DNA of 64,000 nt from an uncultured Chthonomonadaceae bacterium (lineage in GTDB: Bacteria > Armatimonadota > Chthonomonadetes > Chthonomonadales > Chthonomonadaceae). The translations under genes were made by a program, and so were the position numbers. Position 1 is the stretch's first letter. Each line of letters begins with the position of its first letter. The notes below the pieces were generated by a model. That model was not told the origin of the DNA. It saw nothing but the letters and a program-made list of their open reading frames with translations, and did not search any database. Below are positions 1-64,000 of the stretch, one piece after another. Location of the stretch: contig CAWIEK010000037.1 in assembly GCA_963835065.1 (NCBI GenBank), forward strand, positions 64,001 through 128,000, given 5' to 3'.

Positions 1-677
1 TCGGCATAAATGCCGAAGATGCCGATAAGCCTGTTCCTCAACCTAAGGATCGTTCTATCGAGCATCTGTTGCTGCACTGCGAGATCGAGGGACCGGGAAT
101 ATACGACTTTCGAATTCTGTTGTATGTGCTGTTTGGAGTGTTTCTCGCCGCCGCCATTCTGAGCGCGATTCCCATTATCGGGCCTATTCTGTCCTGGATT
201 CTTTCAATATTGGCGTTTCTGGCCTTTCTAATTGGCGGAGCCGCCATCCAGCATGCCGACGCAAGCCCGCCTGCCGGCGGGGGATGGGGCGGTTCGTTTA
301 ATGCTTACGAAAATGCCGGCAGCCCCGACAGCCCGGTTGACATTGGATACGTTTTTGGCCGATGGGTTTACAACTCGCTCCATGATGGCTGGAATGAACT
401 TCATCCCCTCCATTTCATGATGAAAATCGGTCAAACCACGAAAGGCGGCGCATAGCGGCGACGAACGGGAGGGAATCTGCAAAACGGGAATTGGGGCGTG
501 GATGGCGGCGACCCGCTGACGATAAAAGGAAGGCTTGACGCGCAATTCAGCGTCATTAATTCGCCCGCCACCCGGCAAGCCCAATCGGAGCCTGAAAACC
601 AATGGTCCTTACACCCGTTGTTGGATGGCTGTCAGGGACTTACGCCAGTTCCCACGCCGTCCGCGCCGATTGGCTAG
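1..677 (+). CDS. Hypothetical membrane-associated protein, 5'-truncated by the window edge, with an in-frame TAG at 453-455
   Basis: Frame is open from position 3 (LHCEIEG, a TM pair, WVYNSLHDGWNELHP). The same frame continues after the TAG as plausible protein (QSEPENQWSLHPLLDGC) to a TAG at 675-677. Confidence 0.6.
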
Positions 678-853
678 GAGCGCATTGCCAGTTCGCGCCG
701 CAGGGAGGAACGGATCATTCTTTCATTGGAGAGCAGATGCCTCCCACAGAATGACTTCGGCGTTTTGCTTTCGGAAGCAGGAAGCGTTCGAGCTTCCACC
801 CTAACCTCTGTGGCAGGCCCGGTTCAGCAGGCTGGAAGCGCCGACATGAGATA

Positions 854-890
854 GTTGCAACCTGACTTCTTCCCCGTTGGGGATTGAAAC
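854..890 (+). CRISPR. Solitary CRISPR-type direct repeat (single unit, no array)
   Basis: 37 nt GTTGCAACCTGACTTCTTCCCCGTTGGGGATTGAAAC: GTT start, CCCC/GGGG stem and ATTGAAAC 3' end typical of Cas6-processed repeats. No second intact copy and no cas genes seen in the window. Confidence 0.6.
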
Positions 891-956
891 TAGAAGGTGG
901 TTGGAGTTTACTAAGCTCTAGCCACCTTCGACTCGTTCAGGGGTGCGGTTAGACGG

Positions 957-978
957 TGGTATAATAACCGCAGGAGGG
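957..978 (+). promoter_or_regulatory. Extended -10 promoter and RBS of the antitoxin-like pair
   Basis: TGGTATAAT at 957-965 and AGGAGGG at 972-978, before the ATG at 986. Confidence 0.6.
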
Positions 979-985
979 TACGAGT

Positions 986-1279
986 ATGGGCATGCAGCCG
1001 TTGATTGTGGAAGGCACATGGCAGGAAGTGGCGAAAATCGGCGTACTGTATGCGGATCGTCGCGTTCGGCTGATTGTCTGGCCGCCGACAGAAGCCTTTT
1101 CGGAGTCGCAAAACAAGCCATTTGAGGCTGCGAGCAACAGCGTGGAAACAGAGCCGCGCTTAATTGATGAGGGAGGCGTTCTGGTACTGGCATCCCTTAA
1201 CGTGCAGGTTAAAGACTGGAATGGACTTGTTGAGCGCGAGAGGAAAGCATATGGTGAGCGGAACAGGAGGTTTGTATGA
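986..1279 (+). CDS. Small hypothetical, antitoxin-like protein
   Basis: 97 aa with a strong RBS. EGTWQEV..RRVRLIV N-terminus and EGGVLV..LVERER tail resemble VapB-type antitoxins. Stop overlaps the next start (ATGA). Confidence 0.55.
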   Translation: MGMQPLIVEGTWQEVAKIGVLYADRRVRLIVWPPTEAFSESQNKPFEAASNSVETEPRLIDEGGVLVLASLNVQVKDWNGLVERERKAYGERNRRFV

Positions 1280-1518
1280 CACAAATTGCATTGAAAGAAG
1301 CGGAAACACAGTTGACGCAACTGGTACAGGCGGCTCGGCTTGGCGAAGAGATTGTGCTTATGGAGAACGATACGCCGGTAGCCCGTCTGGTATCTATTGC
1401 TGAAGCCGAACCGAAGCCCAGGCCGCGCCCGCAGTTTGGCAGCGGTAAGGGGCGGATCTTGTACATGGCTCCCGATTTCGACGCGCCCCTTGAAGATTTC
1501 AAGGAGTACATGGAATAA
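1276..1518 (+). CDS. Phd/YefM-type antitoxin with DUF2281-like C-terminus
   Basis: LKEAETQLTQLVQAARLGEEIVLMENDTPVARLV and RPQFGSGKG..MAPDFDAPLEDFKEYM motifs. Confidence 0.85.
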   Translation: MTQIALKEAETQLTQLVQAARLGEEIVLMENDTPVARLVSIAEAEPKPRPRPQFGSGKGRILYMAPDFDAPLEDFKEYME

Positions 1519-1524
1519 GGCTTC

Positions 1525-2022
1525 TTACTCGCTGTCTGCTTTGTGAACATCGGCGCGGACAAGATCAATCACGACGGCGCTTGCCAGAATGAGAATGTCG
1601 TCTTCACCCGGCGCGACTTCGATGCCGAACGTGTCCCGAATAGCGAACCAGCGTTTGGAAACCGTTGCGACCGGCTGATCGTTGCGGGTGAACGTGTACT
1701 CGTTGTCCAGAAAATTGCCCTGCGCGATCAGATCGTCCGGGCCTTCCACATCCACGAAAAAGCGCTGCCGAAACAGGGTGAAATGCGCTTTCTTCACAAC
1801 CGCCTGCACTTCGCCGTTGCGCCAGATTTCGTATGTCGGCCCCCACGCCAGCAGTTTTTGCTTGATAACCGCCAGTTCGTTCTGCGCCATGTCCCGGATA
1901 ATCAGTTTGTCGCCGATTGTCAGAACCTTGCCGTCCACAATAAACCTGTCATTGCCGTCGTTATCCTGAATGATGAAGTCGTTGCCGATGGAAAAGAACT
2001 TCTCCCGCATCTTGTAAATCAT
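1525..2022 (-). CDS. LURP-one/scramblase (Tubby-C) family protein
   Basis: MIYKMREKFFSIGNDFII..VDGK..VSKRWFAIRDTFGIEV..LILASAVVID. GGAGA RBS before the ATG at 2022. Confidence 0.9.
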   Translation of the reverse strand: MIYKMREKFFSIGNDFIIQDNDGNDRFIVDGKVLTIGDKLIIRDMAQNELAVIKQKLLAWGPTYEIWRNGEVQAVVKKAHFTLFRQRFFVDVEGPDDLIAQGNFLDNEYTFTRNDQPVATVSKRWFAIRDTFGIEVAPGEDDILILASAVVIDLVRADVHKADSE

Positions 2023-2050
2023 GTTATTCTCCCCTTGCCTGCAAGACGCT

Positions 2051-4600
2051 TTATTGCGGGGCGCGTGTTCCCGCCGTGTATAAAGTGAAGTGGCCGCGCC
2101 AGAGCGGGTCATCCTTTTTGATGGTTTTGGTAACGCCGTTCCGCGTTTCCTGAACGATGATAGGGAACGGCTTGTTGGTATAGCACACTTCGGCGAACGT
2201 GAGCGCGGCTTCGGAATTGTCAATCACGAACATCGGGGCGCGCTGCGTATCGCCGACGGAGTAGCTGAAGCCGCCCAGCAGTTCGGTCTTGCTGCCGTGT
2301 TTCAAATCCAGCAATGGCCCGCCGCCCTCGGTTTTTAAGCCTAATATCCATGCGGTTCCGCCGTCGTTTTCAATGTGTACGCCGTCGCCTTCCGGGTTGA
2401 ATTGCCGCGCCCATAGATGCTGATTGCGGAAATGGAAGTAGCGCCCGACCACATCCTCAATGTACACGTCTCCCGTTCCCGCCGCCCCCGTTCGGTACGC
2501 TTCCGCGCCCTGAAAGTTGATGGCAAGGCGCTGCATCACTAGCGCGCGCTTGGCGTTATGCTCCAGAAAGAAGTAGGGGCCGGACGAAAAATCCGTGCTG
2601 ATGCCTTCCAGCGAAACAATGGGCGAGGTTCCGTCTTCAAAGCGGAAAACAGGCTGATTTTTGGTTTTCAGCAAGCCTTCGACCATCAGATAAGCGCGGC
2701 AGCCCACAATGCGCCGTACATTGCCGCGAATCGTGATTGTTTTTTCGATGCGGTAGCCGCCGCGTGGCAGGTAAATGGTTGTCGCGCCCAAATCAATCGC
2801 CTTTTGTATCGCGTCGCTGGCGTCCTCGTAACTGTCGGGCGCGATGCCGAACTTGGATGGACCCGACCACTGGCTCAGATCATCCCAGGGCAGGAGGGGC
2901 GTTTCGCGGACGGGCAAATGCAGTCCTTTACCTGGCGTTCCGAACAGGCTGGACGCGGGTTTGGTGGCGAACTGCTCCACAACCGGACCGGCTGGAACGC
3001 GCGTTTGCCCACCCAGGCTGCTGCTTATGGCAGAGCGATAGCCGACCGCGCGCAGGTTGCGTCCGACAAAATCGGAGCGTACATCCACAGCGGGACAATC
3101 GGCGGCAGCGCCTGTAACGCTGAAATCGCAATCCAGCATTGTTGTGAAGCCGCCGCCCGCGTAAAAAGCAGGCACGGCATTGCTGCTGCGCAAATCGCGG
3201 ACGGTGCAGGGCTGGCCGTCGTTGCGAAAACCGAATTTGTTCTGGTTCAGGACGTTGACGTGTTCCAGTGTTTCGCTGGCAACGCTCGTAGCGACCCGGA
3301 TACCGATGTCGAAGCCCACAACGGTAACGCGCTTGATAAGACACGGGCCTTGTTCGTCCGTATAGCCCATGTCCAGGCCGACAACGCCCTGCCCATCCCC
3401 CGAAACCAGATCAACATCCCACATTCCGCCCTGATTGTTGGCGATAAACTGCGCCCCACACGCGCCGGGATTGTTCATGCCGGTATCAATCGTCAGGTTG
3501 TGGATTTCGTTGCTGAAACGCTGCGCGGGCGCGTGGCCGGTATAAACAACGCCCTTCGGCTTGCGCGGATTGTCGAAGCCGGGGCAACCGTCCTTCAATT
3601 GAATTACCGTTCCCACTCTGGATTGCCCCTGCAGTACCGTATTGCGCTGCTGGCCCTCGTTGCCGCCCCACCGAAGCGTGTTGGAAACCAGATAAATGCC
3701 GTTCGGCAGATAGATAATGGCGTTGCGCTCCGGGTAATCGTCGAACGCTTTTTGAATGGAAGCGGTATCATCCGTTACGCCGTCACCCTTAGCATTATAA
3801 GGCGGTTTGGACACATCAATAATCCCGGCATCCGCCGGATAAATAATGTTTTCCTGCTGCGGCAAGCGCGCGCCGAGCGCCAGATGCGGATGTGTCGGGC
3901 GCGGGTATTTGGGTTTCCATACAACGGGTTGGGGAACCGCCGCCTTCACATCGGCGTTGGAAAAGCGGACTTCCGACAGCCCCGACATTTCGCCGTTGCG
4001 GTAATTGCTTTTAATCTGCCACTTAAACCACCGCGCTTTCACGATCTTGCCAAAGGCAACCGCTTCGCCGCGCTCGTCCTCCATGCCCGACGCCATGCGC
4101 AGCGTAAACGTTCCCACCGGCTTGAAAGTCTTGTTGTCCAAAGACGCGGAAATCTCCACTTCGCGTACACTGCGCGTATTCCACCCTCCCGCCTCATTGT
4201 AGTTCCACACGTACACGCCGTTGACGTTGAAATCTTTGCCCAGATCGAACAGCAGCCAGGAATTCGCGTCGCCGTTCCACATGCAGTTGCCGTCCGCGCC
4301 GACGTTGTTGGTATGAACGTACACGCCGCTCCCCGGTTTGGCTTCGCCCCATCCGCTGCCGTCAATGAGTTTGTTGGGCGTCCGTCCCGCGAACGCCTGC
4401 GAACTGGAAGCGCGGGCGTCGGTGGGCGTGAGGAAAGCGCCGAGGGTTTGGGTTGGGGGAGAGGTGTTGGGGGAGGGGTGTTGGGTATTGGGCAAAGGCG
4501 GCGCGGCAGTTTGGGAATGGGCGGCATGGGTGAGCCAGGCGGCGGGCAGCAGGCACAGGCACAACAGGCGGAAAAGGAATGGTTTGTAATGGGCAGACAT
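2051..4600 (-). CDS. Secreted discoidin-like + pectate-lyase-superfamily (GH55/GH28-like) glycoside hydrolase
   Basis: Signal peptide ending AHS-Q, WLLFDLG..YVWNYN discoidin motif, YNAKGDGVTDDTASIQKA..IYLPNGIY and a second DASDAIQKAID..IYLPRGGY repeat. Confidence 0.8.
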   Translation of the reverse strand: MSAHYKPFLFRLLCLCLLPAAWLTHAAHSQTAAPPLPNTQHPSPNTSPPTQTLGAFLTPTDARASSSQAFAGRTPNKLIDGSGWGEAKPGSGVYVHTNNVGADGNCMWNGDANSWLLFDLGKDFNVNGVYVWNYNEAGGWNTRSVREVEISASLDNKTFKPVGTFTLRMASGMEDERGEAVAFGKIVKARWFKWQIKSNYRNGEMSGLSEVRFSNADVKAAVPQPVVWKPKYPRPTHPHLALGARLPQQENIIYPADAGIIDVSKPPYNAKGDGVTDDTASIQKAFDDYPERNAIIYLPNGIYLVSNTLRWGGNEGQQRNTVLQGQSRVGTVIQLKDGCPGFDNPRKPKGVVYTGHAPAQRFSNEIHNLTIDTGMNNPGACGAQFIANNQGGMWDVDLVSGDGQGVVGLDMGYTDEQGPCLIKRVTVVGFDIGIRVATSVASETLEHVNVLNQNKFGFRNDGQPCTVRDLRSSNAVPAFYAGGGFTTMLDCDFSVTGAAADCPAVDVRSDFVGRNLRAVGYRSAISSSLGGQTRVPAGPVVEQFATKPASSLFGTPGKGLHLPVRETPLLPWDDLSQWSGPSKFGIAPDSYEDASDAIQKAIDLGATTIYLPRGGYRIEKTITIRGNVRRIVGCRAYLMVEGLLKTKNQPVFRFEDGTSPIVSLEGISTDFSSGPYFFLEHNAKRALVMQRLAINFQGAEAYRTGAAGTGDVYIEDVVGRYFHFRNQHLWARQFNPEGDGVHIENDGGTAWILGLKTEGGGPLLDLKHGSKTELLGGFSYSVGDTQRAPMFVIDNSEAALTFAEVCYTNKPFPIIVQETRNGVTKTIKKDDPLWRGHFTLYTAGTRAPQ

Positions 4601-4780
4601 GGGCGTTCCTGACGACGTGGTTTGTTGCGGCAGGGCAGAAATGGGAAATCCGTTTCCCAACTCGTGCCGAAATCCTGCAAGTGTTGTCACGTTGATTCCG
4701 CAGAATAATCGCATTGTCCTGCATGGAAATGGTACGCCGTGTGCAATTCAAACATAAGGCACTCACATTGGCGCGGGTTT

Positions 4781-4900
4781 ACCGAGGATTGAAAATCCCT
4801 GTCTGGACAAAGCAAGCGTCCTGCGGACGCGGGAATATGGATAGAGAATCGCGTCTGAAAGACGCTTGCACTTTCCTGCCGGGTATTTTCAATACCCGGC
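4781..4900. repeat. Inverted pair of ~50-bp palindromic repeats (family B)
   Basis: GCGTC..GACGCTTG(C/T)ACTTTCCTGCCGGG.ATTTTCAAT.CCCGGC. Further copies at ~8384-8433 and ~12197-12246. Confidence 0.8.
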
Positions 4901-5192
4901 ACAGGCAATGCCTTAAATTGGCAATGCGCCCTGGCACACCAACGATACGCGCCTCATTTTATGTCTATACCAACTATTTTTGGCGGCGGAAACGACGCGC
5001 GGCTTGCCTGCGCCAAACAAGAACGCTCGCGCCGACAAGCCCGGCCAACGTCAGGAAGACAACATCGGCGGGAACGGCGACAACGTGAATGTCATAGTCA
5101 ATAAAGCAATCAGCGACGACAGCCCCGTTTGCCTGCCACGCTTGAAATTACGAAACCTGACCATGCGCGTTCCTCCATTCACCTCAATACCC

Positions 5193-5305
5193 GTAGGGGC
5201 GCAATTTATTGCGCCCTCCTCATGCTTGATCACGCCCTCCTCATGCTTGATCACGCCCTCCTCATGCTTGATCACGCCCTCGTCATGCTTGATCACGCCC
5301 TCCTC
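5193..5305 (+). repeat. GTAG-type REP followed by 4 x 21-bp tandem repeat
   Basis: GTAGGGGCGCAATTTATTGCGCCC, then (CCTCATGCTTGATCACGCCCT)x4 with one mismatch. Confidence 0.85.
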
Positions 5306-5490
5306 GTAAGTTATCACACTCGCGTCTGCTATTTGGTTCCGGCGAAGCGTCAAAAGGTTCATAGAAAACGAGTTGACGACTATTAAAAAGAATGACGCTG
5401 TAAGAAGGATTGGCGGCAGGAAAGTCGAATTTCATTTTTAACATAGCAACCAACTTTTTCATGCGCTTTTTCCATAGAGGGGCATAGAGG

Positions 5491-8239
5491 ATGGATACAA
5501 AGACGTGTTCAACATTCGGGCGGCTTCGACCTGCGGCGATTTTGCTGTTTCTGCCTGCCGTTCCTCATGTTGGCGGCGTTATCGCGTGACAATGACGGCG
5601 CAGGCGCAAAACGCGGCGACCTTGCAGGCGTTTGAGAAAGAAGCGCACTTGGGCAGCGTGGAAGACGCGGTTGTCGGCGTTACGGTTGTCAATAAAGGCG
5701 CGGATGGCAACGTTCAAGTGCGGCATAGCAGTGGCGTGATGCTGCGCTGCGACGGCTTTGTACTGGCTCCCGAAGCGCTGTTTTATACAGGCAACGGCAA
5801 AAACGACGGCGAGCGCAAGCCCAATCAAAGCGTTACCGTCACGCTGCATCCGGGTACGCCGAAACAACAAACCGTCGTGGGGCGGCGTCCGGGCTGGCTG
5901 GGGTGGGTGGAGTGGGGCAACACGCGCCAGCATTTAGGCTACGCCGTTCTGAAACTGGACAACGTACACTGTCCCGCCCTGCGCGCCCTGACGCCGGACA
6001 CACTCGCGGCAGGCGATAAACTCACCCTTGCGTGGAGCGCATGGGACGAACATCAGCAGAAGTTCCTGCCCGCGCAGACAAAGTCCGTTGCTGTCGGAGA
6101 GCGCAAGCCCCCGGCGAAAGACGATACCACGCCGCTCTTGTACCGCGAACAGTTTACGCCCCTCCATTCCCCACAGGAAGGCGTTACGCCTGGCGCGGTG
6201 TTGCTGACGGAAGAAAACCTGCTCGTGGGCATTGTTCCCGGCAGTACGCCCGCAACTATTACCCAATTCGCCAACTTCGCTTCGCTTGGAAACGCTACCA
6301 ACTGCGTGACTGCGCTGCCAAGGGGGATGTGGCTTTCATCAACCGCAACAAGCCTACTGCTGACACTCCTGCGCTCGTCGGGCGGAGTGTACCGTCAGTG
6401 CCTCAGGTATCTGGTGTGCCTCTGGTGTCTGGCCCGAAGGGCAGTCAGCAGCCGGTGAAAGTGTCTCCTGCGGAAAAACAGCAGCGCGATGTAGCCGCGT
6501 CCGCGCCCGATATGGTAGCCGTTCCCGGTGGCCCCGTGAAACTGCCGTCTGCCCTGCTGAATTTTCAACTGGACATGGAAGCCAGCCAACCGCCTGCCTT
6601 GCGCCGTTCCTCATAGACCGCTTCGAGGTGACGAACGCGCAATACTGGACGTTCTGGCAGTCGCTGCCGGAAAAGACGCGCCATGACCCCAACGTTCGCG
6701 CCGATATGTACCCCTATGGATGGGACAAGGAAGCGGAGCCGTTCCCGAATAGCCTTGCGCAGGTTCCCGTACTTGGGCGTTCGTCTGCCCGGAGCGCGGG
6801 CGTATGCGAAGTGGGCGGGCAAGCGTCTGCCGACGCCGTATGAATGGTGTCTCGCCGCGTTCGGGCCGAGCGGCGGCAACACAATGCCGGAATGGGGCAA
6901 GCGTTTCCTCAAACAGCGCAAGGATGTGTGGAGCGAGATCGTGAAAGCGCATATAGCGTATGCGCGGCAGCATCCCGACATTATCCCAAAGTTTATAGGG
7001 GGACACGTCATCTATAATGGGCAGCTTATAGAACCCTTAGCACCGGGTGCTTTTGATGGACAGCATCCAATCATAAATAACGGCTTAGAGATAATGTCGG
7101 ATGTAACGCATCCAAGTGTCGCCGAGTTTTTTCATTTGCCATGGTTCTTTTACCATGCAGGTTATCAGGAAGCGTCCGCATGGTCGAAGCAAATTGTGGA
7201 AGACCTGACCGAGCCATTGTTTCAGGAATGGGTTGATCCCATGTACGTGCTGCCGGTCGGCTCACGCCCCTATGATGTCAGCCCTTATGGAGCCTTGGAT
7301 ATGCTTACCAATGCTTCGGAACTCGTCGCGCCCGGTCCCATTTTCCCGTGGAATAGCGCTCCAAATCCGAATGGCCGGTGCGCGAAGCAGACCGCTACAT
7401 AGATGTAAAATGGGGCATTTTCGATCCTTCCACTGCGTTGGCAACCGCCCTTCAGTATAGGAATTTAGACCATTCGCCGTTGTACTTTACATTTTATAAG
7501 GATAATAGCGTACTCATGACAACTCCCGAAAACATGATTACGTTATTTCCCTTCTTGGAAAATCCTCTACATTTATGGAGCGGAACGCCGCTCGCGCGGA
7601 GTCCGGGGGATGAGAGAGAGGAAGAGCCGGTAGATACGCCAACGTCCATCTATGATTTTCTCTGGCGGAGTGTGCATTCCAAACTTGCTTATGTTTATAC
7701 GAATTGGCTGCCCAGGTATACGGATCACATGCCGACACGCCGCTTACGATCCGCATCCGAAAACGCGCGTCCCGAACACGCCGGACTTTGTGCCGTCCGA
7801 TCTGGCTTCTTTTGTCAAAGCGCGAGCGGCAATGGATGAGTATGCTGAAATGCTGCGGCCCGCCGATGAGATGATGGTTACGATGCAAGTCGGGCCAACG
7901 TACAACATGGTAAATTATCCATTTACGGGAACGACGCTTCACAACTGGGTGCTTGAGGCGGAGCCTGTGGTTGAGCGACTGGCGAATGGGCGGTTCAAAG
8001 TTACGTACCCGTATCCTCCGACGTGGGTAGACAAATCCATCTTTATGGACGGCACATGGATTACCCATGCCGGCGCATTTCCCTTATGGAACGAAAAGCC
8101 ACGCCACTATCATCAGGAAATGGGTCATGCCGTCGCCGAAGATCACAACCGCCCATATCGCAGCGTGAACCCCCCGAAGGAAAGCAAACTTGCTCCCGAC
8201 ACGTTCCTGGTTGCCGGTGGATTTCGCTGCGCGCGCTAA
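5491..8239 (+). pseudogene. Fragmented secreted protein: degenerate trypsin-like domain + formylglycine-generating-enzyme (SUMF1) domain
   Basis: Fragments in shifting frames read SGVMLRCDGFVL, DMVAVPGG, FLIDRFEVTNAQY, ARAYAKWAGKRLPTPYEW, PVGSRPYDVSPYGALDMLTNASE and GGFRCAR. At least 5 frameshifts; decay or sequencing error. Confidence 0.75.
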
Positions 8240-8383
8240 GAGCCTTTAGATGTGAAATCAAATTCCCGAACGTAGGAGCGTTGCTTGTTGCGCTTCCCGC
8301 ATGTGGAAATCTAACCTGCTGCGCCAGCCAACAACGGCTACATTTCCAGACCCGAAATGCCTCTCCCAACAGGCGCGGCATTT

Positions 8384-8433
8384 GCGTCCGTAGGACGCTT
8401 GTACTTTCCTGCCGGGGATTTTCAATCCCCGGC
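8384..8433 (+). repeat. Family B palindromic repeat
   Basis: GCGTCCGTAGGACGCTTGTACTTTCCTGCCGGGGATTTTCAATCCCCGGC. Confidence 0.8.
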
Positions 8434-8775
8434 CAGTATTTCACAGCAAGCGTTGAAAGTACCCGGCCAAGCGGGATCCACTGCGCCAACAGCAAGCCTC
8501 CCGCAAAATAATCCATAAAAAAGAGCAAAATAACGCAAAAACAATGAACCCTTTGCCCTGTACAGCCGTCTAAATAGTAGAATAACAGTCTACAATTCAA
8601 ATGTTAGACACCGGAAGGGAGGTGCCAGTCCTATGTTTCACCCCTCCCGTTCGCCCTGACGCTTGCGGAGGCCACGACGCCTCTCTTCTACAACTTGACA
8701 CAACGAGACATCGGGCTGGAAGCGCTGTATTGCCAGGATTTCGACGATGACTCTACATACTCTTTATTAAATTGC

Positions 8776-10367
8776 TCAAGCGGCGAGAGGCTGAAACCTG
8801 TTGTCGTTTGCTTTCTGAAACTGCGCGAAGAAAGCGTCTTCCTCACAGGGCGTTTTCACCCTATCCTGCGGCGTGGGCAGGGGGAACAGGGGCGCGTTGC
8901 CTAAAATGTACTCGGCAATCCTATCCAGATTTTTGTCGCGTCCCGGCGCGAGTTCGGCCACGCTTTGATAGGTCAAATCCGCCTGAAAGTAATTGCCGCT
9001 CACTTTCACCTTGCTGAACGGGATGCAGATGTCTATGAACAGGCGCTGCATGAACCGAAACGCCATACGCTGCGTGTAGGGCTGAAAACCCATCTGCATG
9101 ACCGCTTCCATCGTGGGCGCAACATCGGACAAGTCGCCAATTTCCTGCGTAAACCCGCAATCCTTGTAATAGCCCATGCCCGCGTGGACAAGCGGCAGGC
9201 CGCGACAGGCCATTTCCAATCCCGCCGTAGAGCCATAACTCAGCCCCGCGCTTGCCACATCCATCAGGCTGTACGTGCTGATTTTCTCGTCAGGCATAAT
9301 CACGCGGACATTGGCAGGCAGCCGTTCGCGCAAACCTTTGTACCATTCCAGTACCCGCCCGTCCGTTTTGGCGTGATCCCCCTCGTTGGGATGGACGCGC
9401 ACAATCAAATTGTATTCGGGATGCGCGCCGAACCATTGCGCCGTATGTTCGATCCAGGGCAGTTGCTCCACCGCGCGGGCGCGATCCGCCAGACTGCCCT
9501 CGCAATCCGAACTGGTGCAAAGCAGGGCAAGGGGGCGATCCGGCAGTCCCAATTGGGCGCAGATTTCCGCCCGCTCCTGCGCGTTTTTCTGCTGCGGGCT
9601 GAACGCCGACCAGTTCATATTCATGCCCTGTCGCCGCTGCTGTAGTAATTGCGCGACGCCCGCCAGTTCCGGCTGCGTCAGGGGCACATCCTTCCACGCT
9701 TCCCAGCGCTCTTGATACCCGCCATGTCGCCCGCGATCCCCGACGTGATAAAACCAACCGTGTTGTCCATCCAGCCGCGCTCGTGCAGCACGACCCGAAT
9801 TCCCCGGCTCCGCGCCACTTCGACAGCCACGCGATTAAGAAAAAACGAGCCGTTCAGCGTGACGATGCAATCCGGGTTGTATTTGTCATACAAGCGGGGC
9901 AGGGCAACCGCCGCCATTGCCGCGCCTTCCAGCAATAGCCGATAGGAACGGGCAACGTCTTCGCGCTCCAGTTGCGGGTGAAGCGTATGCCAGTAGGAAA
10001 CAATATCGGCGCGCGTCCACGCGCCAATGGGCAGGCCGGCGTAGCAGGCGGTTTCCAGTTCCTCCACGCGCAAACCGTTCGCCCATTCCGCAATACGCGC
10101 TTTTTCATTCCCGCGAACAGCCACCTGCATAAACTCGGCGGCATGGCGCACCTGGGGCAAAATCGTCTGCGTGAAACTGCGGCAATTCGCGCAAATTTGC
10201 TCCCGATCCGGCACGGTCATCGCCGCCATGCCGCAATTAGGCAAACCGGAACAGGTCAGAAACCGAACGGAATGGCCGCGCTGCCGCAGCGCGTGTCCCA
10301 TCGTGACCTCCCAGAGCGTGTGCGGCAGCCAGGGCGTATAGGGTGTGAAAAAGAGTATAGTTTGCAT
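8776..10367 (-). CDS. Capsule-synthesis-type glycosyltransferase-like protein, one frameshift near 9700
   Basis: ORFs 9678-10367 and 8776-9687 join. Motifs LIVRVHPNE, ISTYSLM and YGSTAGLEMACRGLPLV. Confidence 0.7.
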
Positions 10368-10376
10368 GCTAAAACC

Positions 10377-11447
10377 CTAACCAATCATCTTCCACTGTAA
10401 GGGAGTGCCGCGCGGAATGTCTTCCGTTGCGGTTTGTTCCAATATCTCTTCGTAATGGCGGGGAGCAAGGCCATGTCCGGGGCGAATGATGCGGACATTG
10501 GCGGAAGTGAAGCGCTCGCCCGCCCGGATGTTTTCGACGGCGAATAAAGAGCGGCGGTACAGCAGGCTGCCCGTTTCCCCGGCGCTGATACCGAGTTCGG
10601 GATTGCCGAGCGCCTGTTCCGTCGTTCGGATAGCGGCGACCATCTGCTGAAACTCGTCGGGTTCGAGGGAAAACGCGCTGTCGGGGCCGGGAAGGTCGCG
10701 GGACAGAGTAAGATGTTTTTCCACGATACAGGCTCCGAGCGCGACAGCGGCAATCGGAACCGCGATACCGAGCGTGTGATCCGACAGGCCAACGGGAACG
10801 CCAAACGTTTCGGCCAGTCGCTCCAGCGCGCGCAGGTTCATATCTTGCGCGCGGGCAGGATACGCGCTCGCGCATTTGAGCAGCGCAATATCCCGCGCGC
10901 CTTCTCCCCTCGCCGCGCAAAGGGCTTCCGCAATTTCGCTTTCCGAAGCCATGCCGGTAGACATTATCAAGGGCTTGCCGGTCTGCGCCGCCTTTCGTAT
11001 CAGGGGCAAGTCTACGATTTCAAACGACGCGATCTTATATGCGGGCATATCCAGCGTTTGCAGAAACTCCACAGCCGCATGGTCGAAGGGCGACGAGAAC
11101 AAGTCCATACGCAGCGCGTTGGCTTCGGCTTTGAGCAGGCTGTGCCATTGCCAGGGCGTTTGCGCTTCCTTATATAGATCATACAAGCGGCGTCCGGCCC
11201 AAAGACTGCCTTCGCCAATCTGAAAGCAAGGATTGTCGCAGTCCAGCGTGATGCCGTCCGGCGAAAGCGTTTGCAGCTTTACCGCGTCGGCTCCGGCGGC
11301 TTTCGCCGCATGAACAATGGCGCGCGCCTGTTCGAAATTCTGCCCGTGATTGGCCGACATTTCCGCAATAATATAAACGGGTTCGCCCGCTCCGATGCGG
11401 TGTCCGTTGATGGTAAGCATTGGCTTTATGGTAGATGCAGCAGACAT
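10377..11447 (-). CDS. pseI: Pseudaminic acid synthase (NeuB family)
   Basis: IIAEMSANH, ADAVKLQT, YKIASFEIVD, GLSDHTLG, EKHLTL and C-terminal SAF domain (RRSLF..IRPGHGL). Confidence 0.93.
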   Translation of the reverse strand: MSAASTIKPMLTINGHRIGAGEPVYIIAEMSANHGQNFEQARAIVHAAKAAGADAVKLQTLSPDGITLDCDNPCFQIGEGSLWAGRRLYDLYKEAQTPWQWHSLLKAEANALRMDLFSSPFDHAAVEFLQTLDMPAYKIASFEIVDLPLIRKAAQTGKPLIMSTGMASESEIAEALCAARGEGARDIALLKCASAYPARAQDMNLRALERLAETFGVPVGLSDHTLGIAVPIAAVALGACIVEKHLTLSRDLPGPDSAFSLEPDEFQQMVAAIRTTEQALGNPELGISAGETGSLLYRRSLFAVENIRAGERFTSANVRIIRPGHGLAPRHYEEILEQTATEDIPRGTPLQWKMIG

Positions 11448-11470
11448 AATAATCCTCGTAGGAAACGGTT

Positions 11471-11519
11471 TACCTCACCCCAACCCTCTCCTTACCGCGC
11501 AACGCGCTAGAAGAGGGGA
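11471..11519 (+). repeat. Family C palindromic repeat
   Basis: ACCTCAC..CCCTCTCC..CCGCGCAACGCGCTAG(G/A)AGAGGGG. Copies also at ~22213-22281 and ~47580-47646. Confidence 0.75.
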
Positions 11520-11664
11520 GCAACTTTTACAGGGCGCTTGATATAAGGCGATGGATACGCCTTGCATATGTGGGGGTTGGCAGGAAGACTGCCATTTATA
11601 TGTCGGGTAGTTGCCTCTTGCTCGTCAGGGGAAATTCATCATTTGGTGTTCGGTGTTCAGGTGT

Positions 11665-12153
11665 TCAGGTGTTCAGGCGTTCGGGTTTGTGGAGGATGGG
11701 AAGGGTGTAGTGGAGGAGGCAGAGGCCGTTGCGTTGTTGCGGTCCTTGATTGGAAAAGCCGGCGCGTTCAAAGGCGCGTTGCGAGGCGAGGTTTTCGGGT
11801 TTAATCCAGGCGTGTACCGTTTGAACGGTTGTATGTTTGGCTAAGGCGGCGATGCCTTCAGTTATTAAGGATGCGCCGTAGCCCTTGCCACGCTGCCGGG
11901 TGTCCAGGCTGATGCCGACTTCTGCCTCATTGCCGCAAAGGTCAAAGCGAATTTGTCCGATGGGCGTATTCCCTTCATCCTCTGCAATGAACAATAGGCA
12001 GGCCGAATCCCCTTGCCTGCGCTGAAACCAGGCCACATGCGTTTCCCAGGCAATGGGTTCTGAATGGATGGAATAAAGTCGCGTTCGCGGGTCATTCGCC
12101 CATGCAAACAACAAAGCGCAGTCAGTATCTTGTACACGTCTTAATCGCAGCAT
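11665..12153 (-). CDS. pseH: GNAT acetyltransferase, PseH-like
   Basis: LLFAWANDP..HVAWF..IGQIRFD..RGKGYG..NLASQRAFERAGF. Adjacent to pseG and pseI. Confidence 0.8.
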   Translation of the reverse strand: MLRLRRVQDTDCALLFAWANDPRTRLYSIHSEPIAWETHVAWFQRRQGDSACLLFIAEDEGNTPIGQIRFDLCGNEAEVGISLDTRQRGKGYGASLITEGIAALAKHTTVQTVHAWIKPENLASQRAFERAGFSNQGPQQRNGLCLLHYTLPILHKPERLNT

Positions 12154-12196
12154 ATTCGCTCCACCATTAGAGCCTCTCCCAATAAACGCGGCATTT

Positions 12197-12246
12197 GCGT
12201 CCGCAAGACGCTTGTACTATCCTGCCGGGGATTGCAAAGCCCCGGC
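12197..12246 (+). repeat. Family B palindromic repeat
   Basis: GCGTCCGCAAGACGCTTGTACTATCCTGCCGGGGATTGCAAAGCCCCGGC. Confidence 0.75.
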
Positions 12247-12262
12247 CAACAGCGACAGGTTC

Positions 12263-13364
12263 CTAATCACTGCGCAGCATATTCTCCACAATACGTTGCG
12301 CGCCTTTGCCGTCCACAAGCTGCCTGCCGGCACAGCCCATGGCGCGGCGGGCGTTCAGGTTGTGCGCCAGATTATGAAGGGCGCAGGCGAGTTTTTGCGG
12401 CGTGAGAGTGTCATGCCAGCCTAAATTTTGCAAGGTTCCCGCCGCCGCCATACCGTCCGCAACACGCTTCTGATTGTTGGCAAGCGCGAGGCTGAGGGTG
12501 GGAACCTGCATGTACGCGAGTTCCAGAGTCGTTGTTCCGGCAGCGGCAACCGCCAAATCCGCCCACGCCATAAGTTCTCCCATATTGGCAGGGGCGCACA
12601 GCAGTTCAATGTCGCGCCCACAATCCGCAATCGCCTGCTCAAGAACAGCGTGGTGCGGGTTGCCCGGCCCGGCAACGATTTTAACGACAAAGTTCCGGGC
12701 TTGCCACAACTCAAACGCTTGAACCACTTTGAGGGTGACATTATCAGGGTCGGTTCCGCCAAGCGTGACCAGAACATTTCGCGCGGTTTGTGGATGTGAG
12801 CGCCGCCATCCCTGCCATTGCGCGAACTCAGGGCGCAGCAGGGCATAGCGCGTACCAGGCCGCAATCGAGTATTTTCACTGCAATGATAGGCGAGAGTAT
12901 CAGCGTACACATTCTGATTGAGCAGCATATCGGCGTGATAATACGGATGATGCGCCATATCATCCAGCAGCAGGGTTTTGCCGCCGATTTTCCACACGGC
13001 TTCCTGAACCGCTTGCTGATAACAGGGCGTAAAGTGGTAGCCGTCCAGCGCAACCCAGGAAGGCCGATGTTCGTTTACAAGGGCAAGCAGAGCGGGCAAA
13101 TCGTCCGGGTGCGGATGCGCACTCGGAAAGTGAGACACGTTCCGCCCCCGTTTCCTCTATGCGCTTGGTAATGGCAGTGTTGTCGGCGTATGTGGCAAAA
13201 ATAACGCGCCCTCCGCGCGCCTGCCATTCCACTGCCAGCGCCAGGCAGCGCATGACATGCCCGTTGCCAATCTGCCGCGCTGCATCGGCGCGAATTAAAG
13301 GGTTGAGGGTTGTGTCCTTCCCTGCGGGTGGACGCCGGGTGAGAGTTGAGGGTAATTGAGTCAT
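12263..13364 (-). CDS. pseG: UDP-sugar hydrolase PseG, one frameshift near 13140
   Basis: IRADAARQIGNGHVMRCLALA in one frame, then LDGYHF, YALLRPEF, VTLGGTDP and ADLAVAAAGTT..NNQ in the next. Confidence 0.88.
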
Positions 13365-13397
13365 GGTAGGTTGTCAGGGACTTTCAACAACATAAGG

Positions 13398-13472
13398 TTT
13401 CCGGTCGCAGACCGGCTGGCGAACGCCCTGTAGACGGGTCGTTCACGACTCGGCTACGTTGAACGTTAATTT
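13398..13472. repeat. ~75-bp structured dispersed repeat, second copy at 51302-51378
   Basis: TTCCGGTCGCAGACCGG.TGGCG(G)AACGCCCT.TAGACGGG..GTTCACGACT(T)CGGCTA shared between both loci. Confidence 0.8.
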
Positions 13473-13493
13473 TGGTGAAAGTTCCTCACGGGC

Positions 13494-14960
<1,467 letters not shown>

Positions 14961-15057
14961 GGAAGGTAATTGACTTGGAAAGTGCTGTTTATTAACAGCA
15001 TAAGTGATGTGGCATTTTGGGATATGATACCAATCAAGGAAGAGTTCGTAGGGACAC

Positions 15058-15191
15058 AACATGTTGTGTCCGATGGGCAGCTGTGTCCGCATGGGCAAGG
15101 CTGTGTCCGCATGGGCAAGGCTGTGTCCGGGTTCTCATCTACCGGAGGAGGACACGCCGCCACCGGAGGACACAACATGTTGTGTCCCTAC
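15058..15191. repeat. GTAG REP doublet (REPIN-like) with internal 20-bp tandem repeats
   Basis: GTAGGGACACAACATGTTGTGTCC ... GGACACAACATGTTGTGTCCCTAC. Same family at 59260-59325. Confidence 0.85.
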
Positions 15192-15309
15192 ATCCTTGTT
15201 TTTGAACGCCTTATGCGAATAATATTGAGTTTAGATGAGCGCGAATGTGGAGGCAGTAAAAAAAGAAGTCACCAGCCACCAGTCACCAACCACCAATCAC
15301 CAACCACCC

Positions 15310-16110
15310 CTATGCCGCTTTGCTTTCGGCTTGCAGGGAGCGTAAGTAACCTTCGTTGCGGATAAATTGGCCGTTGATACGGCGCAGGTGCGGCTGGGCG
15401 CGCAGAAGGGCGGTCACATCCGAATAGTGAAAATGCTGCGTACCCAGGGAATGAAAGACGGCGCGAACAAAGGCGAGATCGGGCAGTTCGTCTACCGTCC
15501 AGCGCCAGGCGGACAGGTCTTCGCTGTTGTGAACATTGCCGACGCGAAAGCCGTTGGCGGGATTGCGCAGGTAGGGCGTGACGTGTTCGCGCTCGGAAGG
15601 CAGGGTGGCCTCCCACCAGGCGCGTTCCAGAACGGAATAGCCAAAAACTTCGGTATCCAGGCCATCAGGGTAAGTGGGCGGATCCACATTGGAAACATAA
15701 TCGAAGTCGGCGCTGTGAAAGGCGGTAACAACGGCATCAATCACATCGGGGTCGTGCAGGGGGCAATCGGCTGTCAATCGGACAACAGTATCGGCTTGCG
15801 CATAGCGGGCTGCCTGTAAGAAACGATCCAGAACGTCGTTTTGGCTGCCGCGAAAGCAGTCAATGCCGTGCCAGCGACAGAAATCCGCGATAATCGTGTC
15901 TTCACCGGCGGTTGAGGTGGCGACCAGAACATGATCCAGGCGTTTGGCGCGGCGAACGCGGTTGACGACATGCCACAGCATCGGCTTGCCCGCAATCGTG
16001 TGCAGCACTTTACCGGGCAGGCGGGAAGATCCCATACGCGCCTGAATAATGCCCACTGTACGCGACGAAACAAAGCGAAGTTCAGAGGAAACAGGTTCGG
16101 TTACAGGCAT
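15310..16110 (-). CDS. spsF: SpsF-like cytidylyltransferase-family protein
   Basis: IIQARMGSSRLPGKVL, FRGSQNDVLDRF, VRLTADCP, YPDGLDTEV, EREHVT and RWTVDE. Confidence 0.9.
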   Translation of the reverse strand: MPVTEPVSSELRFVSSRTVGIIQARMGSSRLPGKVLHTIAGKPMLWHVVNRVRRAKRLDHVLVATSTAGEDTIIADFCRWHGIDCFRGSQNDVLDRFLQAARYAQADTVVRLTADCPLHDPDVIDAVVTAFHSADFDYVSNVDPPTYPDGLDTEVFGYSVLERAWWEATLPSEREHVTPYLRNPANGFRVGNVHNSEDLSAWRWTVDELPDLAFVRAVFHSLGTQHFHYSDVTALLRAQPHLRRINGQFIRNEGYLRSLQAESKAA

Positions 16111-17702
16111 AGATTGCTTTCCGGTGTGCTGCGGGCTTGCAGGGCAAGGCGCAGGGTTTGTGTGGCGTCGCTTACGGAATTGAATGTCGGCGCGTTACTT
16201 TCTACGCAGGCCAGAAAGTACGCCAGTTCATCGCGGTACATCTGGTTCACCTGCCAATCATCGGGCTGCCGGACGGATTGGGCTGCCGCGCCGGAAGCGT
16301 TATAATGGATCGTTTCACCTGTTGTAAAATCCCATGCCAACGTACCCTCACTGCCGATGATTTCGATGCGGCGCTGATAATTGCGCTGCACAAAGTTGAG
16401 ATGAACGCTGGAAAACGCGCCGTTTTGGTGCGCGAGCAGCAGTTCCGCCATGCCGTCCGTTTCTAATCCGAGGGAAGTAGCGGGACGAACCAGCGAGCTG
16501 TGCAGGGACGCGGGGCCAAGCAGCCATAGGGCAAGATCAATCTCATGGATGCAGTCAAGCAACGCGCCGCCATGCGCAGGAGACGCACTGTAACCGGCGC
16601 GATAATCCTGCTGCGGACGCCAGGCGGGCAGATAAGAGCCGGTGTGCAGCCTCGCGCTCAAAACATCGCCGATGATGCCGGATTCAAGCCATTGCTTGAG
16701 CAGGGCGGGGCCGGGATGAAAGCGCATGTTGCAGCCGACAAGATTGACTTGTTTATGCTTTACCAAGAGCGCGTTGAGTTCGTCCAAGCCGTCGCAGATC
16801 GTGCGCAACGGGCTTTTCGATGAACAGCGCCGCGCCCGCGTGAGCCGCCGCAAGCGCAAAGCAGGTATGCAGATGGGAAGGGGTACAGATAAAAGCGACA
16901 TGAGGCTGAAATTCCCATAGTTCGTCGGGACAGGCAACGGAATGGATGCCATATTCGGCGGCGACGGCTTCACGTGACTGCGCCGAAGCATCGTAAACAA
17001 CGATGTTTACCGGACGGCCACAAGTCAGTGAACGTAAATTGGCGAGATGCCGCCGCCCAATGGAACCGCAGCCAATCAGGGCGATACGCAGGGAATTGTC
17101 GCTTGCAGCCACGTATTTACGCCGGTGTGTAGTAGTTACAGTGGCCTGCAAAAGATTGGCGCGTTCGAGAGACATTTGTACAACTTCTATGGCCTGCCCT
17201 TCAAACATCACCTGACGGCGCGGTGAAGCATCTTCCACCATGCCGGCCTTACGCATCACATTCAGCATCCCCTGATTGACGCTGAGGGTTCCTGCCGTGA
17301 TTTTGCGCAGCACCGCACTCTTTCAGAAGGTAATTGCAAACGGCCTGCCATGCCTCTGTTCCATAACCTTGCCCCCACGCCGAGCGTTCGCCAATCATAA
17401 TGCCCACATCCGCCACGCTGTTTTCGACATCCACGTAAGCGTTGATATTGCCAATATGTCCGAGCGCGGCATCATGCGCGATGATAGCCCAAAAGTGGTT
17501 CGACGTGTCGGCAAACGACTGCCGGTAGTCCCGGCACGATTCGAGCGTATGCAGCATGGTGGCGCTGTTCGCTGTAGCGGACGACTTCAGGGTCATTGAG
17601 CCAACTCACATAGCGCGGGGTCAGATGCGCTTCGCTGAAGGGAACTATGGACAGGCGGGAGGTTTGGATTTTCGATTTTCGATTTTCGATTTTCGATTGC
17701 AT
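16101..17702 (-). CDS. GNAT acetyltransferase apparently fused to a Gfo/Idh/MocA oxidoreductase; three frameshifts
   Basis: YVSWLNDPEV / HIGNI..IGERSAWGQGYG / LRKITAGT runs without a stop into IALIGCGSIGRRH..FIEKP, then NMRFHP..GGALLDCIHEID. Confidence 0.7.
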
Positions 17703-17728
17703 GTTGATAGGCGGCGCTGTTGACAGTA

Positions 17729-18931
17729 TTAGATGTGTTGGGCTGACTGAAAGTAAGCGGCAGAAACATTATTTTTCAATGTCAGGTTTGCGAGAAATTC
17801 GGTTACGCGCCGGGTGGAACCGGAGGGAATTACAGAATCTATATCGGTGTTTGGGTTCGTGGTTTGCAGCAAAAGTTGGGGCAGAAGGGCGTGGAGGCCG
17901 GCGCGGTTGGTGGCGCAGGGAGTCAGGGCGGTACGGGTGGTCGGGAGCCATTCTTGTTCGCAAAGGCGCGGCAGGATGGACAGGGTAGGGCGCTGGAGCA
18001 GGGCGGCTTCCAGCAGGAGCATGGAGGACATGCCCACAACCAGGTCGGCGGCGTAAATCAATTCCAGAGGAACGCCCCCGCTGCTGACAAGATCGAAATC
18101 GGCTTCGTAGGCGGCAAATTCTTCGCGCGTATTTTTCGGGTGCAGGCGCAGAACCGTGCAAGCAGGACAGGCGACTTGCGCAAGGGCGTCTAACAGTTCT
18201 TCAATGACAATATCGGTGCGGGCATTGCTGCTTCCTCTGCCGTGCAGCGTATATTGCGGGGAACGCTGAAATTGTTCCGCATCCGCTCCCGAAGAGATTT
18301 CCGCGACGAACACGATAACTTTTTGTTCCGGGTGCGCATGGGGAAGCCATTTTTGGCGCAGGGTTTCGCGTCCAATCTGTTCCAGACGCTCCCCTTCTTC
18401 CCGCGCGAAGTCATAATGCGGATGACCAGCGACGACAATCCGCTGATTATCGTAGCCGAGTTCGACAAACGCTTGCCGTGTCCACGTATCCGGCACAATC
18501 AGCCAGTCGGGCGCATGAGCAAGTGCGTTGTCTGTCCGGCCTCGAAAACGGTGCGCGGCGTTCGCAAACGCATCCACGACGCCCACGCTGACACTCCCCG
18601 CCTGCCGCCACTGCTGAATTAATTCCAGTCCGTAACTGTCCGGGTTTTCCGAAGTACCGACGACGAGCAAGGATGAAGGATGAAGGATGAAGGATGAAAG
18701 GGGCAGGGTATCGGGTGTTGGGTGTTGGGTGTTGGGTATTAGGGGGTCAGAGGTAATGCCGCGCTGCGCTAAATACTCAGTTGCGGGAGTTGCGGACAGG
18801 AGTTGGGTTGTTAAGCCATGTTCGGCGAGAGCGGCGGGAAGGTAGGCGACGTAATTAGCTGCGCCGGGGTCTTCCACGAACATTAGTATGTCGGGTGTTG
18901 GGTGTTGAGTGTTGGGTGTTGGGGGTTGCAT
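17729..18931 (-). CDS. GT-B-like glycosyltransferase / CDP-glycerol transferase-like hypothetical
   Basis: EDPGAAN, VAGHPHYD, LRLHPKN and ADLVVGMSSMLLLEA. Heptamer-derived N-terminus and internal insert. Confidence 0.65.
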   Translation of the reverse strand: MQPPTPNTQHPTPDILMFVEDPGAANYVAYLPAALAEHGLTTQLLSATPATEYLAQRGITSDPLIPNTQHPTPDTLPLSSFILHPSSLLVVGTSENPDSYGLELIQQWRQAGSVSVGVVDAFANAAHRFRGRTDNALAHAPDWLIVPDTWTRQAFVELGYDNQRIVVAGHPHYDFAREEGERLEQIGRETLRQKWLPHAHPEQKVIVFVAEISSGADAEQFQRSPQYTLHGRGSSNARTDIVIEELLDALAQVACPACTVLRLHPKNTREEFAAYEADFDLVSSGGVPLELIYAADLVVGMSSMLLLEAALLQRPTLSILPRLCEQEWLPTTRTALTPCATNRAGLHALLPQLLLQTTNPNTDIDSVIPSGSTRRVTEFLANLTLKNNVSAAYFQSAQHI

Positions 18932-19944
18932 TATGAATTTTGTGCTTGTGACATTAGAGTTTCTACCACATCAACCGTTTTGAGGGCAGATTGGCCGGGG
19001 CTGCATAGGGGCGCGTCGTGAAAAAGCGCATTGGCGAGGTTGTCGTACATGCGGTAAAAGGCGTGGCCTACGGTGGACGGCAGGGGATGGGGGGTGTCGG
19101 AGGCGATTTCATGCTCACCGGTTGTGGCGCGATGTGGGCAGTGGGGGAACAGGCGGATGTTTAAGCCTTCCTGTTCCATGCTCAAGCGTCCGCGCGTACC
19201 CCATATATCCAGGCTGTTTTCGCGGTAGCGCGTGAAATCTACGGCTTGCGCCATCACGCACAGGCCGTTTTGCATTTGCAGGGTGAACGGGAATTGCCGG
19301 TCGCCGGACAATGGCCCGGCGTGGGAGGGAACCGCGCCAGGCGCGATACGGGCGCAGGCCACTTCACCGAACAGCATCCGGGCAAAATCTATGAGATGTG
19401 TGCCGTTGTTGCGCAGGCCGTTGCCGTACAGAGCGAAAACCGCCTGTGGAGCGCCGATAAGTTCCTGCAAATAGCCGCCTGCCAAACGCTGAAACAATTC
19501 GTCCGCCCGCCGCCATAGATTCACCTGTACCAAAATACTGCGACGAGCGCACTCCCGCAAAAACGCCTCGCTTTGTTCACGGGTTTCCCCCAGCGGCTTT
19601 TCCACGAGAACGGCGCGTAGGTCGGGCAGGTTTGCCAGTAATTCCAAGCGCGTGTGGGGCGGCGTTGCCAGCACCGCCACTTCGGGCGAAACCATTTGCG
19701 CCAGTTCTGCTGCGGTACGCGCTGTATGCGGAATATGCCAGCGTTGCTTTGCCGCTTGCAGGGCGTCCTCGGACACATCCACCACGCCCTGCCAGTCGAA
19801 GCCGGGATGCGCCTGCAAAACCTGCGCGTGTGTGGCAAAAGGATAATGCCGCGCCATGACAGGATCGTCCGCGTACCTGGCTCCCACCTGCCCGAAGCCT
19901 ACAATGGCTGTTCGCAGCGGCTTACGCGAAATCGCAGTTGTCAT
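18931..19944 (-). CDS. Gfo/Idh/MocA oxidoreductase
   Basis: AIVGFGQVG, ATPP, VLVEKPLG and GLRNNGTHLID. Confidence 0.88.
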   Translation of the reverse strand: MTTAISRKPLRTAIVGFGQVGARYADDPVMARHYPFATHAQVLQAHPGFDWQGVVDVSEDALQAAKQRWHIPHTARTAAELAQMVSPEVAVLATPPHTRLELLANLPDLRAVLVEKPLGETREQSEAFLRECARRSILVQVNLWRRADELFQRLAGGYLQELIGAPQAVFALYGNGLRNNGTHLIDFARMLFGEVACARIAPGAVPSHAGPLSGDRQFPFTLQMQNGLCVMAQAVDFTRYRENSLDIWGTRGRLSMEQEGLNIRLFPHCPHRATTGEHEIASDTPHPLPSTVGHAFYRMYDNLANALFHDAPLCSPGQSALKTVDVVETLMSQAQNS

Positions 19945-20804
19945 TACGCGGCCTTTGCCCTTGCTTCGGTCTTTGTCGTTACTTCAATCATTGTCTTTAC
20001 TTCGGTGTTTGCGTATACTTGAGTCCCGGCTTTAGTTGCCTGCTTTGCTGTGGGAAGATTTTCACTGCGGGCGGATTTTTCCTCGCAATCACGGTTGAGG
20101 GCAAGCAGTTCGGGCTTGCGGCGCAGCAGGCGCATGATCTCTTCCAGCCCGAACCAATCGCCATACGCGGGCGCAAGATGCCGGTACACGGCGTTTATAA
20201 ATTGATGGTCTTCCGGGTAATCCAACTGAAAGCGATAGTCGGGGGCATGCCAGCGGGCAGGCGCGAACAGGTTGAAGATGCGATACCGGCGCGGGTTATC
20301 GTAAAAATACAGCGAAACGTGTTCGCGCACCGCAGGGTTAGAAATCGTTCGCTCCACATCCGACAGGTCGCGCAGGCGGAAAACCTGAATGTCTTCGCCC
20401 ATTGGAAACGTGACCGGAAACACATTGGTCACAACATCACAGTCGTTGTTGAGGAACGTTTTCACGCCCATGTCAATCAGTTCCGGGTCGAGCAGGATGC
20501 AGTCGCCCGTAATTTCCACCACAATGTCCGATTCCATGCTGCGCTGCGCTCCAACCACGCGCTTGAGAACATCCTCTTCGCTGCCGCGATAAACGGCAAC
20601 CTTTTCGCGTTCTGCCCAGGCCGCAAGCGCATTATCTCCCGGCGATGTGGAAGTGGCAAGGACAATATCATCCAGATGGCGGCAATGGCGCAGGCGGCGC
20701 AGCAATCTTGTCAGGGCCGGCTGCCCGCCCACATCGGCAAGCGCTTTGCCGGGAAAACGCGACGACCCCATGCGGGCCTCAATGCTGGCAATCACTCGTG
20801 GCAT
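19944..20804 (-). CDS. Second SpsF-like cytidylyltransferase-family protein
   Basis: SIEARMGSSRFPGK, YRGSEEDVL, ITGDC, REHVSLYF and LDYPED. Confidence 0.88.
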   Translation of the reverse strand: MPRVIASIEARMGSSRFPGKALADVGGQPALTRLLRRLRHCRHLDDIVLATSTSPGDNALAAWAEREKVAVYRGSEEDVLKRVVGAQRSMESDIVVEITGDCILLDPELIDMGVKTFLNNDCDVVTNVFPVTFPMGEDIQVFRLRDLSDVERTISNPAVREHVSLYFYDNPRRYRIFNLFAPARWHAPDYRFQLDYPEDHQFINAVYRHLAPAYGDWFGLEEIMRLLRRKPELLALNRDCEEKSARSENLPTAKQATKAGTQVYANTEVKTMIEVTTKTEARAKAA

Positions 20805-20838
20805 AACGGAACTCCGAAGTTTCCAATGAACTTTGCAA

Positions 20839-22212
20839 TCAGGCATGAAAATAACATAAAAAGTGGTAAATGGCGCGTTCAAACACATCCGGCTGACGGC
20901 AGAAGCGCAGATGCGAACCGATTTCCAGATTGTTCCAATGCGCCTTCCGATCCAAAATCATTTCCAACAGGGCAAAAGGCAGCGTGATGCGAACAAACGG
21001 CTCTTCTTCCAATCCCCGAAACGTTTTAGCGACCGGGCAGCCATTAAAGGGAACACAGTACAAATGTTCCTCCCCTGTATCCAGAACCAGTTTCCAATCG
21101 GAGCGATAACCGCCCTGCGCGTCCTGATAGCGGAGCATCCGCGCCTGCGCCACCTGTAAACGCGGCATCAAATCCGGCAACTCGGAGAGGGGCGCGAACA
21201 TTTCGGCTTCTTCTTGCGCTTGATGTTGATCTTCATAAGGGTAGCGCCTGTGCGCCAGAACGTCGCGTACATATTCCGCGCGCTTCACGGGATCGGGAGG
21301 GGCAAACGGCGCGGAAGAGGTTTGGGTTTCGACATCAAACCGTTCACCCGAATTCAGCAGAACCATTCGGGCGTTCAGATCGTGTTCGGCCAGCAGAGGA
21401 GCGAACACGACAGGCAGTTCCTCCAATTCGGGAACGCCGCGAAAGGGGTTGAGCGCGGACAATCGCCCGCCGAGCGTATACTGCCCGGCAAACGGCAAAA
21501 AGGCGGTTGGGCGCAACTGTTTCAGGTACATCGCCGCCTGATGCAAAAACTGCTTTTGCTTGGCTTGCCCGCGCTCCCGTTTCGCCGCATCGTCCAGGTT
21601 GTCGAAACACTGCGGGTACGGTCCTGCCCCGGCGTAGCCCACCATCAGAAAGTCTACGCTGCCATAGCGTTCGAGGATGTGCTGACACGCCGTGCTTGCC
21701 ATGACATGCGGGCAGTCGTTGACATTCACGACGGTCTTGCCGCCGCCATGAAAGACGGCAAGCGTATCAATCTGCGAAGAACGATTGGGAGATTGGTTAG
21801 GTGCGCAGCCAAAGAACTTGCCGCAAACGCCCGGATCGCAGTTGTCCGCCGCCATGATTTCCATCGTGAAGTCAGGGGCAATTTCCACAATGCTCCTGTG
21901 CGGCGCTTCGCGTATATCGGTAAAGCCTATCCCCGCAAGCGTCCGCCGCACAAATTTTTCGGCGTAATCGTGGATGACAATAGGAATATGGCGAGGCAGG
22001 CGTGACAGCGTAGCCGGGTCGAGGTGATCCGGGTGAATGTGGGAGATGTAAATATAGTCTACATCGGCGAAATCTTCCGGCGCGAACGTCAAAGGCGGAT
22101 AGTGGAACCAGCTTCCATAGTAGATGCCGTCCGTCAGCCAGGGATCGCACAGGACGCGCTTGCCGGCATGTTCCACAATCACGGTTGCGCTGCTGATGTA
22201 CTGAATTTGCAT
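20839..22212 (-). CDS. Metallo-beta-lactamase-fold protein, CMP-Neu5Ac-hydroxylase-like (no Rieske domain)
   Basis: LCDPWL..YYGSW, YIYISHIHPDH, NVNDC, GYAGAGPYPQC and PFAGQY. Confidence 0.75.
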   Translation of the reverse strand: MQIQYISSATVIVEHAGKRVLCDPWLTDGIYYGSWFHYPPLTFAPEDFADVDYIYISHIHPDHLDPATLSRLPRHIPIVIHDYAEKFVRRTLAGIGFTDIREAPHRSIVEIAPDFTMEIMAADNCDPGVCGKFFGCAPNQSPNRSSQIDTLAVFHGGGKTVVNVNDCPHVMASTACQHILERYGSVDFLMVGYAGAGPYPQCFDNLDDAAKRERGQAKQKQFLHQAAMYLKQLRPTAFLPFAGQYTLGGRLSALNPFRGVPELEELPVVFAPLLAEHDLNARMVLLNSGERFDVETQTSSAPFAPPDPVKRAEYVRDVLAHRRYPYEDQHQAQEEAEMFAPLSELPDLMPRLQVAQARMLRYQDAQGGYRSDWKLVLDTGEEHLYCVPFNGCPVAKTFRGLEEEPFVRITLPFALLEMILDRKAHWNNLEIGSHLRFCRQPDVFERAIYHFLCYFHA

Positions 22213-22293
22213 TTACCTCACTCCGGGCGTCCATTTATGGACACCCTCTCCTGGCCGCTCGTTCCTCGCTAGGAGAGGGGCTAATAATATGCG

Positions 22294-23544
22294 TTACTTT
22301 CTTACAAGGCGATGCACTTTTCGGACGGCTTCAATAAGTAAGTGAACGTGTGCATTGGTAGGCGCATACATGCAGTTTTCAAAGCCGAGGAAAGAGTGGG
22401 CGTACAACTCTTCGACAACCGGGCATAATCCTTGTTCATAGCGTCTGTCGGACAAGTTAAATGGATAGGAGCCGAAAGCGACACGCTTCTGAAAAACCGG
22501 CAGCATATAGAGCGGGCGTACATAACCGGTGAAATGGGGGAAACCTTCTGCTGTCAGTGCGCGGCTGAACTGCTCACGCGATACGCCTACGGCTTCGGCA
22601 TCATAGCGGAAGCCAAGCACATAGTAAACATGGCGGCAGCCGGGGCGCGTGAGCGGAACCGTCAGCCCTTCCAGTCCTTGCAGTCCCGCAATGAGTTGCT
22701 GCGCCAGCCGTTCGCGGGTTTCCACATGCCGGTCAATTTTGTTTAATTGTTCCAGGCCGATAGCCGCGCTCAACTCGGTCATGCGGTAGTTGAAGCCGAT
22801 TATGTTGGAAATGTCTTCCATGCCAAGCGGCTCAACAACATTTTCGCCATGATTGCGAATTAGTTGAAGTTTACGCGCCAAACCTGCATCGTTGGTGACG
22901 CAAACGCCGCCTTCGCCCGCGTGAATATGCTTGTGGTAATTCAGGCTGAACACGCCGATGTGCCCGATTGTGCCTGCAAGCCTGCCGTTTTCCATCGCAA
23001 GCGGAGCCTGCGCATTGTCTTCAATCAAGTACAGTCCGTTGCGGTCAGCCATATCGCGCAGGTGTGCCAGTTGCGCCGGATGCCCGAATAGATTGACGGC
23101 AATGATGGCGCGAGTACGGGGCGTGATTGCGGCTTGAACGGCGTTTACATCCAGGCAAAAGGTTTCCGGTTCCACGTCCGCGAAAACCGGGATGCCGCCA
23201 TAAATCAGGGGCGCGAGCGCGGTTGCCGACATGGTGTAGGGCGGCACAATCACTTCATCGCCGGGCTGTATTCCGATTGCGCCCATGGCCGCGTACAGGC
23301 CGGACGTGGCCGAGTTGACCGAAACCGCGTGTGCGACCCCGAACCGCTGCGCCCAAGCGTCTTCAAAGCGGCGCACCATCGGCCCGCCGCCGAACTGTTC
23401 GCCCCAACTGCCATAAAAGCCGGACAAGCACCCGGAGCGCACAACCTCTGTAACCGCCTGTACTTCCTCTTCGCCCAACGTATTGTAAGCGGGCAGGGGA
23501 CACGGAAGTACAGGGGAACCGCCGAATAAGGCTAACTTTTCCAA
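22294..23544 (-). CDS. DegT/DnrJ/EryC1/StrS aminotransferase
   Basis: VNSATSGL, IEDNAQA, FSLNYHKHIHAGEGG and GFNYRMTE. TTG start after GGAGG. Confidence 0.92.
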   Translation of the reverse strand: MEKLALFGGSPVLPCPLPAYNTLGEEEVQAVTEVVRSGCLSGFYGSWGEQFGGGPMVRRFEDAWAQRFGVAHAVSVNSATSGLYAAMGAIGIQPGDEVIVPPYTMSATALAPLIYGGIPVFADVEPETFCLDVNAVQAAITPRTRAIIAVNLFGHPAQLAHLRDMADRNGLYLIEDNAQAPLAMENGRLAGTIGHIGVFSLNYHKHIHAGEGGVCVTNDAGLARKLQLIRNHGENVVEPLGMEDISNIIGFNYRMTELSAAIGLEQLNKIDRHVETRERLAQQLIAGLQGLEGLTVPLTRPGCRHVYYVLGFRYDAEAVGVSREQFSRALTAEGFPHFTGYVRPLYMLPVFQKRVAFGSYPFNLSDRRYEQGLCPVVEELYAHSFLGFENCMYAPTNAHVHLLIEAVRKVHRLVRK

Positions 23545-23748
23545 GCAAACCTCCACAGGTGAGGAACCGCGAAAGGATACGGTAGAAACCGCGAAACACG
23601 CAAAATAAACGAAAAAAGACCAAAGCAACGGATAGACAAACCCGTTAAACACGGCACAATCTGGTGTCCACAGGACAATTGGCCGCAGGCCTAACAACCG
23701 GCATTTTATGTACTGGTTGAACACGGCTGCACTATACGTGGTCAATGT

Positions 23749-24528
23749 TCAGGCGCGGACGTTGATGCCTGCCGTGTGCAGGAAGGAACGGGCTTTGATC
23801 GGGCTTTGATCGGTGAAATGGAACAGGCTGCCGACGGCAATAGCGGAAGCGTGGGCGTCCGTTACGGCATCGGCAAGGTGCTGCAAGGTTCCCGCGCCGC
23901 CGGACGCGATGATGGGAATGGGATAGCGAACGGTCGCTTCACGGATCAGTTCAAGATCGTAGCCCTGCATCGTGCCGTCGCGGTCAATGGACGTGAGCAG
24001 AATCTCGCCCGCGCCTTCAGCGACAATGCGGTCCAGATGCGTCCAGACATCCATTCCTGTCGGCTGTGTGCCGCCCCGTATCCAAACCTCATGCAGATGA
24101 GTCGGAGTGGCCTTCACATCAACGGACGCGACAACGCACTGCTTACCGTAACAGTCGGCAATGGCGGGCAAAAAGGAACGGGACTCAAACGCAAGCGTGT
24201 TGACCGCGATTTTGTCCGCTCCGGCGCGAAGCAGGCAGGCTACATCATCAAGATCGCGTATGCCGCCGCCAACCGTCAGCGGCATAAAACACTCTTCCGC
24301 CGCGCGAGCGATAATGTCCAGCAACAGGCCGCGTCCCGGCTCCCCATCCGCAGAAGGAGCGGCGTAACAGTCAATGTCCAGAAACAGCAGTTCATCCACC
24401 GTCTGCGCGTTGTAAATACGCGCATTGGAAACCGGAGCGCCCACGTCACGCAGGTTCTCGAAGCGCGTTCCCTTTACGGTGCGCCCCCGTTTCAGCAGCA
24501 GTTTTGGAATGATGCGTGTTTTTAGCAT
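23749..24528 (-). CDS. hisF: HisF-like cyclase subunit of a glycan amidotransferase module (WbuZ-like)
   Basis: RIIPKLL, PLTVGGGI, GEILLTSIDRDGT..YD and IIASGGAG. Context is a sugar cluster, so this is a HisF2 paralogue. Confidence 0.88.
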   Translation of the reverse strand: MLKTRIIPKLLLKRGRTVKGTRFENLRDVGAPVSNARIYNAQTVDELLFLDIDCYAAPSADGEPGRGLLLDIIARAAEECFMPLTVGGGIRDLDDVACLLRAGADKIAVNTLAFESRSFLPAIADCYGKQCVVASVDVKATPTHLHEVWIRGGTQPTGMDVWTHLDRIVAEGAGEILLTSIDRDGTMQGYDLELIREATVRYPIPIIASGGAGTLQHLADAVTDAHASAIAVGSLFHFTDQSPIKARSFLHTAGINVRA

Positions 24529-24533
24529 AGGAT

Positions 24534-24671
24534 TTAGGGGTCAGGATTCAGGATTCAGGATTCAGGAGCCAGTTACAGAGTGTTCTTGATAAAAAGGCAG
24601 ATTTCTTACCACTCAAGAGCAGTAACAAGCTTGTCTTCACTGACCCCTGAATCCTGAATCCTGACCCCTAA
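24534..24671. repeat. Perfect 26-bp inverted heptamer arrays (TCAGGAT)n spanning the hisH stop to the hisF start
   Basis: 24534-24559 is the exact reverse complement of 24646-24671. Confidence 0.9.
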
Positions 24672-25291
24672 CCGGGTTTCCACTGCATGAAGTTATCCAG
24701 CAGGCACAACCCGTTTTCCTGACTTTTTTCAGGATGGAACTGGACGGCGAACAGGTTATTTTTGCGTATGGCTGCCGGGAACGCGCCGCCGTAATCGCAG
24801 GTGGCAATCACATCGCCTGCATCGGCGCAGGACAGGGCGTAGGAATGAACAAAGTAAACGCAAGTATCTTTGCGCTTGATGCCGGCAAACAGCGGCTCGT
24901 TTGGGTCAAAACAGAGTTCATTCCAGCCGACGTGCGGCAGTTTCAAATTGGAATCATGCGGCGTGAGCAGGCGGCAGGAAGCGTTCAGCAGTCCTAATCC
25001 CGGCCATTCGCCGTTTTCCATTCCGGTATGCGCCAGCACTTGCATGCCCACGCAAATGCCCATAATCGGCTTACCACTGTATGCCTGCGCGAGAAGGGCG
25101 GCATCCAAACCGGTTTGTTTGAGATTGCGCATGGCGGTTGCGAACGCGCCCTGCCCCGGAAGAATGATGCGCTCCGCGCCCTGCAAATCTTCGGGACGCG
25201 ACGTAAGCTGCGCGTCGTACCCCAAATGCTCCAGCGCGCGAAGCACGGAACACAGATTGCTCACTCCATAATCTACAACGGCTGCCTGCAT
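24668..25291 (-). CDS. hisH: HisH-like glutamine amidotransferase (WbuY-like)
   Basis: VVDYGVSNL, ILPGQGAF, GICVGMQ, PHVGWN, YFVHSY and QFHPEKS. Confidence 0.92.
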   Translation of the reverse strand: MQAAVVDYGVSNLCSVLRALEHLGYDAQLTSRPEDLQGAERIILPGQGAFATAMRNLKQTGLDAALLAQAYSGKPIMGICVGMQVLAHTGMENGEWPGLGLLNASCRLLTPHDSNLKLPHVGWNELCFDPNEPLFAGIKRKDTCVYFVHSYALSCADAGDVIATCDYGGAFPAAIRKNNLFAVQFHPEKSQENGLCLLDNFMQWKPG

Positions 25292-25332
25292 AAGTATAAG
25301 TCCATCTTTGATGCGAATTCTTTTACAAAGAC

Positions 25333-26484
25333 TTACGATGCCTTCTGCAACACGCGCAATTGCGGCTTGTATTCCCAGGGCGAAACCTGATGGCTTTTGG
25401 CGATTTTAAGGAATTCGGCTTCGCTCATGCCAACGATTTCCAGGAACCAATCCAGACTGGCGGGACGCTGGCCGTCGTATTCCACCATCAGGCGTTCGCC
25501 GGTTTCCCGTTCCAGAACGCCGTTGCGTATGTCAATGCTGGCGAGATGCGCCGTGCGTCCGTAGCCGCGCTTGATGAACTTGATATAATCGCGGACGCCC
25601 TGCAAGCCACATTCGATCTTTTCGTAGCCGTACTGTGAGGGAACGCCTTCTACCACATCTTCCTGCCAGCCGAGTTCCCGCTTGATAAGGTCCACCTGAT
25701 TCTTGACGTTCCAGGGAATGTAGGAACCCAGGCAGACGGAGCGATAATTGATGGCCCGCAGGTCGCGCAATTTCGGGTAGCGGAACGGATCAAGATCGCG
25801 CGGGTCGAGATCGCTCATATCAATCATGCCTGCCATGTCGTCGGCGGTAATGCCCAGGTTCACGAACCGATTGAACCGCTTCTCGTCCACTTCCTCTACT
25901 TCGTCGTAGGAAAAATAGGCCGTGTATTCCGCGCTAGGTTCGCCCCAGAACACAAGCGGAACCTCAAATTTGGCGGCAATCTGCATCGGATACGCGAAGA
26001 TGCCGGAGTGGCAATGCCAGCAAAAGTCGCCCTTGCGCAGAAAACTTTCCAGCATCAGGCGCTGCACCAGTTTCCAATTGGGACGGAATTTAAGGAAATC
26101 GCAGCCCAATGTTTGCAGAACGCGCTCGTTGTTCGCCAGTACGCCCGGACGCAGAAAGCCATGATCGAAACTGACCACGAGCGGCTTGATTTTGTACTCC
26201 TGCATCAGATATAAGAGCGTAAACGCGCTGTCCTTGCCCCCGCTGAACGGAACAATGCAGTCGTAAGCGTATTTGCCCCGGTGCTGTTCAATCAAGGCGT
26301 CCAGATTTCGCTTTTTCTGTTCCCAATCTATGGCATGTTTGATCTCGTGCTGGCGGCAGACATTGCACACGCCTTCGGCATCGAAAATAATCGTTTCGTG
26401 CGTTTCCGGTATCAGGCAGCGGGAGCAACGCTTTAGTTGATAGTTGATAGTTGATAGTTGATAGGGGAAAGCAGTGGGTTGCAT
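25333..26484 (-). CDS. N-acetyl sugar amidotransferase (WbuX/PseA family)
   Basis: CSRC..CNVC, YDCIVPFSGGKDS PP-loop, CWHCH and KRGYGR. Next to hisH/hisF paralogues. Confidence 0.9.
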   Translation of the reverse strand: MQPTAFPYQLSTINYQLKRCSRCLIPETHETIIFDAEGVCNVCRQHEIKHAIDWEQKKRNLDALIEQHRGKYAYDCIVPFSGGKDSAFTLLYLMQEYKIKPLVVSFDHGFLRPGVLANNERVLQTLGCDFLKFRPNWKLVQRLMLESFLRKGDFCWHCHSGIFAYPMQIAAKFEVPLVFWGEPSAEYTAYFSYDEVEEVDEKRFNRFVNLGITADDMAGMIDMSDLDPRDLDPFRYPKLRDLRAINYRSVCLGSYIPWNVKNQVDLIKRELGWQEDVVEGVPSQYGYEKIECGLQGVRDYIKFIKRGYGRTAHLASIDIRNGVLERETGERLMVEYDGQRPASLDWFLEIVGMSEAEFLKIAKSHQVSPWEYKPQLRVLQKAS

Positions 26485-26559
26485 TATGAAGGCTCCTCGT
26501 AGGGTGTATAGAAATTAAACAGTAGGGATCATTTGATAGTCAGGGTGGCCTATCAACCA

Positions 26560-27195
26560 TCAACTATCAAATATCCGAAACTCTTCCCGAAACAGCCCCA
26601 TGTCAATGCGATCCTGAAAAGCGCCGTGACTCCAGTATTCCTGACGCTTGCGGCCTTCGATGACGAAACCGAGGCGTTCATACAGACGGAGGGCGCGTTC
26701 GTTGTTGGCGAGGACGCCCAAAGACACTTTGCGCAGCCCTAATCGCTCGAAGGCATACGTCAGGCAGAGCCGCATGGCTTCCTCGCCAAGCCCCTGCCCG
26801 TGATGGCGCGTATCGCCGATAAGGATGCCGACGGAAGCGGTTCGGTGCAGCCAATGAATGGGTTCCAATTTGATGTTGCCGATATGCGCCCCGCTTTGCA
26901 GATGCTGAATAGCAAAGAACAGGCAAGTCGGGAACCCGGAAGCGGCTGCCGTTGCTTGCGAAACATAGCGTTGCAGGGCTTCGAGAGTTTGTGGAAACGC
27001 CCCGGTTTCCAGATGGCGCGTAATATCGGGATCGTTCAGCCAGCCGAGGTAATGCGCTCCGGCGTCGGCGGTTGTCAGAGGCCGCAGGCCGATTCGCTTG
27101 CCGCGCAAAAACAGGGCGCAAGCGTCCGCAGGCGAATACAAGGGAACTTGAGCGTCATCCAAAATGGTAAGGTCGGGCGACATGAGGCGGCACAT
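26560..27195 (-). CDS. GNAT (RimJ/RimL) acetyltransferase
   Basis: YLGWLNDP, HIGNIKL, GQGLGEEA and NERALRLYERLGF. Confidence 0.88.
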   Translation of the reverse strand: MCRLMSPDLTILDDAQVPLYSPADACALFLRGKRIGLRPLTTADAGAHYLGWLNDPDITRHLETGAFPQTLEALQRYVSQATAAASGFPTCLFFAIQHLQSGAHIGNIKLEPIHWLHRTASVGILIGDTRHHGQGLGEEAMRLCLTYAFERLGLRKVSLGVLANNERALRLYERLGFVIEGRKRQEYWSHGAFQDRIDMGLFREEFRIFDS

Positions 27196-27433
27196 TCTCC
27201 CTGCGCGGCAGCAATGAACTGTATAGCGGCAGCATCGAACTGTATACAGGTATTATTGGCAGCGAGGGAGTGAGTTTGCAGGGGAAATATAACGGCGCGC
27301 AGGCGCTTGCGCAGGAACCGGCATATCTATCAACTATGAACTGTTTATGAACTGTAAACTTGAAGCCCGGTAACGTGATTGTCGAGTGTCACCAGACATT
27401 CCTATCAACTACGAACTATCAACTATCAACTAT

Positions 27434-28876
27434 TTAACGACGACGACGGGTGGAAGAGAGGATTTTGGCTTCCTGGCGGTATTTGACAACGGTACGGCGG
27501 GCAACGGAAAAGCCCCGTTCCTCCAGCAAGTCTACAATCTGCTGATCGGACAGAGGATACGCAGGGTCTTCTTCCAAAACAATGGCTTCGATGGCGTCTT
27601 TGATGGACAAAGACGAGTTGAAGAAGATGTCGAAACCCACGACTTCCTGATTGGGAAGCTGGACGTATTTGTTGGCGGTGGCGCGACTCACGGTAAACTC
27701 GTGCAGGCCAAGCAGGTCGGCAACGCGGGTGCGCGTCAGGGGGCGCAGGAACTTGCGCTGGCCTGTTTCGAGAAACCCCGTCTGACATTCGATGATGGAG
27801 CGCGTAATGAAGCGCAGGGTGTGACGGCGCTGATGCAGGTTTTGGAGGAAACGCTCGGCGCGTTCCACCCATTCCACGAAATGCTGGCGCTCTTCGGGGG
27901 ATTGGAAATTTTCGCCGCTTTTAATTTGATTGTACGCCTCGCGGTAGTACGGGTTAATACTGAGCGCCTGGGCTTCCAGTTGCGGAACCTCAATGTCGTA
28001 CCCAAGTTCCGCGCGCCGAATAATCACATCAGCGCGAACGGAGGCTTTGCTATGGCCGGGGCGGTAGCTCCAGGGCGGGCGAAACTGGCTGGCCGGAAAC
28101 GGATTCAGGTGCGCGCGAATATAGCCCATGGCTGCTTCTACATCCTCTACGGACAGTTTGAGAACGCGCGCCATTTTGCTGTAGCGGTTGTTGCAGACGT
28201 TTTCAAATTGTTCGGACAGCAGGCGCGTGGCGTTCTCATTGAGCTGTCGCTGCGCAGGCGCGGCCTGTTCGCGCAAAAACGCCAGCTGCAGCAGCAGGCA
28301 CTCCTGAAGGTCGCGCGCGCCGACGCCGGGCGGGTCGAAGGATTGGATGATGATGAGCAGGCGGCAGACTTCGCTTTCATCCACGTTCAAGTCACAGGCA
28401 ATCTGTCCGGTTTTTTCCGGCAGCCAGCCGCGCGCATCCAGACAGTTGATGATGTACTCGCCCAGAGGGTAATCCTCCGGGGAAACGGCGGAACGGAGCA
28501 GGCTGCACAAATGTTCTGAAAGCGTGATCTCCGCTTCCAGGTTGCCAACGACGTCAAACTCCTCTTCGCCTTCCATGCCCTCGAAGCCGGGAATAGTATC
28601 GTATTCATTCTGGTGGTCGCCGGAGTCCATCGTGTCGTTGTTGTCGGGGCGGCGGGCGTTTTCGCGCGCCATGCACGTAACGCACTGCGCCGGGGTGAGG
28701 CAGTTGCCGTCACACGCGCTTTCTTCAAGCGTGACAAGGGCAGGGTTTTCCAGCAACTCGGCCTCAATGGATTGTTCCAATTCCATGCTGCTGAGCTGCA
28801 ATATGGTGTTGGCAACGATCAGCTTGGGGTCGATTCGCTGCGTTATAACGGCCCGTTGGTCTTGCTGAAGGAGCAC
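27434..28876 (-). CDS. rpoN: RNA polymerase sigma-54 factor
   Basis: ILQLSSMEL..ENPAL, FDPPGVGARDLQECL, HEFTVSRAT and RpoN box ARRTVVKYR. Confidence 0.95.
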   Translation of the reverse strand: MLLQQDQRAVITQRIDPKLIVANTILQLSSMELEQSIEAELLENPALVTLEESACDGNCLTPAQCVTCMARENARRPDNNDTMDSGDHQNEYDTIPGFEGMEGEEEFDVVGNLEAEITLSEHLCSLLRSAVSPEDYPLGEYIINCLDARGWLPEKTGQIACDLNVDESEVCRLLIIIQSFDPPGVGARDLQECLLLQLAFLREQAAPAQRQLNENATRLLSEQFENVCNNRYSKMARVLKLSVEDVEAAMGYIRAHLNPFPASQFRPPWSYRPGHSKASVRADVIIRRAELGYDIEVPQLEAQALSINPYYREAYNQIKSGENFQSPEERQHFVEWVERAERFLQNLHQRRHTLRFITRSIIECQTGFLETGQRKFLRPLTRTRVADLLGLHEFTVSRATANKYVQLPNQEVVGFDIFFNSSLSIKDAIEAIVLEEDPAYPLSDQQIVDLLEERGFSVARRTVVKYRQEAKILSSTRRRR

Positions 28877-30051
28877 TGTGTCACCTGTTTGGACAGTCTA
28901 TTATTGACAATCAGTTTTCAACAGTCAGTTTCAAGAGTTGAAATCAATGGTCAGGCCAACTGTCAACGAAATTATGGCGGTGGAACTCATCAAAGCGTTC
29001 AGGTCACATTTTAGCGCGGCATAAACGCGGCAAAGGCCGCAATGCTGAAACCATCTTAATGAAAATCGGGATTTCCGAAGTTACCGGCTGATTGTCGGCG
29101 TCTTCCTGGCTCATGTTCAGAGTGTGGGCGGGTGGAGCAGGCAGTTACAGGAAAAATGCCGGGAGAGTCGGCTATGGTACCGTTATTATGGCATGTTTTT
29201 AGGAGTGCGCGTAATCACATCAATGTTAAATTTGAGTTGTCGCTGTTTGTGGGCACATCAGCCGTGTCATAAATCCCGGCGCGGCGCTTTCCCGAAAATC
29301 TACTTCCCAATGACTCCTTTATCACCGTATCAGCGACATGGCAAGCAGAAATTAGGAGAGAGACAATATCCCACTTCTTGACGAGGCAGCGTAGCGCTTT
29401 GTTCAGGCAAACCATACCTGTTTTAAGCGACTCTGCTAAAAATACCAGTATACTTGGTTTTAGCGTTTATCCAGCGATACTTAATGACACTACATGGCGC
29501 TTGAAAATGGTGTAAAGGAAACGAAATTTAGAGCATATCTATTTACATATAAAATGAATTAGGCAAAAGGAACAGAACTGTGATGGGCAAAAGGCGGTTG
29601 GGATCGATGGTAGAACCCTGTAAACACTTCTGCAAACGCGCGGGAAGTCAGGTATAATTGAGTATAGTATACCCTGAAAAGAGATCAAATAGGTAGAAAT
29701 TTGTACGTATCCTCGTTGGATTTTGCTGTCACTTTTGCTTTGTTTTTGTAGACGCCGAGCGTGGCGGGCGCAGAAACATCCGAGCAATATGCCCCGGCAT
29801 AGCGTCGAACGCCAAATCAGCGAAACTCCGACAGGCAATAGGCGTCTAAACTCCCAACAGCAACATCTTGTACGCATCGGTATTCAGGTGTTCGGTGTTC
29901 AGGTATTCGGATAAGTCGGACATTTGCGTTTACGGCTGCCGAAGTGAACATTGGCCCGACGGTTCTTTAGTCAGATAATCTTTAGCCAGATAATTTTGAG
30001 AGCTATTCCTCATACTTTTTCGGCATTAGCCCCCTTTAGGAGAAAGACAAC

Positions 30052-31758
30052 TTGCTGAAGCTCAGGCGTACCCATCTTGGTGAACTTCTTGTGGACGAAG
30101 GTCTTGTCACGCCGCAACAACTCGACGTGGCGCTGGCGGAACAGAAACGTGCCGATAACAGCAAGCGCATCGGCGAAATACTCGTCGGCTTGCGGTTTCT
30201 GTCGGAACCGAACCTGCTGCGCGTGTTGTCGCAGCAGCTTGACTGCCCGATCATTGATCTGGGCAAAGAGCCGCCCGACCCGTCCGCGCTGGAAATCATC
30301 TCCAGCGATTTCGCCATGCGGCATCATCTGGTTCCCATCCGGCGCAACGATGAAACCCTTGTGGTGGCGATGGCGGACCCGCTCGATATTCATACCATAG
30401 ATGATTTGCGCTTATTGACGGGGCTGGACATCGCGCCCATGCTGGCGGCGGGAGCCGATATTCAGCGCGTGTGCGAACAGTTTTATATGTCCAAGATGAT
30501 CGCGGGCGTTCAGGACGCCGAGCGGACTGTCGAAGACGAAGATGAAGACGACGTAGCTAATCTGCAAAAGATGGCGAAGGAAGAACTCGTCATTCAGATG
30601 GTCAATCTGATTATCAACCAGGCCATTCAGGATCGCGCCAGTGACATTCACATCGAGCCGTTCGACAAAGAATTGCGCGTCCGTTATCGCGTGGACGGTG
30701 TGCTGCGCGAAGTGAGTTCGCCGCCCAAGCGCTTCCATGCCGCTGTGGTCAGCCGCATCAAAATTCTCGCCGACATGAACATCGCCGAGCGCCGCCTTCC
30801 CCTTGACGGACGTATGCGCATCAAAAGCAGCGGGCGGCAGATTGACCTGCGCGTATCCACCCTGCCGACGATGTACGGCGAAGGCGTGGTCATGCGTATT
30901 CTGGACAAGCAGACAGCCATGCTTGGGCTTACGGAATTGGGCATGGAGCGGGGCATGTTCGGCATCTTCCGCCGTTTGATTCAGGAGCCGCACGGCATTA
31001 TTCTGGTCACGGGGCCGACGGGTTCGGGCAAAACCACCACGCTGTACGCCAGCCTGAGCGAAATTTACAGCGTGGAAAAGAAGATCATCACGGTTGAAGA
31101 CCCGGTTGAATATCAGTTGAACGGCATCAATCAGGTGCTGGCGCAGCCGCACATCGGCCTGACGTTCGCCAACACCCTGCGCTCCATTGTGCGCCAGGAC
31201 CCCGATATTATTATGATCGGTGAAATCCGCGACAAGGAAACGGTAGACATCGCCATTCAGGCCGCCCTGACAGGCCACCTTGTCTTTTCCACCCTGCATA
31301 CCAACGACGCGGCGGGCGCGGTAAGCCGCCTGCTGGATATGGGCGCGGAGCCGTTTTTGGTCGCCAGTTCCCTTATCGGCACGATTGCGCAGCGCCTTGT
31401 CCGTATCAACTGCCCGCGCTGCCGCGAACCCTATGAAGAAAAGCCGGAAGTGCTGGAAGAAATCCACATTGACCCGGCCATGCTCAAGCGCGAGCCGCTG
31501 ATGAAGGGCGTGGGCTGCCCGGAATGTCGGGGAACCGGCTTCAAGGGACGCAGCGGCATTTACGAGATGATTGCCGTAGATGAAAACATCCGCCGCATGA
31601 TTACCGCCCGCGAACCGGCCACGCACATCAAGCAGTACGCCCAAAAAGAGCAGGGCATGATTTCGATGCTGATGGACGGGCGCGACAAAGTGCTGCAAGG
31701 CGCGACAACGATTCAAGAAGTGCTGCGCGTCTGCCAGCGCGAAGACTTTGATGCGTAA
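30052..31758 (+). CDS. gspE: Type II secretion / pilus assembly ATPase GspE/PulE
   Basis: MshEN-like LGELLV repeats, ASDIHIEP, Walker A GPTGSGKTT, RQDPDIIMIGEIRD, TGHLVFSTLHTN and tetracysteine motif. Confidence 0.95.
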   Translation: MLKLRRTHLGELLVDEGLVTPQQLDVALAEQKRADNSKRIGEILVGLRFLSEPNLLRVLSQQLDCPIIDLGKEPPDPSALEIISSDFAMRHHLVPIRRNDETLVVAMADPLDIHTIDDLRLLTGLDIAPMLAAGADIQRVCEQFYMSKMIAGVQDAERTVEDEDEDDVANLQKMAKEELVIQMVNLIINQAIQDRASDIHIEPFDKELRVRYRVDGVLREVSSPPKRFHAAVVSRIKILADMNIAERRLPLDGRMRIKSSGRQIDLRVSTLPTMYGEGVVMRILDKQTAMLGLTELGMERGMFGIFRRLIQEPHGIILVTGPTGSGKTTTLYASLSEIYSVEKKIITVEDPVEYQLNGINQVLAQPHIGLTFANTLRSIVRQDPDIIMIGEIRDKETVDIAIQAALTGHLVFSTLHTNDAAGAVSRLLDMGAEPFLVASSLIGTIAQRLVRINCPRCREPYEEKPEVLEEIHIDPAMLKREPLMKGVGCPECRGTGFKGRSGIYEMIAVDENIRRMITAREPATHIKQYAQKEQGMISMLMDGRDKVLQGATTIQEVLRVCQREDFDA

Positions 31759-31813
31759 TCGGTGTTGTACATCGGCAATGCAGCAGTGGTAGGGTAGGGC
31801 AACGGCCATCGAA

Positions 31814-32365
31814 GTGACGCTTACAGCGCAGGAGATGCAGAGGATTGCACAGGCAAAAGCCGCCCAACAACGGGCGCAGGATGCCAAAGCGCAACGGATA
31901 AGAGGCGATCCGCCTAACCCCCGCACGGGGTACAGGGGAGATGTAAAGGCCGTTGCTTCCGATGATGCGCTCTACCGCAGTGGTTGGGGAGCGATGGGAC
32001 AGGAAGAAGCCAGTTACCGGCGCGTTTCCGCCCAAGAGGTGAAAACCTATTCCGAACAAATCGGACATACGCTGGATGCGGATGCGGACGTTGATCAGCT
32101 TGGTACGGGCGGATGGCCGGGAATCGCGGATGCGACACATGCGGAAAAACAAGCCGCTCTTGGCAGTCCTGATCAGCCGATAGGCGTGAATTATTTGATG
32201 TGTGATAGCTGTCAGGACTTCTTTTCCAAACACGCGCTGTACACCCAACGAGTTCAGTATGTGGCTGATCCGAAGGTAACGCGCATTTTCTACCCGGATG
32301 GAACGGGCAGAGTAATACCGCATTCTGGCGCAATCACGATGTGGATTAATCTTTATGTGGCGTGA
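31814..32365 (+). CDS. Zn-dependent nucleic-acid deaminase toxin domain (SsdA-like), stand-alone
   Basis: HAEKQ..PIGV..MCDSC..FF..VADP..RIF.PDG gives the HxE + CxxC deaminase motif. Followed by an immunity-like gene. Confidence 0.75.
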   Translation: MTLTAQEMQRIAQAKAAQQRAQDAKAQRIRGDPPNPRTGYRGDVKAVASDDALYRSGWGAMGQEEASYRRVSAQEVKTYSEQIGHTLDADADVDQLGTGGWPGIADATHAEKQAALGSPDQPIGVNYLMCDSCQDFFSKHALYTQRVQYVADPKVTRIFYPDGTGRVIPHSGAITMWINLYVA

Positions 32366-32414
32366 TTGAGTAGCCGGCAATTCGGCTGAATATTGTGAGC
32401 AGTGACAAATTCGC

Positions 32415-33080
32415 ATGGCGCTCTTGGAAACATCAACTTCATTGCCGATACAACTCGCGCAGGCAATTCAAGCGGCGGAACATGCGCTGGAGTGTCAGCC
32501 GCAGGGGCACTTGCCTTTGTGTGTGCGCCGACGAATCGAGATGGAATTGGGGCCGGTACAGTTAGCTTACGATGGAACCCCATACGGTATTGGCTGGCAG
32601 AGGCGGGTTCATCTTGCTATTTTGAGCGTACATCGCGTTCAGCCGATTTGGGAAGCCGCGCTTCCGAGTAATGATGGAGTGGAGCGCATGATTCAGTTGG
32701 CTCAGGCTATTGTTGCTGACCATATTGACGCGCTTGACGCTAATCAGCAGATGGGCGACTTTTGGACGCAGGCAGATAACTGCCGCAGTCAATTGCGAAG
32801 ACGAACGGGCAATTCTGCCCCTGCCTGCGCGGGACATGCGGCGGCGGCGGCGGTGGCAGTGGCGTTGGCGGATAAAAAAGCGGTTGACTGCGCTTCCGGC
32901 GAGGACGACGAAACCAACAGCTATTATGATTGGGATGTGAGTTATTTTGCCAGCATTGCGTATGCGGGCGGCGGGCTTTCCAATTCTAATGCCGACATAG
33001 AAAAACGGCGCGAGTTCTGGAAATGGTACTTGCAGGAAGCTGTTCCTGATGCTTACCTTTTCGTATCCGGCGCGTCTTAA
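32415..33080 (+). CDS. Imm5-like immunity protein
   Basis: GHLPL..RRRI, RVQPIW, WDVSYFASIAYAGG and KRREFWKWYL.EAVP, which match my recollection of Imm5 proteins. Confidence 0.75.
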   Translation: MALLETSTSLPIQLAQAIQAAEHALECQPQGHLPLCVRRRIEMELGPVQLAYDGTPYGIGWQRRVHLAILSVHRVQPIWEAALPSNDGVERMIQLAQAIVADHIDALDANQQMGDFWTQADNCRSQLRRRTGNSAPACAGHAAAAAVAVALADKKAVDCASGEDDETNSYYDWDVSYFASIAYAGGGLSNSNADIEKRREFWKWYLQEAVPDAYLFVSGAS

Positions 33081-33141
33081 TAAGGAAGCCGGGGCGCAGG
33101 GCTGACAGCCAATTTGAATACTTTGGAAGAGTAAAGAAGAA

Positions 33142-34425
33142 ATGCCGGATTTTACTTATCAAGCAATGGACAAGGCAGGCAAGGCGATGACGGGCACGAT
33201 TGCCGCCCGTGACAGCCAGGAAGCCGCCGTTAAGGTGCGCGCATTGGGCGTGTACCCGACGAAAATCGCGACGGGGGGTGGCAAAGCCCTTTCCAACGGC
33301 AGCAGCAACGGCACGAGTGCCGCGCTGAACGGCAAACAAAAGGCTGGGACTTCAGCCACTGCCGCCGCGCCCGCCGCTCCCAAAGGCAAGAAGATTACGC
33401 GCGTTCAAATACTGCTGTTCACGCGGGAAATGTCGGATCTGCTGGAAGCCGGGCTGCCGATGGATCGCGCGTTTTCCGTGCTGATTGACCAGACGGACAG
33501 CGACTCGCTTCGCGCCATGCTGATGGCGATGCAGGGCGACATTCGCGCCGGGCAGCCGCTTTCGGACGCGCTGAAAAAGTTTCCGCGCGAGTTTACCGGA
33601 CTGTACGCCAACATGGTTCACGCGGGCGAAGTATCGGGGCAGCTTGCCAGCGTGATGACGCGGCTTGCCGACTTCATGGAAAAAGAGCAGGTACGCCGCA
33701 GTCAGGTCATGGCCGCGCTCACGTATCCTCTGGTGCTTATCGGCGTGGCGGTTCTGGCGGTGACGTTTTTGCTGGTCTTTGTAATCCCGATGCTTTCGGG
33801 CGTGTTCAAGGATTTGGGCTCGAATTTGCCGATTACGACCGTAATTCTGCTGGCGCTGTCGGGTTTTCTCAAGTCGTACTGGTATCTGGTGATTATGATC
33901 ATTGCGGGCATCGTGTTCGGTTTCCGTACCTGGGTACGTAGCCCAAGCGGGGAGCGGACATTTGACAATGCGCGCATGAAAATGCCGCTCTTCGGCGTAC
34001 TGGTGCAAAAGATCGTCGCGGCGCGGCTTGTCCGAACATTGGGAACGCTGCTGGGCGGCGGCGTGCCAATCTTGGAATCGATGGAAATCGCCGCTTCCGC
34101 TTTGGGCAATGTCGTGGCGATGGAAGCCCTGCTTGCCGCTCGGGGCGGGGTGCGGCAGGGCGAGACGCTGCACGAATCTATGGAGAAAACCGGGACGTTT
34201 TTGCCGCTCGTGATGCACATGACGGCGGTTGGCGAGGAAACCGGGCGATTGCCCAACATGCTGCTGCGCACGGCAGATACGCTGGACTTTGAAGTGGACA
34301 ACGCCATGCGCCGCATGACAAGCCTGGTGGAACCGCTTGTCGTGCTGCTGATGGGCGGCTTTGTGGGCTTCATCGTGCTTTCCATTCTGCTGCCGATCTT
34401 CAAGGCCAGTACCCTTGCCAAGTAG
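33142..34425 (+). CDS. gspF: GspF/PilC inner-membrane platform protein
   Basis: MPDFTYQA, LLEAGLP, MVHAGEVSGQL, ALTYP and VGEETGRL..LVEP. Confidence 0.95.
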   Translation: MPDFTYQAMDKAGKAMTGTIAARDSQEAAVKVRALGVYPTKIATGGGKALSNGSSNGTSAALNGKQKAGTSATAAAPAAPKGKKITRVQILLFTREMSDLLEAGLPMDRAFSVLIDQTDSDSLRAMLMAMQGDIRAGQPLSDALKKFPREFTGLYANMVHAGEVSGQLASVMTRLADFMEKEQVRRSQVMAALTYPLVLIGVAVLAVTFLLVFVIPMLSGVFKDLGSNLPITTVILLALSGFLKSYWYLVIMIIAGIVFGFRTWVRSPSGERTFDNARMKMPLFGVLVQKIVAARLVRTLGTLLGGGVPILESMEIAASALGNVVAMEALLAARGGVRQGETLHESMEKTGTFLPLVMHMTAVGEETGRLPNMLLRTADTLDFEVDNAMRRMTSLVEPLVVLLMGGFVGFIVLSILLPIFKASTLAK

Positions 34426-34569
34426 ATTTTGATAAGCTGGCTGTGATTGTGAATTGCGAGTGGCGGATGCCGCTGTTGTCCGGGAACATAGGACCGGAAG
34501 AAACGCGCTTTAGCATTGGAAACATTGCTGTTACCGGTTCCTTGTCTGAGAACCAAAGGAGATTTCGGA

Positions 34570-35031
34570 TTGAAAATCCATACCCCCATGATACATGGCC
34601 GCGCCACGCAGTCGCGCCGCCGGCAGGGTTTTACCCTGATTGAGATTCTCGTTGTCGTCGTCATCATCGCGGTGCTGGCAGCGGTTGTCGTGCCCAACGT
34701 TATTGGCCGCATCAAGGACGCCAAACAGTCCGCCGCGATTGCCAACATCAAGTCGTTCGACAACGCTATTGACCAGTTCAAGCTGGATACGGGTTCTGAC
34801 CCGGCCACGCTGGATGCGCTGACCACAAATCCCGGTACGCCCAAATGGAACGGTCCCTACTTCAAAGGAGCCAATTCGATTCCGTTGGATCCCTGGGAAC
34901 ATCCCTACCTTTACAAAATTCCCGGCGACAATGGCCGAGACTATGACATCAGTTCCGCCGGCCCCGACGGGCAGCCCGGCACTGCCGACGACATCAAAAG
35001 TTGGGACCTGACGGGAACCGGTGCGAAATAG
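34570..35031 (+). CDS. gspG: Major pseudopilin GspG
   Basis: GFTLIEILVVVVII prepilin motif, WNGPY, DPWEHPYLY and SAGPDG..DDI. TTG start after AAGGAG. Confidence 0.93.
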   Translation: MKIHTPMIHGRATQSRRRQGFTLIEILVVVVIIAVLAAVVVPNVIGRIKDAKQSAAIANIKSFDNAIDQFKLDTGSDPATLDALTTNPGTPKWNGPYFKGANSIPLDPWEHPYLYKIPGDNGRDYDISSAGPDGQPGTADDIKSWDLTGTGAK

Positions 35032-35039
35032 GACAACTA

Positions 35040-35160
35040 AGGTTTCAGGTTTCAGGGTTCAGGTTTCAGGGAGGAATAACCAGATTATCCTTCCTGCTTA
35101 CCAGACATAGAGAATGAATGAAGGCTTGACCTGAAACCTGAAACCTGAAACCTGAAACCT
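35040..35160. repeat. Inverted heptamer arrays (AGGTTTC)n spanning the gspG-gspH gap
   Basis: 35040-35070 matches the reverse complement of 35130-35160 at 30 of 31 positions. Confidence 0.9.
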
Positions 35161-35167
35161 AATCCCT

Positions 35168-35722
35168 ATGAACAAAGGCTTTACCCTAATTGAAATGGTC
35201 GTCGTTATCATCATCGTGGCGGTGATGACGAGCATCGTTGTGCCGGCGTATGCGCGGTTTTATGCGCGGGCGAGCTTCGATGGGCAGGTGCGCCAGGTGC
35301 AGGATGCGTTTGCGTATGCGCGGGAACAGGCACTGGAGCGGGATGCCACCGTGACGCTGGAATTCAGCCCGCAGACGGAAAGTTTCGATATTACGCTGCA
35401 GCCGCCCACGCCGCCCACCGATCAGCCCACGGCGTATGCCAACGCCAACGTGGATACCTCGACGTTTGCTTTGTCGCACACGGTTCAACTGGACAGTTCG
35501 GTTGGCGTTGTTGGATTTACCGCTACCGATACCAGTCAGGGCATCGTACCCGGCGGTTCGACAGGAAATGCAAACAGTAATCGGGGAGCGACAACGGTGT
35601 CTTTCCGCGCGGACGGCACTTCGGATGGCGCGCAATTGACCGTTGTCAGCGCCCAAAATCCCTATTCCGCGCATCTGACGCTGCATCCCGCCAACGCCCG
35701 CCTGACTCTGGACGAAAATTAA
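35168..35722 (+). CDS. gspH: Minor pseudopilin GspH/FimT-like
   Basis: GFTLIEMVVV, YAREQA and FRADGTS. Confidence 0.85.
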   Translation: MNKGFTLIEMVVVIIIVAVMTSIVVPAYARFYARASFDGQVRQVQDAFAYAREQALERDATVTLEFSPQTESFDITLQPPTPPTDQPTAYANANVDTSTFALSHTVQLDSSVGVVGFTATDTSQGIVPGGSTGNANSNRGATTVSFRADGTSDGAQLTVVSAQNPYSAHLTLHPANARLTLDEN

Positions 35723-35742
35723 TCCGCCGGGAAGATAAAACT

Positions 35743-36300
35743 ATGCGCCACATTGTTAGAAAAGGAGAAAAGGAGAAAAGGAGAAAAGGAGAAAATGGCA
35801 AGGATTTTCTTGTCTCCCTGTCTCCTCGTCTCTTCTTTTCCCCCTCTCGTTCCCGGCGTCGGGCGCAAGCCGGGTTTACGCTGGTCGAGATGATTGTGGC
35901 GACGGTTTTGCTGGCGATAGGCGTGGTTGCCACGCTGGGAGCCATTCACGCGGCTGCGACAACCACGCTGGCGGCGGAGGGCGCGCAAACTTCAGCGCTG
36001 CTGGCCCAAAAGCAGATCACGCAACTGCAATTACAGCCCAACCAAATATCGGGCGGCGACCAGTCGGGTGATTTCGGCGAGGAGTATCCCGGCTACAGTT
36101 TTCAGCAGAGCGTAGAAGCGACGGATTACCAGAATTTGTTCAAAGTGACCGTGACCATCAGTTGGGGAGGCAATAATAACCCGCACAAGCGCGAATACGT
36201 CACCTATCTCAGCAACGGCCAACTGGTTACAAACCCCAACGGCGTTACTCCCGGCAGCACAACGACAACCGGAACGCAGGGAGGCGCCAGTGGCAAGTAA
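35743..36300 (+). CDS. gspI: Minor pseudopilin GspI/PilV-like, with a repeat-derived leader
   Basis: GFTLVEMIVA preceded by KGEKEKRRKGE..LSPRLFFSPS. Confidence 0.8.
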   Translation: MRHIVRKGEKEKRRKGENGKDFLVSLSPRLFFSPSRSRRRAQAGFTLVEMIVATVLLAIGVVATLGAIHAAATTTLAAEGAQTSALLAQKQITQLQLQPNQISGGDQSGDFGEEYPGYSFQQSVEATDYQNLFKVTVTISWGGNNNPHKREYVTYLSNGQLVTNPNGVTPGSTTTTGTQGGASGK

Positions 36301-37297
36301 GAACAGGGAACAGGGAACAGGGAACAGGGAACAGAATGTTTCCTTCATCCTTCATCCTTCATCCTTCATCCTTCGGCGCAGCGCATTTACCCTGCTGGAA
36401 GTGCTGGTGGCGCTGATTATTTTTGGGATCATTACGGTGGCGCTGTCTACCGCACTGTCTGGCGCGCTGCGGGCGCATGTTCTGGCGGAACAGCGGCAGG
36501 AAGACAGCGAAAACGTGCGCGGACTGTTCGCCATTCTTGGGCGGGATTTGCAGAGCGCGTATGGATCGAAGAACGATCCGAATTCCATATTTATCGCGGG
36601 TGGAAGTGGGCAAAGCGGCCAGAACAGCGCGGGCAATGCGCTGCTGACGCTGGCGACACAAACGCATCGGATTACCACGACGGACACGAATGTGGACCCC
36701 ACTGCAAATCAGGCGGGACTAGGTAAAGCGCCGGGATTGGGTTCGATCAATGGGACGCAGGGGAGTAACGACCCGCCGCAGCAGCCGCTGGAATTTGTAC
36801 GCTACGATCTCGATCCGCAGGCAGGCACACTGACGCGGCTGACGCAAACCGTGCCAAATCTGCAAACAATACAATCGGCTGCGCCCGGCCCGGAAAACAT
36901 CATTGCCGGGAATATCGTCAGCCTGACCCTGCAATACTGGGACCCGTATCAGCAAAACTGGCGCGACAGTTGGGATTTCGAGCAGCCGAACTTGCCCGAC
37001 CCCGCCACCGCCGCGCAAACGATGGGCTTTCCGCAATCTACGACGAGTACGTCCGGGCAAAGCAGCGCGACATCGGCGAGTGGAACCACGACGGGAACGG
37101 GAAGCGGAGACATTGGATTGCCGTCCGCCGTGCAGATCATGGTAGTGCTGCGCAGCAGCAACGGCTCCCCGAAAAGTTATTCGATGATTCTGCCCATTGT
37201 GTCGCATGACCTGCAAGATTATCCCTACATGGGCGGACAGCAAATGGACCCGAACGCGCCGCCCGCGACAACTGGAACTACGGGAACAGGCGGTTAG
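36290..37297 (+). CDS. gspJ: Minor pseudopilin GspJ-like, with a repeat-derived leader
   Basis: AFTLLEVLVAL, RDLQSA, WRDSWD and LPSAVQI. Leader NREQGTGNREQ..SFILHPSSFIL. Confidence 0.85.
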   Translation: MASKNREQGTGNREQNVSFILHPSSFILRRSAFTLLEVLVALIIFGIITVALSTALSGALRAHVLAEQRQEDSENVRGLFAILGRDLQSAYGSKNDPNSIFIAGGSGQSGQNSAGNALLTLATQTHRITTTDTNVDPTANQAGLGKAPGLGSINGTQGSNDPPQQPLEFVRYDLDPQAGTLTRLTQTVPNLQTIQSAAPGPENIIAGNIVSLTLQYWDPYQQNWRDSWDFEQPNLPDPATAAQTMGFPQSTTSTSGQSSATSASGTTTGTGSGDIGLPSAVQIMVVLRSSNGSPKSYSMILPIVSHDLQDYPYMGGQQMDPNAPPATTGTTGTGG

Positions 37298-37397
37298 CAG
37301 AACAGTTTTCAAGCGGTATATTTTGCCGATAGCCGCAAACATCCTGTCACGGTGTTGGCAGTTCTGAGTTCAGAACTGAAGCAAAGATAAAAATCGC

Positions 37398-39356
37398 ATG
37401 GGTAACTTTGTACCAAAAACAGCATATCGTTCAAGTCCGCTGTGGCGCAAACCGCGTCAAAGACGCCTTCATGCCGTCCCGGTTGTTATGCTGCGGGCTG
37501 ACGGGCAGGCGCTTATTCCTGTCATTTTCGTGATGCTGATTTTGACCGTTGTGGGCGTGTCCTTCGGCGTCTCGGCGCACCGCAATGCGCAGGCCAGCGG
37601 CAATTACGTCAACCAACTCCAGCGCTATTATGTGGCGCTCGGCGCAATGAACTATGCCATGAGCGCGCTGGCGGAAACCAGCAACAACGGCTCCACGTAT
37701 GGCATCGTGCCGCCCCTGCCCGACACCGACTCGAATGGTTGGGCGCAGGTTGGCGATGCGTGGGTCAAGATTGATGTGATAGATACAGGCGCGTTCCTGA
37801 ACTTAAACAGCGTGACGCTGGCGAATTTACAGCGTATGCCGGTTTTTCGAGATAACCCCGATCTGGCGAATGCGGTCATAGCATGGCGAACCAGCGCGAC
37901 TGCAACGACGGGAGCCACAGGGTCTACAGGCGGAGCATCCGGCGCGTCCTCCTCGTCGGGCACGGCTGCAGGCGACGATCCCTACCAGAGCCTTTCACAA
38001 CCGTACACGCTGAAAGCCGCGCCCTATGATACGGTTGAAGAGCTGTTGCTGGTGCAGGGAATGACGCCCACGCTGCTGTATGGCAACGCTGCCGGCTCGC
38101 CCATTTCCGCATCCGATACGGAAACCGACTCCGCCAATGGCGTAACCTCAACGACTATAAATTCCGGCTCCGGTTCTACGGGCACTTCCTCTACCGGCAG
38201 GGCGGCGGCGCGTTCGCGGGGCGCGAAACTGTCCCGGCAAGGCGGTCTTGGAACGGTCTCTTCTGCAGGTGGCACGGGTGGAACCGGGGGTACGGGAGGC
38301 GCAGGAGGAACGGGCGGCGCGGCGGGCGCAGGCGGAACCGCTGCCGCCGCCGCTGAAGATTTCAGCGACATTTACACCGATAGCAAGGTTGTGCTGGCGC
38401 AGTTGTTTACGACGGTATCCCGCGAGCGCAACGTCGCTTCGGATGGCAACCCGCGCATCAACGTCAATACGGCCACCGCGCAGGATTTTCAGGATCAGCT
38501 TGGCTTAACGGCGGCGCAGGCCAATGGTCTTATCCGCTTTCGCACTCCGCAAACAACGGGGACAGGCGCGCAGGGCGGCGCAGGTAATACCGGTGGGGCT
38601 ACTCGCCCCCCTGCGGCAACAACTCCCAACCTGCGCAGCGCCTATGATCCGCTCGATGCATTGGACGTGACCCGGCAGGCGGCAGCCGGAGCCGGGGGAA
38701 CAGGCACAGCGCGTCCACCCACAACCGGCGCAACAGGCGGTACGGGTGGGGCAGGTGGTGGAACTGGCGCTGGTACAGGTGGTGGAACCGGCGGCGCAGG
38801 CGGCGCGAAAACCGGCAGTGGGGGAGCAGCGCAGGCGCAGTCCTTTAAAACTATCGCGGATTTGCTGGAAGTGACGACATTTACGCGCACCGTGATGCAG
38901 CGCGTGGCGGACAAACTCAGCGTGGATGATAAGGTTTTTCATGAAAACCTGGTCAACATCAACACCGCGCCCGCCGAGGTGCTGGCAACCGTGCCCGGCA
39001 TGACCCACAACATTCTGAACGCGATTTTGAATTACCGGCAGAACGGGACGTATTTTCAGGATTTAGGCGACTTCTTTGCCTTGCAGGATTTGCAGCGCAC
39101 GGATTTTCAAGCCGTCGTCGCTTCGCTGACAACGAAAACCTCCACCTACTACGTGCATATTAAAGTGCGTACAGGGGAACAGCAAAGCGCGTATGCGGTT
39201 TCCGCCCTGGTGGAAATGACGGATAATGGCCCGCATGTGCTGCAATGGCGGGAAGTGCCGCGCGTTCCCGGCTGGTCTACCTGGCTCAAGCCGCCCACGC
39301 TGCCCACGCCCACATTGGGACAAAACAGTTCCGGCAGTTCGAGCAGCGCACAGTAA
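37398..39356 (+). CDS. gspK: Minor pseudopilin GspK with Gly/Thr-rich inserts
   Basis: GQALIPV, LNLNS, TVEELLLVQGMT, RINVNTA and VNINTAPAEVL. Confidence 0.85.
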   Translation: MGNFVPKTAYRSSPLWRKPRQRRLHAVPVVMLRADGQALIPVIFVMLILTVVGVSFGVSAHRNAQASGNYVNQLQRYYVALGAMNYAMSALAETSNNGSTYGIVPPLPDTDSNGWAQVGDAWVKIDVIDTGAFLNLNSVTLANLQRMPVFRDNPDLANAVIAWRTSATATTGATGSTGGASGASSSSGTAAGDDPYQSLSQPYTLKAAPYDTVEELLLVQGMTPTLLYGNAAGSPISASDTETDSANGVTSTTINSGSGSTGTSSTGRAAARSRGAKLSRQGGLGTVSSAGGTGGTGGTGGAGGTGGAAGAGGTAAAAAEDFSDIYTDSKVVLAQLFTTVSRERNVASDGNPRINVNTATAQDFQDQLGLTAAQANGLIRFRTPQTTGTGAQGGAGNTGGATRPPAATTPNLRSAYDPLDALDVTRQAAAGAGGTGTARPPTTGATGGTGGAGGGTGAGTGGGTGGAGGAKTGSGGAAQAQSFKTIADLLEVTTFTRTVMQRVADKLSVDDKVFHENLVNINTAPAEVLATVPGMTHNILNAILNYRQNGTYFQDLGDFFALQDLQRTDFQAVVASLTTKTSTYYVHIKVRTGEQQSAYAVSALVEMTDNGPHVLQWREVPRVPGWSTWLKPPTLPTPTLGQNSSGSSSSAQ

Positions 39357-39469
39357 GAGAATAAGTGATGAATGTTGAGTGATGAATGATAAATAGGACG
39401 CTTATTCATCATTCATTATTCATCACTCAGCATTTTTATCCATACCCTTATGTTTTGAAGGAGTTTCGG

Positions 39470-42109
39470 ATGCGTACTAATACTTCCGCCCGGAGCGCTG
39501 CCTCGACGACGATTGCCGTTGATCTTGGGGCGACTGCCGTGCGCGTCGTGGAAATGGATTTCGATGGGGGTGGCACGGCGCGTCTGACGCGGCGGGGCGT
39601 CGCGCCGATTCCTCCCGGAACGTGGAATGATCTCAGCACGAACCGTGACGCCATGAGCGGGGCGATTACGCAGGCGTTATCGGCGGCGGGTATCGTAGGA
39701 AGATCGGTAGTTGCCTGCCTGCCGCGCCGCCTGGTGACGATGCGGTTTGTGCGCCTGCCCAACGCCCCCCCGGAACAGATGCGGGGCATGGTGGAGTTGG
39801 AAGCGCAGGAGTATGTATTATTCCCGCTCGACGATGTGATTCTCGATTACCATGTTATCGTCAATCCGAACGCGAACGTAATGGGCGGCGATGACATGAA
39901 CACCGTTCTGCTGGCGGCGGCGCGGCGTTCGCTAATCAATGACGTGATGGCCGTATTCGACCGGGCGGGGCTGGAACTGCTGCAATTGTCCGTGTCGGCG
40001 CTCGCGCTTGCAGAAAATGCCCGCGACAGCCTGGAACCCACCGCGCTGATTGACGTGGAACCCGGCGAATTGGATGTGGCGGTAATCGCGGACGGGCAAT
40101 TGCTGTTTACCCGCGCTTCCGCGCTGGATATTGGCGGGGTGCGCCCGGAAGTGGCCGAGCGGCGTATCGTGGAAGAAGTGATGCGCTCGTTTACGGCCTA
40201 CCAGAACGAGTTTCGTCAGCGCCCCATCGCGCATGTCACCATCGGGGGGGAAAGCGCGACGGGCGGGGCGGCGGAAGCTTTGTCCAGCGCTCTGACGGAC
40301 ATGCTGGAAATGCCTGTCGCGCCGCTTGCGCCGCGTGGCGTTCCCGCCGGGGATGCGGAAGGCCGCGCGTGGGCAACAGCTATTGGCATGACCCTGCAAT
40401 CTCGCGTGGGCAGTATCGCGCCCATCAGCCTGGTTCCCAACGAGCGCGCGATGCGCAAAGCAAATCAGGCAAAACTACAGCGTAAGCGCCTGATGGCGCT
40501 TGCCGGTGCGGCGGCGGCAGTGGGGGTACTGTGGGTTGGCTCAAAAGCCTACGCTGAGGCGCAAAAGACTGCCGCCTTAACGCGGGAAGAAAACGCGGGG
40601 CTGCAGGACATTACCGAGCGCCTGACCAAACTCAAAACACAGCATGACAAAGTTCAGGCGGTTTACGATGAGGTCGGCAATGGCCTGGATCGCAACCATC
40701 CCGCCGTAGATGTGGTGACGGCGCTCAATGCGGCCCTGCCCGCAGCGGCGGACATCTGGCTGACGCAGTTTCAATTCGAGCGGGGCGGCGCGCTGACGCT
40801 GCACGGCGAAACCAAGCGCGCGATGGCGGCTACGCAATTGGTACTGGCGCTGCAAAAATCCGGCGCGTTTACGGATGTTCGGCTGACGTATGTGGGCGAC
40901 TCGCAGGAAAACTCGCCCACGCAAACACCGGCTCCCGCGCCCGCTCCTGTCCCGGCAGCCCCGGTGACAACGACGGCAGCGTCCACGACGCCAACCGTGC
41001 CGACGCTTCCCGCGCCCGCTTCCTTCGGCGGATTTCCCGGCGGCAATCGGGGCGGCTTCAATCCTGGCGGCGCGGGCGCGAACCCCGGTGGCAATGCGCA
41101 GACGCCGGTGATTATCACCCCGACCAATGGAGCCGCCTTCACGCCTCCGAACGGCGGGAACTTCGGACCGCGCAATCGAGGCGCGTTTACGCCGCCAAAC
41201 GGGGGAGGATTTACGCCGAACGGCACACCCAATTTCCCCACAGGCGGGGGAGCGACTCCCGGCAACGCGCCTGCCCCAGTCTTTCCGGGCAATGCCCCGG
41301 ACCAACCCGCAATTCCCATTCCTTCGCCCAATCCTCCACCCGGCGGCGCCTCCGCTGCGGGGAGTAACGGAACACGCCAGGCAAGCCTGCAAACTAAGTC
41401 GGGGCATTTGGTATTAGCAGGCTGGCAGCAGGATAACGGCGGCAATGGCAACGGCGGTAACGGCGGCTTCGACCCTAACGCCAATAACGGCAATGGCGGA
41501 AACAACGGAGGCGGCAGGCGTAACCGCCGCAATCGCGGGGGAAATAACGGCGGCAACTTCAACGGCGGTAACGTTGACCCCAACGGCAACAACAACGGCA
41601 ACGGAAACAACGGTAATAACGGCAACAATGGCAACGGCAACACGAACACCACTGGGCCTACGTACAGCAATGGCAGCATTTACGGAGCCGCGCCCACCAA
41701 TCCTTTCGCCAATGGACAAATTGGCGGCAACGGCAATGGAAACGGGAACGGCAATGGCAATGGCAATCCCGGCGGCGGGTTCAACAGGAGATTCAATAGA
41801 GGGGGTGGGGGCAACGGCACGGTTCCTTCCGTCAGCGCGCCGGCAGGAGGCATTCAGCGCGAGCGCGTCATTCGCAGAAACGTTCCGATTGTCCGCCCGA
41901 AAGTGAATTCACCGAAACAAACCCTCACGAGCTTCGTCATTACTTGTCGAGTGAACATGAAGCGCGCGGATTTGATTCCCGCCGGCGCGACGGTATCTGC
42001 CCCTGACACCAAGCCGAATACGGCCCCTCGCGCGACGAAAACTACCCGGCGCGCGGGCAGCGCGAACAATGCCATACAGAATGGGGGCGACGATGCAGAC
42101 AATGAGTAA
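39470..42109 (+). CDS. GspL-like PilM (actin-like)-TM-PilN fusion with a long low-complexity insert
   Basis: IAVDLGA, actin-fold PilM motifs, a TM helix and IWLTQFQF..LTLHG..FTDVRL, then ~340 aa rich in P/G/N, then SFVITCRV. Confidence 0.8.
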   Translation: MRTNTSARSAASTTIAVDLGATAVRVVEMDFDGGGTARLTRRGVAPIPPGTWNDLSTNRDAMSGAITQALSAAGIVGRSVVACLPRRLVTMRFVRLPNAPPEQMRGMVELEAQEYVLFPLDDVILDYHVIVNPNANVMGGDDMNTVLLAAARRSLINDVMAVFDRAGLELLQLSVSALALAENARDSLEPTALIDVEPGELDVAVIADGQLLFTRASALDIGGVRPEVAERRIVEEVMRSFTAYQNEFRQRPIAHVTIGGESATGGAAEALSSALTDMLEMPVAPLAPRGVPAGDAEGRAWATAIGMTLQSRVGSIAPISLVPNERAMRKANQAKLQRKRLMALAGAAAAVGVLWVGSKAYAEAQKTAALTREENAGLQDITERLTKLKTQHDKVQAVYDEVGNGLDRNHPAVDVVTALNAALPAAADIWLTQFQFERGGALTLHGETKRAMAATQLVLALQKSGAFTDVRLTYVGDSQENSPTQTPAPAPAPVPAAPVTTTAASTTPTVPTLPAPASFGGFPGGNRGGFNPGGAGANPGGNAQTPVIITPTNGAAFTPPNGGNFGPRNRGAFTPPNGGGFTPNGTPNFPTGGGATPGNAPAPVFPGNAPDQPAIPIPSPNPPPGGASAAGSNGTRQASLQTKSGHLVLAGWQQDNGGNGNGGNGGFDPNANNGNGGNNGGGRRNRRNRGGNNGGNFNGGNVDPNGNNNGNGNNGNNGNNGNGNTNTTGPTYSNGSIYGAAPTNPFANGQIGGNGNGNGNGNGNGNPGGGFNRRFNRGGGGNGTVPSVSAPAGGIQRERVIRRNVPIVRPKVNSPKQTLTSFVITCRVNMKRADLIPAGATVSAPDTKPNTAPRATKTTRRAGSANNAIQNGGDDADNE

Positions 42110-42698
42110 ACGAGATAGAACCTTAATAATCGTGATGGTTCTCGTGCTGCTCGTGGCGGGTGTGCTGGTACTAAGCCCTTCAGGAACCGGGGGCGCGGGC
42201 GCGGGCAAGCAGTTGCCCTTAGCGGATGCGCAAAAGCAGCGAACGGAAAAGAAAAAGCAGTACAAGCAGCTTACGGATGACATGGCCGCGCAGCAGCCGC
42301 GTATCGAGCGCATGACGTACAATATGGCGCCGGAACAATTGAGCGCGACGGTGACGGAAAATTTGTACCTGCTGGCGGACAAAGCCGGTGTGCATATCCG
42401 CGAAATCAAGCCGCTGCGCGCCAAAACGCTGAAATCCGGGAGCATTGCCCGCGTTCCCCTGGAAGTGCGCTTTCGCGCTCCGTTCCAGCCCAACGTGATG
42501 AAATTTTTGTACTTTGCCGAAGACCCGGCCAACAAGATTGTGGTAGATAAAGTGAGCATTACTTCGACGGACACCCACTTGAAGTCGGTGGATGTGGCCG
42601 CGCAAATCAGCGTATTTACGCGCTCCTTGACGGGTTCCTCGTCGGGCGCAGGAGAAGGAGACACCAGTGACAGCACGCCATCAACCAACCGGGGATAA
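42093..42698 (+). CDS. GspM/PilO-like protein
   Basis: MSKRDRTLII + TM helix, coiled coil and VPLEVRF..VMKFLY ferredoxin-like pattern. Confidence 0.75.
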   Translation: MQTMSKRDRTLIIVMVLVLLVAGVLVLSPSGTGGAGAGKQLPLADAQKQRTEKKKQYKQLTDDMAAQQPRIERMTYNMAPEQLSATVTENLYLLADKAGVHIREIKPLRAKTLKSGSIARVPLEVRFRAPFQPNVMKFLYFAEDPANKIVVDKVSITSTDTHLKSVDVAAQISVFTRSLTGSSSGAGEGDTSDSTPSTNRG

Positions 42699-43596
42699 AA
42701 ATCTTTCTGGAAAGTCAACGGGAAGAAACCTGCCGCTTTTCGCGCAGCCTGTAAATGCCTCCAAGTTTCCCACTCCCTTGACCGGGAAACCGGGCGTCGG
42801 CTGGTCCCGTCCCGCCGTCTGGAGCCTGGCGGTCATTACCTGCGGCGTACTGCTGGCGCTTGCTCGCCCTGACAACGCGCAGAATGTTCCGGCTTCCCAA
42901 ACATCAGGAACCCGTTCCGGTTCCACGCTCAGGGTGCAGGCGCGAACCACGCCTTCTGCCGCCACGCCTGCCGTGACACCTGCGGGCAATATGCCCGAAG
43001 AAAGCCGCCGCTCCGTTGATTTTTATACGCAGACTGTGCGCGGCAACCTGTTCAATGCGCCGCAGCCTCCGGCTCTGCCTCCGGTGAAATTGCCACCCCC
43101 GGTCGTGGTGGTACAGCCCAAGCCACCCGTTGTGCCGCCGGTTGAAATCAATCCGTTCGCGGACTGGTCGTACACGGGAACCATGACATCGGGCGATCAA
43201 GTGACCGCGCTGATCGAGAATACCAAGACCAAAGAAGGCCAGTTCGTCAAAGCCGGCGACAGCTTCATGGGATCGCAGGTCGCCTCCATCACGGATCAGC
43301 AAATCATCCTGCAATCCGGTAAAACATCGCGCATGTTGGCAAAGTCCGACAATTGGGCGGTAACACCTCTGGATCGGAGCGCCATTCCGTCCGCCGGCCC
43401 GCAGGCCGCGCCGCAGGCAGCCGCGCCGCAGGCCGTGCAGGTGCAGATTGATATGAGCGCCCTGCAGAACCTGGGCAATCGTGGACGCGGAGGACGCGGA
43501 GGCGGTCAGGGCTTTACCTTGCCCAACGGACGCACGTTCAACCCGCAGCAGTGGCAGCAACGGTCACAGCGCATGAACCAGAACTTCAATCAGTAA
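42667..43596 (+). CDS. GspC/PilP-like protein
   Basis: TM helix, RGNLFN, Pro-rich linker, YTGTM..ALIEN..FVKAGD. Position before the secretin. Confidence 0.6.
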   Translation: MTARHQPTGDKNLSGKSTGRNLPLFAQPVNASKFPTPLTGKPGVGWSRPAVWSLAVITCGVLLALARPDNAQNVPASQTSGTRSGSTLRVQARTTPSAATPAVTPAGNMPEESRRSVDFYTQTVRGNLFNAPQPPALPPVKLPPPVVVVQPKPPVVPPVEINPFADWSYTGTMTSGDQVTALIENTKTKEGQFVKAGDSFMGSQVASITDQQIILQSGKTSRMLAKSDNWAVTPLDRSAIPSAGPQAAPQAAAPQAVQVQIDMSALQNLGNRGRGGRGGGQGFTLPNGRTFNPQQWQQRSQRMNQNFNQ

Positions 43597-43730
43597 CTGA
43601 GAAGTTGATAGTTGATAGTTGATAGTCACTGCATCTCTATCACTATCAACTATCAACTGATTGTGACGCCCCTTTTGTGCCTCGTGAGCCTGTTCCCTTC
43701 ATGCAACTGCGGAGGGAACCGCGCTAACCA

Positions 43731-44087
43731 AAGTTTTATACCAACGGCGCAAGCCAGAAAGCAGGTCTGAACAAAAGTATTGGGGATGCGGCATGGAGCA
43801 TGTTCCGCTTTGCCCTTACGTACAAGGCTGCAAGCGCCGGGCGTAAGGTGGTGGAAGTCAACCCTGCCTACACATCTCAGGATTGTTCCTCATGCGGCGA
43901 ACGTGTTCCGAAAGCCCTCAAAGAGCGGGTGCATTTCTGCCCGTGCTGTGGGTTGAGGCTCGACAGAGACACCAACGCCGCTATGAACATTCTCACCCTC
44001 GGTATGGACAAACATAGCATCGCTATGGGACAACATAGCGTCAAGGTTTACCTTATCGAACCGTTTAAGCAGGTGATTGTCACATAG
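43731..44087 (+). mobile_element. tnpB: IS200/IS605 tnpB 3' remnant with degenerate right end
   Basis: NGASQKAGLNKSIGDAAW..VNPAYTSQDCSSCG..CPCCG..DRDTNAA. Ends GATTGTCAC. An upstream in-frame TAA at 43725 removes the N-terminal part. Confidence 0.88.
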
Positions 44088-44124
44088 ATTTAGTTGTTCA
44101 TCAAGGGGCCGCGTGGCGGCTCGG

Positions 44125-47100
44125 ATGGACCAGATTGCGGAGGATAATGCCTTGACACACGAATCAAACAGCCTGGCTGCCAGTTATCGGCGCAGAGCCT
44201 GGTGCGCCCGGTTGGGAACCGCCACTTTTGCCACCGGCCTTGTCGTGGCTCTGGCAGGGGCGCAGGCGCAGGATGCGGTAACCCCGGCCCCTCAGCCCGC
44301 TCAGTCCACAACCGATAAGAAGCCTGCCACAACGGCCACGCCGGCAAAGCCGCCCACTTCTTCGGGCAGCAGAGCCGCCGGTACTACGGGCAGGCAAAAT
44401 GGAAGCGCGAACGCGCGGCGTACCGGCCAAAATAACCGTCCAAACAGCAATACTCCCACACGAGGGGCGAACGCGGGTGGCGCGGGTACGCCGGGGCTGA
44501 GCATTGTGCCGATGCAGGGCGGCACGGCTCCCGGACGCGGCGTACCGGGCGCGGGTGGCGTACCGGGCGCAGGCGGACAGTTCACCGGACAGCCGAGCGG
44601 TTTTGGCGGGGCGGGTGGATTCGGCGCAGGCGGCGGCTTTGGACAGGGCGGGCGCGGCAACGGGACCACATTCGCGTTCGAGTTTCGCGGCGCGGACATT
44701 GACAACGTTCTAAAATTCTTTTCCAACAATTCGGGCTTGACCATCACCAAAAACCCCGCCCTGACAGGCCCGGTGACGATTCTCAATCCCACGCCCGTAA
44801 GCCTGGATAAGGCGTTCCTGATCTTGCAGTCCGTTTTGGCCGTGCGCGGATTTACGGCATTGCAGAGCAACGGCGTGCTGTCAATCCTGCCGTTTCAGGG
44901 CGCGAAAACCAGTACGCCTTTGTTTAATTCGGGCATTAACGAAGACGGAACCACGCGGGTTGACTCGCGCAACCAGTTTATGACGCAGGTGATTCCGGTT
45001 GAAAACGTGGATGCGGAAGCCCTGGCGCGAGAACTTAAAGAGCTTTCCAGTCCGGGTTCCAGCCTGATCGGCAGCGCGGGAACCAATTCGCTGATTATCA
45101 CGGATACCGCCAGCAACGTTTCGCGCTTTATTGCCCTCGTGGAGGCGCTGGACAAGTCCTCCAACAGCACAACCGACCTGAGAATCTATCCCCTGACGCG
45201 CTCCGATGCAACGTCCATTGCGCAGATCATTACCGATCTGTACAGCAAGATTACCACGCGCGGACGCGGAGCCGGGGGAGGAGCGCCACAGCCCGGACAG
45301 CCCGGTTTCAATCCCGGCAATCCGCAGCAGGGGCAGGCGGCAAGCGCCGGCCGTCCCGCAGTCGTAGCGACGGCGGATACGGGAACCAACTCGGTTATCG
45401 TCGTGGCCTCACCCGATAATCAGGTGAAAATCGCCCGTGACATCATCACGCGGCTGGATGGCGATGATTCCAACCGGCTGGATACCGTGACGCGCAAGAT
45501 CAACTTCGCGGACGCGCAAACGGTTTCGGATGAAGTGAACAGCGTTCTTTCCAATTCGCGTCCCGGTCAGGGATCGTCGGTAAATCCCTCGTTCCAGCAG
45601 CGTACATTTGGCGGCGGCGGGTTCGGCGGCTTTGGTGGGTTCGGTGGCTTCGGCGGCGGTGGCGGCGGTGGCAGCACCGGCAGTTCCGACCCGTTCGGTA
45701 AGGTGGTTGCCGACCCGCGCACCAATACCGTGCTGATTACCGCGACCAAAGACCGCCTGGCGCGCATCAATGACCTGATTGACAAATTGGATCAGGAAGT
45801 GCCGGTTGAGTCGACAACGTTCGTCTTCCCGCTGAAAAACGCGAACTCCTCGGATGTCGCGCAGGCGCTTGGGCAGGCGTTCCAAACAACCAGCAACTCG
45901 AACAACAACAACAATGGATTCAACTTCTTCGGCAGTTCCAACCAGACCGCCAAAAATCCCTTTGGACGGCAGGGCAATGGAAGCGGTTCGCAGCGTCAGC
46001 TTGGTTCTGTCGGCACAGGCCGGGCCATCGGCGGCAGGGGCGTAGGACGCTCCAATGTGCCGCCCGGCCCGCCCGATGCGCCGGACGGAAGCGGCGGTGA
46101 CGGCAACATTCAGACGAATGGCGGCTCGGCTGTGCCGCAGGGCATTCCCGGCGTTCTGACCGATCAGGGCTTTGTGCCTACGGAAGCCCCCGGCGATGCT
46201 TCCGGCAACGTGAACACCAACGGACAGCCGACGCGCCAGATTTTCGGCGGTTTCGGCGGTTTCGGCGGCGGGCGCGGGCAGCAGCGGTTGGGGCAGGCGC
46301 AAACCCCGCAGTACGGTCAGGGACGCAACGGCGGCTACTCGAACCTGCTGCAGTTGCAGGGGAATGTGTTCGTCACGCCCTCGCCCGAAGGCGATAACCT
46401 GATTATCACCACGCTGCCGCAGAACTACGAGGCGGTACGCCAGATCATTGACGCGCTGGACATTGTGCCCCGCCAGGTCATGATCGAAGTAATCATTGCG
46501 GAAGTGACGCTCGACAGCGACCAGAAACTGGGCTTTACGCTGGGCGGCAACTTCCTCAAGCTGTTTAATACGGCCAACACGGGGCAAGGGCAAATAAACG
46601 TGCCTGCGCCGGGGCTTGGCACGACCTTCGACCCGGCGGCGACGGGGGCGCAGTTCGTCATCAGTGGCGGGAATTACAACACGCTGTTACAGGCGCTGAC
46701 GACGGACAACAAGGTGCATGTTCTCGCCACGCCCCGCGTGTTCGCGTCCAACAACCAATCGGCGGACATTACCATCGCCACGCAGATTCCGTTCTTGCAG
46801 GGAACGACGGCGAGCGCCTTCTCGTCCGTTGTCAGTCAGACGGTGCAAACGGCGCAGGTGGGCTATGACCTGACCGTAACGCCGCGCATCACGCGGCAGG
46901 GGTTGGTGACAATCGCCTTGACGCAGGACGCCAACGCGCTTGTGCGCTTCCAGACACTGGGTTCGGGCGTGAACGCGAGCGTGTACCCGGTTATCAACAC
47001 GCGCAACACGGACACGACCGTAACGGTACAGGACGGAGAAACCATCGTTATCGGCGGCTTGATTCAGGACAACCGCGCCGTGAATATCAACAAAATTCCC

Positions 47101-47571
47101 GTACTGGGCGATATTCCCATCATCGGGCAGTTCTTCCGGTCACGGGAACTGACGCGCAACAAAACGGAACTGATGATCTTCATGACGCCGCATGTGGTCA
47201 ATACGGTGGAAGAAGCGCGTCGGCTGACGGTGCAGCAGGGCGCTCCCCTGACCCGGCAGATTCCCGACCTGTCGCGCCAGCAGCCCAACCTCGCCCTGCC
47301 GACCGTTCCGAAGGGTTATAAGCCCGATCCGAACGCGCCCGTGATTCGCGATCCCTCCGGCAAGGTGATTCCGAACCTGGACGACAAAAAGAACAAAAAC
47401 ACGAGTGACCCGAACAAACTCGGCCCGCTGACCACCCCCGGCACAAACGGCGGAACCGGAACGGGTACAGGCACGGGAAATGGAACCGGCACTGGCACAG
47501 GAACCGGCACGAACAACGGAGGAACGGGAAGCGGAACCGGAACGAACAATGGAGGAACGGGTACGCCGTAG
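44125..47571 (+). CDS. gspD: Secretin GspD with long Gly/Phe-rich disordered inserts (start approximate)
   Basis: FEFRGADIDNVL N0 domain, repeated N domains (ADTGTNSVIV, ADPRTNTVLI), QVMIEVIIAEV, DGETIVIGGLI, KIPVLGDIPIIGQFF and TELMIFMTP. Confidence 0.93.
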   Translation: MDQIAEDNALTHESNSLAASYRRRAWCARLGTATFATGLVVALAGAQAQDAVTPAPQPAQSTTDKKPATTATPAKPPTSSGSRAAGTTGRQNGSANARRTGQNNRPNSNTPTRGANAGGAGTPGLSIVPMQGGTAPGRGVPGAGGVPGAGGQFTGQPSGFGGAGGFGAGGGFGQGGRGNGTTFAFEFRGADIDNVLKFFSNNSGLTITKNPALTGPVTILNPTPVSLDKAFLILQSVLAVRGFTALQSNGVLSILPFQGAKTSTPLFNSGINEDGTTRVDSRNQFMTQVIPVENVDAEALARELKELSSPGSSLIGSAGTNSLIITDTASNVSRFIALVEALDKSSNSTTDLRIYPLTRSDATSIAQIITDLYSKITTRGRGAGGGAPQPGQPGFNPGNPQQGQAASAGRPAVVATADTGTNSVIVVASPDNQVKIARDIITRLDGDDSNRLDTVTRKINFADAQTVSDEVNSVLSNSRPGQGSSVNPSFQQRTFGGGGFGGFGGFGGFGGGGGGGSTGSSDPFGKVVADPRTNTVLITATKDRLARINDLIDKLDQEVPVESTTFVFPLKNANSSDVAQALGQAFQTTSNSNNNNNGFNFFGSSNQTAKNPFGRQGNGSGSQRQLGSVGTGRAIGGRGVGRSNVPPGPPDAPDGSGGDGNIQTNGGSAVPQGIPGVLTDQGFVPTEAPGDASGNVNTNGQPTRQIFGGFGGFGGGRGQQRLGQAQTPQYGQGRNGGYSNLLQLQGNVFVTPSPEGDNLIITTLPQNYEAVRQIIDALDIVPRQVMIEVIIAEVTLDSDQKLGFTLGGNFLKLFNTANTGQGQINVPAPGLGTTFDPAATGAQFVISGGNYNTLLQALTTDNKVHVLATPRVFASNNQSADITIATQIPFLQGTTASAFSSVVSQTVQTAQVGYDLTVTPRITRQGLVTIALTQDANALVRFQTLGSGVNASVYPVINTRNTDTTVTVQDGETIVIGGLIQDNRAVNINKIPVLGDIPIIGQFFRSRELTRNKTELMIFMTPHVVNTVEEARRLTVQQGAPLTRQIPDLSRQQPNLALPTVPKGYKPDPNAPVIRDPSGKVIPNLDDKKNKNTSDPNKLGPLTTPGTNGGTGTGTGTGNGTGTGTGTGTNNGGTGSGTGTNNGGTGTP

Positions 47572-47701
47572 GCTGGCTTTACCTCACCGGGCGTCCACTT
47601 GTGGACATACCCCTCTCCTGGCCGCGCAACGCGCTAGGAGAGGGGATTTTCATGTCATTATATAGTTGCGATTTTGCGGGGAGGGTTGCTGCGTCGAAAA
47701 A

Positions 47702-48070
47702 TCACGTTGTGGTCACTTCTTTGTCAGGAAATGCCTGAAGCGTACATTTAAGTTCCTGAAGCAGCGTGTTCATTTTTTCTGTTTGTTCCTCCCATGCGCG
47801 GCCTGCCTCTGATTCCATTTCGATGTCGCTGAGTTGGTTGGCAACGGCTTCAAGACGCGCGGCTTCTTCCGGCGTGAGGGAGTGTGCCAACTCTTTACTT
47901 GCCAGTTGTTGATATTCCTCACGGAGCGCAATCAGGCTTTCGGCGCGATGGAAACGCCGTACAAGATTACCAACGGCATCGGCAGGCGTGGCTCCTTGAA
48001 CCTGAGCAATCTGCTCAAGCGCGCGATAGGTTGTGAGAGGCAGTTCCAAGCGTTCCTGTGTTTGCGTCAT
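47702..48070 (-). CDS. Small hypothetical, ribbon-helix-helix/antitoxin-like
   Basis: GGAGGG RBS, LELPLTTYRALEQIAQVQGATPADAV and an LTPEEAARL helix. Confidence 0.55.
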   Translation of the reverse strand: MTQTQERLELPLTTYRALEQIAQVQGATPADAVGNLVRRFHRAESLIALREEYQQLASKELAHSLTPEEAARLEAVANQLSDIEMESEAGRAWEEQTEKMNTLLQELKCTLQAFPDKEVTTT

Positions 48071-48163
48071 ATTTCCCTCCGTTTTCAAATATAGCACAAA
48101 TCCAGCCGCTTTGCCAGCAAAAATAATCTTGCGAACCTGAACACGGATTGGAAGCCATGCCCG

Positions 48164-48748
48164 CTAAACAACGCTGGTTCCGGGTTTGTGGAGGGGGATG
48201 CCTTGCGCGCAGAGGGGGCAGTCTTCCGGGGCGAAGGTTTGCGCCTGAACGGTGAGCAGGGCTTCCTGGCGTGGGCCGAGGACAACGGTTCCGCCGCTGC
48301 GGTCTACGAGGACGGCGACGCCCACGACATTGGCCTGATGTTTGGCGGCAAGTTCGAGACATTCGCGGGTCGCGCCGCCTGTTGTCATGATGTCGTCTAC
48401 AATCAAGACGCGCGTGTTGGGGGCAAGCGTCAGGCCGCGCCGCAGCATCCGCTCGCCGTTTTCTTTTTCCGCATACAGCGCGGGCAGTCCCATTTGCCGC
48501 GCCACTTCAAAGGCCAGCAAAATGCCGCCCGTTGTCGGGCCAAGCGCCACGTCCACCGCATCATCGGCAAACCGGCGCGCGATTTCACCACACAGCGTTT
48601 GCACGTGCTGCGGATGCTGCAGCACCCAGAACTTTTCCCAATACTCGTCGCTGTGCCGCCCCGATGAAAGCCGGAAATGCCCGGTCATCAACGCCTGGCT
48701 GTCAATGAAGATCTGCCGTACCTGCGCTTCTTCAAGCCTGTCTGCCAT
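48164..48748 (-). CDS. pyrE: Orotate phosphoribosyltransferase
   Basis: GHFRLSSGRHS, GPTTGG, VLIVDDIMTTGG, VDRS and CPLC..KPG. Confidence 0.95.
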   Translation of the reverse strand: MADRLEEAQVRQIFIDSQALMTGHFRLSSGRHSDEYWEKFWVLQHPQHVQTLCGEIARRFADDAVDVALGPTTGGILLAFEVARQMGLPALYAEKENGERMLRRGLTLAPNTRVLIVDDIMTTGGATRECLELAAKHQANVVGVAVLVDRSGGTVVLGPRQEALLTVQAQTFAPEDCPLCAQGIPLHKPGTSVV

Positions 48749-48830
48749 TCCTGTCGCGCTCCTTGTTTTTTAGGAAATCTTGTGGCACAGTATAGCCGCC
48801 AAAGGGGAGCGATGTAAAGGGTATGGCAGG

Positions 48831-49530
48831 TCATTGGCGCAGTTCGCGCCTGCGCTGCGCCTGCGCCATTTCCAGAACATTGTTCTTGAACAGGTAGCCG
48901 AAACCGGCTTGTTCCAATCGAAGCACAAGGTCATGGTAGGTCGTGCCGAGCGCCTTCGCCGTATCATTGAGATTCCAGTTCTGCCCGGCCAGTTGACTGA
49001 GCAGGTAGGCGCGGCGCGTTTGAGCGGCGGACAGGCGATACGTTTTGAGATATTCCAGATCGCCGTTGTCGCGCACAATCGCCTCGCCGATATGGTTTTC
49101 CTGCTGCGGGTCCAGGTCGGAAATGAAGCGCTGCAGCGTGAACGGCCCAAGCTGATAAACCCTGCTGCTTTGCACATCGCGGCCAAGCAGGTTCCCGGCC
49201 ATCAGGCAATGATACGCCGCCCATTCGGAACGTACCTGCGTAAGCGCGGCGCGAAGCTGCGTCAGATTTGCAATGCTTTTGGCGTCCAGCGTCACTTTGA
49301 CCGGGTACGTTGTATCGCGAGTAGTATGCCGTCTTATGCGGCTGCCCGTTCCCGCCGTTGACCGCAACCACCGCCAGATTCTCATTGTAGCGCTGCTGCG
49401 CCAATCGTAAATCAGACCGTACATTTTGACGCAGGACGGGAACCAGCCGGATTGCGCCGCATACTTGAGATGGCGCAAGTTCCAGCCCGCGCAGGGTAAG
49501 ATTATTCAGTAATGTTGTGTCGCGTGTCAT
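48831..49530 (-). pseudogene. ARPP-2-like protein with C-terminal HTH; frameshift and probable internal deletion near 49320
   Basis: N-part LRGLELAPSQVCGAIRLVPVLR..DLRL. C-part in another frame ENHIGEAI..YLKTYRLSAAQTRRAYLL..WNL..A.ALG..RLEQAGFGYL. Family name is from recollection. Confidence 0.6.
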
Positions 49531-49610
49531 GGGATTGCCGATTGCCGATTGTTGATTGTTGATGCGGCTTCTGTCTTCTGTCTTCTCTTCTTCTCTTCTT
49601 CTCTTCTTCC

Positions 49611-51065
49611 TTATCCCTCACTTGCGCGCAGCAAGTCACCGGTTCGCGCTGCAAGGTAGGTTTCCAGTTCTTCGCGGGTGGCGGAACCGTCGGCGAAGCG
49701 GGCAAAGCCCAGCACGGTCGGCAAATCTTCCGCGTCGCGCAGGCCGACGGTCGGCACGTAGGGACTGAGCGCGTGGGGCGCAAAGTCATCGCCGTCAAAA
49801 ACCGGGTTGCAGTGGACAATGGACACGGCATGGTTCGGGTCCAAATGCGTCCGCAGGATACGCAGGGCTTCCAGCGCGCCGCAGGGCGGATCGTTTTCGT
49901 AGCCGTCCGAGACAATCACAATCAGTTCCGGCTCCCACTGCATGGCATCGAGCAGGGGCGTTGCAAGGTCAGTCTGCCCGCGCGCCTGCGCCAGCATGGG
50001 CGATTCCGGCTGGCGTGTCCAAAAGGCGCGGTACTCCCGCGCCGCCTGTGCAAGCAGGTAATGCGAAGCCAGCGCAATCCCAAGCGGACGGCGGCGCTTT
50101 TCCGAGGAACCGGAACTGGAATAGCTGCAATCCAATATCGCCGCCACTTTGCCCAATGCAAGCGGCGACTTGCGCAAAGCAGCCTGAGCCGCGTGTTCCA
50201 ACACCGCTGCAAATTCGTCGGCGCGTTCCCGTCGCTCATCAAAGGGCAGGGACAGTATGTAAAGGACAAGGCGCGTAAGCGGCAACCGTGTCCAATCCAT
50301 CTCCAAGTCAACGCGCTTCATGTCAGCCGTAGACGTTTGCAGGCGCAATTTTTCATTGGGCGTCATTTGCGCCTGAATACGCGCCAGAAACTGTTCGCGG
50401 GAAATACGGTGCTTGTGCGCCAGCCCTTCCGCAATGGTATACGGCAGATTGTAAACCGCTTCCGCGCTATAATGCGCCTGCCGAAACGTCTCGAAAAGCG
50501 GCGTTTGAAATCCCGGCGTTCTGCGGAAGTGAAACAAAAAGGAATCGAGTTCGTTGTCCAGTTTCAAATGCGTGTGAAGGGCAATGGAGCGTACTTTGCC
50601 CCGGTATTTGACCGCCTCGAAACTTTGACTGCGCCGCTGCGCCAGATAATCACGGGCAAGCGCGCGGGTTCGGCGGTTGTTGATGCCTCTTTTTCGCGCC
50701 TGTTCCCATAGTTTCCATGCGCGTTGTGGTGGCAGGCCGCGCAAAGCCGCGTTAATGAGCGCGTTTTCTTCCTGCTGGTGTTCGGGTCGCGTGTGCCGTC
50801 CGGCTGCCAGCAGATTGAGAATAATTTGTGCCTGATTGAAGTGGTTGATACCGGCGGCAAGCGTACGCGCGTACAGCAGGCGGTAATTGCCCAGAATGTA
50901 CTCGTGCAGAAAGGCAATGCTGACCTGCTGCGAGTACGCGCTGCCGTAAAACTCGCGCTGCCCTGTACACGCAAAGCAGGCGTTGATAAACATCGTCAAA
51001 TCTTCCCGTACAACCTGCGCCGCGCGGTCTGTAATGCTCTTTTTACGCTCGCTCTTCACGCTCAC
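49611..51065 (-). CDS. TROVE/Ro60-like helical domain + vWA (MIDAS) protein
   Basis: GTG start after GGAGAG, TGQREFY motif, helical core, then LDCSYSS..GQTDL..IVSDGYEN MIDAS residues. Confidence 0.65.
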   Translation of the reverse strand: MSVKSERKKSITDRAAQVVREDLTMFINACFACTGQREFYGSAYSQQVSIAFLHEYILGNYRLLYARTLAAGINHFNQAQIILNLLAAGRHTRPEHQQEENALINAALRGLPPQRAWKLWEQARKRGINNRRTRALARDYLAQRRSQSFEAVKYRGKVRSIALHTHLKLDNELDSFLFHFRRTPGFQTPLFETFRQAHYSAEAVYNLPYTIAEGLAHKHRISREQFLARIQAQMTPNEKLRLQTSTADMKRVDLEMDWTRLPLTRLVLYILSLPFDERRERADEFAAVLEHAAQAALRKSPLALGKVAAILDCSYSSSGSSEKRRRPLGIALASHYLLAQAAREYRAFWTRQPESPMLAQARGQTDLATPLLDAMQWEPELIVIVSDGYENDPPCGALEALRILRTHLDPNHAVSIVHCNPVFDGDDFAPHALSPYVPTVGLRDAEDLPTVLGFARFADGSATREELETYLAARTGDLLRASEG

Positions 51066-51081
51066 TTGCCACTCTCCATAT

Positions 51082-51172
51082 AAAAAAGCCATTTGGGGAA
51101 AGGCGGCGCGACTAGCTGGAACAGCTTCATAGGCTGAAGTCGGAAGTCGCGCCAAAGTCCCGCAAATGGCCT
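51082..51172 (-). ncRNA. Candidate ~90-nt structured RNA (Y-RNA-like or leader/terminator)
   Basis: 5'/3' pairing GCCAUUUG/CAAAUGGC, GGGA/UCCC and GGCGCGACU/AGUCGCGCC, a U6 tail, and extended -10 TGCTACACT at 51186-51178. Confidence 0.55.
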
Positions 51173-51433
51173 GCAACAGTGTAGCACACTGCTTCGTAAC
51201 TCTGACAGGCGATGCGGCGGGAAAAGTTGCAGAGGGGAAGAAGACGGGGAGATGGGGAGAAGAGGAGAGGGGCAGATAAGGGATTCCAACCAAAATAAAT
51301 ATTCCGGTCGCAGACCGGTTGGCGGAACGCCCTTTAGACGGGGTGTTCACGACTTCGGCTAAGTGGAGCGTTTGTTTTATTCAGCATCCTGAAGTAGATG
51401 GGTAGAGGGTAGATGGGAGAAGGGCGGCAGCAT

Positions 51434-54119
51434 ATGGAAAGCGGCAAAGAAGTTGAGTGGCAGGCAGAGTGGATTTGGGGCGGTCAAGCAGTGGGGGAGG
51501 GGAGTAGTGAGTCGGGTAATCTGGAGAATAGCGGGTTGGCTATGGAAGCAGACGCGCCGCGCTATTACTATTTTCGCAAGACGTTTGCGCTTGCCGGGGA
51601 ACTGGAAAAGGCTGTCCTTCGCGCCTGCGCCGACTCACGGTATCGCCTGTGGCTGAACGGGCGGCTGGTGGGACATGGCCCCGCGCGCAGCGACCCTTCC
51701 TACCAATACTACGATGTGTATGATGTGGAAGCGCATTTGCGACCCGGTGAAAATACGATTGCGGTACTCGCCACGCATTACGGCATTGGGACGTGCTTTT
51801 CACGAGTCGGCAAACCGGGACTGCTGCTGCAACTGGAAGCGACGCAGGCGGATGGCGCGGTTCTGACTGTCGGCACAGGGCAGGATTGGAAATGCGCGCC
51901 CGCTCCCTATCTCAGCGGCTTTCCGCGCATGAGCATACAGCTTGCCTGGCCGGAAGTGTTCGATGCCCGCAACGAACCCGTCAGTTGGAACCTGCCCGGT
52001 TACAACGATTCGGAATGGAGTAATGCCGCATTGATCGGGCCGGTTGGAACGCCCCCCTGGACAACGCTCGTACCCCGCGATATTCCCCTGCCGTTTTATC
52101 GCGCGGTTGCTGACCTGCGCACTGTGCAGGTGAATGTGGTTGAAAAGGGGGAAGAAAAGGAGAACTCAGCAGAAAGCTGAATTGATGATCCGCTGATTGA
52201 TGATTCTCTTACGCCGGTAGACGACTATCAACTATCAACTATCAACTATCAACTCGCCTCTCCTGCCGAAGACATGGAGCGGGCGACGCGATTGCAGCCT
52301 GCGCCGGCGGGCAGTATAACGTATCGGCATCCGGCGCTGTTTACGGTTGCGGCGCAAAGTGGGGGATCGGGGCGTGTCTGTCGTGCTGGATTTTGGGCGG
52401 GAAGTGAGCGGGTTTCCCCTGCTTGTCGTTCGGAAGAGCGGCGGCGGGCGAGTGGACATTGGGTACAGCGAACGGATTGAAACGGACGGCACGGTCAATC
52501 CCAATCGGTGGGGCGGCTGCGACGTGCATTATGCGGATAGACTGCTGTTGCGCAGCGGGCATCAAACGTGGGAGGCGTTGGATCATCGCGCTTTTCGCTA
52601 CATGCGCCTAGACTTTTACGACACGCCGGAACCTGTGGAAATGCTGGTCGAAATGCGCTTGAGCGGCTACCCGGTGGAAACAAGGGGCGATTTTCAGTGT
52701 TCGGACGCCCTGCTTCAAAGAATCTGGGAAGTGGGCCGGTACACAACGGAATTGTGCATGGACGATGGCTTTATGGACTGCCCCTGGCGCGAACGGGGGC
52801 AATGGCTGGGAGATGCGCGAGTGGAAGCGCTTGTCGCCGCGTATGCGTTTGGCGATACAAGGCTGGCGCGAAAAGCCCTCCTGCAATACCCGCAGTCACA
52901 GGAGGAAACGGGCTGGTTTCGGGGCGTGTTTCCGGCTGATCCGCCCTTCGATTCGATTTTGCCGACGTTCTGCATGATCTGGCCCGTCGCGCTGTGGGAC
53001 TATTTTCTCCTTTCGGAAGACCGCAGCCTGCTGGAAACCGTGTGGCCGAATGTGGAGCGGCTTATCGCGGCCATTGAGCGCCATTTGGACGAGGATGGCT
53101 TGATTGCCGATTTGCCGGGTTGGGTGTTTGTGGATTGGGCGAATGTGAACACCAAAGGACAATCCACCGCCGTCAACGCAATGGCTTACGATGCCCTGAA
53201 CCATGCCGCCAAAATTGCCCGCGCGCTCGGCTACCCGGAAAAAGGCAGCCAGTGGCAGATAGCCGCGCATGACCTCCGCGAAGCGGTGAATGATCTAATG
53301 TGGGATCGAAAGCGAAGTCTGTACATTGATGGAATTGTGGAGGGAAAGCCGATAACAGCCGTCAGCGAACAGGCGAATGTTCTGTGCGCGCTGACGGGCA
53401 TGGTTCCCACAGAGGAAACCGCAAACATTCTGCGCTTTCTGGAACGCCTCAATACGGCGGACACAAGTACACCGATTGATGACACGTCGGCAGCGAACAG
53501 CGCTGTTCAGATTGCGACGCCGTACTTTGCGTTTTACCTGCTCAGTCTGCTGTACCGCGAAGGCAAGTCACAGGCGGCCCTCGATTACATGCGGCAGCGT
53601 TGGAGCCGTATGTTGGAGGCGGGCGCGACCACGTTTTGGGAGCAGTGGGAACCGCATTGGAGCCTGTGTCACGCTTGGAGCGCGGCCCCGACCTATTTCC
53701 TCATGGCCTACGTTGCAGGCATAAGTCCCACGCAGCCCGGCTTTGAAGAGTTCAACATCCATTTGGAACCGTTGACACTGACCTGGCTGCGCTGCACCGT
53801 TCCCACGCCACGCGGCGACATCGAACTGTCGTACCACAATCGTCAGCCGCGTCCCATTACCGACCCAATGGGCAATTCCATTCCCACCGTTGCCGCAACT
53901 CCCGCCATAACCGTAAATCTGACGGTTCCCACCGGCACACGCGCTCACGTTCGCCTGCCATTAGGGGCAATTTCAGAGCCGACCATCACGCTCAACGGCA
54001 AAATCATCTGGGAAAATGGAAAAGCGATTGCCCCAAGCGGCGACAAATTCATCCGTGAAGGAGATTACGTTGCGTTTGCGATTATCGGCGGGCGCTACCA
54101 TGTTGAGATAGGGGAGTAG
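51434..54119 (+). CDS. Alpha-L-rhamnosidase (GH78), interrupted by TGA 52178-52180 in a repeat insert and a frameshift near 52365
   Basis: YFRKTF..ADSRYRLWLNG, LDFGREV, DCPWRERGQWLGD, FVDW and GATTFWE..SLCHAWSAAP. Confidence 0.85.
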
Positions 54120-54135
54120 GGTTTTAGTACGACTC

Positions 54136-54522
54136 CTATTTTTTACCGCCGGAACCGCCTGCCGCGACGACCATGACGCCGACAATGATAATCAGTGTGC
54201 CGATCCAGCGGGCGGGCTTGATGTCTTCATGCAGGTAGAATTTCGAGAGAAACGCGCCGAGCAGGTAGGAGGAAGCGGACAGGGGAAGCGCGAAACTTAA
54301 TTCCGTCAATCCGAGCGTGTAGACGTACAGGGCGACATAGCCCACCATCAACAGCCCGCCCGCGAGGACATGCCAATCGCCAAGAGCGACTTTAATTTGC
54401 ATCAGGACGCCTGCCTGTTCCTGATGCGTTTGTTTCATTCCTTTCGCTGCCAACGCTTCGCCAATACCGGCCAAAATTACAGCCATCAGCATAATGAAGA
54501 ACACCTGCCATTTTTCGGACAT
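54136..54522 (-). CDS. EamA/SMR-like small transporter
   Basis: Four TM helices, ELSFALPL..SY and LHEDI..RWIG. Confidence 0.8.
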   Translation of the reverse strand: MSEKWQVFFIMLMAVILAGIGEALAAKGMKQTHQEQAGVLMQIKVALGDWHVLAGGLLMVGYVALYVYTLGLTELSFALPLSASSYLLGAFLSKFYLHEDIKPARWIGTLIIIVGVMVVAAGGSGGKK

Positions 54523-54900
54523 TCCTACTCCTTTGCGGATACTCCTGTTCCATACGCGCAAACAGTGGGAAAGGTTAGAACCGGCGTCATAGGCAAACAA
54601 GTGCAGGCAGTTTGGTTTCCAACCCCAAAACTTCGCGGTATGCTGTATTATAGAGTAGGGCGGGTATGGGAATGTGACGGGAGTTTTTGCCTGAACAGCG
54701 AACATTACTGTTGCCACCTTCCGTAAAGTCCAACAATAGAATCAGTCAATGTGAGTGGCTTGCAGCCAACAAGATTGGCCCATACAATGGTTGTAATTGC
54801 GCCGGTTTGTTTTCATGGCAGGAACCCTGTGCCTGCCGGAGCGGGAAAGACGCGGATGAACACTTCGGTTTTGTCCTTTCGGAAATTCTTTCGGAAACCT

Positions 54901-56367
54901 ATGCGAGTAAAAGCCTTCAGACCTTTCGGCTCGTCCGTTCGTACCTTTGCTTTGTTGGCATTGGGCGCAATCGCCTTTTGCCGCCCGGCATTTGCACACG
55001 CGCAGCAGGCGGATGGCGTCGGGACAAAAACAGGATCGGGTATCGGTGCGACTGTAAGTCCTGTTGCGCCCATTACTGCCGACGTGACGATTCCGCTGGA
55101 TGCCAAAATCGAACCGGGCTGCCTGCTGCGCGTGGAGGTTACGGACGAAGCGCAGTTGTCCGGCGAGTATGACGTGGACGCGCAGGGCGCAATCCATTTT
55201 ACCCTTGCGGACGAGCAGGGCAAGCACAAAGAAGAGTGGAGTGTAACGGTCGGGCAGAAAACCGCCGAAGAAGCGCGACTGCTGGTGACGGAAAGCCTGA
55301 AAACGTATCTGCGCAAGCCCGATGTGCATGTCATTCTGCTGAAAAGGCCGCGCCTGCGCGTGGAACTGGCGGGTTCGGGCTGCAAGCCGGGTGTTCTGGA
55401 ACTGCCGTTGGAGGCGCGTCTATCCGATATAATGTTCGCCTGCAAACAAAACGCGGATTATACGCATATCCTCTTGGTGCGCAAGTTGAAGTCGTCCGAC
55501 AAGCAAGAATCAGATAAGCAAGCAAAGGATAGACAAGACGCGGGCAAGCAAAATACGAACAAGCCAGGCACGGACACGCAAAATGCGGGAATGGCGTCGG
55601 CAAAGACCGTCGCCAACACCGAAGTCCCGACAGACGGAGAGCAAACGCCTGCCACTCGCGCCCTGACGGTCAATTTCGAGGATTATCAGCAGGGACAAAG
55701 CGGCGACGATCCGAAACTGGAAAACGGCGACAAAATTTATATTCAGATGAAGCCGCCCGGAGCGCCGGAACACGTGCTGCGCACCATTCGAGTCGTCGGG
55801 GAAGTCGGACGCGAGGTGGATATTCCGCTTTCCAAAGGCATGACGGTCAAAGACGCGCTTGAAAGGGCGGGCGGGCTGAAAGACACGGCGGACCCCAACA
55901 ACATTCGCCTGCACCGGGGCGAAAGCGGCAAGGATTACGAACTGAAAGCGGCGGGCATTCTGGACGAGGACGCGGCGGTAAACATGGTGCTGGAGCCGGG
56001 AGATTACCTGATCGCGTACAAGCGCGACCTGAGTATGCGCTGGGGCATTGATGGCGAAGTGATGGCCGGGAATGTGTTTCCCTACGTGCCGGGTTTCAAA
56101 ATGACGATTACGCATGCCGTAAGTGTGGCCGGTGGCCTGACCAAAAGAGCGGAACACCATCGGGGTATTCTGCGTAAAGGCTATCTCCTCAATCCGACAA
56201 AAACGCGCGACATTATCTTCGACTACGACGCGATTAAAAATAAGAAACAGCAGGACTTTGAAGTGGAAGCGGGGGATGTGGTCGTGATTTTGCAGCGCCA
56301 GCACCGCCCGACCATCTGGCAAAAACTGCTTCCCCTCGCGTTGAAGTTCCTGCCGTTGCCGATATGA
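54901..56367 (+). CDS. Polysaccharide export / SLBB-domain protein
   Basis: Signal peptide, LSGEYDVDAQGAI, YLRKPDV, DPKLENGDKI and VVGEV..ALERAGGL repeats. Confidence 0.8.
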   Translation: MRVKAFRPFGSSVRTFALLALGAIAFCRPAFAHAQQADGVGTKTGSGIGATVSPVAPITADVTIPLDAKIEPGCLLRVEVTDEAQLSGEYDVDAQGAIHFTLADEQGKHKEEWSVTVGQKTAEEARLLVTESLKTYLRKPDVHVILLKRPRLRVELAGSGCKPGVLELPLEARLSDIMFACKQNADYTHILLVRKLKSSDKQESDKQAKDRQDAGKQNTNKPGTDTQNAGMASAKTVANTEVPTDGEQTPATRALTVNFEDYQQGQSGDDPKLENGDKIYIQMKPPGAPEHVLRTIRVVGEVGREVDIPLSKGMTVKDALERAGGLKDTADPNNIRLHRGESGKDYELKAAGILDEDAAVNMVLEPGDYLIAYKRDLSMRWGIDGEVMAGNVFPYVPGFKMTITHAVSVAGGLTKRAEHHRGILRKGYLLNPTKTRDIIFDYDAIKNKKQQDFEVEAGDVVVILQRQHRPTIWQKLLPLALKFLPLPI

Positions 56368-56372
56368 AATGA

Positions 56373-56576
56373 ACCACCCGCTGCGCTAGAGACACAGAGA
56401 CACAGAGGAAAAACCAATACGAGAAAAACAAAAGAGAACAAGGAGAAGAAAAGGAACCGCAAAGAGGCAAAAGAAGCAAAGGGGCTTGTTCTCTTCTTTT
56501 CTCCTTTTCTTCTTTTCTTCTTTTCTTCCTCTGTGTTCCCTCTCTGTGTCTCTGTGTCTCTAGCGAAGCGGGTGGT
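56373..56576. repeat. MITE-like element with ~35-bp terminal inverted repeats and purine/pyrimidine arms
   Basis: ACCACCCGCTGCGCTAGAGACACAGAGACACAGAG ... CTCTGTGTCTCTGTGTCTCTAGCGAAGCGGGTGGT. Confidence 0.85.
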
Positions 56577-56648
56577 GAAATCTTTTATGGCATTGGATTG
56601 TCAAGGTAGGGTAGATGATTTTGGTTGATTTAGATGGGATGGGATGGG

Positions 56649-58685
56649 ATGAGCGAGATTTACGATGTATTGGTGATTGGGGCAGGACATGCGGGGTGCG
56701 AGGCGGCTTTGGCGGCAGCGCGTATGGGCTGCCGCACGGCAATTGCCACCCTGAACTTTGAGCGGATCGGGCATTTGCCGTGCAACTGTTCCATTGGCGG
56801 GCCGGCGAAGGGGCATCTGGCGCGCGAAGTGGACGCCCTGGGCGGCGAAATGGGTATAAACACCGACAAGACGCTGACGCACATTCGCTACGTCGGCACG
56901 GGCAAAGGTCCTGCCGTGCAAACGCTCCGCGCCCACGCCGACAAAGAGTTGTACCCGCAAGCCATGCGAGCCGTGCTGGAAACCACGCTCAACCTGACGA
57001 TGCTGCAAGTGGGCGTGGAAGACCTTGTTACAGAGGGTGTCGGGTGTCGGGTGTCGGGTGTTGGGAGTACCACTGCTAATCTGATTGAGGCAGCGAATTC
57101 GAGTTTGGAAAGTAACGCTCATCTATTGCCCGACACCCGACACCCAACACCCGACACCCGCATCACCGGTGTTCGTCTCGCCGATGGAACCGAGATTGCG
57201 GCGAAAACGGTGGTGGTGACGACGGGCACGTTTTTGAACGGGCTGATGCACTGTGGGGAAACGCAGACGGCGGGCGGGCGCGTGGGGGAAGCGCATAGCG
57301 TAGGGCTGTCGGGCGCGTTGCGGCGGCTGGGGTTCCGGTTGGGACGGTTCAAGACGGGCACGACGCCGCGCATCAGTCGGCGCTCGGTGGATTTCGCGCA
57401 GACGATGGCACAGGAGTCGGAGGATTGCGCGCCGTTTTCATTTGTGAACGCAACGCTGAATGTGGGGCGTCCGCTGCTGCCAAGCTGGCAAACGCAGACC
57501 AACACCTAGACGCACGACATTATACGCGCCAATCTGGAGCGGTCCGCGATGTACGGCGGCAGGATTCAGGGGATTGGGCCGCGCTATTGTCCAAGTATTG
57601 AGGATAAGGTTGTACGCTTTGCCGACAAGGACTCGCATCCCGTGTTTTTGGAGCAGGAAACATGGGACGGCGACTCGCTGTACGTGCAGGGTACGAGTAC
57701 AAGTTTGCCTGCTGAGGTTCAGATCGCGTTTTTGCGGACATTGCCCGGTTTGGAGCAGGTGGAAATGCTGCGTCCCGGCTACGCGGTTGAGTACGACATG
57801 GTGTTTCCTGACCAACTGCATCCGACGCTGGAAACCAAAACGGTGCGCGGGCTGTTTCTCGCCGGGCAGATAAACGGCACGAGCGGGTATGAGGAAGCCG
57901 CTGCGCAGGGCATCGTGGCGGGTATCAACGCGGGCTTGCAGGCGCAAAATCGCCCGCCCCTCGTTTTGGAGCGGCAGGGCAGTTACATCGGCGTCCTGAT
58001 AGACGATCTGGTGACGAAGGGTGTTTCGGACCCCTACCGGATGCTCACGTCGCGGGCGGAATACCGGCTGATATTGCGCCATGACAACGCCGACCTGCGC
58101 CTGACGCCGATTGGACGAGAAGCGGGCGTGGTGTCGGAGGAGCGTTGGGCGAAGTTTACGGCGAAGCGGGAAGCGATAGAAGGGGAGCGGAAGCGGTTCG
58201 CGTCTACGTTCGTGTGGCCCCGGGATAGCGCGCGGCTGGAAGCGCTTGGCACAACCGGGCTGGGCGAAAACAAAATCGCCCTCCTGACCTTGCTGAAGCG
58301 GCCTGAACTGGCGTATGCGCAGTTGGCGCAGTTGGCGCGGGAACTCGACTCGGCCAATGTTCCCGGCGCGGACGTAACCCGCGCGGTTGGCGAACAGGTG
58401 GAGCTGCAGGTCAAATACGAGGGCTACATTCAGCGGCAGGAGATACAGGTGGAGCAGGCGTCGAAAATGGAGGCGGTAGAAATCCCCGACGATATGGATT
58501 ATGCCGTTCTGCGTTCGCTGTCACACGAGGGGCGGGAGAAATTGGGCCGCATCCGTCCGCGCTCACTGGGGCAGGCAGGGCGTATTCCCGGCCTGCGTCC
58601 CGGCGATATTCAGGTGTTGTCCATCCATCTGGAGCAGCGGCGGAGAGCAGGCAACAAGGAGAGTCTCCATCCGTTCGCCTCTTGA
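56649..58685 (+). CDS. mnmG: tRNA modification enzyme MnmG (GidA), with an in-frame palindromic insert and an in-frame TAG at 57507-57509
   Basis: [67 protein letters not shown] and [12 protein letters not shown], all in one frame. Confidence 0.95.
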
Positions 58686-58741
58686 TCAAGAAATACTTTG
58701 AATTTTCTTTGCAGAAAATATTTTGAATTTTCTTTGCGGTA

Positions 58742-58757
58742 TGGCAAAAACGTTGCA
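58742..58757 (+). promoter_or_regulatory. Candidate sigma-54 (-24/-12) promoter
   Basis: TGGCAAAAACGTTGCA has correct GG-N10-GC spacing. Preceded by a 22-bp AT-rich direct repeat. Confidence 0.45.
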
Positions 58758-59259
58758 ACCGATTTGCGTCAGACTGCGTACACTGATGATGAAGATGCTA
58801 AGGCCGTTGTTTGGCCTGCAATTCTGCCGGTTTCATCCGCTCCCGTTTCCACCATTAGGCACAGCGCGAACATCGCTTTCCGTAGTCGCGGAAAGCGCGC
58901 GCTTCCCCTGAGAAAGGCTTGTTTGTCCGAGAATGGTTCGACGTTTCGCGTCGCGCTGTGATCGTCTGGCGTTTCTGACGCCATCGCTCCCATGCCCTGT
59001 TTGTTGCCGTTGTCTTTACAACTGTTGTGTTGCCTCTCGCGCTTCTTCCGCCTGTCGGAAGGAAGCGGCTTTTCACTCCGGCCTCAAAGCCTATCTGCGT
59101 TCCGGTTTGTCAACTGCGTCCACATACCCGCGCCCACTCGCGCCCGATCCGCCCTGGCGGCAAGGCAGCGCGATGGCGGCGCTTCGCCACGCCTGATTGT
59201 TCCTGTTTCCCAAACATAGACGTACTGTCTTAATTGCAATACGGTTCAAGTAAGAGTGA

Positions 59260-59325
59260 GTAGGGGCACAACATGTTGTGCCCACCGGGAGAGGTGAGTC
59301 AGGACACAACATGTTGTGTTCCTAC
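59260..59325. repeat. GTAG REP doublet
   Basis: GTAGGGGCACAACATGTTGTGCCC ... GGACACAACATGTTGTGTTCCTAC. Confidence 0.85.
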
Positions 59326-59418
59326 AACGTCCCAGTTGAGATTATCTGGACTTGTTTGAACGGTATTGGTCTTGATTTCCTGTGATTGCGCTTGTCCCCT
59401 GAAGGAGGATAGCCGAAA

Positions 59419-61249
59419 ATGGAACGCAGTTTGTATTTGAGCGCGTTGGCGATGGGCCTGGTGGCGTGGGTATGCAGCCTGCTGCTGGCTCCACGTCGGA
59501 AAGCAAAACTGGCGGACGTACTTGGAGGATGGACGCCGGCAACGTATCGTTTTGCGGCAGGTTGGATTCCTCTGCTTGCGCTCTTGGCTTCGATTCCAAT
59601 GAAAACACCATTTGCCGGAGGGCATGGGTTGGGACTTGGTTTGCTGCTGGGGGCTGTTGGCGCTTGCCTGACAATGTTGACGCTCGCGCACGGATGGAGC
59701 GATGCACAGGACGCAGAAGGCGGAGACGCGCCTAACATGGTGGCTTGCGTGGCTCCGTTTGCGCTGGCAGTGGTGACAGTAGCGATACCCCTGCTGTGGA
59801 TGCGGAATGTCGTTGTGGATGCGCTGCTCGGCGTAGCCCTGGGCTGGCTGACGTCCACGCTCCTGCTGTTGGCGGGACTTAATGCCGCGCGAAGCGCAGG
59901 CCGTCTGCTCGGACTGACGCTGACGGCGGGAACCGGGTTTACAGCAACCCTATGCGCGCTTGGCGCAATCGGGGAGTTGGGCGGCAACGTGCGCGTCGGA
60001 AGCGGCTTTATCGGCGTCCCGTGGAGCGCGCCCCTGTTGCTGCTGGCGGCCTTCATGGTTTTTGTACTGCTGTTGTGCGCCCTTCCCCCTTCGCTGCTGC
60101 GCCAACTGCCCGGCGCAAATCTGCTGCTGCGGGCTTCCTCTTCTCTAAAGAGTGAATCGGCGCGACAGATAGCGCCTAATATAGCGCGCTGGCTTGTCGG
60201 CGGACTGCTGTTCGTGGGGTTGGGAACGCAATTCGGGCATCGCCTCTGGGGGCAGCCCAACATATTTCGACTGATCGGAATGGGCGTCCTTGCAAGCGGG
60301 CTGGCGTGGTGGATGCTTGCCGGACAATTGCGAACGGCGTCAAATGGATATGGGAACGGCAACGGAAATTGGCCGCGCATGGCCTTGCCCGTGCTGGTGA
60401 TGATGGCGGCGGGCATGGTGGCATTTCAAATGCTGTCCGGCGTCGGGTTCGCCATCATGCTGCTCGGCGCGTGGCTGACAATGGGGATCGCGCTCACAGG
60501 CGCGCAGCAAAGCGAACCACAATTGGATATGGACGGTAACGCTCGCGTATCCGCCCTCTCGATCTCTTCCGAACTCCTGCGCGTCCTGCTGTTCGGAACC
60601 GTGTTGCTGCTGTACCGCCTCTATCAAGTCCGTTACCATAACGACCTGCAAAACGTCCTGCTTCCCGACCATTACGCCCTGCTCGGCTTCATCGTCGGCG
60701 CGGCAGTCCCGGCGGCGCTGGCGCAAGTACCAGGGGTCAGGGAGAGAGAAGAGAGAGGGAGAAAAGGAGAGGGGGAGACAAGGAAAAGAGAAGACAGAAG
60801 ACGAGCATCCATCCATCGAAAATCCTTCATCCTTCATCAAATTGCCCAACACCCTCCTGCCTATGCTCATCGCGGGCGTCCTGCTGCTGTTCGTGCCCGC
60901 TGTGCTGCTGATGCTGTTTGGAACCAAGTGTTTGCTGTGCCTGTTCTTCGGGCTTGCGTTGGCTGCGGTCATTGGCGAGGGTTCGCATAATAACCGGCTG
61001 GACGCAGACTTGGACGGAGCGCGGCCTGTGCCGGGGGAATGGCTGACGGGCTTGTTCGCGCTTGGTATCGGGCTTGCGGTAGCGCAATGGACAGCGCACA
61101 TACTGCCCGTCACCCTGATGGCGCGAACCGACAAGACACGCCTGCTCACCTACCTGACCGGAACCGTCGCCGTCCTGCTGTTCGTCACCGCCCTAATTGG
61201 ACGCCTGCGCTCCTCGACTGCGCCCGTACAGAAGGGAGGCGCGCGATGA
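59419..61249 (+). CDS. Polytopic membrane protein; frameshift inside a repeat insert at 60740-60840
   Basis: AGGAGG RBS. Many TM helices in ORF 59419-, and further TM helices in ORF 60842-61249. Confidence 0.7.
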
Positions 61250-64000
61250 AACCAACACAGGGAACAGGGAACAGGGAAAAGGGAAAAGAAAATGCCCAAC
61301 ACCCGGCCCTATCAACTATCAACTATCAACTATCAACTATCCTCGCGCTTATCCTCGCCGTACTCGCGCTCGGCTGGGCGTTTCGGTACATGGTGGGGCA
61401 GGAAACGCCGGTGGGGAAGGTGGAAGGGCAGATTTTGCTGGCGGATTTGCACCGACCGCTTGCGGGCGTGGAAATCTTGCTTCAGCCGACAGGACCGGGA
61501 CGTGACGACCGGCCTATGCGCCGAACCGTGACGAAGGCGGACGGGCGTTTTGCCCTCGTGAATGTGCCGGAAGGCGATTACGAATGTACGGCAACCACGC
61601 GGGCGCACGCGGCGAAAGATGCCGGCGTGGATGTGCTGGAAGGCAAGACGACACAACTGACGCTGAATCTCGAACGCAATGAGACGGAACTGGAAATCAA
61701 GCAGCATCAGCGCGTGTTCGGCACAAAGGAAAAGGCGCATATCTCCGTCAGCGGCTATGTGGACAGCGCGAAAGTGCTGGCGGTTCCGCCCAAACCCGAT
61801 ACCTTACATTTGCGCGTATTTCAAACCCGGTTGTCCAACATTCTCAGGGATGAAGCGGCAGCAAACGCGCTGGAAGAAGTGGCAAGGGGAACAGACCGGA
61901 CGCCAACCCTGCCGCCGACGCTGCTGCATCCCAAACGCGCCGTTGCCCCCAAACTGCTGTTTACCCGTGACGTGACCATTAATACGGCGGATCGGGAAGG
62001 CTTTTTCTATCAGAAGATTGACTTGGGCAAAATCGGCCTGCCCGCCCGTACCGGCCTGTATCTGCTGGAAATCCATCATGCGGATAAGGACGTTTGCTCG
62101 TGGCTGCTGGTAACGGACACCGCCTTGATTGTGAAGCGGGCAAAAACGCAATTGGTAGCGTTTGCCGCCGACATGCAGACGGGAACGCCTATAGCGGGTA
62201 GTGAAGTGCGCACGTACCGCAACGGGCAGGTGTTGGCAAGCGGGCATACGGACGCGCAGGGCGTGGCGCAGTACAGCGTTCCCGGTGTGGCGGAAAGTCA
62301 AGTTTCCGATTCGACGCGGATTACGACGGTTGCGCTGCGGGGCGATGATGAGGCGGTTGTGGAGCGCAACGCTTACAACGACGAGAAGAACAGCGCGTAT
62401 GCCGTCCATGCGTATACGGATCGCACCGTGTACCGGCCCGGACAGCGAATCTACTTCAAAGGCATTGCGCGGCGCAAGCGGGATGTGGATTATAAGACTG
62501 CCGCCACAGCCTGGGACGCGCCCGCGCCCGCGAATGGCCCACGCTATACCGTGCCTGCCGGACAAACGGTAAACGTGGAAATACGCGACAAAAGCGGCGA
62601 GCGTATTTTGGAGCAGGCTTACACGACCAATGCTTACGGCGCGTTCTTCGGGCAGGTGGATTTGCTCAAGGAAGCGGCAACGGGCGTGTACACGCTGGCA
62701 ATGAACATCGGCGGCAGTGAGCATACCGAAGACATTTACGTCGCCTCGTATCGCAAGCCGGAATACGCCGTCACCGTGACGCCGGACAAGAAAACGTATG
62801 CGCGGGGCGAAACCGTCCGCATGACCGTAGAAGGCAAATACTTTTTCGGGTCGCCGGTTGCGGGCGCGAAAGTGCGCTACAGCGTGTATTCCTCGCCGGA
62901 TTGGGCATCGGAGTACGAATCCGATCAGGAAGATAAGGACGACGAGGAAGACCTGTCCTCCTATCGCAGTTTCCACTCTGATAGTTATTACGGCTCAACG
63001 GGTAAAAGCGGAACCGTGATACTGGACGAGAACGGCAAAGCGGTTATAGAATTTCCGGCGGAAGACCCCAAACAGCGTGAAGAGAGAGAACGCGAATTGC
63101 GCCATCGGGTTCTGCCGGCGAAAGAAACGGCAGACGATTACGGCCCGCAGGAGGAAGTGTACACCCTGAGCGCAACCGTCATTGAGGGACAGGATCGGGA
63201 AGTGGAAGCGACAGGAGAGGCGCGAGTGACAAGGGGCGCGTTTCGCCTGATTGTCAGTCCCGACGGCTACGTGGCCGCGCCGGGAAAAGCAACCAACGTC
63301 ATCATAGCGGCCCACGACTTCGACGGGAATCCAATCGCCAATCTGCCCTTCAGTATCGAATCAGGATATGAGCGTTGGACAAAGGGCGAATACTCGTATA
63401 CCAGAGCCGAGTCGCAAAACGGCGTCACGGGCGGAGATGGGCGCATGGTTCTGCCCGTCACGCCGCCGCGCAATGGCAGCCTGACCCTGAAAGCGCGGGC
63501 ATGGGATACGTCGAAGCATCTCATTCTCGGACGCGCAAGTTTGTGGGTGACGAGCGATCAGGGCGGGGATTTGGATACCACGTACAATGACCTGTCCCTG
63601 CTCACGGATAAGCGGCGTTACAATCCCGGCGACACCGCCCGCGTCCTGCTCAACAGTTCGCATATCGGCCAAACCGTCCTGCTGACCATCGAAGGCGACA
63701 AAATACAGCGCGTAATGACGGTTCCCATCCGAACCCGCAGCACCGTTGTCCGCGTTCCCATCCGCGCCGAGTACGGCCCCAACGTCTTTCTGGACGCCTG
63801 CTACGTGCAAAACAAGCATTTCGCCCAAAGCGAAGCCACCCTCCGCGTCGTCATGCCGCAAAGTGGCGTGAAGGTAGTGGTAACGGCGGATAGGGAACAG
63901 GGAACAGGGAACAGGGAACAGAGGAACCCAACACCGGACACCCGACACCCGACACCCGACACCCTTTCCCATTACGCGCCGGGCGACAAAATCACCTACG
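61246..64000 (+). CDS. Bacterial alpha-2-macroglobulin family protein, 3'-truncated by the window edge
   Basis: Open frame from the ATG at 61246 to the end: TM anchor, YTDRTVYRPGQRIYFKG, YRKPEYAVTV..YARGE, YFFGSPV, DKRRYNPGD and YGPNVF. Confidence 0.9.
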   Translation, partial: MKPTQGTGNREKGKENAQHPALSTINYQLSTILALILAVLALGWAFRYMVGQETPVGKVEGQILLADLHRPLAGVEILLQPTGPGRDDRPMRRTVTKADGRFALVNVPEGDYECTATTRAHAAKDAGVDVLEGKTTQLTLNLERNETELEIKQHQRVFGTKEKAHISVSGYVDSAKVLAVPPKPDTLHLRVFQTRLSNILRDEAAANALEEVARGTDRTPTLPPTLLHPKRAVAPKLLFTRDVTINTADREGFFYQKIDLGKIGLPARTGLYLLEIHHADKDVCSWLLVTDTALIVKRAKTQLVAFAADMQTGTPIAGSEVRTYRNGQVLASGHTDAQGVAQYSVPGVAESQVSDSTRITTVALRGDDEAVVERNAYNDEKNSAYAVHAYTDRTVYRPGQRIYFKGIARRKRDVDYKTAATAWDAPAPANGPRYTVPAGQTVNVEIRDKSGERILEQAYTTNAYGAFFGQVDLLKEAATGVYTLAMNIGGSEHTEDIYVASYRKPEYAVTVTPDKKTYARGETVRMTVEGKYFFGSPVAGAKVRYSVYSSPDWASEYESDQEDKDDEEDLSSYRSFHSDSYYGSTGKSGTVILDENGKAVIEFPAEDPKQREERERELRHRVLPAKETADDYGPQEEVYTLSATVIEGQDREVEATGEARVTRGAFRLIVSPDGYVAAPGKATNVIIAAHDFDGNPIANLPFSIESGYERWTKGEYSYTRAESQNGVTGGDGRMVLPVTPPRNGSLTLKARAWDTSKHLILGRASLWVTSDQGGDLDTTYNDLSLLTDKRRYNPGDTARVLLNSSHIGQTVLLTIEGDKIQRVMTVPIRTRSTVVRVPIRAEYGPNVFLDACYVQNKHFAQSEATLRVVMPQSGVKVVVTADREQGTGNREQRNPTPDTRHPTPDTLSHYAPGDKITY

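Follow-up and report, generated by a model that had tools for sequence, protein, structure and literature searches.

A toxin-immunity-like pair between gspE and gspF of an uncultured Chthonomonadaceae bacterium suggests an accessory slot in a type II secretion operon

The interval between the secretion genes gspE and gspF of an uncultured Chthonomonadaceae bacterium holds two genes that, judged by sequence and predicted structure, form an SsdA-SsdAI-type pair, i.e., a deaminase toxin tip without a carrier followed by an Imm5-type immunity gene. Because a sister species has an unrelated toxin-immunity-like pair at the same spot, the interval is likely a swappable slot. The explanation that we favor, and hold to be somewhat more probable than all others combined, is that of an accessory slot whose carrier-less SsdA-type tip and SsdAI-type gene would be expressed by read-through of the operon and kept for the benefit of immunity, with no export by the type II secretion system (T2SS).

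Both gene families are already known, and the new part would be the arrangement: no toxin-immunity cargo between gspE and gspF was found in the literature as covered by titles and the beginnings of abstracts (with few subscription papers). Orphan toxin-immunity cassettes usually go together with their carrier genes, and a fixed slot in a core secretion operon that holds unrelated pairs in close relatives would, if true, offer an easy way to immunity or identity that differs by strain.

Results and discussion

An SsdA-SsdAI-type pair inside a secretion operon

The window analyzed here is a stretch of 64,000 nucleotides from one contig of this genome (G000 in the following), namely C37 at 64001-128000; the family Chthonomonadaceae belongs to Armatimonadota. 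Between the gspE stop at 31758 and the gspF start at 33142 lies a gap of 1383 bp that is filled by ORF1 and ORF2, both on the plus strand, which is the strand of the operon (Table 1). An earlier note on the same DNA had described two co-oriented genes splitting gspE and gspF, of which the first would contain HAEKQ and MCDSC zinc motifs and have an in-frame TAG upstream at 31790. Our coordinates agree, both motifs lie in this gene (residues 109-113 at 32138-32152 and residues 129-133 at 32198-32212), and the TAG is present as claimed. The note had missed an ATG at 31751 that is in frame with ORF1 and reads through only 13 codons before this TAG. That ORF1 belongs to a longer precursor or is joined to GspE through a frameshift could be ruled out since stops are found in all three frames from gspE to ORF1 and since the toxin gene of the sister species does not share the frame of ORF1 with respect to gspE. 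Besides the GTG at 31814, an ATG at 31994 could serve as the start of ORF1, whose product would then be without SGW.

Table 1. Coordinates of the gspE-gspF interval and its surroundings in the window
Feature	Position	Strand	Evidence
gspE, T2SS ATPase (MshEN domain), flanks the slot on the left	30052..31758	+	Pfam T2SSE E 2e-136, TIGR02533 E 8e-189
13-codon ORF, ATG overlaps the gspE stop, in frame with ORF1, ends at TAG 31790	31751..31792	+	sequence
Left border, 12-nt stretch 3' of the gspE stop resembling its G002 counterpart	31759..31771	+	alignment to relatives
ORF1, SsdA/BaDTF2 deaminase toxin tip, 183 aa, GTG start, domain only	31814..32365	+	Pfam PF24120, 7JTU_A, AlphaFold/Foldseek
SGW motif of BaDTF2, S56-G57-W58 of ORF1	31979..31987	+	sequence comparison
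ORF1 substrate-binding loop, residues 86-108, net charge -5, Ala105 at the SsdA Tyr342 position	32069..32137	+	sequence comparison
ORF1 zinc/catalytic motifs H109-A-E111 and C130-x-x-C133	32138..32212	+	sequence comparison
ORF2, Imm5/SsdAI-type immunity gene, 221 aa	32415..33080	+	Pfam Imm5 E 5e-34 (5.1e-34), 7JTU_B E 1e-5 (9.6e-6)
Right border, 31-nt gspF leader	33111..33141	+	likeness resumes at 33110 (G002) or 33111 (X1-X3 contigs)
gspF, intact, flanks the slot on the right	33142..34425	+	Pfam T2SSF, TIGR02120
Rest of the operon: gspG, pseudopilins, gspK, PilM/PilN-like L, M-like, HofP-like, secretin gspD	34516..47571	+	profile matches

The surrounding operon is of T2SS type in its content (GspE, F, G, H, I/J-like pseudopilins, K, a PilM/PilN-like L and an M-like protein) and includes a secretin with a GspD N0 domain at 44077-47571, though GspE and GspF score just below their NCBIfam cut-offs (628 vs 630 and 399 vs 424). 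A T2SS is reported for Armatimonadetes in a section of PMC6668835. Divergent from the operon lies a sigma-54 gene (27434-28876) that is kept in the two congeneric genomes G001 and G002. Two smaller features lie near the secretin gene. Between the HofP-like gene and gspD is a remnant (43600-44090) that looks like the zinc ribbon at the C-terminus of an IS605-type TnpB and has no match in G002, and downstream of gspD is a 131-aa ORF (47702-48097) that is absent from G002 and has no Pfam match.

ORF1 matches the Pfam family SsdA_C (PF24120) above the cut-off (E 1.7e-10), and its residues 10-169 match the SsdA structure 7JTU_A (phmmer, E 3.3e-24). The top Foldseek matches of its AlphaFold model (pLDDT 90.7) are 9C63 and 7JTU (E 4e-17 to 2e-15; TM 0.75-0.78 by query length at 36-37% identity), with DYW domains next. 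The protein also bears the marks of BaDTF2, namely the SGW motif (S56-G57-W58), a helical insertion (helix 73-83) and a C-terminus without DYW, and all four residues of the zinc site are present (H109, E111, C130, C133). ORF2 matches Pfam Imm5 above the cut-off (E 5.1e-34) as well as SsdAI (7JTU_B, E 9.6e-6). These matches of ORF1 to profile, structure and fold, together with those of ORF2, identify the two as an SsdA-SsdAI-type pair at the level of sequence. The earlier note had likened ORF1 to the SsdA clade, called its neighbor Imm5-like and proposed HMM and structure searches; these now agree on both genes, with the deaminase fold of ORF1 being predicted. Asp150 and Glu152 of SsdAI are not kept in ORF2, and the idea of a DNA-mimic loop in the immunity protein that co-varies with the toxin loop was dropped because both positions also vary in two other Imm5 proteins.

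ORF1 is a bare toxin domain that begins at the domain border within an open frame of 190 aa and is missing the N-terminal trafficking domain of a deliverable polymorphic toxin. As the earlier note had stated, it has no signal peptide or carrier domain: a hydrophobic N-terminal stretch is missing, and Rhs-core, Hint and eCIS searches gave no match at the locus. Among 376 matching representatives we listed the best 150 and from these scanned 40 homologs, mostly the best and the longer matches: 18 of the 40 have PAAR, Rhs, eCIS_core, T7SS/WXG100 or Phage_GPD domains, and most of the others have SsdA_C alone. Across 401 genomes of the phylum, five other SsdA matches occur in four other genomes, four of them in open frames of 617-1080 aa and one in a frame of 261 aa at a contig edge, compared to the 190 aa of ORF1. 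Other genomes of the phylum have long-carrier toxins in tandem, with tips of SsdA type and with Imm5 genes, at L196 (G309:C8) and L198/L206/L207 (G156:C1).

The sole close relatives of ORF1 are P0001 and P0002 (78-79%), which have 123 aa as called and start at the equivalent of Met61. In a quick tree of 71 rows these three proteins form one clade with a long stem (SH-aLRT 100), and they have a changed loop and a C-terminal extension in common. In a word-index search for longer close homologs of ORF1, none of the 985 candidates scored (weak evidence), none of 387 pattern matches in genome contigs was confirmed, and a DNA pattern scan of metagenome contigs gave no match. Within G000, no other copy of the insert was found beyond short low-complexity pieces.

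An intact catalytic core next to a changed substrate loop

Residue roles of SsdA are described in sections of PMC12494967 and PMC7901873, and ORF1 has kept Lys289, SGW, His346, Glu348, Cys367 and Cys370. The aromatic cluster with which SsdA binds ssDNA (His332, Tyr334, Tyr342, Phe343) is missing: the Tyr342 equivalent is Ala105 (Ala likewise in P0001 and P0002), the Phe343 equivalent is Asp, and the aromatics of His332 and Tyr334 are absent. In addition, the loop formed by residues 86-108 has a net charge of -5 and is the most acidic when compared with all 148 scored homologs (median 0). These changes predict that ssDNA binding by ORF1 is weak or altered and make both its activity on ssDNA and its value as a base editor doubtful. 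The earlier proposal of ORF1 as a candidate base-editing enzyme is weakened by the Ala at the Tyr342 position and by the acidity of the substrate loop. The aromatic cluster is a feature of the SsdA mechanism rather than a criterion for family membership: of 149 other homologs, 125 have an aromatic residue at the Tyr342 position and 24 a non-aromatic one (Ala or other), the long carrier-borne toxin L196 among them, so that Ala105 is no proof of attenuation. With its core intact and its loop changed, ORF1 could serve as a test of substrate choice by BaDTF2 enzymes.

None of the three proteins in the 78-79% clade has lost its catalytic residues, and positions conserved in the family vary less within this trio (38 of 47 unchanged vs 39 of 63; p 0.037), a weak sign of purifying selection. 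If immunity alone were selected, the toxin should decay, and the kept catalytic residues and conserved positions count against such an immunity-only view.

The foremost alternative, unlikely as we consider it, is an intracellular toxin-antitoxin-like module in which an active deaminase, maybe with a substrate other than ssDNA, would act in addiction, abortive infection or a stress/mutator role tied to operon expression. The weak sign of selection would suit such a module, as would the kept catalytic and SGW residues, the common loop and C-terminal extension of a well-supported clade, the short stand-alone form that P0001 and P0002 also have and, in the toxin family of the sister species described below, the short or stand-alone loci. 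A PADLOC search for defense systems matched none of the four cargo proteins of the two species, though, and the toxin-first order and the families involved are typical of contact-dependent toxins. The loss of Tyr342 likewise speaks against an active module, given that this residue is essential in SsdA, where an Ala mutant was without activity (reported within PMC12494967).

Variable cargo across relatives

The distance from gspE to gspF could be measured in 47 genomes from the order and the family, at 28 out of 30 loci in one set (contig ends cut the other two) and at 19 out of 19 in another. It amounts to -8 to 288 bp in 45 of them, and the two outliers, G000 and G002 (1311 bp), belong to the same genus, which is sampled by three genomes (G000, G001 and G002). 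The gspE genes of G002 and G000 are 92% identical, and G001 has a gap of 104 bp with a hairpin. Such hairpins lie at L003:3211-3314 in G001 and at L005:3208-3383 in G024, and we take them to be of the GTAG-type REP-like kind. The inserts of G002 and G000 have no tblastx likeness to each other, and the likeness between the two genomes ends at 31754 and resumes at 33110.

Four public sequencing runs were compared as well; a search for RNA runs with this sequence gave none. In run X3, record 18 is a 3159-nt contig of ca. 96% identity that joins 31748 to 33111 by 622 nt vs 1362 nt in G000, a filling represented by one contig at a depth of 2.2. Contigs of similar identity from runs X1 and X2 have unlike sequence from 31748/31754 and likeness again at 33111; X1-X3 may share one filling. 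Bins 32124-32377 and 32505-33012 are uncovered in all four runs, which by itself proves nothing, and X1 has a tentative match of 60-120 nt near 31870-32000. A protein scan of metagenome contigs gave 32 loci with 28 measurable gaps, all of at most 216 bp; these loci are probably not from this genus, since their gspE identity is at most 83% (14 of the 32 forming a distant 45% group).

Counting G000, G002 and X3, the interval thus comes in three or more fillings, next to an empty state in other relatives. The earlier note had proposed this comparison and had counted relatives that never carry cargo as speaking against its reading; a sister species does carry cargo, and the different pair at the same interval in G002 favors the note's suggestion of an orphan cassette with the operon as its landing site.

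The G002 insert consists of two ORFs without Pfam match (L002:3213-3857 and L002:3915-4478, on G002:C14). The family of the first ORF has a nearly invariant HExGH and later EYH and is found in cyanobacteria, Bacteroidota, actinobacteria and myxobacteria. At 28 other loci, this domain is the C-terminus of a longer ORF (at least 140 aa upstream) in 17 cases and short or stand-alone in 11, and 5 of 13 scanned long ORFs have eCIS_core, WXG100 or TssD. A homolog of the second ORF lies downstream of the HExGH gene at 22 of the 28 loci at E<1e-4 and is weak at the other six. From this pattern we consider the G002 pair a putative toxin tip with its cognate immunity gene. The model of the tip has a pLDDT of 94.5, no clear counterpart emerged from fold searches (best Z 7.5, to helical bundles), and the ESM Atlas lead is the zincin-type tip Tox-MPTase4 at 0.90, on 13% of members. 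Slots between gspE and gspF may be minable for new toxin families, as G002 gave an unannotated HExxH tip along with an unannotated cognate partner.

To place the slot in its genomic background, we aligned G000 to contig C14 of G002 over 531 kb with 302 collinear junctions, 41 one-sided insertions and 24 reciprocal gaps. Four of 22 examined reciprocal gaps have unrelated cargo, and toxin-immunity-like pairs on both sides are found at gspE-gspF only (scored by eye and with Pfam for part of the ORFs). In this genus, accessory genes often lie between core genes, but two polymorphic pairs at one site are not common. One in-gene insertion of ca. 209 aa that is missing in G002 (G000:C49:176893-177519) reads by eye like an intein/Hint domain.

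Borders, origin and expression of the insert

The third codon position of the cargo genes points to a foreign make-up (GC3 0.54-0.55 vs 0.72-0.74 in gspE and gspF). Likeness to relatives ends at 31748-31754 save for the 12-nt stretch at the left border, a motif that occurs 14 times in G000 vs 7.4 expected under a fifth-order Markov model and lies mostly inside long ORFs; the right-border 20-mer is single-copy in G000. Site-specific recombination was considered and rejected: the integron integrase profile TIGR02249 stays below its cut-off in all three genomes (G000 being 92% complete), and the insert borders have no recombinase, no meaningful terminal direct or inverted repeats and no repeated site. 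Neither toxin has a homology arm on the cargo. Synonymous identity between G000 and G002 has no peak near the slot and so gives no sign of recent recombination in the flanking genes. On the plus strand of the insert no sigma-70-like promoter was found, the one terminator-like match is weak and lies inside ORF2, and gspF retains its own 31-nt leader.

Since indels between conserved genes are common in the genus, two independent neutral insertions are possible. More generally, the inserts could be debris without selected function, i.e., two to three independent toxin-locus fragments in a tolerant intergenic site of a genome rich in small accessory genes. The hairpins that the interval takes in G001 and G024 would fit, and so would the many indels between G000 and G002, the borders without recombinase or repeats and the weak GTG start of ORF1, whose coupled upstream ATG is ended by TAG. 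We nevertheless rate this as improbable, because both readable fillings are intact pairs of tip and partner on the operon strand with the same borders, the sole such case among the 22 reciprocal gaps examined, and their four genes have no frameshifts.

The favored account begins with a polymorphic toxin locus (of PAAR, Rhs, eCIS or T7SS type) from whose 3' end the pair would have been excised, to be captured once between gspE and gspF by illegitimate recombination. Later exchanges of fillings would take place by homologous recombination, with gspE and gspF as the conserved flanks. Hotspots that lack mobile elements are described as exchanging their contents when the core genes on either side recombine (PMC5635113), and replacement by homologous recombination is reported for effector-immunity modules of Vibrio cholerae (PMC5361080). 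Read-through from the operon promoter would yield the immunity protein, which may bind SsdA-type domains in the cytoplasm and protect the cell from incoming SsdA-type toxins. The toxin ORF, with its weak start, would be cytoplasmic if made and likely weak on ssDNA. Immunity rather than a secreted weapon is likely the main benefit of the slot.

Export by the T2SS and other delivery routes

Export by the T2SS needs a periplasmic substrate. Neither toxin has a Sec/Tat signal as judged from hydropathy and twin arginines, and the maximal Kyte-Doolittle 11-mer of ORF1 reaches -0.02 vs 3.99 in GspG. The toxins of G000 and G002 have no N- or C-terminal tag in common, and 45 of 47 related operons are without cargo. 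With neither signal peptide nor carrier domain, homology arm or shared tag, T2SS export is not supported, and neither is the T2SS/pilus-linked toxin that headed the earlier note's list of readings.

It is therefore very unlikely, in our view, that the pair encodes a strain-specific effector which the operon's own machine, or another route working with it, exports or displays, while the immunity gene protects the producer and the pair serves kin discrimination. The location in a complete secretion operon with a secretin would suit this, as would the presence of two toxin types at a single site, a trait of effector loci. That no TssC match was found in G000-G002 could also be cited in its favor, but G000 has other delivery routes: there are 21 Rhs-core matches in G000 (vs 1 in G001 and 4 in G002) and an eCIS locus. 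Marginally less remote, yet still quite improbable, is a rotating slot at the gspE-gspF junction of this Chthonomonadaceae clade in which carrier-less tips co-expressed with the T2SS (the SsdA variant with its acidic loop in one species, a new HExxH tip and immunity family in the other) undergo leaderless export or act as strain-identity markers for kin discrimination. T2SS export without a signal peptide would, if true, be a real surprise, and nothing here shows export.

The eCIS locus of G000 (G000:C15:24000-46000) is apparently complete and encodes an eCIS_core (DUF4157) protein of 667 aa. Two Rhs loci have tandem orphan tips with partner genes (G000:C53:449000-470600 and G000:C49:355700-366000).

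Comparison with known systems

Several known systems resemble the slot in part. The pair itself is closest to SsdA-SsdAI of Pseudomonas syringae (BaDTF2; 7JTU, 9C63; PMC7901873, PMC12494967), with which it shares the fold, SGW, Lys289, HAE, CxxC and the adjoining downstream SsdAI/Imm5 gene. ORF1 differs by having no PAAR or other carrier, by Tyr342->Ala, Phe343->Asp, the acidic loop and the C-terminal extension, and by its place in a T2SS operon of a genome in which TssC was not found.

Toxin-immunity cassettes that stand alone have been described as a class (PMC3482391; see also PMC3967940 for orphan Rhs), which likewise has a tip followed by an immunity gene, no trafficking domain and toxin types varying among relatives. 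Unlike orphan rhs/cdi cassettes, ORF1 and ORF2 do not lie behind a full-length toxin gene and have no conserved homology arm; they are flanked by two housekeeping secretion genes, unlike the Rhs orphan arrays on contigs C53 and C49 of G000.

At T6SS modules of Vibrio cholerae (PMC5361080), unrelated effector-immunity pairs also occupy one position in a secretion cluster and are exchanged by homologous recombination without specific sites. The effectors there are substrates of the cluster's own machine, whereas the cargo described here has no T2SS link and no arrays of old immunity genes. Like hotspots of horizontal gene transfer (PMC5635113), the slot combines fast cargo turnover between two conserved genes with the lack of integrase or repeats, but it lies within an operon and holds one two-gene cassette at a time, with both readable fillings being toxin-immunity-like. 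Integron gene cassettes differ from the insert, in which terminal repeats are missing and for which IntI stays below the cut-off. Another ssDNA deaminase toxin, borne by a T7SS carrier, is described in a recent preprint (bioRxiv 10.64898/2026.09.29.755374).
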